Shown one piece after another: positions 1 through 64,000 of a DNA stretch of 64,000 nt. The notes under the pieces were generated by a model. The model searched no databases. It saw nothing but the letters and a program-made list of their open reading frames with translations, and was not told the origin of the DNA. This DNA comes from Leucoraja ocellata (Eukaryota), in the NCBI GenBank assembly GCA_036785375.1, contig JAWMAR010000202.1, forward strand, positions 3,162,001-3,226,000. The letters run 5' to 3'. Numbering within the stretch: position 1 is the stretch's first letter; every line of letters begins with the position of its first letter. The position numbers were made by a program, and so were the translations under genes.

Positions 1-415
1 ATATCCCTGAAATCGCATCGACTGGCAATGTGCTTCAAGGCACTGACATACATCTCCACAGGTTCGCCCTGTCTCTGGCTTCGGGAAAAGAACAAATGCC
101 TGTCCACGACCAAGTTAGTGCGTAACGCACATAACTGTCAGAATTTGCATAGTAGGCAATCAGGGTCATGGCTAGACTCAGCGGGAGCGATCTGGATCCC
201 AGCCGGGTCAAACCTAGCCGGTTCATAATGAAATCTTATGGCACGTCGGGCAGCTTCTGTGCCTGCTAGATTAAGAAGAATTGATGCTCGAATACCGGGA
301 GCAGCAGTATGTGAGCTGCTTCAATGTAAATTGAGAAATCTTCAAATATGCGCCACCGTTCTGCGAGGTCTTCGTCAAACATCAGGATCTCTGGTTTTCT
401 GAGAGCAGAAGCCAT
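1..415 (-). pseudogene. Decayed Gypsy/Ty3 LTR-retrotransposon gag N-terminus (continues off the left edge)
   Basis: Manual minus-strand translation from ATG at 415: MASALRKPEILMFDEDLAERWRIFE..FSIYIEAAH/(frameshift)..IRASILLNLAGTEA..LLCKF*QLCALRTNLVVDRHLFFSRSQRQGEPVEMYVSALKHIASRCDF. The pattern N..ERH.F..R.Q..GE...Y...L...A..C.F is typical of Gypsy gag. One frameshift and one stop. Confidence 0.8.
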
Positions 416-488
416 AGGAATATATACTGGAGAAAACAACAAACTAAAATAAAAGCAATATAATTAAGCAAGGAGTGTGTCCGTTCAA

Positions 489-687
489 TCTGACACCATG
501 TCGAGCTTTTGCTGTTGGAATAACTTCAGGTCACACACAGTGATTAAGCTCCAAAGACTTTATTAGCGTTACAGCATAGGTAACTTCATCTTAATACGCA
601 ACTCAAGACTGAGGGAGAAAGGGCTGAGAAGCTTTCTGTTAAACTAGTGGGCATAGCTACAAAGTAAGACTCATAACATGAGTAACA
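489..687 (-). mobile_element. Gypsy 5' LTR (~499-687) plus primer-binding site (489-498)
   Basis: On the minus strand TGTTA...AATAAA...CTCGACA is followed immediately by TGGTGTCAGA (complementary to a tRNA-Leu-like 3' end), about 75 bp upstream of the gag ATG. The outer LTR edge (678 or 687) is approximate. Confidence 0.75.
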
Positions 688-1038
688 CTGATCTACAGTT
701 ACTCCAGTACTTTGTGCCTTTTTTGTAAACCAGAATCTGCAGTTCCATTCATCTTGGTCTGCCTCCTTTTTGTTTCCAATCTTTTGCTCTGGTGGATGGC
801 TATGAAAATCTTGCAAATCAGATAAGTCTGCTCAAATTTTTTTTCAAAAATTCAAGACAAATCTTGTTTTAAGCAGTGTTATGTTTTCCCTGCAATAGCA
901 AATGCCACATCGATTTTCTTCAGAGTATTGGAAGGAAAGTGTGATTAAGAGATTCCAATTACATTCTCCAATTACCTCCATTCATCACTTCTTGTCCACT
1001 GGTATTTTTGATATTAAGCAGATTTAGGATTCCAGAAG

Positions 1039-1340
1039 GCTGCACGGTGGCGCAGTGGTAGAATTGCTGCCTGACAGCGCCAGAGACACGGGTTCGATCC
1101 CGACTACGGGTGCTGTTAGTACAGAGCTTGTAAATTCTCCCCATCACCGTGTGGGTTTTCTCCAAGAGCTCCGGTTTCCTCCCACATTCCAAAGATCTAC
1201 AGGTTTGTAGGTTAATTGGGTTTGGCATAAATGTAAATTGTCCCTAGTGTGTGGGATAGTGTCAATGTGCGGGGAATCACTTGTCAGCATTAACTCGATG
1301 GGCCGAAGGGCCTGTTTCCACGCTATATCTCTAAACTAAA
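1039..1340 (+). mobile_element. tRNA-derived SINE (HE1/V-SINE-like); related copies at ~22683-22750(+), 27945-28160(-), 42340-42597(-), 49680-50985(+, interrupted), 56620-56805(-), 60290-60495(-)
   Basis: A box GGTGGCGCAGTGG, B box GGTTCGATCCC, conserved body (GGGTTTTCTCC..CTCCGGTTTCCTCCCACA..TTTGTAGGTTAATTGG) and CR1-like tail GGGCCGAAGGGCCTGTTTCC..(CTAAA)n. Multiple copies are visible in the window. Confidence 0.85.
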
Positions 1341-2640
1341 TTAAAGGGCATTGACCCACATTTGCAATATTTTCAACACGCCGTTTGGGACTCTGCTATA
1401 TTCAGGAGAAGCACTCCTAACAACAGCCGAGGGAATATGCATTTGTGTTGTTCAGTATAAAATGCAGATGATTTTTGCAAAGTTGTACAGCATTGTCTTT
1501 GGACATGGAATTTGGCATTCAATGCCAGTGGTGTAAATTATATGCTCAGTTAAACTTCAGTCATCTTTAAATAACATTTGTTAATGCCAGAGAAAGGGCG
1601 CAGTGACCAAATATCTTCCTGCAGAATTTTACAGGAACCACATAGTGGAGGAGCAAATATTATTTGTGTAGATGCTCTATTCACCATGAATCTCTGTCAC
1701 TAAACCAAGGCCAAGCATTGTTATACTCATTTGTGGATGGACAGTTGCCATACCAAGGAACAAATTTGGAATTAAATGGGATCATGCAAGTCATCAAGTA
1801 AATGGCTGTTGACTGGCTACTGACACGGAGAGGCCATCACTTCAAACATGAGAAGGGAAGCCTCAATACCCTCCTTGCCAATTGCAACCACTGCACTCAA
1901 TTCAGTGGAAGTTGGATGGCACTGCATGAACCTTCAATCATGAACCTGGGAGCTACTTATTTGATAGTGAGGAATAATGCAGGCTAATGAAATAGCTGCA
2001 TCATCTCAAAGATGATTATTGACCCACTGGAAGTTGCATCTGAACTAGATATTTCTTGCAATTCTGAACCCTATACAAACTGGACAAGAAAGGCATGGCC
2101 ATCTTTTACATTGATGGATACTCAAATCAAGCACCAGTTGTGACTGAGGCAACACGACGCAAACAATGTCAAAAACAATCTCTTCTATGATTAAGGTTCT
2201 GCTACTTCTTAACTATTCTCTGTCTGTATCTTGCCTTAACTCTAGGGAGTGGAGATACAGAGGCCTGATCTTGCTGGATGCAGCTCAGCTTAGGCAAATG
2301 GATATTGACCATAGTTGAGGATATCAGATTAAAGTCAAATAAGACCCAAATCGATGTTTGCAAAATCATGTGCTCCTGTAATGCCTCCAGTTTCCCAAGG
2401 TGCATCAATACCTACTTTCCTCAAATCTGAAAAACTATTCACCGCGAATCTTTGTCACTAAACCAATTTCTTGCACATGCTTTATTTCATGGGCTTCCAT
2501 CTTATGACAAGCATATTGCATGGAACTTAATCCAATGCCGTAAAAATTAACGTGAACAACATCAAATGCTCTGCTCTCATCAACCCAGACCTCAATAACC
2601 TAGTTGATTTAAAAAACACTGAAAGATTATGAATAGTATA

Positions 2641-2858
2641 CAGTGCACTCCATGTTTGGGACAAAGACCCATCACTTATTTATTTCCTCTGTACTCCACA
2701 ATTTGAGATTTGTAACAGAACAAATCACATGTGGTTAATGTGCACATAGTCAGATTTTAATAAAGGCCATTTTTACACATGTGGTTTTTTTTTTCAAATT
2801 GTGGAGTATAGAGGCAAATAACTAAAAGTCTTTGTCCCAAACATTATGGAGGGCACTG
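2641..2858. mobile_element. Tc1/mariner-like MITE
   Basis: TIRs CAGTGCACTCCAT---GTTTGGGACAAAGAC / GTCTTTGTCCCAAACATTATGGAGGGCACTG, with TA on the left flank (TG on the right). Confidence 0.8.
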
Positions 2859-3584
2859 TGGCTTGCAATATCCACTCTTCATAGCCATATAATTTTGGAT
2901 ACCATTCATCCACATATCATACGCCGAGTCAATCTATTTATTTACTTTTAAGAATAGCAGACCTTTCTAGATTCTCATCTTCATGGATTTTTAGCATCAA
3001 CACCATTTGTTACTGCACACATGGCAACATCTTTCTTCTTGTTAAAGGTGTGGGAAACCTCCCATTTAACATTTCATTAGCCTACCTTCCACCACCCACA
3101 CCCCCCTCCCTCCCCAACTCATTACCAGTCATATTTTTTTTATTTTACATGTGCCTATATTTTTTACGTCTAGAGATTTGTTATTCTGATATCACCTTTT
3201 TATAATCTCCTTATTATACATCCCCCCCCTTATGAATCACAAAATTCCACAAGGCTTAGTTGGACTGTTAAACATCACACTGCCATCTCCCCCAACACAA
3301 AAGAGAATAAAATAGAAAAGCAAAAATCTGCAGCTTTTTGAAGTATTGTGACCAATACTTTTTAAAAAATCAATGAAATGTTCCTACCTTTAATTACTCG
3401 ATTAAGTATTTCCGGGCAAATAATGGCTCATTAGCAGAAAAGTCCATCAAAGAACATATAGTGGCTGAAGTCCATAGTGGTTGGGGTTTTGTTTTAACAT
3501 CTATTTCTTCATTCAATTTAGATTTAGTAAAGTTGCTTGGATTTAAAAAAAAAGGCAACAGTAAAGAAAAATAAAGCAAGGCAC

Positions 3585-3790
3585 AAAGCACTGGAGTAAC
3601 TCAGTGGGCCGGGTCTGGCAGCATCTCTGGAGAACATGGAAAGATGAAGTTTCAGGTCAGGATCCTTCTTCAGAATATGAAGAAAGACCCCAACGCAAAG
3701 TGTCACCTAATCATGTTCTCCAGAGATGCTGCCTGACCCGCTGAGTTATTCCAGTACTTTTGTCTTTTTTGTAAATCAGCAACTGTAGTT
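3585..3790. repeat. Fold-back PLE-derived short repeat (two inverted halves)
   Basis: CTGGAGTAACTCAG..GGCAGCATCTCTGGAGAACATG ... CATGTTCTCCAGAGATGCTGCC..CTGAGTTATTCCAG. The same family recurs at 21740-21910, 22160-22280, 24685-24782, 25345-25420, 25640-25745, 25935-26030, 29205-29377, 32300-32410, 33700-33797, 37640-37870, 41450-41506 and 60660-60725. Confidence 0.8.
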
Positions 3791-3799
3791 TGTTATACC

Positions 3800-4165
3800 T
3801 CCTCCCTCAATTCTATCCAGAATCCCCAACAGTAATTTAAGGCGAGGCAGAGGTTCATTTGCACCTCCTCCAACTCATCTACTGCATCCATTGTTCTTGG
3901 TGTGGGCTCCTATAAATATACCAGACTGGGCAATCGTTTCGCTGAATACTCACGATCAGACCACCTTGGCCTAGGCGATCTCCCAGTTGCCAAACAATGG
4001 GACATTTTCAGCTCCACCCTTCCTTGGTCATCTGTGGCCAGTCCTGCTTTGTTCTGGCCATTTCTTCCTTCCAGTTCCCTCCCCTCTACTTTCAGTCTGA
4101 AGAGGGGTCCCAACCCGAAACACCATCCTTCCTTTTTCTCCATAGATACTGCCTGACATGCAGAG
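3800..4165 (+). mobile_element. Penelope-like element 3' fragment (GIY-YIG remnant + pLTR)
   Basis: Degenerate ...CTSSN/IYCIHCSWCGLL..RLGNRFAE..; ends in the CTGAAGA..CCCGAAAC motif. Confidence 0.7.
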
Positions 4166-4167
4166 TT

Positions 4168-4568
4168 AGAAACATAGAAATTAGGTGCAGGAGTAGGCCA
4201 TTCGGCCCTTCGAGCCTGCACCGCCATTCAATATGATCATGGCTGATCATCCAACTCAGTATCCCGTACCTGCCTTCATTCCATACCCTCTGATCCCCTT
4301 AGCCACAAGGGCCACATCTAACTCCCTCTTAAATATAGCCAATGAACTGGCCTCGACTACCCTCTGTGGCAGAGAGTTCCAGAGATTCACCACTCTCTGT
4401 GTGAAAAGAGTTCTTCTCATCTCAGTTTTAAAGGATTTCCCCCTTATCCTTAAGCTGTGACCCCTTGTCCTGGACTTCCCCAACATCGGGAACAATCTTC
4501 CTGCATCTAGCCTGTCCAACCCCTTAAGAATTTTGTAAGTTTCTATAAGATCCCCTCTCAGTCTCCTA
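4168..4568 (-). mobile_element. CR1-clade LINE 3' end (HER1-like)
   Basis: ORF 4256-4519 DRLDAGRLFP..RTRGHSLRIRG..FTQRVVNLWNSLPQRVVEA is the classic CR1 ORF2 C-terminus. The 3' tail reads AGAAACATAGAAA on the plus strand. Confidence 0.9.
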
Positions 4569-5024
4569 AGTTACTGAGTTTTGTGTCTATATTCAGTAAA
4601 TAACAGCATCTGCAGTTCCTTTCTACACAACTGCAGTTCCTTGTTGGCTCTAAGAAAAATAATGCATCCCGATGTTAAAATAAATGTGTCTCATACCATA
4701 AAGGAAAGCATTCATTCTCTACACATAATTGCATTCTTTAAAAATCCTGTTTTCTTCTTATTCTTATTATACAGGAAGTTATAATAAACTTTATACTATA
4801 TGTTTATTAACAAGATACAAGTTCAAATATATTGATGAAGTCATACAATACATTGGTCTAGATCTAAAAGGAAAGTTTGAATTTAAATATTTCATTTTGT
4901 TGTTGGGTTATGTTTTATAACATATTACATTTTAAAATGCAGCGTTCAGTTTTACATCAGCTTTCAGTGTAAGGTTATTTTATACTGAAAGTTGCAGTGG
5001 GGCAAAAGAAAATCAATTTTGACA

Positions 5025-5860
5025 CCAAATACCTTGAAATCCTCCAACATTTTTGCCACCTCCAACAGGATCCCACCACTAGTCATGTATTCCCATTTCC
5101 TCCATTTCCTGCTTTCCACAGAGATCTTTCCCTTCGCAACTCCCTGGTTCACCCATACCTTCCCACCCAAACCACCCCCTCCCTGGAACCTTCCCCTGCA
5201 ACCACAGGAGATGCAACACCTGTCCTTTTCCTCCTCCCACAATTCCCATCCGAGGACCCCAACAGTCCTTTCAAGTGAGGCAGAGGATCACTTGCACCTC
5301 CTCCAATCTAATCTACTGTACCAGTTTTCTCAGTGTGGGTTTCTATATATCGGCGAGACCATGAGCAGACTGGGCAAACATTTCGCTCAACACTTACGCT
5401 CCGTTGTCCTTGGCCTAGGCAATCTCATTTTAACTCCCTTTCCCATTCTGACCTTTCTGTCCTGGGCCTCCTCCACGGTCAGATTGGGGACACACCCAAA
5501 TTGGAGGAACAGCACCTCATACTTCGCTTAGGCAGCTTACAACCCAGCGGTATACACATTGATTTCTCTAACTTTAAGCATTCACTCTACCACCCACACC
5601 CACCATAGTCGCCCTATTAGTTCCACTGTTCACATTCTTGTATCCATTGCTTATCACCTCTTCCTCAGCCAACAATGACCCATTATGGGCTCCACCCTTC
5701 CTTGGTCATATGTTGCTGGCCCGGAATTCTTCTGGTCTTTTCCTACCTCTGCTTCCCTACCCTCTAGTTTCAGTCCGAAGAAGGGTTGCAACCCGACTCG
5801 TCACCCATTCTTTTTCTCCAGAGATGCTGCCTGACCTGCTGAGTTACTCCAACACATTGT
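5025..5860 (+). mobile_element. Penelope-like element fragment with GIY-YIG endonuclease remnant
   Basis: Translations ILQHFCHLQQDPTTSHVFP..PAFHRDLSLRNSLVH, SNLLYQFSQCGFLYIGETMSRLGKHFAQHLRSV and HFNSLSHSDLSVLGL..KLEEQHLILRLGSLQPSGIHIDF match the PLE linker plus GIY-YIG domain. Frameshifted; followed by a pLTR-type repeat. Confidence 0.85.
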
Positions 5861-7789
5861 CTACCGTCACCTTAAAATTCTTGATTAGATTGAGGGGGAG
5901 AAAATAAATTCTACCAGAATATAAACCTTTTTTATTTTGTATATGTTCTCTCCCAATTCATTAACATATATTAACAATGAAACCGATATAAAATTATAAA
6001 ATAACAACGATCATGATGCCTGATATACACAAGACATCAGATCATAAAACACTTTCACATTGTTATTAGGACACCAAGTAGTTTGGTACAATGGCCTGGA
6101 TCATCCAACACCCAAGGGAAAATAAAACCCTCTTGCTATACTCAGTGTTGTTCCTCACTGACATGTAGTTTGACTGTACCTGCATAGTTTGCAGCTACAT
6201 TTCATATTTACTTATGCTGACATAGTTCTTTTTTTTCTTTCTGCAGTTACTCCAGCCATTGTTTCAACAGTTTGGAGATTAAGAACTAGGTGGAATAATG
6301 GCTGTGGTAAAAGCAACCGTTATAAGCATCAGGCTCAAAACTACACTACCTGATTGCATCTTTCACTGTATACCTTTCTGTGATTTCTTCTTTTCTTTCT
6401 CGTATATTTTGAATTGCTTTCATCTCTCCTCACTTCCTTGCTACGTCTCCTTTAATTGAAAGAAGGATAACAACATTAGTTCCTTTGCCAATACAAGACT
6501 CTTTGCTCACGCTTATGTTCATTCCCCAACACAGTTCTTTCATCACATTTCACATAATGTTTTCAGATGAATCTATGATGTGCATCATGTGACTTTTATG
6601 CCCTTGGCTTCCAGATAGTCTTTCTGTTTATCCATACTCATTGCCTGGAACAATCGTTATACAATTTTGTACAACTTACTGTCAGTGTTTAGATCGCAAG
6701 TCAATTGCATAAATAAAACGCATAATGAGATCAGTTTCAATCAGCTGCAGTGGAAATAATTTTTTTCCTCAATCATCAGTACCTAGAATCATAAGAATGC
6801 TGTACAAACAAAGTCTGTTTGAATACTGATTCCAGGTACTGCATTGCTGTTAAATTGAAACTACACAGAATGAAGCTATGTATCTCTACTACTCTATGTC
6901 TGTTAGATGACAAGCACATAAAAATGGGGAAAGACATCTTTAGTAGTCTCTGTTTCTTATATTGTCACCCTCCACAACTATGACATTGGGAAGCACATTA
7001 ACCCAGTAGAGTGATGCAGAGGCTTGACATTAATCTCCTAAAGCAGGGAGGCATAAAAGTACATCTTGATTTTCTCTCCAGCAGTAAATTTTAAGCTTGT
7101 TTACATTATCAGGGTCAATTTATTTTGCACCAAGTTCAAGAACTTAAAGAAACAATCTTTGTATTTTTCTTCAATTACCTAGAATCTATTTACAGCTCAA
7201 AAGAAAAGCAAATACACTTTATTTTTAAAATATTTATGCAATATAACCAAGCAGTCAAAATACCTTCTTGCTAGTTGTCTATATGACGTGTGCATCAAAT
7301 TTTTTCGTAAAGTCAAGGGAATTCCTGTTGAATATACTATTTTCAGTACATCTTCAATCAACACACCAGACAGAGACATTGGGATTGGCCACTGCTGTTC
7401 AAATTCCAAGTCAAATATGCAAGTTACTTTTAAAAAAAAATAAATGGGTCTCTGTGTCCATTAAAATTGTTTAAGTAAAAGTATGTTTTTGGAGTTGGTA
7501 ATAAACATAATGGTTGTGAAGTAAATAATAATTCACCACAAATCTGAAAATTCAGTTGCATGCAATAAAGCATTTGGTGATTGAAGGTTTAGTGCAAATG
7601 GGACTAGTTTCGAAGAGGCATCTTGGCCGGCATGAATTAGGCCAAAGGGCCCGTTTCTGTACTGTAAAACTCTTGCGTGGCGTGCACACAACTGATTTAC
7701 CCTTCCACGCCTAGTATTGCAAAGTTCAACTTAACTAAACAAAGTGACAATAGATTTGATCCGTGATCATGTTTTGTATCCAGACCTTT

Positions 7790-8470
7790 TATCTGGAACA
7801 AAAGAGAGTCGAGAGGAGAAAACCAGTGTAAAGAAGTGAAAGGGAGGATTGGTGTAAGAGCTGGCAAGCTATACGTTGTTTGGCAGATGGAGTCAGGTGG
7901 TGGTGAAGGGGAGAGACAACGACAGAGACGTTGAGGTGATAAGTGGAGCTTGATAAGAAAGGAAACGTGGAACCAAATAGAGAGGCTTGATGGATGGATG
8001 GGAATAGTAAGAGGAGGGGGATAGGAAACTCAGTGGGCGGGCGATGGGCAGGTTAAGAAGATGGGGGGTGAATATTTAAAGGGAGAGTGTGTGCAAGAGC
8101 ACCTGGGTAGATCAGGAGAGAGAAAAGGTCAGAGGGGAAGCGGGTTACCTGAAGTCAGATAATTCAATGTCCATTGGGTCACGCACTATCCATGCAGAAT
8201 GAAGTGCTGTTCCTACAATTTACATTTGGCCTCACTCTGGCAAGAGGATAAACATGGTGTGGGAATGGAAAAAGGAATTGCAACCGGAGCTCCAAATGGC
8301 CTTCCAGAAAGAGTCACCTGGTATCACTAACATAGAGGAAGCCAATCGAGACCACGGAGTCCAATAAATGAGGTTGGAGGAGGTGCATATGAATTTCTAT
8401 CTACCCTGAAGTCTGTTTAGGTCCCTGGATTGAGTTGAGGGAGTAAGTATAGGGACAGGTGTTAGATGAG
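7790..8470 (-). mobile_element. Old PLE fragment (inverted)
   Basis: The reverse complement resembles 5200-5750 (e.g. AATGAGGTTGGAGGAGGTGCATATGAA, GAAGTGCTGTTCCT..AATTT). Highly diverged. Confidence 0.55.
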
Positions 8471-8509
8471 TGAGATGGTGTTGCCACAGGTCCTAACTAT
8501 ACCTGCTCA

Positions 8510-8735
8510 TTAACCATATAACCATATAACAATTACAGCACGGAAACAGGCCATCTCGGCCCTACAAGTCCGTGCCAAACAACTTTTTTTTCCCCTAAGT
8601 CCCACCTGCCTGCACTCATACCATAACCCTCCATTCCCTTCTCATCCATATGCCTATCCAATTTATTTTTAAATGATACCAATGAACCTGCCTCCACCAC
8701 TTCCACCGGAAGCTCATTCCACACCGCCACCACTG
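8510..8735 (-). mobile_element. CR1 LINE 3' end
   Basis: ORF 8533-8772 ..VWNELPVEVVEAGSLVSFKNKLDRHMDEKGMEGYG; (AACCATAT)n tail. Confidence 0.85.
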
Positions 8736-8775
8736 GCCAAGTGAAGCAATCTTCACTGGCCAAGTGAAGCAATCT

Positions 8776-9520
8776 TTGTTCCTAGCCTACATTGGCATTG
8801 AATCCCAATTCTTCCTCCACAAATCTACGACTATATTGGCGCTGCCTCCAATACTCACGTGGAACTCATCACTTTCAGCAACTATGGTTCTTACAAAAAC
8901 CCCGCCATGAGATTTACTTGGACTATTTCTAACACCTCACTTCCCTTTGTTAATGTTTCTGTCTTTATCTCAGGACACAATTTTTCCACTGACAATTATA
9001 AAAAAACACCGACTCCTACAGTTACCTCGACTACATCTCCCTTTACCGTGTAACTTGAAAGGACACTATCCCATTCCTCAATTTCTCTGTTTCTGCGGCA
9101 TCTGTTCTCAAGATGAAACTTTCCACACCAGGACATCCAAACTTTCTTTTTTCAGGAAATGTGGATTCCCGTCCACTGTGATGGAGCCCTCACCCACATC
9201 CCCTGTTGTCCACACTTCTGCACGCCTTTTTGTCTCCACTTTTCATCTCCCAACCTCTGTCACTATTTCTACCTTCCCTCCCCACATCAATCCATCTGCC
9301 ATCAGCCCCTCCTTATCAGGATTCACCAATCATTTGTCAGCTCTTGCCCCTTTTCACTCCTCTTTTCCTGGTGATTTCCCTCTACTCTTCCAGTCGGATG
9401 AAGGGCCTCATCTCAAAACATTGACCACTCATTCCCTTCACAGATGCCACCTGACTCGCCGGATTCCTCCAGCAGTCTTTTTTTGTTACAGTTTCCAGCA
9501 TCGGCACTCCCGTGTATCCT
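8776..9520 (+). mobile_element. PLE reverse-transcriptase C-terminal fragment + pLTR
   Basis: ..DYIGAAS..ELITF..PAMRFTWTISNTSLPF..VSVFISG..STDNYKK/PTPTVTSTT../IPQFLCFCGICSQDETFH, characteristic of PLE RT; degenerate. Confidence 0.7.
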
Positions 9521-10628
9521 GATTTTGAAGTTGGGTTGTGAAAACTAGTATAGATGAAAGTTAGTCATGTTTATGATGAATCTATTGATATCTCGAGTAT
9601 CCTTCCTCAATAAAATATTACAGGACAATTAAAATGGCAAAGCAGGTTTTACTTTCGCATTCTCACTTGCAGAACAAACCACAACCGTTATGTTCTATGC
9701 TCACTTACGATTTCTGCTAATCATTTTTTGAAGTTGAGGTGAAAATCTCTTACACAACTTTTATACAACTATTTCAGAGATTGGTGGATTTGTATTAAAA
9801 CTATCTATCTGGGAACATGGTGTTAATTTAGAAAGTGAATAGATGTAAAAAATTAATGTCAACATGCAGAACAAATGCATGGCGTCAAATAGCTACTTTT
9901 GCTCCAATTTTCATTTAGAAAACCTTGCGCATTAACTCAAATTCTAAAGCTGAAAATATTTTGCAGAATCGCCAAAAGCACTATACAGATGCAACACTCA
10001 AGTAAAAAGATTAATGCAATTTGGCCCATTAGCTCAAAGAAAAATGTAACCATGAAAAACACCCAAGAAACACTGCATTCAATTTTGGTAAAGGGGTCCT
10101 GGAGTGACACATACGTTCTGAAGGTGCATTATGTGGATTTTCCAGACACCAGGACTTAAAGAATTAAATCTTGATTCTTTAATGTAGACTCAATTTGCAA
10201 TCACTCGAGTTTAGAAGGTTTTGAGTGATCTATTAAAATCATTAGTTGCTAGAGCATGAAATAAGGCCATTGCGCTCAGAGACGTTTCACAACTTTTTTT
10301 CTCAATAGTCCAGTTATTTTTTCCCTTTGTCAAATAAATTATTTTCCATAATTAAACACAAAATGCTGGAGTAACTCATGGGGTCAAGCAGCTGATGTGT
10401 TGCTCCAGCACTTTGTGCTTTACTCAAGATTCCAGCATCTGCAGTTCTTTCTATATCTAAATAATATCCTTAATTTTTTGAGCAGCTTAATTAACTCTCA
10501 TTACATCAATTGATTATACATTGCATCTTTACAGAACTATCAATATTGTGTAATTTTTATGTGAAATTCTACAAATGTTAATAAAATAATTTGGAATGGG
10601 TGCATTGAGAAGAATCAGAAGTGTAGTT

Positions 10629-11348
10629 GTGACATCATGTTTATTATGTAGTGTTTAGAGAAAACTTGCTGAATAGTACTATGATTCCTATGTTACAATA
10701 GTGCTTATGTTAATCCTGGCTAAACTGGAGCAGCTAGGACTGCAAAATGGGTTTAAGTTTCAGGGTTGCTGGGAGATTTGGTTAAATTGGAGTTGCTCTC
10801 TGCAGAGCTGGGACAAGCTATAGAGAGGTGCCAGAGTGCCTGGGGCTTGGATACAATTTGCAAGCAAAGAATGGGAAGATCTGAAACCCTGTCAATTTGG
10901 TGCAAAATGCATAGAATGGATTGGATGACTGCAAACCAGACATACCCCTTGTAAACAGTTGTAAATAATGTTGCAGAGTTTGACTTTGCCAAGTGTTGAT
11001 TGGATGAGGTGTTGAGCCTTGTATGGGTTTTCTGTAAATTAGGGTAAATGGTTCTAAATTGACTTCCTCTCGAAGTCCATTGTGAATACAATGTATTGAA
11101 CTGTTGCATCATTGGGTTAGGGAAATGCCTGTTATGTATGGGGTTAATCGATATCCGTAATTGGGTTATTGAGGGACCACCCCCTTGAGGTCCCGGGACA
11201 TATAAAAGTCCGCGATCACGAGGCTCAGCGTCAATCTTCTGGAAGAGCGCTCGGGACTGGGTGAACTTCTGGAGTGCCTCTGTCTGAGCGAGGCCTAGAG
11301 GGCTTGTACAGGCTGACGCGAGGATCGAACCCGCGGTGGGATAGGTAC
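10629..11348 (+). mobile_element. Putative LTR (U3-TATA-R-like), truncated by a SINE
   Basis: Begins TGTGACATCATG, has a U3-like TG-rich body, TATAAAA at 11201-11207 and then a CpG-rich R-like segment. No second LTR or internal ORF seen. Confidence 0.45.
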
Positions 11349-11600
11349 AGATAGCACAATGGGCTAAGAGTTCGGCTGGCGACCGGAAGGTAGCCGGTTC
11401 AAATCCCGCTTGGAGTGCATACTGTCGTTGTGTCCTTGGGCAAGACACTTCACCCACCTTTGCCTGTAATGGAATGTACGGCGGCAGGCGCGGGCACACC
11501 GCGACGCCCTGTGTCTCCCTTTCAAGGGAGATGCTAAAAATGCATTTCGTTGTCTCTGTACTGTACACTGACAATGACAATAAATTGAATCATTTCATTT
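11349..11600 (+). mobile_element. tRNA-derived CORE-type SINE with LINE-derived tail
   Basis: TAGCACAATGG (A box), GGTTCAAATCC (B box), GTGTCCTTGGGCAAGACACTTCACCC (CORE-like), and tail ATGCATTTCGTTGTCTCTGTACTGTACACTGACAATGACAATAAA. The same tail occurs inverted at ~62990-63062. Confidence 0.75.
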
Positions 11601-12760
11601 CATTTTTTCATTTCATTTTTTTTTTACAGTGTTTGACCTGTGACGTGCTTTTGGCAATTAAAATGTAGTTGTTTCAAGAGCTTGATTCAGTGTTTTTACT
11701 GAAACTAGACTGGGGGGGAAGCTTAGAAATGAGCAATTATTACATTTCTTTTGGCTGTAAAATGCTTTAGATCATCTTGAAATGGATATGAAAATGTATT
11801 ATATTTTAACCTTACAACCATTCAAAGCGCAAGATACATGCCTATAGATTGAATATAGTGTTACCATTATTTTCCAAAGTAATTTCGCGTGTGTATTTGC
11901 TAACAGAATTTCAGACTAAATATGTTAATTATAACAAGTTTCATTTTTGGCAATTATATACATTTCTATCAATTGTACAGCTGACTCACAGCTGGGACAG
12001 GCTCAAATTACACCACTCACTCACCCTGGCCATTCTTGTGAAATCTTAACAAGTGCAGTCTATTTGAATTAATTGCACGTCAAAATGAAGCACAAATTTA
12101 TCCATGTTGTACAGTTAATCAAAAATATATCTCAATACCTAGCCTGATGACCTCTTCCCCATACTCAAATCCTCAGATTATTTTATTTAAGAGACTATTA
12201 CCCAGGCTGGTATCAATCAACTGAAATAACCAAACCTATGATTCACACACAATTTAAAATACAAATTGTCATTTAAACAGAATATATATTCAATTTTTGG
12301 CACCAGAAAATTATATCCAAGCACGGCACAGATTTGCCATATTTATTTTATCGTTTAAAGGAATCAATTGAAGCCCGATTGTACATTTGATATATATACC
12401 TCAAACATTGAGCATTCCAAGGCCAGGTAACTGTTATGATTTAAGTGTTTGGTGGATAAGACAGAAAAAAATAATTTATTTGATGTTGGGATGCAAAACA
12501 TAAGGAACATCATAATAATATTAAAGCTAAGCCATAGAGTTAGGAAGCCAATTATCCCACAATGTGGTGAAAAAGCAATTTTTTGGTCCCAAAATGACGT
12601 GAATGCATGGCCAATTGACAATTTAAAGATATACCGACAAAAATGTTGGGTGGGCAATGGGGTCTATTAACACAATGGAACAGAATAGCGTCTTCTACAT
12701 TTGTAAGCAGTTGTTAAAGATTGCTGTTTGGTTTGAAAGGGAAACTTTTGTGGATACTAT

Positions 12761-12896
12761 NNNNNNNNNNNNNNNNNNNNNNNNNNNNNNNNNNNNNNNN
12801 NNNNNNNNNNNNNNNNNNNNNNNNNNNNNNNNNNNNNNNNNNNNNNNNNNNNNNNNNNNNNNNNNNNNNNNNNNNNNNNNNNNNNNNNNNNNNNNN
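12761..12896. other. Assembly gap (136 N)
   Basis: Run of N. Confidence 1.
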
Positions 12897-13655
12897 TCTT
12901 CCAAATGCTAGGCCACAGCCTTCCCATTTTCACACACCCCAATCACATTGTTCCCGTCGAGGCGATAAACATCTTCCCGTCATATTCCCACCTATATTTC
13001 CGAAGCTATTAATCGTTTAAAGTTTTAAAAACAGCCCGAAAATTCACCCATTTCACAAAACAAAACCCGAGTGATGTCACAATGCACTCGCATGGCAGAA
13101 CAGGACACTTTGGGAGGGAGGGGCACTCCAGCGCTCGCAGTGAACGAGTAGTGGCGCCCGACACCCGGTGGGGAGAGTGATGCTGGAGCAGGAGTGAGGG
13201 CCGAGCCCAGGACTTGGGATGGGGCAGTGACCGGGGCCGAGAAAGAAGCCGCCGCTGGAACCAAGGACAAGCCTGGGTCAGAGACGAGCCAGTAGATGAA
13301 GTTGGGGTCTGCACTGGAGCCCAGGCGGCGGCCAAGCTGACAGCTGGAGTCTACAGCCAGGGCCGGGCCGAGTACGAGAATCAGGGTCTGGTGCTGCTCT
13401 AGGACCCGGGTAGGTCCTGGGGCAGGGAATGAGGGGAGGTGGATGAGGGAAATGACGTGGAGGGAGATGGGGTGGGGAGTGGTGGAGGGAGATGGGGAAG
13501 GGAGATGCCTCCTCCCCATCTACCCTCTCTACCCCCTCCCTCTCTACCCCCCTCCACCCTCCCTCCCTTTCTGCCCCCCTCCCTCTCTAGGGATTGAAGA
13601 GGGAGGGTGAAGAGGAGGAGGAGGAGGGAGTTCTGGGGGATTAAGAGAAATGCGT
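12897..13655 (+). mobile_element. GC-rich non-autonomous element, probably related to the Helitron-like element at 47039-48025
   Basis: Shares TTTAAA..AAAACAGC and TGA(T/C)GTCACAATG motifs, a GC-rich middle and G/A-rich purine tracts with 47039-48025. The 5' end is lost in the gap. Confidence 0.4.
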
Positions 13656-13669
13656 CTCTTCTTATTTCT

Positions 13670-14430
13670 GTAGCCCTTCAATCAGTCATATCCTTGCGAA
13701 TATGTTGTGCATTCTCTAGCACTTTATGACATCATTCCTAAATGATAGTGACCAGAGCTGTACACAATATTCCAAGTGCAGTCTCACCAAAGTATTGTAC
13801 AATTGTAACACAATGTACCAACTCTTTCACTCAATACCCGAGCTGATGAATATGGCTTCTTCACCACCTTGTTTGTGTCACCACTTTTAAGGAACTATGT
13901 ACTACAATAATCAACAGGGCTCCAAGTATATCCTGCCCTGGTTTACCTTGCCAAAATACACAACATCACACGTGTCCAAATTGAATTCCACCTGTCCCGC
14001 TTTCTCCATTGATCTAGATCCAGTTGTAAACTTAGACAACGTCTACACTGTTCATCACACCACCAATTTTAGTGTCATCCGCAAACTTGCTAATCATGCC
14101 ACCTGCATTGTCAAAATCATTAATATATACAACAAACAAGAAAGGATTCAGCATTGATATCGGTGGCACACTACTGGTCACAGGCCTCCAATCTGAAAAA
14201 CAACCCTTCGATTCATTGGAAATTAGAAAGATGAGAGGATATATTATAGAAACATATAACATTCTTAAGGGATTGGACAGGCTGGATGCAGGAAAAAAAG
14301 TTCCCGATGTTGGGGGAGTCCAGAACCAGGGGTCATAGTTTAAGAATAAGGGGTAGGCCATCTCAGATTGAGATGAGGAATAACTTTTTCACTCAGAGAG
14401 TTGTGAATCTGTGGAATTCGCTACCACAGA
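13670..14430. mobile_element. Two CR1 fragments back to back (13670-14205 minus, 14210-14430 plus)
   Basis: Minus: FSDWRPVTSSVP..LNPFLFVVYINDFD..ISKFADDTKIGG (RT FADD motif). Plus: RGYIIETYNILKGLDRLDAG../RTRGHSLRIRG..FFTQRVVNLWNSLPQ. Confidence 0.85.
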
Positions 14431-14431
14431 A

Positions 14432-14940
14432 GATAGTTGCAAATTGGGTATCCAATGTAAACGGTACAAGTGGAGGGTGGGGGGGGGGGGGTAAACTTTG
14501 TGTTCAGCAAAGTGGTCGCTGTGTCTACACTGGATCTCACCTATGTACATGAGCCCACATCGGGAACAAAGGATGCAGTAGATGAAGTTAGAAGAGGTGC
14601 ATGTGAACCTTTGTCTTTATACTTTATTTATATTGGAAAGACTGGGGGTCGCTGGATGGAGGCAAGGGAGGACATATAGGGACAGGTATTACATCTCTAG
14701 GGGAACGTACCTGGGCAGAGGGCATGCTCTGCTGAATGCAGAAAGGGGTGGCGATGGGAAGATGCGATTAGTGGTGGAATCACATTGGAGGTGACGGAAC
14801 TGTCAGAGGATGATGTATTGCATGCGGACTCTGTCGGGGTGAAAGGAGGGGATCTGGGGAGCCCTATCCTTATTGGGTCCGGGGAGAAAGGGAGCGAGAG
14901 AATAAGTATGGAACTCAGAAGAAACATGGGTGAGAGTATG
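14432..14940 (-). mobile_element. PLE fragment (linker/GIY-YIG region)
   Basis: Reverse complement homologous to 5030-5400 (RIGLP..PFTPTESAC..; CTSSNFIYCI..). Confidence 0.65.
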
Positions 14941-15748
14941 AACAGCTAAGTTTTGTACAATTTGGAATTTAGGAGAATGGATAAGGGCCGTAACATTTTT
15001 GTGATGGTGAAAGAATGATGCAGAACAAAAGGCTGGAAACCATTTGGTTTAATATTAATAACCAGCCAACATAAATAATTTATGCAAATTATATAGGATA
15101 CAGGATCTCCCTGAATTACAGATGACTGACTGGAAATCTGACTTTACACAAGTTCCCCCACACATTTTTAAAGCATTTTTCGATACAATAACAAAAATGG
15201 TTTCTGCGCTCATTAATGACTGGACACAGTACTTATTCTAATAGTTTAATTGTGGGTAGTGTTAAGGTGAATATTTAATTAAATTAATATATAACAATTG
15301 TACATAGAGCAATACGCATGGGTTACTTTAATAAATGGACATTGCTGACATAAAGAAGCTTATGGATAGTTCCAAGGAATCAAACCTTGTTTGTGGCAGT
15401 TTTTGACAAAGAAACAGGCTCAGCCAGTCAACAATACTTTATACACATAAACCTTCTCTCTTTCTACACCGAACTATATCAGTGAAACCCTCCATCTCCT
15501 TCTTGCTAATAATTCTCCAGCTGCCTCTTACCATTCGTTTTAACCACTCCTTATATTCGCAATATCCGCATTTACACCACTCTTTAGATAAAGTATCTTT
15601 CAAATTCCCTACTGAATTTCTTGGGAACCATCATACACTCATGGTTTCTCCACATAAACCCTATCAATCCTTTATTCTGCACATGTTTATTGGGTCACCT
15701 CTTATGGTAAATAAAAATGGACCAAGACTGATTTTCCTAGCATGCACA

Positions 15749-16697
15749 TTCCGGAAGTGGCGGCGCTGCCCTGGCAGCAGCGGCTCGCCTGCAGTCCGTT
15801 TGTTTTTAGTTTTTTGTGTTGTTTTTTTCGTTTTGTCTAGTTAAGTTTTTGGTTTTTAGGTTGTGTTTATGGTGGGGGGGGGGGGGGTCTGAAACAGGGC
15901 TTGCTGTCTCTCCCTTCGGGGGAATGCGACTTTTTTGTCGTATCTCCCTTCTCTGCCTCCGTCTGCGCTGAGGCCTAATGGCAGAGCTGGCGACCTCGAG
16001 ACTCCGGAGGCAAAGCCAGTCAGGACTTGCCCTGGGCTCGCTCCCGTGAGGGCGGTCCAGCTCGGGGCTGGAACGGCGCTCCCGTGAGGGGCTGTGACGC
16101 TCCCGTGAGGGCGGCTTGGCGCGGGGCTGAGACTCTCTCGTGAGGGGCTCTGGCGCTCCTGTCGGGGCGGCCCAGCCCGAGGGTGGAACGGCGCTCCCGT
16201 GGGGGCGGCCCAGCTCGAGGAAGGAACGACGCTCCCGTCAGGGCGGCCCAGCTCGAAGGAAGAACGGCACTCACGTGAGGGCGATCCGGCTCGGGGCTGG
16301 AATGGTGCTCCGGTGGCTCTGGCGGCGGTGACCTGAGTCCGGGGTTCAGCCGCAGGCCAGCGGTTGCGTCCGCTGGACTGGAGGGCGGCAGCTTCGACCA
16401 CCCCGGGCTGCGGTGTTTGAGCCGGCCCGTTTGCGGGGTTCGGTGAGCCGCGGGACTGTTTGTACCATCGCCCGGTGGGGTATCGCCTCAGCGCAGAGGG
16501 AGAAGAGGAGGGAAGAGACTGCGGCCCTAAGATTTTTGCCTTCACCACAGTGAGGAGGTGCTTGGAGGACTCACTGTGGTGGATGTTAATTTGTGTTTAT
16601 TGTTGTTTATTATTGTATTATTTTATGTATGACTGCAGGCATAAAATTTCGTTCAGACCGTAAGGTCTGAATGACAATAAAGGAAATTCTAATTCTA
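15749..16697 (+). mobile_element. Non-autonomous non-LTR element with internal GC-rich VNTR and structured LINE-like 3' tail; 5'-truncated copy inverted at ~34438-34730
   Basis: Internal ~37-bp repeats GGCGCTCCCGTGAGGGCGGCCCAGCTCGGGGCTGGAAC (16035-16320); tail AATTTCGTTCAGACC-GTAA-GGTCTGAATGACAATAAA followed by (AATTCT)n. The second copy shares the last ~250 bp. Confidence 0.7.
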
Positions 16698-19600
16698 ACA
16701 TTTTCATATTTCTGCTATCATGCTCGTGAACCCTTGCTGCACCTTTTCTGGTTTCTCCATACCCTTTTTTTAATGGTGAACAGAGCACTTGATTTTAAGT
16801 AAAATAGCCATGTCACATTCAGGTAAAGGGTGTATTTGTAATGCCATCCCTTTGTTGCTCTGCTGGCATCACCTACACCACCTGCAGGATCACTACACCT
16901 AGTATCACATCTTCCAAGTAATATTTTTCCCCTAACATTATATGTATCCAGTTTTACACGTTGTACTTTATTTGCCAATTATTTGTTTATTCTATAAGTT
17001 TATCGATATGCTCCAGTAGTTTGTTGCAGCTCTCCTCAATATTGGCTGCCTCCCAATTTGAAATTACATTACTGATATCTGCATTGTTTAGAATTTACAT
17101 AACAGTCTGTGGTCGAACAATAGGAACACATGCACGATTCAAGTCTGTGCTCATGGAACAACCAGTGATTATTGACAGTTAAAAGTAAAACTGGGTGCTT
17201 CCAATATCAATGATCCCCATGTCTTCTGAGGGGAACATCTTGTCAATAATCAAGCCTTTCAATCCCTCTGGAAGTTATTTTATATGGAAACAGCTACTAA
17301 TAGAAAAAGCTAAGAAAACAGCAGAATTTGGGACCCAAATGGTGAAAATTACCCACACCCTACAAACAATGATCCTAATGTGGGGGGAGGGGGGGTAGAG
17401 TAAAATTAGTGAGGCAAATAATGTAATAGAAATAGGTCAAATTATGTTGAAAATACACTAGCTTATCAGTGTAACAGCTTATTGCAATGTTTAGAATATC
17501 TTTCTTTTTCAAAAAAAGGCCCACTGATGCAATCTATTTAGTTCAACAAGGATTATGAACTTCAAAGACAATGGCAATGGGGAATGCCAGAATTGAGATA
17601 CATGGCAAAATCTGTCAGTCAGAATGGATAGGTGACTGAAGAGGCACGCTTTGCACACACGCATGTACGTACGGGCTCAGGGGAAGGGGGAATGGATAGA
17701 GAGATATGGGAATCACGCAAATGGATGTGAATAACCAATTTACTGGCATGGAGATTAAACACCGTCAGCCTAGCTGGGTAAAACACTGTTTCCACTTTAC
17801 AACAACTAATTGTGTCAAAACATTACAGAACAAGTGGCCATTCAGCCTCTTGGGTCCATGTCATCACCAATCAGCTTTTCCATTCTCCCATTCTATTTCC
17901 ATAGCCTTGCAAGTGTCTTCATTATCCTTCTCTTCCGTCCGAGACCAATTTTAGAATTTAGCAAATTGCAAATTTAGAAATGATACTTTTTAAACCAGAC
18001 TCCAAACTACGAGCGTAAATTACAAACAGTCCCAGCCTTAATTCTTATGGAACATACATAGTACTACTTTCCACTGCCATATACCCCAATTTTCTATTAT
18101 ATCTGTTCCAAAACAATTTATCCAAGACTTTGCATTCTCTGACTTTATTAATGTCTAAAATGGTGTATTTAAAAAAAAGTCTACTGCCATACCACTGTTT
18201 CCTGCAAACCTTTCAGAAATGTGATCACGTTAGTTGGGCAACATTTTCTTTTTCGAAGTCTGCACCAAATTACATGTGCAATTTCCCTGGAGATTTGCTT
18301 CTTATTCATCCTTCAACTAGGTGACTTAGAGAACAAACCTAGTAGCATTTCACACTACTTTCCCTCCCATTTTAACCAAATGGACATCCTCCCCAACAGA
18401 TCAAAATATCCCTAGTCAGTACTGTTGCCTCACCATTATTTTCTTTCCTTATCTTATCTGAACACTTTGCATCCAAGGACACGGAGTACCTGGTCCTCAC
18501 CATATTTAAGCTACATTTCTGTTACTGCCACAACATCCTATTCCCACATAACTATTTGGATTTGCAGCTCACCTATCTTATTCAGTTTGCTCACTTATGC
18601 ACGTATATTAAAAACAATGTTGCCTTGGTATTTCTCATATTTTCCCTTGATGGGACTTTTCTGGCTTTACCTTGCACTAAATGTTATTCCCTTATAATGT
18701 ACCTATACACTGTAAATGGCTCAATTGTAATCATGTATTGTCTCTCCACTGACTGGATAACACACAAAAGCTTTTCACTGTATCTCTGTACATGTGACAA
18801 TAAACTGAATTAAACTAAACTGATATTTTCTGGTCAGCTCCAATCTGTAATGTGATCCAACACTCACTCCTTTATGTGCCCAAAACTTTGTTTCTACTTG
18901 TATATGTCGATGCCCAATCCCCTGCAAATTTACTTAAATCCTAAATTCTAATGTTCACTCTTTCAACAGAAATTGTCACTTTTTAAAAGAATCATAAATT
19001 TGACAAAATATGCAACAATGTACTGAAATGTTAGTTCAGATTGATATTTTGTTTACGGGTAACAACAAATTGTATCCTATTGCCACTATTCAGCCATAAG
19101 TAAAACACATGCGTTTGTAAGAATGACTTCAAACCAAAATACAATCCCGTCACATTTGCAGGCATAAAAAAAGGATCATTTGGTGAGCTCAGAGTCCATA
19201 TTAAGCAACTATAAGATCAGATGGTCCTATAGCAAACTAAATTAATGTAATGATACAAATTAAATTTTTATGGTAGGCATTCAACCTATCTTCAGTCAAT
19301 ATATAAAACTATATTTTATAAAGAATTGTTTAAACAAAATGCGCCACATAACTATAAACAATTCAAGTTATACATTTTCAAATGATATCTCCATGAAATT
19401 AAAACCAATGAGCAGAAATAAACCATACAACTATAAAGTTACTAAACATATTTAATTGGCTGTGATACCTTTTGGGACTAAGATCATGAAACTATTAAAT
19501 AACTATCTTCTCTTTTTTACGTTACCAGAAAAAGCCATTCCAAAGAGCTTCAAGTGCAGGGGAAAAAAACATCTCACTACAAAGAAACTTTAAGGTTTCC

Positions 19601-20399
19601 ATTTGTTTGCAGATTCACATTTGATAATGTGTATTGCAAAATGCAGCATTGTTGACAGGCTTTAACCTCAGAAAATGTTTTCTCAACTGCTATCGTATAG
19701 AGTTCAAAAGTAATTTACCCTTTAAAAACCTGTTACATTAAAGAATTAATTTAATATTTAATCTAAAACTTGAACAGGCAAAAAACAGGAAACCATATAC
19801 CATACAACATTGTCAAAAAGTAGTTCTACACTCTCGCAGCAATGTGCATCTATTGATGTAGATAAGGAACCATGGGACTTGAGGTGAAAAGAAAAAATGA
19901 GTGACATCTGATAAACAAAATTACACATGCAGTCATGTGAACCCACTACAGCATTTTAAGCCCATGACCTGCGTTAAAACACACCGACTTCATCGGCTCT
20001 CAAAATATAATAAATGGCTCTCAGATTCAGTGACTAAAATGAACAAAATGAAATAAGCAAATTCGTTACGTAGAACCAATCTGACTCACTCCCACGTTCA
20101 CTCAGTCTTAATGATTTGTTGTTACTTTACCATCCAAAATATCGTTATGAATGGGTCCGAAATAAATTCAGATGCAGTGTTTTAGTTCGTGTATAAACAG
20201 TGAATGATGTTGGCATCACACGGAGACAACTTGAGCACAAATTGCAACAAGCTTTTTCCAAATCACGGAATCCAAGGAAACTCCAGGAATCCGAGGCAGA
20301 GAAACCTAACATGCCGTGCATTAACATCAGGACAAATGGCCACACAATGGAAAACGCAGACCCCAGTCAACAATTTAAACAACTCCGCCGTCCATTCCA

Positions 20400-21180
20400 T
20401 TGACTCAGAACCCACTGCCCCGAACCCCCAGTCAGTGGCAACCGCGAAGCCCCTGAAGGGGGCGGGCCCTACTTCTTCGCAACACATCTCCCGCGGCCCC
20501 AGTACAAAACACAGCCCGATCCACTCACTCGTCTCCGTCCGGGCAGATCCCAGTCGTCTCGTCGTATTTGGTGCAATAGACGTCCGGGCTGTAGTTGAAG
20601 GTGCCGTCCCGCCTTCTGATGGGCCTCCGCCGTCGCTGGTTCAGGAAATGCCAGTGGAAGCAGGTGAAGGGCCTGTGCTGGGCGCACTTGTGCTGCAAGA
20701 AGAGCGGGCATTGCTCCGTGCGGAACTCCTTAAGGTATCTGCAAAATCAAGGGTTGCAGATTGGCAAGCGACTGGGACGGACGTGCAGGCCGCGAGATGG
20801 GTCCGTGGGACGCGGTGAGGGGGTGTGAGGACGGGCTTGCGGGGGGCGGGGGGGCTGAGGCCTGGGCCTGGCGGGCGGGGGAGGGTCGCTACTCCGAAGC
20901 TAAATTAGCTGTCGTGAAATGAGATCTGCACTGCAGGTTTCCTGCCGTTGGGGGGTTTTGTCCGCCACGGGCGGGTTGCAGGGCGTTCGGGGCGGTCGCG
21001 CTGCGGCGGGCCTCGGTACCTACGTGTAGTGAGACGGTTTCTCGGTCTGAGGAGAAGCGCTCGGCGCAGCTTTCGAAACCGACGGCATTTTTTAGTCAAA
21101 ACAATGGAGTGCGCGTGCGCGGCGCAGAGCGCGCCGGGTAATTGGCGGGACGGTTCAAACGCCGGCTCGGGACACGTGGC
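20400..21180 (-). promoter_or_regulatory. CpG island / UNKL promoter
   Basis: High GC and CpG content, GC boxes (GGGGCGGGG) and GCGC runs around exon 1. Confidence 0.7.
20529..21088 (-). CDS. UNKL: Unkempt-like zinc-finger/RING protein, coding exons 1-2 (exon 1 21088-21024; exon 2 20738-20529); gene continues leftwards beyond the window
   Basis: Spliced translation MPSVSKAAPSASPQTEKPSHYT|YLKEFRTEQCPLFLQHKCAQHRPFTCFHWHFLNQRRRRPIRRRDGTFNYSPDVYCTKYDETTGICPDGD; GT/AG sites in phase. The MPSVSKA start and the CAQHRPF/HFLNQ/RRRP residues match UNKL rather than UNK. Neighbour UQCC4 as at human 16p13.3. No exon 3 found in 1-20500. Confidence 0.92.
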
Positions 21181-21189
21181 TGGAGCCCG

Positions 21190-21560
21190 GGGTGAGACTA
21201 GGGTAGACCCGGGCTAATGGTGGGGAGTTGCGGGGAGACCCGGGCAAGTTGCGGGGAGACCCGGGCAAGTTGCGGGGAGACCCGAGCAAGTGGCGGGGAG
21301 ACCCGGGGGAGACGGGCCAGTGGCGGGAGACCCGGGGGAGACGGGCCAGTGGCGGGGAGACCCGGGCTAATGGTGGGAAGACCCGGGGGAGACTGGCCAG
21401 TGGCGGGGAGACCCGGGCTAGTAGCGGGGAGACCGTGACAGCGCTCGGGCAAGTGGTGGGGAGAGAGACAAAGGGGGTGGCGCGGAGACCGGGCAAGTGG
21501 CGGGCAGATCGGGTCAGCACTCGGGCAAGTGGCGGGGAGCGCCCGAGTAAATCGCCGAGG
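21190..21560. repeat. G-rich minisatellite upstream of UNKL
   Basis: About 14 degenerate 21-33 bp units of GGCGGGGAGACCCGGGC(AAGT/TAAT). Confidence 0.9.
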
Positions 21561-24500
21561 GAAGCCCGGGAGAACGCCCAAGCATGTCGCCATTATCGCC
21601 TCGTATGTCAAAATGTTTGATTAACACTTGTTCCGTTTTGTAAGTCTGCAGTGCTGTTTGTAATTAAATTGTCGTTGAAAAATAAGAGGATGTGGCTTTA
21701 AGCTGAACGAAGAAGTGGACTATGCCAATAACGTTTGTAGATAGGAACTACAGATGCTGGTTATACACCGCAGATAGACATAAAATGACACAATGAAGAG
21801 AAGGAATGGACGACGTTTCGGGTCTGAAGAAGGGTCTCGGCCCGAAACGTCACCCATTCCTTCTCTCCAGAGATGTTGCTGGTCCCTCTGAATTACGCCA
21901 GCATTTTGTGTCGATGACAGTAACATTTACTGGTGTATATTTCGCTAAATAACCACAGACTATGAAGGAGATTTTGATTTTTCGCAGGTCGAACAAGAGT
22001 GCTGTCGAAATAATAACTACATTATTAGGTTGAACCGATGTGATCGTGAAAGTACAATTACTTTAAATAGAATAATTTGATTTTGAACTCCATAACATAC
22101 AATATGCAAATTACTGGAGGAACTCGGTGAATCCGGCAGCACCTGGAAAGAGAGGATAGACACAAAAAAGCTGGAGTAACTCAGCGGGTCAGCAGCATCT
22201 GCAGAAAATAAATATGTGACGTTTCGGGTCTAGATCCTTCTTCAGACTGGACAGGCGATGTTTCGGGTTGGGACCCTGCCTCCATATTACCGTGATGCTT
22301 GTTGTGGCTGATGACTCAAGGCAAACGTTGCCAATGTTATTGAGAACCACCGTCCGTATACATTGCACTCCCACATAACACGTGGAGTTGCTATTGTTGT
22401 GGTGACTCAACGCGCTGAGTCAGATTGTCAGCGAGCAGCTGAGAGAAAACGCTCGTAGCGCCTGAAGTACTCGTTGCTCCAAACAACGCTGAGGTTTTCA
22501 GTATCTTTTGAACAGCTGAAGAGGCAGATATTTTGTTTTAACATCTAAAGGGGTGACTTCCCTAAGGACACAGCGATTACTCGGGTCAGCCTAGACAGCC
22601 GACTGCAGTCTCGGATTCGGGATTCAAGGTACTTGGTCAGCCCAAAGTACCGAATCAGTGGGTTTGTAGCAGCACTGAGCGACACCGCGGCGCAGCAGTT
22701 AGCGCTCGCACCCCTGTTTCAGCGAGTCCGTGTTCGATCCTGACCTCGGATGTTATCAATCTCCTCACTGTTATCAATGGATGTTGGCTGTGGAGTTACA
22801 AGGAACTGCTGATGCTGGAATCTTGAGCAAAAACAAAATGCTGGAGGAACCCAGCGGGTCAGGCAGCACCTGTGGATGGAATGGATAGACGACGTTTTGG
22901 ATCGGGACCCTTCCAGCAGTATTTGATGACCGAAAATGTTGCACCTCCGTAACGGGGCATGGGGCGGAGCTGTTTGAAGTAGTTTGACACCTTGTTGCAA
23001 TTCTGTAACCAATCAACTTCATGATCAAACAAGTTCCTGAACATCCAACTGGAACGTATATTCATTCCTAGAAATGCCGACGTTTCCGGTCCAGAATGTT
23101 CCCAGCAGCCACTCAACCTGAACCGTGAATCAACTTGCCCCGGGCCATTTTCGTAAAAGATGCCCGTGCCTCACTGCTTGGTTAATGAACGAACTACACG
23201 CAATCTGCTCTCATCTGTCGTAGCAACGCTGAAAAGCATTTCTCACATTGGAGTAGTTCAAGGAAGTGTTTGGGAGTTCAGAATTATGGTGAAGAAATAG
23301 CAACATATTTCCAAATCTGGATTAAGTGTTTTGGTGGGAAACTTACAGATGTCGATGGTCCCAAACCTCTGTCTTTCAGGTTTGGGAGATACTGTTGGAG
23401 TTACTTTGGCGAGTAACTAAGGCATTTTTAGGTGGCACAGACTGCAGTGATTAAATATATGAATTTTTAGACTAATGGGTGGAGTGCTGATCAATGGGTA
23501 GCTTTGTCCTAGATAAAACTGTGCTCCTAAAGAATTGCTGGAGCGACACTCATCCAGGCAAGTGTAGTTTAAACCTTGTAGATGGTGTGGGAACTTTGGA
23601 CAGCCAGGAGGTGAGTCATTCACATTAGGATACCCACTTACTCATAATCACCTCTTGGTCATGCCTCGCATTGTCAAGGTGAGAATGTTACTTGTCACAT
23701 TTAGCTCATGCCAACCTGTTTTCTAGGTTTTGACGCAGTATTTGTGGCCGGCCCATTTAAGTTCCTGGTCAAAAGTAACCATAGGTCATTAATGGAGTGA
23801 GACTTGCAATAATAATAATGTTCAAGTGAGTTTATTGTCATGTGTCCCTGATAGGACAATGAAATTCTTGCTTTGCTTCAGCACACAGAACATAGTAGGC
23901 ATTTACTACAAATGTTCATTAATGATAGGAGAAAAATAGGCCATTTGGCCCATCAAGTCTTAATTAATCTTTGTCTTTCAGAATGAAGGCTTAGTCATCA
24001 GAAGTTATTCCAGTAATTTGTTCAACACAATTAAACTAAGTCCCCTTTAACTACTTGGTTTATCTCATCCCCTTTTAAACAACAGTTCAGTGTTAGCGGG
24101 CCTAACAGAAACGTAGTCAAAGCCTCCACAATTTTTCTCCTTTTCTTTGTTTAGTAGGTTAGCAAATATTTCACTCAAGACTGATGAGGTAGCCAGTTTT
24201 GGACAATCTATACCTGATGCTTCCTCCCTTACTGTGTTTATGTCAACAATATTTAAAACACTTTTTCATCAGCTACATGATAAGCATTCCCCCACCCCCT
24301 CTCCTTCCCCTCTTTTTAAACACCGTCGCAACACATTCATTTTACCTACATCCACTGCCTCTTCATATAGGTAACACTTTTACTCACCAATGGGCTACAA
24401 AACTTCCTGAGTTATCCTCTTACACAATGTACTTAAAGCATCATTGGGTTTTATTCATTTTACACTTTGGTGCTTATTAATGTGTCTGAATGAGTTACGG

Positions 24501-24989
24501 TGATATTCATCTCTGAATCATTGGAAACCACCATGCATACACTGGACCACACTTCATGTTATGTTCAGGCTGTAGTGAACTGAATTAATAGGAGTGGGTG
24601 AGGGTAGCTACTTTAAGTACGTCTTGCTTGAAAGCTGCCTCATCCTGGCAACTTACCAGGTCAATAACAAAAGTGCTCTATAGGGGGTACACAAAATTGC
24701 TGGAGAAACTCAGCGGGTGCAGCAGCATCTATGGAGTGAAGGAAATAGGCGACGTTTCGGGCCGAAACCCTTCTTCAGACTGATGGGGGGTGGGGGGGAG
24801 AAGGAAGGAAAAAGGGAGGAGGAGGAGCCCGAGGGCGGGGGGATGGGAGGAGACAGCTCGAGGGTTAAGGAAGGGGAGGAGACAGCAAGGGCTAGCAAAT
24901 GGCCAATGTTCGCTAAGCACTGTCTGTTGTTGTCCCTTCAGCTCTCGCTTCTATCTACTGTCATTTCTCCTCACTTTTGGAATTCTGAA

Positions 24990-25195
24990 GTAGGCTAAAT
25001 GTCTCACACGCTTATCCTGATTTCCATAATTATTTACAGCGCAAAAATTGACAATTTCGGCGGGTTTTAATGGGCCCGCTACGCTGGAAAGAATGGTAAG
25101 TGCCTACCTGCGGTTCATCGCGTGTAATCCACTTGGAGTAGTGTAGCAACAGTACGGGTCATGGGTCATGACCCGACTGCCGTGAAACCTCCCTA
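24990..25195 (-). mobile_element. Terminal fragment of a DNA transposon (TAGGG-ended, hAT-like)
   Basis: Minus strand starts TAGGGAGGTTTCACGG with subterminal GGGTCATGACCC palindromes; CpG-rich relative to the flanks. Other end not found. Confidence 0.4.
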
Positions 25196-26069
25196 TGCAA
25201 GAGGAGAAGTGGGTAAGCTTATTCCATTGAATTGCTAAAGTAATTTCAATTTATCATGGATTATAAATAAAGGATATTGCCTGTGGGTGAGATGATGATA
25301 TGTGCAGAGCGGATTAATTAATGAGATGACCAGCTCAGCTCCACCCAAAACATCACCCATTCGTTCTCTCCAGCAATGCTGCCTGTCCCGCCGAGTTACT
25401 CCAACATTTTATGTCTATCTTAGCTCTAGTTCAACAGACTGCTCCTAGCCTGACCAGTGAATCATCTAAAGGTCTAGGCAGGGAACATGATAGCTTTTTA
25501 TAGATGATAGATCCTCCTGTGTTTCCGTTTTGAAAAGTCAGTGGGGTTGCCCACCTACAACCAGCACCCTCGATGCCTCCCATGATTGATATCTCTTCTC
25601 CCCACCCCCACCACTCATGGATTTTGATTTTGGGTCTGAGGGAGTGTCCATGCCTGAAACATCACCTACCCATGTTCTCCAGAGACTGACCTGCTGAGTT
25701 ACTCCAGCACGTTGAGTCCTTATTTGTAAACCAGCATCTGCATTAGTATATTTGATCTGCAGGTCCTTGTTTCTAGATTTATTTTAATTGTGTTTAGATA
25801 TTTGGTAACTTTGAAGTAAAACAAGTTATTTAAAGTCAAATTATATTCAAACGGTAAGTGTAAGGCCTGGACATATTTTGGAGGGAGAGGAAAGTTTTGG
25901 GCCACTGCAACAATTCCTGTATTTGTAAGAACGTGTCCGAACAAGGGTCTCGACCCGAAACGTCACCAATTTCTGCTCTCCAGAGATGCTGCCTGCCTCG
26001 TTAATAAGTTACTCCAGCATATTGTGTTTATCTTCCTGTATTTGTCATCAAGATGAGAGTGAGACATTG

Positions 26070-26185
26070 AGGGGGCGGGGCCAGGGTTGTTTATTGTTAC
26101 ATTACAATTGACTTGGCCAATAGCCTGCAAGGAACAACGCTATGGAACGTTGGCCCGGGAGTGACGTCAGGCGGGATATAAGTAG
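26070..26185 (+). promoter_or_regulatory. H3.3 core promoter
   Basis: GC box GGGGGCGGGG (~26071), CCAAT (~26117), perfect CRE TGACGTCA (26162-26169), TATA-like GATATAAG (~26175-26182). Confidence 0.75.
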
Positions 26186-26699
26186 CGATGCAGTAGCGAG
26201 CGCCCGTGGTGAGGATCTGTAAACGCTGTGCGGTTCTTTGTAAACAAGACATCGACAATGCTAGTATTTTTAACCTCTTTTTTCGCCCTCGTGTTATTTT
26301 GATCGCTTTGTTTTGCCAGTGAATTGTGTTTATTCCGCGTTATTTCTGATCCGGGCGGCTACCCGGCCGAAAAAGGAATAAACAATCAGGCATTGTGTGC
26401 TGCCCTCGTTCATTGTGCCAGAAGATAAAGTATGGTACTGGACTCCCGAGATGGGTGCTCGGTCGGTTGGACTGGGCTAGACAGCCGCCATTCCATTATG
26501 AAAATTCTGGTCGGTTGGAGTGTTCCCTTTTGGGAGCCACAGCGCCGCCACTAATTGCCGGAAGGGCGGGAATACGAGTGAGTGAGTGAGTGAGCAAGGA
26601 AGGGAGGAGGTGGCAAGAGACAAAGTGCCGTGGAGATTGGCGGCATTAAGTGGAACATCGTCATGTCTAATCTTTCTCTCCGTTCTACAGATCCTATGA

Positions 26700-29732
<3,033 letters not shown>

Positions 29733-31793
29733 AATGTTACACGTTGAGATTTTCTCAAAGTTAATTGTATTTTGAAATTTATATTTTAAGAGGCCCATTC
29801 CTGAAACAATTTTGGACTACAGTCTTGGCTTCTGGTGAAGACTGGGCCACCTTTCATTTTTTTTAGTATTGATAATAATTTTAAATGTGTAAGTAGCAGA
29901 TCATTTTGTAAACATTCTTTGACTCTTGGCTCAGGTTTCAAAATAAAACGTTTTGTATCTTTAGCCTGTGACTTTAATATACACACATTGTGAGTGGGAA
30001 CTGTCCTGTATTGCAACTTTTAATGATGGGGGGGTCCACTCAGATTCTGAATAAATTCTGAATAAGTTTATTTATAAACAATCAAGAAAAAATGTATCAA
30101 ACGAAAGTTATGTTCTGTACATTTATTACAGTATACCTGTACAGATTGAAAACCAAAACGAACCAATGATTCAGTGTTTGTTTTGCCTGATCAGGACTGC
30201 TTCACACAACTCGTGTGTATTGCAATCCAATGGTGTAGTAAGATTGATTTTAATTGTTTTAATTCCACTTTTGGCAGCATTTTCAGTACAGTACTTCAAT
30301 TAAGGAAAAGTAGTGGTGAGAAGCATTAGCACTGTACTATGAACAATATTGCAATTACAGATAAGGTCGGCTTCAAATCAGAGATGATCCTATCGTTTAC
30401 ATATACCACATATTGTTAAAGGACAATGTTCAAGAGAAGACCCTCCCAGCTGGCTCTCTCCCCACCAACCTAATTTTGCAGTATCTTTGTCAGGCAGGCC
30501 ACATCTTCATCCTCATGATTGTCTCAATCTGAGAATATTAGATGCCAAAATTTGAAACTGACAATTTAGTTTTGATTATTTTCTCCAAAATGATCCCTTG
30601 TTCCTTTTTCAGTTGCTTCGACAAAGGAACTCTGCAGATTAATCAAATTTATAAATACACGTTATCAATAGAAATGTTTAGATAGTTGTTACCGCTGAAA
30701 CTTTGACAGTTTTCAAATTAACTGCAGAGATGAACTGTGGTTCTGAATGATGCAATGGCTACAAGTGAGTAACCAAGCACAGATCAAGGTTTAAATGTGA
30801 ACATCTCGTGATATGGAAAGGTCCGAGTTATCGATGCCATCAGAAGCTCAGCTGTGCCATTGTGTGACTGATCATCTCACACTTCATTCTCTGTTGATAT
30901 GTCTCAGTCGAGAGAAGCAGTGAAGTCTCATACATCTAAATTATGTTTCCGAAGGAATCATGAAAACTCAAATGGAAGATTCCACCAACCAAATTTCAAC
31001 CTCAACAGATTTCAGTTGAAGTAAAACTGGATATGATCTGGATACAGGAAATAAATGGAAATACTCAGTGTCAGGCAGCACACGAAGAGAGAGAAATAAA
31101 GTTAATGCGTCAGATCAAAGACCCTTTATCAGAATCGGGAAAAGTTAGAAGTTAAACATGCCTAAAGCTGCAAAGAATAGGAGTCTCCATTCAACTCGTA
31201 TTCTGGCATCTGTATTTGGTGGTCTATGCTGTTTTAAGCAAAGTTCAATACCAGTTTATAGAACAGGACCATGGGTTTCTTCTGGGTTCATTGCAGCTTT
31301 CAAAACTCAAGAGTTAATCAGCCATTTCAGTCGTATCTTTTTACTCTCCCTTGTACTGGTAATTTTGTATTTTATTTTTCCCTTCCTTTTTGTTTCCCAA
31401 TGCACCTTTTGTAGCTTACAAATCTTTCTCACTCTCATTCAGCAGCACCAGCCATACTGGTGTCATTCAATCTTTCTTGGCTTCCACCATATCACTTTCC
31501 TTTATTAATTTTCTGCTCCTCCCCATCTCTGCAACTTAAAATGGTTTATTTCTATCTTTATTCCATTCTAAGGAAAGGTCATTGATTTGAAATTGTGAAT
31601 ACAATTCTGACTCCATAGGTGCTGTCTGGCCAGTTGGGTATTTCTAGTATTGTCCATTTTTATTTCAGATTTCCAACCTCTGCAATAATTTGCTTCTGGA
31701 CGGCAGTTTCATAATGAATTTTATCATCTACAATTTCAAAAAAAAACAAAACAAAAAACATGCCTAATTGCGGGAGATACCATCCTCCATTCA

Positions 31794-34700
31794 TTACGTT
31801 GTTTTGTTTGGTTTCTTGGCATCTTCCTCTGGCTCGGCCTCGGACAGTATGAGATCAGGAAAATGGTCACTCAAAGTTTGTCCCATGATTCTATCAACTT
31901 CAGTTTCTTTCCTAAGGATGCACCAAACTAAAAAAGCAATTGCAGCCAGACTGAGGGGAAGAACCTTCCACCAAGGTTTTTGATGACCACCGCCCAGTGC
32001 TTTCTCCACAGACCAGACAGAACCGCTTGCCTTACTGGTGCTAAATTTTATGGCTCCATCTTCTTCATTCTCAATTTCCTTAAGTGATGATTTTTGGTCA
32101 CGTGGAGCTGTAGAGAAGGCTCTTGTCGAATTGTATTGTCTACAAAGAAAACAAAAATTTGAGTTGCGTCATTATTTGCAGATTAGCCCATGCTAGTAAA
32201 CATAACACACATTGTTTTTCTTGTCTCTCCCTAAAGATGGTTCCATATCCCAATACCCATCTGCTAGACCAGATGTAAAGCTCTTACATCTAAACTCAGA
32301 AACTGCAGATGCTCATTTGCAAAAAAAGACACAAAACGCTGGAGTAACTTAGCAGGTCAGACAACATCTGACGAATATGGATAGATGTGTTTTGAGTTCT
32401 GACCCTTCAGTGATTTTAGTGAGGCAGAGAAAGCAGGAGGGGTGCGACAAATCCTGGCAAGTGATAGGTGAAACAGGTAAGGGTTTTGGTTTTTTATTGG
32501 CAGATTGAACAAAGGCCAGAAATGAAAAGACAAATATAGAGATATGAAATGTGAAGCCAAAAGGAGGCATACACGTGGGAGGTGACAGGAAAAGGGAGAA
32601 ATCCAGATGGGGCACAGGGGGGGGGGTGGGGTAGGAGGAGGTTGGTTTTCTCCTTTAACGTTCTCCTCACATCTCTGATATTTACACATGGGAACTTGAA
32701 GCTCTTACATATTTCCACTTCAGCGCCATTGATGTTCAATGGGAATTGAACACCACGTTGTTTCCTTAGTCCATAACTATCTCCTTCATTTTGCTTATAT
32801 TAAGGGAGGGGTTGTTGGTCTGACCATATTATGAAGGTATTTATCTCCTTCCTGTAGTCCAGTGCATCATTGTTCGAGCCCACTATAATGGTGTAATATG
32901 TAAACTTGTAAATGGAGTTCGAGCAGAATTTGGCATCACAGTGCTGAGTGTATAGGGAGTGTAGTAAATTAAATGAGTACCGCTTAATTTCACATCCCGT
33001 TATGCCATGCTTGTTCAAATAATTATCCAGGTGCCTTTATGTGCTACTTCTGTTTCCATCGCCTCATCTGAGAACTCAATTTAAATACTAACTACTCTTA
33101 AAAGTTTACTGTTCAGGCTTGCTTGAAACCACCCCCATCCAACCTTAAATCTGTGGGCTATAGTTTTAGACAGCTCTACCATGGGAAACAGACTCTTTCT
33201 ATACGTTCTATGCCATTCATATTTTTGTATAGCTCTCAGCCTCCTTTGCAACATGAAAATAGACCCAATGTATCCAATCTCTCCCTATAACTCAAACTCT
33301 TTAATCTAGGTAACATCCTTGTGAATATTTTCTGCATCCTCTCCAGCTGAATATCTTTCCTGTAGAGTGGCCAAAACTGATCATAATAATCTAACTGTAG
33401 CCTAATCAACTTTTCCTGCAACTGTAACAAAGTCTCATCTCTTGTACTCAATACTTTGTCCTATGTCCATAATAAGCCTTCTTCATCACTCAGTTTACCT
33501 GTGTTGCCACTTTCAAGGAACTCTATATTACGAGCTCTCTCTCTGCTAAACAACAATCAGAGTTCTGCCATTCACCCTGTATGTCTTCCTCCAGTTTAAC
33601 TTCCTAAAATGCATCGCTTTCCACTTGCCAAGTTAAATTTAATTTGCCTTTGGCCACTTTGTCAGTTGATCAATATTCTCTTGTCATGTTAGACAACCTT
33701 GGGTAGACAAAAGTGCTGGAGAAACTCAGTGGGTGCAGCAGCATTTATGGAATGAAGGAAATAGGCAATGTTTCGGGCCGAAACCCTTCTTCAGACTGAT
33801 CTGTTAGACAACCTTCTTTAGTACGAAAGGCCTGTTTTGATCAATCTCTCAAGGGACAAGAAAATCACCCTAGAAGTTAATCCAATGAGCTTCCATTGCA
33901 CTACTTTCAAGGCAAGTTTATCATTCTTTAAATTGTACCTGACACTAGCTGTGGTCTCACCAAAGCTCTGTGCATTTATAGACTTTTTTATGCTTGTACT
34001 ACATCTTCAGTACAATAGAGATTACCTCTTCATTTAGTTATCTCATGCAACTGCTTGCTAATATTTCTAGAGTATACAAACCCCATGATCACCCCTGGCA
34101 CCAACATTGAAGAATGCCACCATTTCAGTAATCCTCTGTTAATCCTTAACCATCCTCTGTTCAATTTACTAAATTGGATAATAATACATTTTCTCTCATT
34201 ATATCCCATCTTAAGAGAGTAAATTGGATGACGAAATCAATGACCAAGCAGCATAGATTTTACATCGTGGATAGAATAAGAAAGGAGGTATGGAAATTGT
34301 TTCCCCAAGTATGGTAGAGGTCTTCACCTCGCAGCTTGTAAGGGTGAAGATGTAGAAACACTCATCACTTTAAAAAAGAACCACAGTGTGTATTTGGAGA
34401 GCTGTAACCTGCAGCACTTACAAACCAAGTGCTGGCATTAGATTAGATTCGTTTATTGTCATTCAAACCTTTCGGTCTGAACGAAATTTTGTTTCCCTGC
34501 AGTCATACATATAATTTAAAAAATGACAAAAACACACAATCAACACAAATTTAACATCCACCACAGTGAGTTCACCAAACACCTCCTCACTGTGGTGGAA
34601 GGCAAAATCTTAAAGTCTCTGTCTCTTCCCTCTTTGTTCTCCCTCTGCGCCGAGGCGACGGCTCAAACTCTGCGGGTGGTCGCTGCCTCCGCCACAGCTC

Positions 34701-35536
34701 CAGGACCGAGTCGGGTCTCCGCTCCGCTGGCATGTGGAATTAGTTTGGGTAATTCTTTCTCAAGACATCCTTATGTCATAACATTTCTATAATTTTATCT
34801 TGTTCACATTAACTGATGATAGCATGGATTTCTGATGGAGAAGTAGGGGGTTCCCAATGTTACGAATTTAGAAGATTATTGTCGAGTATTATCTATATTC
34901 ATAAAACACCCGTGCATTCTTAACACAAATGTGCTTTTATGTGATCCACACTTCGTTAGTTACAATAAACTAAATACAGAAAAATATTCTAAATCCTCAG
35001 CACGTCAGGCATCATCTGTGAAAAGTGAATGGGGTTGTTTCAGCTCAATAGTTTGCTGAGTATTACCAATTTTTTTTTCTTCAGATTTCCAGTCAATATT
35101 GCATCTTTCTTATTAGGTCTGTCATGAAAGCCTCTAACGCTAACGCTGTGTAAGCATACGCCCGAGTCAGAAGGATGCGGGTTCACCCCTTGTTCCAGGT
35201 ATTGGAAAACAAAATACAGTTACACACAGTACTAAGGAAACTCTCGGAGCCTCACACACGAGGCAAGCCATCACTGGTTGGAAGATTTCCGCCAGCACTA
35301 AATTGCTAAATTAAACGGCCTTCCATCGCCAATTAAGAATTCATTCCTAATACCGACGATGTTGAAGGTCATGTGCTGTCATTTAGCGCAAGAACAAAGC
35401 AGCAATCCCTCCCAGTCTCAATTGTTCTACGTTTAACGCACCTGCACCCGGCAAAACTCGTTCCAAATAGGTGTCGGTTTGAGGATGAAAAAACATGTAA
35501 ATTCCGCACTAAAATCCCACACCGCACCGTCATCAT
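31794..35536 (-). CDS. UQCC4: Ubiquinol-cytochrome c reductase complex assembly factor 4 (C16orf91/CCSMST1), ~146 aa; exon 1 35536-35442, exon 2 32139-31794
   Basis: Exon 2: QYNSTRAFSTAP..IKFSTSKASGSVWSVEKALGGGHQKPWWKVLPLSLAAIAFLVWCILRKETEVD..* (I.FS.SKA..WSV..LG..PWWKVLP TM motif). Exon 1: MMTVRCGILVRNLHVFSSSNRHLFGTSFAGC, a mitochondrial presequence-like peptide, ends AG|GTGCGT and joins exon 2 in phase 2. CCGGAA ETS motif just upstream (~35600). Exon 1 is less certain than exon 2. Confidence 0.85.
32740..33700 (-). mobile_element. Diverged LINE (CR1-type) fragments in UQCC4 intron
   Basis: ORF 33236-33451 ..RLQLDYYDQFWPLYRKDIQLERMQKIFTRMLPRLKSLSYRERLDTLGLFS matches CR1 ORF2. Confidence 0.7.
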
Positions 35537-37879
35537 CCTCCTTTACAACAAAATAACCAGTCCACTGGTGCACCGGCTCAGCCTTCCCCAGCACCACTAG
35601 TTCCGGCGAACACTGCGGAAAGCAACTCACTTCAACATCCAGTACTTGAAAGACATTGATAGTAAGAAACCCATAGTTGTAAGCACATGTAAGCAGTGCT
35701 AGAGCATTAACTTCCATTTTCATATCTCTTAAACTGTCATAGCGATCCAAAATGAAAATAAGTATGTATTGCAATGAGAAATTGATCCTTCTGGCTTAAC
35801 AAGGTAAATCTTGCAAAGGGGTAACATCAGCAAAAAGGTCCCCCATGTTCAAAAGCCAATGATTTGTTATAACATCAGTAAAGTTTGAGATATTAAACAA
35901 ATTGAGAAATAAACAAATTTACCATCCTCAGTTCACTGTGTCTCTAATATGTTTGGCTTTGTTTCCCATTTTCATTTCTTTGGGAGATTTTCTATTACTT
36001 AAATGTACTTTTTGTGACATTTTTGCACTGTGTTTAAAAAAAAAAAACCCTCTAGGTTATATAGGATAAAAGCTTGCTATTTAAAATACCTATTCTTACT
36101 GTCATTCATGATATTTGTCAGATACAGCTTTCCTTTAGACCTACCGGTAACTACTGGGCGACCAGACCTGGTTGGGTTACCTGGTAACAGGTCTTCTGTT
36201 TCTTGCTTGGCTATTCCATGAAGTCGAGGATGACTTCAGTGGAAGTGACTGCTGAGGCCAATGAAAGACCTGCAATTTATATCATTGGTGGAGCAGAAAG
36301 TACTGATGGGGCAGGTAGTGAGTATTTTCAGAGGTTATCTAGGCCATTCATAATTCCCCTTCTCCACTTAGAATGGTCACGGACCAGAATTTCCTTGAGT
36401 CATTGGGGATGTTATATTTTATATTTTCCAAGGTAGGCGTGTAGAATCCATGAATCATTTCTCCTCTCCTCTTGTTAATTGGTTGTTTTTAGAGTAATTA
36501 GAACATTAAACCTGATGATGTTGGCCTTAGACAGGAGGACAATGATATTGGTTCAATTATCCTACAGTAGTTTGGGATGATGATGTGCAGTGAGTGTTGC
36601 ATCAAAACTTTGAGTCTTCAACCGTAAGTAACCCATGTCACAGAAGCATATAAGAGGGTGTTGATTTTTACTGCCTGAGAGATGATAAACTTTGTACCAG
36701 GAGAGAGATCTAGATCATCAAACATTCTTTTCACAGATAGTCAAAGAAGGTGCAAGCACACTGAAGATTATGCCAAATATCAAATTGATGTCAGCCTTTG
36801 CTTAAAAATGACTCTCGAGATATGGAAAATGGCCCATGTTTTCCAAGTATGTCATCATGGACTTTTAGCAATGGGAAGGCACCATTGTGCAGGGGGTTTG
36901 AAGACGTTCGGTATAAAGTCTCATTCTCCAAAATGTTTCCATGAACCAGTCAGTCAAGGTGTGGTCAACAGAAAGAGCTGGCATAGCTTCTTTGAAGGAC
37001 ATGGATAGGCAGCATTTCGGATGGGAACCTTCCCCAGAATACGATTGTTGCGATTAGTCTGTAATGTGATTGTCCCCCACTCATGTGGTCCCCTCAGGTG
37101 ATATTTGCTTTCCTTTGTTTGAGGTTACTGTAACATTTTGTGTCTTTCTTTGTAAACCAGCATATGCAGTTCTTTTTGTTTCTGTATCCGCCTGTCACTT
37201 GGCAGGCTTTGTCCTGCCCCACCTCTCTTCTAGATTTCTCAGGATTCAGGAGTGTTTTATTGTCGTATAGAGAACAATGAAATTCTTACTTGCAGCAGCA
37301 CAACAGAACATGTAAACATAGTAAAGAGTACACTGTAAACAATATAATAAGCAAATAAATAAGTTCAGTGTGTGTATATATACACACATACATATATGTG
37401 TATATACACAGCTACAAGCCTAGTGGTATGAATATTAATTTACCTAACTTCAGGTAGACCCGGCATTCCCTCTCTCTCTATCCGTCCCCCACACCAGTCG
37501 CACTAGCTTCTCGTTTTCACCGAACAAACAGCTAACAATAGCCTGTTTCCTTTATCTTCGTGACTTTTTTGCATATCTTTCATTCATTATCTTTTTATCT
37601 CTCCACATCGTCGTCTATATCTCTCGTTTCCCTTCATCTCTAACCAGTGTGAAGAAGGGTCTCGACCCGAAACGCCACCCATTCCTTCTCTCCAGATATG
37701 CTGCCTGTCCCGCTGAGCTTGTTGTGTCTACCTTGGTTTAAACCAGCATTACATACATGCATATATACTCCCCCTCTACACCAATAATTCTGAGGAAGGG
37801 TCCCCAATCTGAAACGTCGTGTGTACATGTTCTCCAGAGATGCTGCCTGACCCGCTGAGTTACCTCAGTGCTTTGAGTC

Positions 37880-38200
37880 CTTCGCCGTGAGGTTACGTTG
37901 TTGGTGGCGACGCTGCTCTCCGCGCGCGGCGACGGTTGGGGGCGGTAGGGGGCGCGCGCGCGCGGGCCGGTGGCGCCAACGCTGATGGCGGGCGAGAGGG
38001 ACGCAATTAGCCCAGGGCCCCGCTCCAGCACGGCATGATATCGGTGCTCAGCCGCACGATGAGCAGCGTTAGGGGTCGCCGGTTGCAGGCCCGCCAGGTT
38101 CTGTGTGTGGCTGAGAAAAATGACGCGGCCAAAGCCATCGCAGAGATCATGTCGGCTGGACGTTCCCGGAGGGTAGGAGTCCGGTCTCTTCCCATTTGGG
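37880..38200 (+). promoter_or_regulatory. CpG island / TOP3A promoter and 5' UTR
   Basis: Very CpG-rich (GCGCGCGCGCGCG), GC boxes, no TATA. Confidence 0.7.
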
Positions 38201-41200
38201 ACATACAGCAATTCTCTCTACATCAGTCAGCTCAACCCACCCCTCCCTGTTGAATCTCACCTCTCCCTGTTGGATCTCACCCCCCCCCCCCATTCCCTTG
38301 TCCAATCAACCCCTACCCCTCACTGCGATACCTCTCCTCCCTGATAGACCCCATCATTTCCCTCCCTATTCAATCAACCCCCATCTCTCTCTGTTCAAAC
38401 CCCATCTCTTCTAGTTCAATCAACCCCACCCCTCCTTGATCGATGCCCACCACTCCCTCGGCCAACCTCCTCCCTGATCAACCTCACCTTTACCTTGATC
38501 AACTCCACCCCTGGCCTGTTTGACCCCGACCCCTGCCCTGACTGACCCCCCAACTCTGCCCTGATCGACCCCTGCCCTGATTAATCCCCACTCCTGCCCT
38601 GATCAACCCCCACCCTTCCCTTATGAACCCCACCTCCAGCTGATAACCTTCACCCCTGATCAATCTCTGCCCCCCCCCCCCCAAACTCGATCCCTTCCTA
38701 ATCTATTTCCACCCCTGACTACCTCAATGCCAACTACCCAGGCACATTATAGCCATCAATCTCAAAGCCTCCCCACCCTGCTTAAGATTCATCACCCCCT
38801 CCTTCATCTCCGTATCCTACAGAAGGTCACCCTCACTTTCCTGACCTCCTCACTTACCAGAAATCCTTGCCACTTCCCATCTGCTGTATCCAGTGACGGA
38901 CTGGGTCTAAAAATATTGGTTGCCAGGAGGCAAAGGGGGCCCACTTCATCAGGGGCCCACTTGATATAGGGGGCCCACTTCATCAGGGGCCCACTTTCCA
39001 ATCTCGCAAGCTGACATCCTGGCCAGTCCACTGGCTGTATCACTCTTTGACTAAGACTCTAACACTACCACTGTGGATATTTCACACCAAATCTGGTTGT
39101 CCTTTTCCTACTCTTCATTAACCTGAATTGTTGGCTCTTTAAACATTATTTGCAGGTGCTGCCTGAACATGCTCTGGTTTTATTTTAGATTTTCATTCTG
39201 CTGTGTTTTGAATATTGACATCAATAATGTTCCTGTTTTTGCCTCATCTAGAGAGAAGGGTTTTCAAAATTCAACAAGATCTATGAGTATGAATGTAATA
39301 TGCTTGGTCAGGTATGTCTTCATTTTCCTCCTGTTTAATAACATGGGTGCAAGGGTGACTGGTAGAAGAGAGAAGTGAATTGCTCCTTTTTTGTCCCTCT
39401 ACAGCCCCCCCCCCCCAGCCCCCATTTCTTGAATATGCTTTACTTGATGGCATAACTGGTTTGTTGTCACAGAATGGCTGTATGTATTGAGTATCTGAAA
39501 AGGCCATGACACTACTGCTTCGTTCTGAGTTTAGTTTAAAAATACCTAGTGAGGCAGGTGTAACTTTAGATAATATAGCACTCATAATCTAATGCTTCTG
39601 TTTCTAAGATATCCAATTGAAAGAAAGGATGGTATTTATTTTTTAAAGTATTTGGACTGACCTCCCTAGGCTTCCGAAAATTAGGGAAGAATTCATGAAG
39701 GTAGAACATGGATGAAGGGTTTAAAACACCACAGTTTGAGTTCCATATGGAAAGATTTTAAAACAAAAGTTCAAACTGGCTTTGTCGGAAGGTATCCATA
39801 ACTTCCTTTATTTTTGAAAGAATGATCAACCAGTAAGTTAAACATCCGACTCTGTGTTGGTATATAACGTTATCTTGAATAGGTATCACACTGGCAGACA
39901 CCGCATGTTGGGAACCAGATCCTGCAGTAAGATTGTTTAATATTAACGTGTTGTTGAATCAAAAGGTCTTTTATCAAGGAATGATTGAAAGTACATTTTC
40001 ATTGAAAGTACAATGTTTGAAAATAATGTGTAAGAGTAAGAATCACAATGATTATAAAAAGTATTCTAAAGTTTATGTTACTATAAGTAATGAGTGAATT
40101 TGCTATTTCTGTCTTTCCCTCCAAATATGCAGAATATTTCTATTGTGATGACTTCTGTTTCGGGTCACTTACTTGCGTTAGAATTCAAAGCACCTTTTCA
40201 GAAATGGTAAGTTTTTATTTAAATACAAAATTCAATCTACAAGCATGTCAGGTTTGCATGCTGCAATATTTTTTAGATTATATGGTTTGAATTTAAAACT
40301 CCAAAAGATATTAATGAAACAGACAATGCAACTATCTTGAAAAAAACACAGTTGCAGCAAAAGTGCAGAATATGTAAATGTTACAAAGATTTTCATGACT
40401 TAATCTAGTTGGCTGATGTGTTCGCGCAAGAACGGGAACAATTCAATTTTGGATGTGGAATATCCCACCACTTTCTTGTAAAACAAAGCTTGCCCCACAC
40501 TTCTCCTTTTAACTTTGCCTCCCACCTTAAGGCTATGTCCTCTAGCTTTGACAATTCCACCTTGGTTGGTTCTGCCGATGCTAATTTAGTTCAGTGATGT
40601 GGCTTATATGCACTGGAAATTTTGTAGATCTTAATGAGACTTCTCAAAGGTGTTTGCAGTCAGGGGGCAGATCTCTGCACTGGGAAATTTGAAACCTATT
40701 CCCATAGCCCTGTGATCCTGAACACATCTGCCTGCCCAACTACCCATGTTAACCATTTCCAAAAGTGTACTTACCTAAGCATTTTCTGGATGGATGAGGT
40801 CGTAATGTGGTTATTGCTGCCTGTCAATGGCTTTAATGATAGACAGACAAATTCCTCATCCAGTTCCTAATAATTGAGGCATTGACAGCTGGTTTAGGCA
40901 TTCTCTTAGGCTGAAATAGCTTTCAGAATCCTTTGAACAACCGAATGACAAAACTATTAACATTAATCATATTATGAAAACAATTTTTTAAATTAATAAT
41001 TGAAACACTGGAAACTACTGGTGCAATTATAAATACATTTGATTACAGTTATTTCAAAGAATAAAATTTGCCTAGCTGGGTTGTTACTGTTTATTAAAAC
41101 AAATGTTGTCACTGATAGTGATCAGCATCCAGATTCTCCACAGGACCTTCTGTAAGACTTCACGAAGCTGGTGCTTTATCACCGGGCTTGGTGAGAAACT

Positions 41201-44200
41201 GAATATTGGACTATGACCAGTGAAGATCACTTGGGAAGTTTGAGACATTCCTTCTTAAATAAATACCCTTCAGAGTGTTTTGGATTGTGAGTCTGGGATC
41301 AAAATAGTTAGCCACTACCATTAAAGCCCAATAATCAGGTGTCCGTCGATTTATTATAAACCGCTTCTTGACTTTAACTGATCTAAGTTTGAAAATTAAA
41401 ATTGAGCAAACGACAAATTATTTGTTCAAAAATACTTTTTGTTTAACAAAATGCTGGAGTAACTCAGTGGGTCAGGTACGATTCGGATCGGAACCTTTCT
41501 TCAGACTATTGTTTATCTGCTTATCTTATCAGAATGCATTAGAATTGTTCTGTCCTTTAAAACAAAAAATGATTTGTACCATTTAACACTCTTAGATTGT
41601 CTGGATTTTGCTCAGTGGCTTTTGTTTCCAATATCTAGGCGTAGCTGTAATCCTGTGACTCTCTTTGACGCTGAGGTTGAGAAGTATTGTCCAGAAAACT
41701 ATGTGGATATTAAGGTATATTTATTAATATATTATCAGGATTATGTATTGCATATGCTTTTCACTGGACTTGTACCTGTCCATGGCGTGGCCTAGAATGA
41801 ATTTTACTCTGCATTTAACTTGATCAAGTAATAATTGAGGTGATAGTAGATGGTTTATGTTATATCTGTAGGGTTTAATTATTGCAGCTGTTTCTTTAAT
41901 TTTGTTTATTTTCAAGAGAACCCTAGAGCGAGAAGTGAGGAAATGTCAGGCCCTGGTGATTTGGACCGATTGTGATCGTGAAGGGGAAAACATTGGATTT
42001 GAAATAATTCAAGTGTGTAAAGCAGGTAATTATGCACATGTTTCTGGGTTCTACTAGTGTAACTTGCCTGTACTTTTCAGTAATATGTTAAAAAAAATCA
42101 TTAATGTGTCTCATTTTAGAGGGCTGATAGGAAGGGTCAATGTTAATCAGGGTCCTTGCAGGCTTGGCAATACTTGGAGCCATTCTGCCTTCTAATCTCT
42201 CCTGGCTATCAGGAGCCTCGCAAGATTGGTGTTTGTTTATTGTTGTCATGTGTACCAAATGCTGGCACTGTTGTAAGTATTTATTGTCCATGGGGAATGG
42301 AGAGGGCATTATTGTCGGGGTGACATTTAGACTTTTTGGACTTTAGACTTCAGTATGGAAACAGGCCTTTCGGACCACTGAGTCCACACTGACCAGTGAT
42401 CACTCTGTACAGGATCACTATCCTATACACTAGGGACAATTTACAATTTACAGAAGGCAATTAACCTACAAGTCCTGTACGCCTTTAGAAAATCCACGCA
42501 GTCACAGGGAGAACGAAGAAATTCTGTATAAACAGCACCCATAGTCAGGATCGAACCCGGGTCTCTGCCGCTGTAAGGCAGTACCACTGTGCCACCCCGA
42601 GGATTTGTGATTTGTTGAGGACTGTGATGAGGCGAGGCTGTGGCTGTTCATAGATGTATTGTTTCTAGAAAAGTTTTGTTGTATTGTTGAAACATTTTGT
42701 TACATACTTTGTGATGACTGAATTTGTTAACGGTGTTCACTCTGCATACTCTTTCCTGAGACAGTGAAGCCCAACCTGCAGGTGCTGCGTGCACGATTTT
42801 CTGAGATTACACCAAATTCCATCAGACAAGCCTACGAGAATCTTGTGGAACCTGACGAGAAAATCAATGATGCTGTTGATGTAAGGCAGGAGTTGGATCT
42901 TAGGATAGGTAAGAGGCTTAACTTATACTTCTTTTTTCATGTTTGCTTGAGCTTTCCCATGTGAAGCAAGCTAACTAATCTGCAAGTTGGTTCACTTAGC
43001 ACGCCTGCTCCTACCATGTGTGGTTTCCTTACACCCACCAACAACTCCAGGTTCAAAATCTCTACTGTGCTCTTGTGGTTTCATGCCAACATTTGTCCAC
43101 CTCTCCGATCTGTAGTTCTACTGCTGAGATTTTACCTCCTCCCACCCTGCTCCAAATCCATTGTATTTTCTATCTGCTCACCATCTTCTCCGTAACCTTT
43201 TGTCTCTTCATTCCAGCAATCTCTCTTTCCTACCCCTAATATTCACCTGTATTCCTGTAATCATGCCACTCCCTATTCCCGGCCTCCCAGGTGAACCATT
43301 ACACCTCCACCCCCACCCCCACCCCTAATGATGTATTTGAGGCCTCCAGCTGCCTTTTTGAACCCATCTCCTTTCCTTTCTGAAATGAGCTGCATGATAT
43401 TTCTCCATAGGTGCTTCTTTCACCCGGTTTCAAACCTTGCGACTACAGAAAATATTTCCAAATGTGCTATCAAATCAGCTCATCAGCTACGGCAGCTGCC
43501 AGTTTCCAACGCTGGGGTTTGTGGTTGAACGTTTCAAAGCAATCCAGGCTTTTATTCAAGAAACATTCTATAAAATCAAAGGTACGATGTCGTTCTGAAC
43601 CTCTCTGAAAATGTATAACATGTCCACAAGTAAACTGGTGTATTATCCCTTCCCCTTGGTTGAATAGTCCATTGAATAAAGGAAGAGGAAGGTAGAATAA
43701 CATTGCTTCCTCTTTAAAGTACAAGATTGTACATTCTGCAATAAAGTGTTGCAATTGGGGTATAGGTACTGTAAATTCATGTTAGATATGCATGTCACCT
43801 AGCCCCAGATGGTGGCAGATCTGAAGGATTATGTAACAGGACCACTGGGACAAGAACTATTCTAAATAATCCCCTCAGTTCAGATTCTTCTATTATGTGG
43901 TTGCACTGCCTGGGAGGTCTGGGTTCTAGGTTTGTTCTTATAACCTTTTACATGTTTACTGTACTAAATGTCACTGGGTGGGGGTTTTTGTCTCTTAGTT
44001 ACCCACGAGAATGAAGATGGCAATGTAGAATTTAATTGGAAAAGACATCGGCTTTTCAACCACACGGCATGCCTTGTACTTTACCAGATTTGCATGGAGG
44101 TGAGCATGAGTTTACATCTGAATTATTGTTCTTGAATCTGTAAGATATTTGAAGATTGGGAAGGATAACAAACTGTATTAAAAAATTGGTTTAAAGAAGG

Positions 44201-47200
44201 AAATGAAGAATTTTAATTTTCTGCTGTTTACTGAAGTTTGGAGTAGGTAGGTGTGTCACAAAAGCTTCCCCTCTGGGATCACTTTTGGAGATCAATACAT
44301 TGGATGCAAGCTCACCACAGATGGGTCAACATTTGCAAAAATAGATTGAGCTAATTCTGTAAGTGAAAGCAAACGAAATGGGTGATGTTAGCACGGAAAA
44401 ACGTACTGTCAGCAGAAGTGAGCTGATGCATTTTGGTTTAATAAAAAGTGTGTGGTTTTATGATGTGATGGAAATAGAATTGGGGTTGGGGGGACAGCAG
44501 AAGGATTTAGGGTGGAAACTTGCCTGATTGACATGGCTGTAGGTGGGGGAGGAAAGGAATTTTGAAAATATTCTATAGCTTGGGCAGCTTCTGTAGAGAG
44601 AGAAAGCATTATATCAGGACTTTTTGCAGATTGGAAGTAGACATTTTAGGCTTAATTAATAGAGCAGGTTTAGATAAACATAATCCTAATTATATATGCC
44701 AAGAAGAAAAATAAGTGTTTATAAAACTTTATCTGAAACTCAATGGACTTCATGCTATTGAAATTAAATTGGACCTTTTATGAAGGGTGCAGTACAGCTT
44801 CCGTAAGATGCTGCCTGAAGAAATGCAAACACATTGCACAAGTGCAATGTGGCACTATTATAATTTGAATAAAGGCACAGACTATATAAAAACAAACAAT
44901 TTCCTGCATTTGAAGTACCAAGAGAGATTGGGAATAAAATTGATTTAAAAAGATTTAGCCGTGGACAGGAGAAACCTCTTCATGGAACGTTGAAGAGGGT
45001 GTGAAATGTATTGCAAAGACGATTAGGCAGAAACAATCAAAATTCCACATTAGTTTGATTGGATTTATTTTGGGGTTGAGAAAACTGGGAGAGAATTAAG
45101 TTGAGTAAATATCTTTCAACATCAAAATAAAGCATTTTGTGTCATTAAGCGCAATAAGTCAACTTTCTTTGTGAAGGTGTTTCACATAGAGCTTCTTGTC
45201 TGCTTCCATGAGTTGGTATTAACATAAAACAAGAAATAGGTAATTAATACTTAGTTTTGTAAAGCTTTTGTTTTTTACTACATAATCTTGATTTCTTTCT
45301 TGTTTCCTGATCACAGGATCCAGTTGCTACTGTACTTGATGTATTTACTAAACCGAAGAGCAAATGGAGACCTTTACCTCTTGAAACTGTGGTGTGTATC
45401 CTGATGTAGCACAAATTATATAATGAAATGCTACAATAATTTAATTTAATAAGAAATAAAAGTGTGCTTCAGACATGCTGTTTCGTGACTTTTAAGTGTC
45501 AGCTTCTGGATTTAATTCTTCACTGTCGTATGTCTCCACGGTCTTATCCTCCCCTATACTTGGCCAATAAATTAATTACAATTACAATCTCTCTAATCAA
45601 AATTCCTGCCCTTGTTGATTGTCCAGGAATATTTTGTATACATAAAAGTATTGGGCGTGGGCTGGAATCCTTCCCTATGGATTGTTAGCTTGTTGTGCTT
45701 GTTACTGCCTCACAATACCTACATACACTCATCATAAATATTTGCTTTATCATCAACTTGTATTATCCCCTGAATTTAAGAAAGATCAAGCTTCAAAAAC
45801 AGTCATCAAAATTCTCCCTGCTTGACGAATAATGGGGGGTTTACACGTGTGCTCCCATAGGCATGTTAAAGGTGATGTCCCTTGATTGAAAACTATGCTT
45901 CCACAGAATGAGATACCAGAGTCCTATCGTATTGAACCTGTGCTTGTCTCAAGCTTCTTTGACTTTGTCTACTTAGGTAATTTCTCTCAACCTCAAACTT
46001 GCTTACTGCTTTGCCTTTATTAAACTTTTTGCAATCCTTTACTATATTAAGGGCACTGCTATTAGAAGAATGTTTATGAATGATGAACAAGAACTGGAAA
46101 CGGAATTTAATTGAAAAATTAACACTTGTTTACAAAACAGGAATTGGAGAAACTGGCTTCAAGGAAGTTAAAAATCAATGCAAAGGAGACAATGAGGATA
46201 GCAGAGAAGTTGTACACCCAAGGGTGAGAGTCTTTATGCTGTTGCACTTGATCCCTCTGAGTAATTCCAGCATCTTTTTATGTAACGTTTTGAACTTTCT
46301 GGCATCCTACTCCATAACTCTCTCTTTAGGTCAATACTATGACTCAACTCCCTCTAAACCGTACCAAATGTTCCTTTATCACATGCTTATGGTCTTGGGT
46401 CATATTTTCTTATTCTCTGTTTGTCTCACTGAATATATGTACTCTGAACCACTCAGAATATTAAATACCCTATGTGTGATCTCTGATAATAAATGGTGAA
46501 CATAAATGTGGACTGTGTTCGAAGAAGTTGATGATCCTTGGCTTGATTAATTAATTCACTTCCGCTGAGTTACCGGGTTTAGTTAATACATGACAACTGG
46601 GACAAATTTAGATGTACTACCATTGTCCATGTGGTCAAATAGTCCTCAATCATTATGTCCAGACCAATTATTTAGGGGTCACTAAAGATTTGTGAGCTCA
46701 GAATTCCTGTGACAACAAATACCTAGCTCAGTTTCTAAGCACACATTGTTGTTTCTATTCCTACCTCTGCAGATACATCAGCTACCCTCGTACGGAAACC
46801 AATATCTTCCCCAAGGACCTGAACCTCTCCATGTTGGTGCAACAGCAAACCGTGGACTCTCATTGGGGGGCATTTGCACAAGGTATTTTGGACGGAGGTG
46901 GGCCAAACCCTCGAAATGGAAACAAATCTGACCAGGCCCATCCACCGATCCATCCGACTAAATATGCCAGCAACTTACAGGTATTAGCTCTTCTAGTATT
47001 TTTGAATTCTTCTGTGTTGGTGTGATCCCATTCGCTTATCTATCTATATATTATTAAAACTCTCATCTTGTTTGTGATTCTGTCTACGTGTGTGCGTGTC
47101 TGCGTATATCCGGTGCTCCCGGAACTACGCCAAAATGGTACACGATAGTGCTACAATTTTTGGACCACCTTACCCACAATTGTCCTGTGGTGTGTTTTTA

Positions 47201-50200
47201 TCAAGTTTCGTTCAGATTGATGTTATAATTTACGTTATTCACATTTTAAACTTAAAAAAATGTAAAACAGCGCCCCACTTGCCGTTAGCAGCATATGACG
47301 TCACAATGGGATCTCATTTACATAAACTGCCCGTCAGCAGTGTTCCACCCCACAATTACATCACAACGGGATCTCATTTACATAAAAAAGACTCACTGTT
47401 AAAAGCACGCTAGACACGGACACGTACTGGGCCCCGAGCGCGGCTCCGGGCCCCGGGCTGGGTTTCGAGCCGGTGCAGGGTCCGGGGACTGCAGCTACGG
47501 GCCCGCTGGTCCCGCGGGTCCCGCGGCTCCAGACCGCAGCCTCAAATAGTGACTGACTGACTTTGTTATTTTAAAATCCGCACACGCGGATAACTGAAAG
47601 TCTCCCCGCCTGTGCAGGATTAGAAAATACCATGGTGCTGAGGCTGGAGCAAGGTCTGGGGGCGGCGGTGTTCCGGGAAGGAGGAGGAGAGGAAAATGAG
47701 AAATGTAATTTAAACATTTTGTTTAGTGGGGGAATGGGATAGGGGAGAGGTGAGGAGTGTGGGAGCAGGGAGGTAGATGGAGAGGAGGGGGGTAGGGAGG
47801 GGAGAGGGGTATGGAGTAACTGAGGGTAGGGGAAAGGAGAGGGAGGGAGTGGAGGAGGAGAGGGGAAAGAAGAGGGTGCAGAGGAGGGGGAGAGAGAGCT
47901 GGGGGATGAGTGAAAATGAGCCGCTCCTGCGCAATTGGGGGCTATGAGAGTGGTGCAATATTACTTTGGGGGAACGGGTGAGTGGTGGAATATTGCGTTG
48001 GGGGAACGGGTCCCACTTGGTATAGTTTTAATATAAAACAATGCAGAGTCATGGTTAGGTTGCAAGAGGACCATAAGGTTACAAATTGTAGTAATTATAA
48101 ATATTTTGTATTTATTATGCATTTTAGAACATTACAGAATATATTTGGAGTTGTATTAGATGCAAAGGAAAGGGCTTTGGTGATATTTTTGTTTTGTTAC
48201 CGATGGGAAGTCTATATTTGCTTTACATGCTATGGTTTTTGCACTATCGTGGTCTAGTTTAATTGAATGCTAATTTATTGTATATTTATTGTTGCTGTTC
48301 TGTCTAATGTACCTGTAAAACTGCAGCAAGAAATAACATCATTATTTCGGTTCATATCCAGTGCAAATGAATGAATGAATTAATTAATAAGTTTATTGAC
48401 CAAGTATTCACATGCAAGGAATTTGCCTTGTTGCTCCGCCCACAAGTAAAACAAATGACAAATAAATGCTCCCGTGATTGGCTTAGGTTAAAAGAGGCAG
48501 CAAAATCCTGGGGTGAGGGGAAGGGGTGAACTTCAACTGCAGTTTCTTTCCTGAATATGAAAAGCTTGTGATTGAAGTTTTTTTCTAATTGATAATATTC
48601 AATTTTTCAAATTAATACAGAACCAATTTTGTACATGTAACTCATTTGTGAATTTTAATTTATTTTTAGGGAACTGAGCAGCGTCTTTATGAGTTTATTG
48701 TTCGCCACTTTCTGGCTTGTTGCTCTCAGGATGCACAGGGACAGGAAACCACAGTGGAAATTGACATTGCAGGAGAATGTTTTGTTGCTCATGGACTTAT
48801 GATTATTGCACGGAATTATCTCGATGTTTATCCATATGACAAATGGAATGCTAAGGTATTGTAGAAAGAATAAAATGAGTCATTACCTAATTCCTTGTTT
48901 CTAGCATGGTGCGGTTTATTGCTTTAGAGAATACCTTCATTCTTTCAGACAGGAGGAAAGTGTGAAACCCTTTAAACAAATTTAGAGCCACGTGTACCAT
49001 AAAATATTCTATTTATTCTGGAATGTGGGCGATAATTAAGCGCAACATTTCTAGAATAAGAGGTATTCCTGTTCCAGAACTCTGGACTTACAGTGACCTT
49101 AAACTGATAGACCTGTTGTAAGTATATTCATTGATGGGGATGGAAAATATAATGGGTTTATATCTATCTGTGATGTCTCTACATTCAAAAGCAATGCTCA
49201 CCTAAAGTTCATGCAACGCATTTGTTGTACGACTGGTAACAAAAATTATTTATTTTAGAGTTCCTGTGATTATGATCATAATTTGTCTGTTCTAGATTAT
49301 ACCAGTGTTTGAGAGGGGGAAGAAATTCCAGCCGACCACTATTGAGATGGTTGATGGCGAGACAAGTCCACCCCAACTCTTGACTGAAGCTGATCTAATT
49401 GCCCTGATGGAGAAGCATGGTATAGGTAAGTCTGAAACACAAGTTCTCTTTATTTGGTGCCTCTTGTTCTCATCTCACTGACTGGATGTTGTGACCCCTT
49501 TACTGTGAAGACCAGCATTTTTAGTTCTTTGCTTGGTCTGTGATTAGTTAGCTGTAATCAACAGGCACCAATCACTTCATGTCCTTGAAGAATGGAATGG
49601 AAATTCTTGTTTCTGATTACCACATAGGTCACTCCTATCTTTGGGTGAAGACATTTCCATGGCTTGATTGTATATGTGGAAGGGTTTGTATGTTCTCCCA
49701 TAGACGGTGTGGGTTTTATCCTAGTGCTCTGGTTTCCTCCCATTTCACAAAGATGCGTGGATTGGTAGGTTAATCGGCCACTATAAATTGCCACTTGTGT
49801 GCAGATGAGCGGTATAATCTGGGGGAACGAGTTAATGAAAATATGAAGAAAATATAAAGATGGATTAACATAGCATTAGTGTAAATGTAGGTATGTTACA
49901 AAACCTACCTGAATTGTGGCTGAGCATCTGCCCTACCCCGTGTGTGTGATTTTGGCGCTGTTTAGAGGGGGCGGGTTTAAAACGCGATTTTTACTAGGCT
50001 GTTCCAATCGAAAATGTTCAGCCTAGTAAATCATTAACGGAAAATCGCTGAAAGACCCCGTCGCAAAAGGTGTTATTAGTTTTTATGGCCTTGTATAATA
50101 TTTATAGTAGTTTAAAAATCACTCTCTCACTCCGCAACCTCTCGCAGCCCTAGGGTTTTATAAAGCAAACAATTAAAGGTATGTACCTTATTTTTACATT

Positions 50201-53200
50201 AAATGGGGCTTGTATATAACCCTGTATATAAAGTTTTCTATAGCGAGTAGTTCATTTTGGGCTCTTTATATCCCGCAGTATTTTTCTGGGCACTTGAGGG
50301 CACAAATCCAGCGCAATGCGAACGTTCTAAACCAGTGCGTTCACAGGAACCCACTAGAAAGCTGATTTAAATTGACTTTAATTTACAGCAAATGAACACT
50401 AAATTCCTTCCATTTCGCCTATAAATTGATGTAAATGAGATTTAAAAATCATTTTATTGTGAATTATTTGTGAATATTATTTGGACACTTGGGCTATTTA
50501 AAAATGTTAATCATTTATTAAGAAATGGATAGATGTTTAGATCTAGTGATTGAAGTTTGAAATTAGCTACAATTGGGTAACTAACTAATTATATGCTTTA
50601 ATTTCAGGTCATCCAAGTAAGATTATTTTATATTTGTTTCAGAATGCTTCAATCTATGATAACTGAAAATTTCATTCAGTTCTCTTAATTTTTAAGAAGG
50701 TTATGGGCTTTTGACTGTCCACGATCACAGCTTTTTTGTTATGTCCATAGAAAATCAATAGGGAACAAGATGCTAATTTCCGAGTATGAAAATGGCCATA
50801 ACTTTTTTATTACTTGAGATATGAAAGTGAATTAGGTGTCAAATTAAACTTATTGTTATGCTTTATCTGATGGGATAAATTGCAGACTTGATTTTTTAAA
50901 TCTCAAAATTTTGTAACATTGCTAGTAAATGGGTGCTCGATAGTCAACATGGACCCAGTAGGCCGAAGGACCTGTTTCATGCTGCACATTCCCTGGCTAT
51001 GACATCCAGTAAACCCTCATTATTGCAGACCTCCTTATAACAGATTTTGGTTATCTTTAAGATCTTTAAGAACATAGGCTGCTTGTTACACTGTGGAGGC
51101 TATTGAAATTGACACGGCACTGAAATTGACAAGCAATTGATGGGATAGACACTTAACTATTAAACAATGTAACAAACAGCCTTTGGTATTTTTAGCCTGC
51201 AGTAATAAAGATACATTTTTAGTTGTTAAAAAGAATTGGGGTTAGGGTATTGTATCTCAAAACATTATGTTACTTCACAGACTGACCGCTAGATCGTTAG
51301 AGCAAACTATTACCCGGTTATAGAGGATAATCTGCAATAACGGACACCATTCCTCCTCCATATGGTCCATAATAACGAAGGATAACTGTAATGGAAAATT
51401 AGGTTCTTGGTTGGTAAAGATCGGGTCTTGGTGCCCCAATGTTGATGAGTGTGACATGTTAGAGTCCTGTGCTGTGGAGCTGTGTTGCTCATATGCATTT
51501 ATTTTCTTTCAGGGACTGATGCCACTCATGCAGACCACATTGAGACGATCAAATCCCGAATGTATGTGGGCTTGACTCCAGAGCAGCGATTCCTCCCTGG
51601 GGAATTGGGAATGGGTCTAGTGGAAGGTAAGAGAAGAAACTGCTCTAAAATCTGTGATATTAACATTTATCACCCCCCCCCCCCCCCCCCCCCCCCTCCT
51701 GATCCACTGAGTTACTTCAGCACTCTGTGTTTTTTGAAGATATAACGTGATTGGATCCGGACAAATTATTGGTGATATTTACACCGAGGAACTTGACCAT
51801 TTTTCTAAGTGGCCTGCTATGTTGCTTTAATAATTTCTTCTAATATTTTCCCTATGATAGATGATAATATCCTTTCTGTCTCTTTTTTTGGGGGAAAATA
51901 TATATTGGTTAGAATATATATTCATATATTCTAACCTACTGGAACTTGTTCTGAAATCAGGAAATCTTGGAAAAATAAAGCCAATGCATCAACAATAATT
52001 AGTTATGTTAAGGTACTAGGATGAAATCCATCAGAATCTGTGTTTCTGGCGGCCCCCAGATCCAACAATTTGTTCAGTACAATGGCTTTGTAATTTTCCA
52101 ATTTTCCTCCCACCTTCTAGATTCAGATTTACAGCTATTTCTGGGGTGTGACTCGTATTCTTTGCAGTGAAGATTGGTGCAACAACTTACCTGTTTAAGT
52201 CATTTGTAATCTCCATATTAGCATTTATCAATTCCCTGGACTTACTTTATAAAGAACCCACTATCACTTTGTTCATTTTTTTTTGCTGTTAAATTTGCTG
52301 TCCATTTTTTTTATGCTTGTGATTATTTTTGCCTCTACTGTAGGTTATGATTCCATGGGATATGAGATGTCCAAGCCAGATCTAAGAGCTGAGCTTGAGG
52401 CAAATCTGAAACTGATTTGCGAAGGGAAGAAAGAAAAGTTTAGCGTGCTGCATCAGTATATTCAGAAATACAAGCAGGTATTCATCGCAGCCGTGGCAAA
52501 GGCAAAAAAGTGAGTATTTGTATAAACCAAATATTCTTGGGATGTGAGTGTTGTTGGCAAAGGGGCCATTTTCTGCCAGTTTTCATTGTCTTATACAGTT
52601 AGGTAAAACTGTCTTAAAAGGCCTCTTCAGAGTGGAGAGTCAGCCTTAAAGGTTAGGCCTGAAGCCAAATGTAAGGACAGCAGATTTTCTTATTAAAGAG
52701 ACTTCACTGAATCGGTTGGGTTTTTATGGCAATCTGATAATGTCATGGTTAGTTTAACTGACTCTAGCTTTTCCTTATTTTTATGTTGTCTTTTAGTTTT
52801 AATTTATTATAATATGAGTATGGCCATGAGAATAGTTAACAGATCCTCTTAGCGTTGATCCAAGCAGACACATGGATATCAAGTAATTAGTGGAAAGAAA
52901 TTTCAGAAGAGATTCCTTTCCTTTTGATTGTAAATTCTGAGTCAAAAGGCAGTTCAGTGCCAATCTGCCCACCCTCTTTGCCACTAATGTCTTAATCTCT
53001 CTCCCATTCCCAGAGCATCCCCTCTCTTGTCATCAGTGCCAGCTCTCTCTCCTTCCCATATGGTGATCTTCCAATCCCCATCCCCCCCCCATCGTTTTCC
53101 TCCTTCCAGGGTGCCACCTCTTTAGTGTAGCCACACACATTTTACTGCATCACTTACTCACCTACTATCTTACCTCATTTCCTGTAAACAGCTCCCATTG

Positions 53201-56200
53201 GTGGCCATTTCCTATCCGTCATCCTCGTACTCCCACTTTTCCTTCCACTTCCCATCCCCAGCAGGTCCTCTTATTCTATCTTCCTTTTATCCTTGATGGC
53301 CTCCTTCGTTGGCAGACCCTATTTCCATCACCCATTTCTGTGCTGACCAAGTCCATGACTGCCCCCTCTACAACAAGCTTAACAGCTGTACTCTCTGCCA
53401 CTGACAAGCCTCTCAATTAGCATCCCCATCTCCTTTCCCTCCTTACTATACTGCCAAGGGCCTCTTCATCCTAGGAATTTGCTGCACTCTCATGGACCCT
53501 TATACCCTGCTCCATCATCCCTCTCCATCTTGCAGATTCCTTTGCTCTTCCCATCTTGGCAGTCCCCATTCCCTCATAGTCTTGCATAACAGTAGACTTT
53601 CACTAAGCCCACTTCCCTGGACCATCAACCCACCCTCTTGTGAGGCTCCTTAAAACTCCCAATCCCTCCCTGTCATTCAGCTTTCACGTTCTCTCCTGTT
53701 TTCCTGACTTGTAACTACCATCTTGCTTTCTCCTTTATTTTCTTTGTTACATTTTGGTTACCAGATCTTGTATTGATCATGAGCTTTGCCTCCATGAAGC
53801 ACATGGCATGGATATTACAAGAGAAGAACTGAATGTGGAACATTTTTATTCTAATCTCTGAAAATGAAGCCTACAGACTAGATGTTTGGTGTTGTTTTGA
53901 TAGGCTGGATGAGGCTCTCTCCCATTACTTGGGGGAGATGACAGAAATTACACCATCCGAAGAGTTCCAGATGGAGATTTCTGAACCTGTTCGAAAATGC
54001 CCCCAGTGCGGCAGGGACATGGTTCTCAAACCAAAGAAAGATGGAGGGTAAGTAACTGAATAGGAAGATAACATGAAGCCCTAATGCCAATCGCACAAGA
54101 ACGGGAGTTGGGAATTTGTTCCTGCAATGAATAGTTTCTTCCTCTGAGCTTGATGGCCATTCAGTTCATGGATGATCTGCACCTTATTTTTTTACTGCAT
54201 TTTTCACTTATAAATTGTGCTTGTCCCCATCATCCATTCCCCTGTGACGCAATGGTTCATATTTCATCTACATCTTATCTGCCCACTCCCTCTCTCCTCT
54301 TTACCCCCACTCCCCTCCAGTCGTATCTCTGGCTACTTTTCCTGTTTTTTATGTATAAATGTCCACAAAAAAACATGCCACACTCTTCCAGCGTGTGAAT
54401 ACCTTTGGTAAATTAGCCTGGTGGTGGCACTGTCAATTTAATCAATTGTGTTTCTGTTTATAATCCCTCCTAATTTAATGGTTAATGCTCCAGTCATTCA
54501 TGTTAATCAGTCACCATAGTTCATACCTTACCACTTAGTATGTTCACATGAAGGAATGAATAAGGGGCAAGAAATAAATTCTGTGAACACAGTAAGGTGT
54601 GAGGGCAATCCAATGAACATAGCAAGTGTAGGCACTGTGGGAAATAAATCCTGTGAATAAAGAATTGAGTTTGGGGTGGGGGCGAAGAACATAAGGGATG
54701 GGAAAATGAATCCTGACAACGGCTCCATACTTATTATTCCTGCTTCCTTAATTTAATTCTTCTGCTCCTGTTTTATATTTTTATCAAAGTGAATTAAGCC
54801 TCTTTTAAAAAAAATCTATACAGATATCTCTCTCTATCTTCATTAAACAAATTCCTTAAAACCCATCTCTGTGACCAGGTCTTAATATTTTATGTACCTC
54901 ACTGAAATTATTTTATTATTCTGAAAGCATAGCTGTGATGCACTTTAAGATATTTTACTGTGTTAAAGGTACTGTATAAATGCATGTAATTCTGTTGCTA
55001 TGCTGGGCTATTGGTATATATTGCCAGTTCCTATTCACCTTGTGACAGTGCGGGACGTTGCGTTCATTGTGTTTTCTTTGTATTTGCTGCAGGACGTACC
55101 TTTCATGTACCGGATATCCGAGCTGCAGGTCTGCAGTCTGGTTTCCCGATTCTGTCCTTGGGGTCAGCAAGGATGAGAGCGTTTGTCCCACATGTAAGCC
55201 ACACCCAGTGCACAGGTAAGGACTAAAGAAGATAAATCTAAACCTTACTGTTTTATTTTGAGAAAACGTATTCATTTTACTTGTTCGGAATTTTCAGGTT
55301 AAAGTTTAAGTTCAAGCGAGGCAGTGTGCCCCCGTTGGTCCCCTTGGAGTTCGTCGGCTGTATTGGAGGTTGTGACGAGATGTTGAGGGAGATCCTGGAC
55401 CTGAGGTATTTACGTGGACCATCCCATTTGAACGATCAAACAGCCAACCATTTGTCGCAGAACAGACCAGAGAATCACGTGAACAAGAGGCCCAGAAACC
55501 GTGGAGGTGCTGTGCCAACGGTGGCTGTGGGCCCAGTATCTAGAACCATTCCATCGGTGACTGCACGTGATGATAATGCTGTTATGTGCAACTGTGGTCA
55601 GAACGCACTCCTACTGACAGTCCGCAAGGATGGACCAAACCAGGGACGGAAGTTTTACAAGTGCAACGTGGGCAATTGCAACTTTTTTCTGTGGGCCGAG
55701 CAGGACAGTGGGGAATCGAGAAGCCATGGAGGAGCTGTTGGCAGGGGCAATACGAACACAGATACAGGAAACATCCGCCAAGCTGAAAGCAGGGGGACCT
55801 CTGGTGTAGGAGAAACAATGTGCACATGCAACCAGCCAGCTGTCACACGCACAGTGCAGAAAGATGGACCCAACAAGGGACGGGCATTCCATACCTGCTC
55901 CAAACCCAGAGAACAGCAGTGTGGCTTCTTCCAGTGGGCCGATGAGAACGCTTTACCTGGTAAGCATCGTAATAGAGTAACAGAAAAGTACAGCACAAAA
56001 ACTATACTGACTATTAACCACCGATTTACTAATGAACTATACGAACAAATCCTAAGGCACTATAGGAAAGTATTTCATAGACAATTACCAACCTCTTTTT
56101 CAAAAACTGTTAATCATATTCAGAGAAACACGGGCTACCCAGGCTATTCCTGGGTTACGAACACTAGACTTGTGGGCACCCCATGCATAAAAACAACATT

Positions 56201-57401
56201 CGAGGGAGCAAGAGGATGAACGCTGCTGAATTTGCTACTGCGGGGCCACAGACATCTTCTGCCAGGTGGAAATGGGGCATTTCCACTTTCTTTCTTCCCC
56301 AGCCCTCTCCCTGAGCCACAATAATTGGAGCTGTGTCAAGCTGAGCTGAGCCAGAGCGCTCAGCAGCATCGACCAGTCATTGAGTAACTAAGACCAGCTG
56401 ACAGCTGCTTTTCCCACACCAACTTGCTCTCCAATCACAGCCGTTTCCATGACTCTCCCACACACTTTTTCATTTCTGACTTGCAAACGGTTTGGGTTAC
56501 GAGCAATTTTTGGAAATGGAAGGAACCCTATTGTAACCGTGGACTACCTGCAATCTTACATTAATTCGATTTTTTTTAATTCATCCTACATTCTTATAAC
56601 TACCCTCAAATTCTACCATTCCCCTACACGCCAGGGGCTATTCACAATAGCCATTTACCAAGCAACCTACCTACCTTCGCATCTTTGAGATAAAACTGGA
56701 GTACATGGAGGAAATCCACACAATCGCAGAGAGAATGTGCAAACAGATACTAGCCAAGGCGTGAATTGAACTTGGGTCTCTGCCATTGTGTGGCAGCAGC
56801 TCTACTATTATTGGACAATACTAGTAATATCCTCACTTCACCACCAGTCAATTTTTTGCAATACTCAATGGCAAATGAAAGCTCTTAAAATGCCACCTGC
56901 GACCATGGTTTTCAATGCAGTGCCATGAGTTGCTATGAGCCACTTGGTCAATGTTTATGAATAGCATATGTTTTTCAGAATATGGTTTACGGTTTATTGA
57001 AATAGAGGTTGGGAATTGTCTACTAAATACATTCATAGACTACCTTAGGATGTTTACATTGTTCATTGTGCTGGGCCAAAGCTACTGTGGGAAGCTGTAA
57101 TGCCAGGTTGCAGATCTGACTGAGATGTGAAATGAGCTGTGAATGGCCCCACCAGTTAAATACTAAAAGCAGCTGAATAGGTATTTGAGCCTGTACTTAA
57201 TTTCAGGTCATTCATTGATAAAGGAATACCTGGGATGTTCAAATCAAATGATATAATTGTATTCTTTCTATTTCAGGATCAATAACTAATCGTCTGGATA
57301 GAAATTCTTTCCAGAATGGACCCACAGCAAAGAAGCCACGGTCCTGCGGGCTCTGTCATCAGCCAGGGCACACCAGGACAAAGTGCCCCCAAAACCGGTG
57401 A
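38035..57401 (+). CDS. TOP3A: DNA topoisomerase III alpha, complete, 19 coding exons (~962 aa)
   Basis: Exons 38035-38172, 39252-39311, 40133-40206, 41639-41714, 41917-42025, 42765-42908, 43411-43581, 43999-44099, 45317-45391, 46141-46223, 46773-46980, 48670-48855, 49296-49425, 51513-51626, 52344-52509, 53904-54047, 55093-55215, 55298-55959, 57277-57401 (2889 nt, all GT-AG, in phase). TOPRIM VLCVAEK and [11 protein letters not shown], catalytic YISYPRTET, zf-C4, two GRF zinc fingers and terminal [18 protein letters not shown]. Confidence 0.97.
38225..38700. repeat. C-rich degenerate tandem repeat (CTGATCAACCCC-like) in TOP3A intron 1
   Basis: Many degenerate CCCTGATCAACCCC units. Confidence 0.7.
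38891..39033. mobile_element. hAT MITE with perfect 8-bp TSD
   Basis: TSD GCTGTATC at 38883-38890 and 39034-39041; TIRs CAGTGACGGACTGG / CCAGTCC---ACTG; internal 4x GGGGCCCACTT. Confidence 0.85.
47039..48025 (+). mobile_element. Non-autonomous Helitron-like element in TOP3A intron 11
   Basis: 5' TCTATCTATATATTATTAAAAC; 3' ..GGGGAACGGGTCCCACTTGGTATAG|T (degenerate CTAG end with GC-rich subterminal hairpin remnant). A|T insertion, no TSD, internal GC-rich and purine tracts. Confidence 0.6.
49888..50924. mobile_element. 1037-bp non-autonomous DNA transposon nested in a SINE (7-bp TSD)
   Basis: TIRs TAGGTATGTTACAAAA / TTTTGTAACATTGCTA; TSD GTAAATG at 49881-49887 and 50925-50931. Removing it restores the SINE tail. 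Confidence 0.85.
51007..51388. mobile_element. Tigger/pogo-like MITE; a second one at ~56140-56550
   Basis: Imperfect TIRs CAGTAAACCCTCATTATTGCAGACC / GGTCCATAATAACGAAGGATAACTG|TA; second copy CAGGCTATTCCTGGGTTAC / GTAACCGTGGACTACCTG. Confidence 0.55.
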
Positions 57402-58546
57402 CCCTCTCACCTTCCCACCTACATTTTGTCATAAACTGGGTACAGTGCCTGCAGAGAAAACTGTCATCTTCATCTCAGTTCTCCTGATCTTTCCCACTGA
57501 TACTAACCAGATCCTTCATAAGGAGTACTGCATTATATGATCTTTAATATAGAGTTCAGAGTTCATTGTTCGATGATGGAGAGTGGGTTGCCTGGACTCT
57601 GTCATCCCATGTGTTGGGTGCCGGGTTACAGTGAGAGGCAGAATGGAATCCATTACTTAACCTGCCTCCAGGAACAGTTGCTCAGTCCTCCATGGGTGGA
57701 TTTTATTCATGGAATGGTATTGCTTCTATCAAATCAAGCTTTTCTGGAGATGATACACCTTAGCATCTGAGGAGTAGAAGAGCTGTAAGAACGTCAATTT
57801 GTTTTAGTCAGAATGTTTAAAGTTAGTTAAGAGCTCAGGATTTGATTTTGGCACCTTTAAATGCGAAGGTAACTTTTGGTTATGTCATTGTGTTATCATA
57901 AGTTTAGGTTCCAGTTCAGCACGTTTGCATTTGATTTTTGGATAAATCACTTGTAAATGTCCAGCAGGGAATTAAGTTTCTATTTTTGGAGAGATATTAG
58001 GTTACTGTATTATCTCTTGTGGATGTTGTGCCATGTACCATGGATACAGAATCGTTCAATGGCTGCATTGTCAAATGGCTTTCAGTGAAGTGCAGTAGAA
58101 ATGCAGATGCTTTATTTTCCTAATTTCCTTCCATGGGGAAGAGAACAGCCATTCTCCTTTTACATTTTATTGTGGCTTGTGTTAATCCTATATAATACTG
58201 GGGTAGTGCACTAATGATTACAGCACTATTTCACTGATGCGGTATTGATAGGCACAGAATTCTCTGGATACAGCAAAGATAGATGCAGGGTTGCACTGTA
58301 TAATATTAGGGCGTAACACTGGTGGGAATGATGTGTCACAGTGTACTATCAGGCTGCATTTAGCAGTGTGAACGTAACTATCACCAACACATTGGGAGGT
58401 TGCATTGAACCAGAGAACTGAAGTTATAATAGAGAGCAAAGTAGTTGAAGAGATAGAATTGAGTAAACCCGAGAGTCCACCAAGACTTGGATTAATTAAA
58501 ATTCATTTTAATATTAGAGGCTGTTAAGTGTGGTTTTATTTCAAAT

Positions 58547-58552
58547 AATAAA
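58547..58552 (+). terminator. Probable TOP3A polyadenylation signal
   Basis: AATAAA about 1.15 kb after the stop, followed by a U/GU-rich tract (TTTGCTTTTTCAGTGTATTTCTGTT). Confidence 0.5.
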
Positions 58553-59149
58553 TTAATTTGCTTTTTCAGTGTATTTCTGTTCTCATGGTTTAACTGAAAG
58601 CGTGATTTGTTTTCCTCTCAAGATGTACCAATATGTTGACTGTCTCTTGTATGATTAACACAGGGATTCCATCCCAACGTGGAACATTTTTAGCAGGGAA
58701 TGAAATAGAATTGTAATTTGGGTGGTGGAATCAGATTTCCCAACTGTACAAAGAGACAGCTGGGAGTTATTCACTCCCCAGCTGGTTTCAACATTGTGAT
58801 TAGTGAAAACAGTTGATCATTTATAATGATTTCATGTGGTCCTAAACTCCACTGAATGAAATGAGTAAATTGGCCAATTAAATAAATCAGATTTTCTGCT
58901 GAAACTAGAACATGAATGCTTTGTTACACCATTAAACATTAAAAAGGCAAAATGTTTTCCTTTTGATCTTTCAAGAATATCGGTAACTGAAAAGCAAAAA
59001 ATTATATACTGAAAATCTGAATATCGGTTCTATTAAAGGTACAATTAAGATTATACAATCATATAATTTCTTATTGCTCGACAACCCTAATCCCTTCAGA
59101 CATCATTTAGGTAAAATTTAATAATTGCTATTCTTAAATTACTCGGGTA

Positions 59150-60285
59150 TCATAAGGTCATAAGTGATAGGAGCAGAAATAGGCCATTTGCCCATCAAGT
59201 CTACTCCATCATTCAATCATGGCTGATCTATCTCTCCCTCCTAACCCCATTATCCTGCCTTCTCCCCATAACCCCTGACACCCGTACTAATCAAGAATTT
59301 ATCTAACTTTGCCTCAAAAATATCTATTGACGGCCTTCTGCAGCAAATTCCACAGGTTCACCACCCTCTGACTAAAGAAATTCCTCCCCATCTCCTTCCT
59401 GAAGTACCATCCTTTAATTCTGAGGCTATGATTCCTTCTGTCCTAGGATCCTAGTAAAGGAAGCACAATTTATATAACAGTGCTCACCGTGCACATTGGC
59501 ATGAATTGGTCTCAATATATGAGACCAATTGCAATATGTGAAATATATGGATCTTTAATCTTTGACTATAAAGAAGACAGTTGAATTTCTCCAATTTAAT
59601 TGCTCATTCAGAGAATGTCAGGTTGTGCAAAATGGGCCCCAGGATTGCTTAAGGAAATGTTTAACATTAATGTTTTTTGACATTACAATCCAGTAGATGC
59701 AAAATATCCATTATGGTGTTAGAGAAAAAAATACCCCATTCATTATTAATGTTTTTTGTAATGTTGTAAACTGAGAGTTCTCCATTTCCCTACCACCTCC
59801 CAAAGGTATGCTCAATGCTCTGCTGTGAAGTAGTAGGAGTAGAGCATTGGACTTGTTCCACCATTCAATCAGATTACGACTGATCCTTTACCTCTTTGCA
59901 TTTACCCAATCTATTCCTCTCATGACTTTGTACACCTCTATAAAATCACCCCTCATCATCTTGCACTCCAAAGAATAGTCCTAGCCTGCCCAACACCTCT
60001 CTGTAGCTCAGGCCCTCGAGTCCTCTTAAATCTTCTCTGTATCCTTTCCAGGTTGATAACATCTTTCCTATAACATGGCGCCCAAAATCGAACACAACAC
60101 TCTTTGTTGTGGTAAGCCATTTAGACGAGGAAAAACTTTTTCACACAAGAGTTGTGAGTGTGTGGAATTCTCTGCCTCAGAGGGCGGTGGAGGCTGGTTC
60201 CCTGGATGCTTTCAAAAGAGAGATATCGATAGATAGAGCTCTTAGGGATAGTGGAGTTAAGGGATATGGAGAGAAGGCAGGAACC
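59150..60285. mobile_element. CR1 fragments (59150-59430 minus, 59930-60100 minus, 60120-60285 plus)
   Basis: 3' CR1 tail homology; ORF 60109: KLFHTRVVSVWNSLPQRAVEAGSLDAFKREI. Confidence 0.75.
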
Positions 60286-60509
60286 GACCGGCGACCCCCG
60301 CACACTAACACCATTCTACACACACTAGAGACAACTTTGCATTCATATCAAGCAAATTAACCTACAAACCTGAACATCTTTGGAATGTGGGAGGAAACCG
60401 AAGATCTCGGTGGAAACCCAGGGGAGAACGTACAAACCCCGTGCAGACAAGCGCCCGTAGACAGGATCGAACCCTGGTCTCTGGCCCAGCGCCACGGTAC
60501 CCGACCCGT

Positions 60510-60750
60510 GCTTAAGGTCGAGACCCTTCTTACGTTGAACAATCCCTGTTCCAGGCGTTCACTGGCCCTATCACCAAACTCTATCTCCGTAACGTTGACG
60601 ACTGCATCGGTGCTACCTCCAGCACTCATGCAGAACTCGTGGACTTCATCAACTTCACTACTCGACCTGAAACGTCACCTTCGCTCCATAGATGCTGCCT
60701 CACCCGCTGAGTTTCTCCAGCATTTTTATCTGCCACCAATTTCCACCCTG
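60510..60750 (+). mobile_element. PLE RT catalytic-motif fragment flanked by pLTR-repeat pieces
   Basis: EQSLFQAFTGPITKLYLRNVDDCIGATSSTHAELVDFINFT corresponds to the PLE RT (Y)xDD region. Confidence 0.7.
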
Positions 60751-60869
60751 TACTCCCAAAGCTATAGGATCTTTGGTACTTCCTGCACACCAAAGATCTT
60801 AGAGCTCTAAGATCTTTGCTGCACACTTCGATTGCCCAACTTAAGGTCCTGGGGCTGTCGATCAACGGG

Positions 60870-61078
60870 AGAGGGGGCGGGGCATGCGCTCACATCCGGA
60901 AGTGGGTGAGACGCCGCGCAACCAAACCTGATGGACGGCTTGTGATTGATAGAGGTTTCGGCCAATGACACTGATCGAGATCGGTCAGTGCCCGCCCATG
61001 TGACAGGTGCTGGCCAATGAGATGCGAAGGAAGGGCGGGGTTAATGGGTGTAGGTTGAGGTGGACTGTCACAGCGGCC
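60870..61078 (+). promoter_or_regulatory. FLII promoter
   Basis: GC boxes (~60874, ~61033), GCATGCGC NRF1-like, CCGGAAGT ETS (~60896), two GGCCAATG CCAAT boxes (~60960, ~61012). Confidence 0.7.
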
Positions 61079-61141
61079 ATGGCTGCCACCGGAGTCTTGC
61101 CCTTCATCAGGGGTGTGGATCTAAGTGGAAATGATTTTAAA
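61079..61141 (+). CDS. FLII: Flightless-I actin remodelling protein, coding exon 1 (gene continues beyond the window)
   Basis: GCCATGG Kozak; MAATGVLPFIRGVDLSGNDFK|GTAAGT matches the FLII N-terminus. Adjacent to TOP3A as at human 17p11.2. Confidence 0.92.
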
Positions 61142-62214
61142 GTAAGTCAGTTACACCACGCTGAATATTAATGTCCTGTGTAGAAATGAGCTGTTCCCTG
61201 GTCAGTTGTGTGATATTATGACTTTATTATTGAGCAGCAATCTGATTGTAAGAGGCAGGCAGCCTAGGCCTGTGGGGTGTTTGTATAGTTCTACATAGTC
61301 GTAATATTTCTATTCTGCCGAATGTATTGATATTATGTGCTTTGTGTTGACAGTTAATGCAGAATTCATGATCTTGATGTTATTACCAGCTTCATTGATA
61401 ACTACTTTCCTTAGAAAGTTATGAAACTTTAGTTATTAAAATAGAAATTCAATCATAATACCGGCTTAATTCTTGGCTTAATCTATTGTTTTTTCTTTGG
61501 CAAATGTAAACTTTGAGACACAAACATTTTCCAGGATTATTGATGAAAGGAGAATCATAACATCATGGAAGACAAATGACATAGAAGTTAGTTGAAAATG
61601 TGCAAAATAGCATAGTTAACTTTCCATCTCTTGATCTTATTGACTTAATTGTTTCTTCAACCAAGATTACCTCACCACCTTCTTCTTTCGGTCTCTTCCT
61701 CTCGCTTAGCCCCTCCCTATTTTGGTTGAAAAGCCTTTAAACAAGAATGTTAAATAACTGCACAACTTTATAACATGTTTCATGCAGTGCTATAAGCGCT
61801 TTGGCTATCTACATGCTCCACAACAGACTCCTTTAAACCTCCAGCCTTTATTTGTTCTTCCTTCTAAACAACCTCACTTTTTTAGCTTCTATTCCCAAGT
61901 CTGTTTTTCTCTCTTTTGGACCTTCTCAACTTCCCATTCCTCTGCCAAGCTCAATTAAACCCTCCCCAAATCTGCCTGTAAGGAAGTTAGTCCTAGTTCT
62001 GTTAAGTCACAGCCTGTCTGACATTGATAAGTCCTATCTTCCCCACAACGTTTCCCATGCCTTTTTGTCCCCAAAGACCTTGCTAGTAGGTCTCCCGTGA
62101 GAGGATTCAAAAGGACCTGAATTACAGCGGAACAGCCATTTTGGAGTGGGCCATTGTGAGAATGGCTGTCGCAAGGCTGTGTTTGAGGTGTAAATGTATC
62201 AGAGCAGGTGTGGA

Positions 62215-63260
62215 TTACGTGGACTTTAGCAAGGCTTTTGACAAAATCCTGCATAGTATCATCATGGATAATGATATATATTAATGATATGAGGAAGGAT
62301 TGTAGATGGTATAATTAGTAAATTTACAGAAAACATCAAATTTGGTAGTGTGGTGGACAGTGATGAAGATTGTCTAAAGATACAACAGGATCTGGATCAA
62401 TTGGAAAGTGGGACAAGGAATGGCAGTTGGAATTTAATTTGTGCAAGTGCAATGTGATAGATTTCACTAAGTTAATCCAGGGCTGGACATACACAGTGAA
62501 TGAAAAGGCCATGGGAAATGCGGTAGAAGAGAGAGACCAAGGGGTACAAGTACATGGTTTCCTGAAAATGGTGACCCGGGTAAATTAGATGGTGAAGAAG
62601 CTGCATAAATGCTTGCCTTCATCGGTTGGGACATGAGGACAAGAGTTGGGACTTGATGTTGCAACAGTATAAGATGTTGTGGAGACCACTTAGGGTATTG
62701 TGTGTAGTTCTGGTCACTATACTATGGGAAGGATGAGATGAAGCGAAATAGGGTGCAGAAAAGTTTCAATAGAATATTGATGAGGCTTGAGTTTTAAGTA
62801 GAAACTGGATAAACTGGGACTATTTTCATTGGAGTGAAGGAGGCGGAAGAGTGACCTTATATCAGATCGTGAGGGGCATAGATAAAATGGATTGTTACAG
62901 TCTTTTTCCCAGGGTAGAAGAGTTTAAACTGGAGTCCTACGTTTAAGATGAGAAAGATTTAAAGAGGGCTTGAGAAGCACATTTTCAGATTCAGATTCAA
63001 TTTTCAGATTCAATTTTAATTGTCATTGTCAGTGTACAGTACAGAGACAACAAAATGCATTCCGAGCAGAGGGTGGGGCGGATGGGGAACGAGTTGTCAG
63101 AGAAAGTAGTAGAGGTGGGTACAGTTACAATGTTTACAAGGTACATGGATAGGTAAAGTTTTGGGGGCTATGGGCCAATTACAGGCAGGTGAGACCAGCT
63201 CGAGAAGATGCTTTGGGCAGCATTGATGAGTTGGGCTAAAGGGCCCATTTCAATGCATTT
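62215..63260 (+). mobile_element. Degenerate CR1 LINE 3' ~1 kb in FLII intron 1, interrupted by a short inverted LINE/SINE tail (~62985-63062)
   Basis: DFSKAFDK, ISKF..IKFG, WDKEWQLEFNLCKCNV, EERDQGVQVH motifs, then the CR1 3' tail. Confidence 0.8.
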
Positions 63261-64000
63261 TCTTTAGCAAAGCGAAAGACTTTAAAGCCCTTCCTTTTGC
63301 ACAAATTTCCTGCTAGCCATTCGTCAGTGTTATCCTCCTAAGTTTGTATTCATTGGTCATGGAAGTCAATTTGAGATTACCACAGTTTGAGGCTCTTTTT
63401 CTTAATATATCACCTAATTCAATAAAATATGCCTGCATTCTTATTTCTGCCTATGTCATTGGTAGCAATGTGGGCCACAGTCTGTGGCTGTTCACTCTCC
63501 TTGTCCAAAAGATTCTGCCAGGACTTAGTGATGCTCTTTACTTTGCCACCAGGGAAGCAACACATTTCCTGGAATGAGGCCTGTGACTGCTGAAGCTCTG
63601 CTCACTATAGAATATCTTATTGCTGTCACTCTTGGCTTTGTTTTCTCTTTCCCTGTGCAGCTGAGCTACCCGTGGTGGTATGCTCCTGGCCGTGGCAGTG
63701 ATAGGCAAGAGAGCGTTAGTTTTCCCCCATCAGAATTAGAAATTGAATATTGCTTGGGGAATGAGGACTCCTGAAATACCCGCCAGCTTTTTGTTTTGAG
63801 TGTTGCTTTATCTGCCGTGGTTGTACATGTCATGAGATATGTATTCCATGGGTCCAAAGTATCCCGCATGGTACGATTAGATTAGCTCAGCCCTTCTCTA
63901 CCTGTGCTATGATGGTGGATGATCCTCTTCCAAAATATGCAGTTCACAAAATTCAGCCCCGTGGATGGAATGTGACAGCTGTTGCTCAGGCTCCAAGATG

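Follow-up and report, generated by a model that had tools for sequence, protein, structure and literature searches.

The locus raises the question of whether the short motif at 21820–21855 of the 64,000-nt stretch of DNA analysed here (the window) is a hammerhead ribozyme core and, if so, what kind of element carries it. The sequence-only reading described a minimal type I hammerhead within the dominant short repeat family of the window, derived from Penelope-like elements (PLEs) and resembling retrozymes.

The motif at 21820–21855 and its 177-bp insertion

The letters of the motif are as first given, and its core elements were confirmed on re-reading. It lies in the right arm of a 177-bp head-to-head insert (21737–21913), and the locus has the following parts:

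21722–21736, plus strand: probable left target-site duplication, 12/15 identical to the right copy (marginal alone; both copies abut the element ends)
21737–21824, minus strand: inverted arm, running from the stem-II 3' strand and the GAAACGTC half of the core, across an internal deletion, to the 3' end of the unit and a tail of ~35 nt (family matching, arm complementarity)
21820–21824, plus strand: inversion junction, apparent 5' strand of the 4-bp stem I (sequence)
21824–21831, plus strand: CUGAAGA box (21824–21830) and extra A (21831); the extra base between 9 and 10.1 is an A in 16/17 family copies (sequence, PMC4209133)
21832–21843, plus strand: stem II (4 bp; 21832–21835 with 21840–21843) and its 4-nt loop; 86.8% of stem-II cells are paired across 17 copies
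21844–21851, plus strand: GAA (21844–21846), palindrome ACGU (21847–21850; helix III between two molecules in the dimer model) and C17 (21851), with predicted cleavage after 21851 (sequence, numbering of PMC4209133); GGGU/ACCC closes the motif
21852–21913, plus strand: remainder of the ~105-nt unit, a variable stretch of 14 nt and then a conserved block, with no tail at its end (family alignment)
21914–21928, plus strand: probable right target-site duplication (15-bp direct repeat, three mismatches)

This arrangement agrees with the published consensus for minimal PLE hammerheads of Cervera and De la Pena (2014), with CUGANGAH, G10.1-C11.1, GAAAN, a palindrome and NUH (PMC4209133), and the assignment of 21820–21855 as a real minimal type I hammerhead motif of the PLE pLTR kind is supported. 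The extra A after CUGAAGA, initially listed as a caveat, is instead a conserved trait of this kind of hammerhead (PMC4209133). Both boxes (CUGANGA and GAAANNUH) are intact, with 11/11 core positions kept. A 5-bp stem closed by a 2-nt loop, as stem II had been bracketed, is sterically impossible; the actual stem has 4 bp (three G-C and one U-G) and a loop of 4 nt.

The pattern CTGANGA-N3-25-GAAAC occurs nine times in the 64,000-nt window, versus 1.02 expected, and none of 100 shuffles reached nine. The min-HHR descriptor of PMC4209133 (stem I of 3–7 bp) was re-implemented, with 100 resampled windows as the null. With a stem I of at least 3 bp, it matched the 21820–21855 copy only (null mean 0.02), and with a stem I of at least 2 bp it yielded four matches (null mean 0.04), the added ones being at 24778, 29327 and 33794. 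No Rfam hammerhead family was found among the 85 window matches or the four local matches up to E 10; this silence is expected, because the motif lacks helix III, and it is not counter-evidence.

The 4-bp stem I (GGGU/ACCC) reported for this copy is present, but its GGG is the reverse complement of the stem-II strand of the inverted arm, and the family has CAGT as the 5' flank of the core, versus GGGT here. The GG at 21820–21821 belongs to the inverted arm, and the GTC at 21822–21824 is readable as either arm (a 3-nt microhomology). The complementary arms (21794–21822 and 21841–21869) extend over 29 nt and are 90% complementary. In secondary-structure predictions, the energies of which are estimates without tertiary contacts or Mg2+, the RNA from 21790 to 21880 forms a single hairpin (-49.2 kcal/mol, z -7.8). 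With at least 40 upstream bases, the hammerhead fold of the 21820–21855 copy costs 24 kcal/mol and the palindrome remains paired in every case; in the three other intact copies, the hammerhead fold costs 7–12.5 kcal/mol in context. Through this hairpin, the inverted arm is predicted to sequester the core and, since this long fold-back would pair the catalytic bases, the copy is likely an inert relic. For an RNA starting at 21820, the hammerhead fold would cost only 2.5 kcal/mol, which counts against an inert reading. For folded dimers of the 36-mer, the dimer model reached -17.9 kcal/mol, versus -27.9 kcal/mol for the best inactive dimer, in terms of folding only. The view of the 21820–21855 copy as the best-formed ribozyme is not supported: its 4-bp stem I is a product of the inversion junction, and sequestration of its core is predicted. 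A candidate at 25636 for a second junction-made 4-bp stem I was found to be unsupported (fold-back score 12).

The target duplication of the insert is marginal, being matched by 32 of 600 random site pairs. Three other family copies have target duplications of 13–15 bp, and at most one of 600 random site pairs scored as well. The arms of the insert differ at 3/29 positions and its duplications at 3/15, corresponding to a decay of about 5–10% per copy. By arithmetic, the 11-nt core would remain intact 30–57% of the time at this level of decay, so its intactness needs no selection.

The ~105-nt repeat family and its link to Penelope-like elements

A profile HMM built from 13 copies of the family had 34 matches up to E 1 (29 of them below E 0.01), which together occupy 3.6% of the window, and none in five shuffled windows; a covariance model had 39 matches up to E 1. 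In a self-comparison of the window, 26 intervals were linked to the hammerhead family and PLE fragments, versus five for the next family, and the hammerhead family is thus the commonest short repeat in the window, as had been claimed. All 12 of the secondary positions named for recurrence of the core hold copies of the ~105-nt repeat. Four further loci of the family are as follows:

22102–22282, minus strand: three joined family pieces, only the middle one (22154–22251) with a whole core, with one stem-II mismatch (family matching)
24678–24905, minus strand: core intact, with a UUCG loop and a stem I of 2 bp; the tract upstream is 95% pyrimidine (alignment, descriptor)
29195–29377, no single strand: another head-to-head insertion, with its intact core on the minus strand and a target duplication of 15 bp (14/15) (family matching, descriptor)
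33701–33801, minus strand: solo copy of ~100 bp, starting at TCAG, with an exact 14-bp target duplication (boundary analysis)

The remark that stem I has only about 2 bp in most copies proved accurate: the family helix I has 2 bp in the alignment of 17 copies, the first pair forming in 16/17, the second in 12/17 and the third in 2/17. Because this is a family-wide feature, three of the four well-formed copies in the window fail the published descriptor, from which the 2-bp stem I hides the family. The descriptor picks the wrong copy, in that the one at 21820 owes its pass to the inversion junction and has the poorest predicted foldability, and the well-formed copies are missed. Among the 17 copies, the 10.1-11.1 pair is G-C in 12 and G-U in three, the palindrome is ACGU in seven and one transition away (ACAU or ACGC) in four more, and all 11 core positions are intact in seven.

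Conservation was assessed on 14 of the 17 copies, three being left out because their 5' half was missing or out of register. Agreement with the majority base was 91% in the core (140/154 cells), 64% in loop II (36/56), 69% in the 14 nt after the cleavage site (125/182) and 88% in the downstream block (397/453); with all 17 copies, the values for the core and the downstream block were 84% and 86%. The expected excess of conservation in the core was therefore found over its immediate flanks (91% versus 64–69%), but not over the downstream block. On this descriptive comparison of related copies, which are not independent tests, the core appears to be more constrained than its immediate neighbours and no more so than the downstream block. 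Covariation in stem II, also expected, did not exceed that of shuffles in the unfitted alignment, in which the changes were one-sided (U-A to U-G and similar). The model-fitted alignment of the 39 matches had covariation above all 500 shuffles, but this alignment leans towards the structure and includes non-homologous flanks. Two older, decayed copies on the minus strand (31041–31140 and 27170–27265) have U-A for G-C at the second stem-I pair, amounting to about one event.

Two metagenome scans for further family copies yielded no match, and a scan for family copies gave one match in a bacterial assembly. Exact 16-mer matches were present in viral contigs (12 matches, 0/12 with the 5' box) and were treated as chance.

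The coding context was investigated from a 49-residue piece at 5182–5328, which led through one relative to 1625 proteins, the best 150 of which were used. These PLE proteins match the window at 3770–4003, 5039–5578, 8317–8496, 8746–9402, 14386–15021, 37401–37454 (one weak match) and 60528–60755; the matches at 3770–4003, 5039–5578, 8746–9402 and, weakly, 37401–37454 lie just upstream of a hammerhead unit. The relatives have RVT_1 followed by a C-terminal GIY-YIG (P0104 and P0119 above the curated cut-off, the others below it), and the window fragments match this order, as decayed pieces only. Two regions display the association most fully:

5039–5866, plus strand: decayed PLE 3' end, with a CX4CX2C linker, a GIY-YIG fragment, a pyrimidine-rich region and a mutated hammerhead unit (core 5775) (protein matches)
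3572–4171, no single strand: textbook PLE insertion, with an inverted unit, a direct unit, a GIY-YIG fragment and a second unit (core 4097) (family and protein matches)

The motif had been placed at the end of GIY-YIG/RT fragments. This is the case for 4/21 core-bearing copies, which directly succeed decayed Neptune-type PLE coding fragments, but not for the 21820 copy: tblastn with 150 PLE-type proteins gave no match below E 0.1 in 21000–26100. Head-to-head pairs were identified at 3572–3773, 10348–10431, 21737–21913 and 29195–29377, with a tail on one end only; together with the 13–15-bp target duplications, these features agree with the published anatomy of PLEs (PMC8557442, PMC3846280). 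The CX4CX2C linker at 5182–5328 fits CX2-5CxxC, and the linker is present in 93 of the 107 testable relatives among the best 150. A CX2-5CxxC linker before the endonuclease is described as absent from Penelope/Poseidon (PMC8557442), and Neptune and Poseidon are the only vertebrate PLE clades reported in a recent preprint (bioRxiv 10.64898/2026.07.22.740005), which together make Neptune likely; the clade and autonomy of the parent PLE would thus be read from fragments within the window. We consider it probable that the motif is the minimal hammerhead of a PLE terminal repeat, likely of the Neptune type, and that an old head-to-head insertion contains the 21820 copy as its right arm, this copy being likely inert.

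Related genomes, transcripts and the origin of the copies

Four of 24 sequencing runs were compared with 21560–25100 at 85% likeness. In three related organisms (B, C and D), contigs that begin in unique flanking sequence enter the inverted arm and reach 21818, 21838 and 21826, respectively, with four, three and two differences. As the contigs of all three cross the left boundary, the 21737–21913 insertion predates their split; no contig of B, C or D has the inversion junction with 31 letters on both sides. Summed contig depth was ~1.1-1.3e7 on the motif bin, versus ~17–50 on the unique flanks, an order-of-magnitude comparison that gives no copy number. This gap of five orders of magnitude, found in the three related organisms, implies a very abundant family, and the very high copy number proposed from the window alone was upheld.

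The RNA data consist of one oligo-dT run of organism B (~5% examined, fragmented library), which is a weak test of ends. In this run, 43,690 of 12.9 million records matched, almost all on repeat bins and with the strands about equally represented, and 376 of these records were at least 99% alike. Depth on the unique bins beside the 21820 copy was 0–0.3. These results suggest passive transcription of family copies elsewhere, with none detected from the 21820 locus. The read ends anticipated at GUC formed no pile-up anywhere in 21560–25100 in this weak test, and no circle junction at GUC was recognisable among the best 15 of 1589 joints, in a type of run unsuited to circles. Retention of the 21820 copy as an RNA element with an active or regulatory role, upstream of the unkempt-family gene, is extremely improbable. 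Its 11 intact core positions and the sharing of the insertion by three related organisms could be cited for such a role, but the decay of the insert would leave an intact core by chance about as calculated above, the core is predicted to be sequestered, and the flanks are without RNA at the depth just given.

Family copies cross GUC and run 65–100 nt beyond it. Only one of the 34 matches (22159) starts within 1–2 nt of the cleavage site, and it overlaps sequence shared with the end of the previous unit. Among the 21 core-bearing copies, the 5' end is clearly long in five, probably long in three, no more than 7 nt upstream of C3 in nine and within the first box in four. These boundaries were set partly by eye, and five of the nine near-edge starts are fixed by an inversion junction or a 13–14-bp target duplication. 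A rough, post hoc binomial P for the near-edge clustering ranges from 0.002 to 1e-5. The copies would be explained as 5'-truncated PLE ends, although random truncation would not account for the concentration of 5' ends at the edge of the ribozyme. All five clearly long copies have a pyrimidine tract (75–95%) and YCAG immediately ahead of U2.1; TCAGT could serve as an initiator or as a splice acceptor (PMC2377424, PMC3846280, PMC4209133), or it may be a site at which the enzyme stalls.

For the anole PLE, the template is reported to be mainly uncleaved RNA, with two initiation sites for reverse transcription downstream of the hammerhead and a requirement for the protein in cleavage (PMC11167929); the use of uncleaved RNA in that system fits family copies running past GUC. 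For the insert studied here, the PLE reverse transcriptase would have copied uncleaved RNA, priming 65–100 nt downstream of GUC, and copying would have ended on reaching the 5' edge of the ribozyme. Pairing of the cDNA end with the stem-II region, through the 3-nt GAC/GTC microhomology, would then have allowed fold-back and extension to give the inverted arm, this extension producing the 4-bp stem I by accident. Insertion would have occurred without a need for cleavage. By analogy with other PLE hammerheads, an active parent may have cleaved weakly, as a dimer through ACGU or with the protein of the element. The 3-nt overlap at 21822–21824 is observed, and we infer the order of events; fold-back is the most likely mechanism. 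Head-to-head PLE palindromes have been attributed to self-priming on an antisense template (PMC3846280), a route unlike cDNA fold-back.

A different account of the near-edge starts treats the ~105-nt unit as a discrete, non-autonomous element whose short RNA would start at the initiator-like TCAGT before the core and be mobilised in trans by PLE protein. We regard this as possible but doubtful. The nine copies beginning no more than 7 nt upstream of C3, the four others beginning within the first box and the binomial estimate all point in this direction, with five of the nine starts anchored, but the anchored set was selected for the presence of the core, and the same pattern arises if reverse transcriptase stops at the edge of the ribozyme. 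In the related genomes, the loose ends before 21822 are heterogeneous (agreement 0.34–0.36), as would suit a discrete unit, but their position is forced by the departure of the 21820 copy itself from the family at 21821. PLE pLTRs can contain internal promoters and initiator-like sites (PMC2377424, PMC3846280); the ~105-nt unit also ends longer PLE fragments, however, and no pile-up of read starts was found in the oligo-dT run of B. The wider form of this proposal, that cartilaginous-fish genomes hold of the order of 10^5 to 10^6 hammerhead-headed ~105-nt units moving as their own short RNA with a fixed start before the core, appears rather unlikely. If the discrete unit were real, the family, hidden from published searches by its 2-bp stem I, would be among the largest uncounted families of ribozyme motifs in vertebrates. 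The fixed 5' edge of the unit would then correspond to a PLE transcription start or reverse-transcription stop.

The pyrimidine tract and YCAG of the five clearly long copies also bear on the notion that the hammerhead is completed by splicing, with these elements acting as a 3' splice site and an upstream exon lengthening stem I. In Drosophila virilis, the end of the Penelope intron maps to the 5' end of the 2-bp helix I, but the alignment rows for that species have a helix I of 2 bp both with and without the intron (PMC4209133). No donor exon was identified in the window, the donor-like site at the ORF end (37454 region) would restore the same CAG flank and add no pair, and the oligo-dT run of B contained no informative splice joint. 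We judge splicing to be an improbable source of a longer stem I.

The retrozyme-like character attributed to the family is not supported. A non-LTR retrozyme would consist of tandem hammerhead units that are excised, circularised and reverse-transcribed by rolling circle; this is very unlikely here. The label was not applied, because none of the 31 tandem-repeat rows in the window covers a hammerhead, and copies cross the cleavage site instead of ending there. The joined pieces at 22102–22282 and the neighbouring copies at 37643 and 37785 might be taken for tandem units, but of the three joined pieces only the middle one retains a complete core, and 37643 and 37785 are of different subfamily type. 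The piece at 22159, with its start close to the cleavage site, is compromised by the overlap mentioned above. Retrozymes derived from pLTRs have been reported from one chondrichthyan genome (bioRxiv 10.64898/2026.07.22.740005), but the hammerhead studied here is minimal rather than canonical (no helix III loop, 2-bp helix I), and end pile-ups were absent from the fragmented library of B.

Comparison with known systems

The PLE kind of hammerhead has been known since 2014, and the motif itself is ordinary for a PLE-rich genome; the host here is probably a cartilaginous fish. Among the literature covered, outside which lay subscription papers, Repbase/Dfam and preprint supplements, only bioRxiv 10.64898/2026.07.22.740005 was directly relevant to chondrichthyan PLE hammerheads. 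The role of PLE hammerheads is still an open question in the field, which gives the family its value for mapping work: abundant and with sharp 5' and 3' edges, it is good material for mapping the starts and stops of PLE reverse transcription and the use of cleavage products.

The closest likeness is to the minimal PLE hammerheads of PMC4209133, with which the family shares CUGANGA with an extra nucleotide, G10.1-C11.1 and GAAA-CG-UH without a loop 3. Fish rows in the published alignment have the same CUGAAGAA ... GAAACGUC core, and in both cases the copies are mostly single and dispersed, with second copies nearby on the opposite strand. The 2-bp helix I of the family matches the D. virilis, Culex and Oikopleura rows, but helix II has 4 bp here and 5–8 bp in most published rows. 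Shark or skate terms were absent from the two supplementary files of that paper that were searched.

The Poseidon element PAc of Anolis carolinensis (Frangieh et al. 2024, PMC11167929) is similar in that its copies pass the cleavage site to reach two 3' end points, with and without a tail, and in that no RNA-seq ends at the cleavage site are described for it. It differs in clade, the fragments of the window carrying the CX2-5CxxC linker, and in having an ORF that starts in stem II; for the open frame of the family through the hammerhead, a protein search found nothing at E 0.01, which is weak evidence. Head-to-head Penelope pLTRs of Adineta vaga (PMC3846280, PMC8557442) likewise have an inverted, 5'-truncated repeat overlapping a direct one, a tail on one end and a target duplication around the whole insert, but the insert described here is only 177 bp long, is non-coding and has its junction at the 5' edge of the ribozyme.

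Metazoan non-LTR retrozymes (PMC7229834, bioRxiv 10.64898/2026.07.22.740005) resemble the family in being non-coding, hammerhead-bearing, related to pLTRs and of high copy number. They are described as tandem units of 150–450 bp, each with a complete canonical hammerhead, expressed as circles (PMC7229834); neither such tandem units, in the window, nor circles, in the one oligo-dT run, were seen for the family. The canonical type I retrozyme hammerhead has a helix III stem and a contact between loops 1 and 2 (PMC7229834), whereas the family has no helix III loop. Up to 120,000 canonical hammerheads are reported for the axolotl (PMC7229834), and the high copy number of the family is therefore not, in itself, unprecedented.

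Genes and repeats around the hammerhead copies

Measured from the apparent start codon of an unkempt-family gene, the minimal type I hammerhead core at 21820-21855 is some 730 bp upstream, and a minisatellite is located between the gene and the core. The neighbouring genes, repeats and assembly features are as follows.

12761-12896: assembly gap of 136 N
20555-20737 (-): unkempt-family gene exon (Pfam Unkempt zinc finger 1, E 4.6e-22)
near 21030-21090 (-): unkempt-family gene, first exon
21201-21434: GC-rich minisatellite, periods 21-80
26706-29733 (+): histone H3 gene with introns
38059 onward (+), exon 55242-56219: topoisomerase III alpha-like gene

The intron-containing histone gene, which we take to be H3.3, contains in its last intron a fold-back copy (29195-29377), a head-to-head inverted pair of hammerhead units, the intact core of which is antisense to the gene. 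The gene that extends from 38059 onward resembles topoisomerase III alpha, and Pfam confirms two GRF zinc ribbons in it. A second very abundant short repeat, at 23821-23960, reached a summed contig depth of 2-4e6 in three related organisms, a value that does not provide a copy number, and was also present in RNA.

Penelope-like fragments and an open frame

The reverse transcriptase fragment of a Penelope-like element (PLE) within 60510-60755 is interrupted by an inserted hammerhead unit (60661-60735), and its 5' break carries an inverted piece of the hammerhead core. Linker and GIY-YIG pieces of PLEs are also present at two further places.

8317-8496 (-) and 14386-15021 (-): PLE linker and GIY-YIG fragments

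No hammerhead unit adjoining the 14386-15021 fragment was detected among the unit matches within the window. On the (+) strand, a frame spanning the hammerhead and its entire unit remains open for 44 codons (21818-21952); a protein search found no relatives for it.

Hammerhead subfamilies

A 22-base family pattern had one exact match in a bacterial metagenome-assembled genome (L013:3501-3522), probably by chance. The copies of an older and of a young-looking subfamily are as follows.

27170-27265 (-), 31041-31140 (-), 31560-31661 (+): older, decayed subfamily
24778, 29327, 33794 (all -): young-looking subfamily

The older copies differ from the others in stem I and stem II. The second subfamily appears young. 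Its three copies display a mutual likeness of 93-94%, a loop of the UUCG type with a U-G closing pair, and exact or near-exact target duplications. A test of cleavage would best be made with these three copies.
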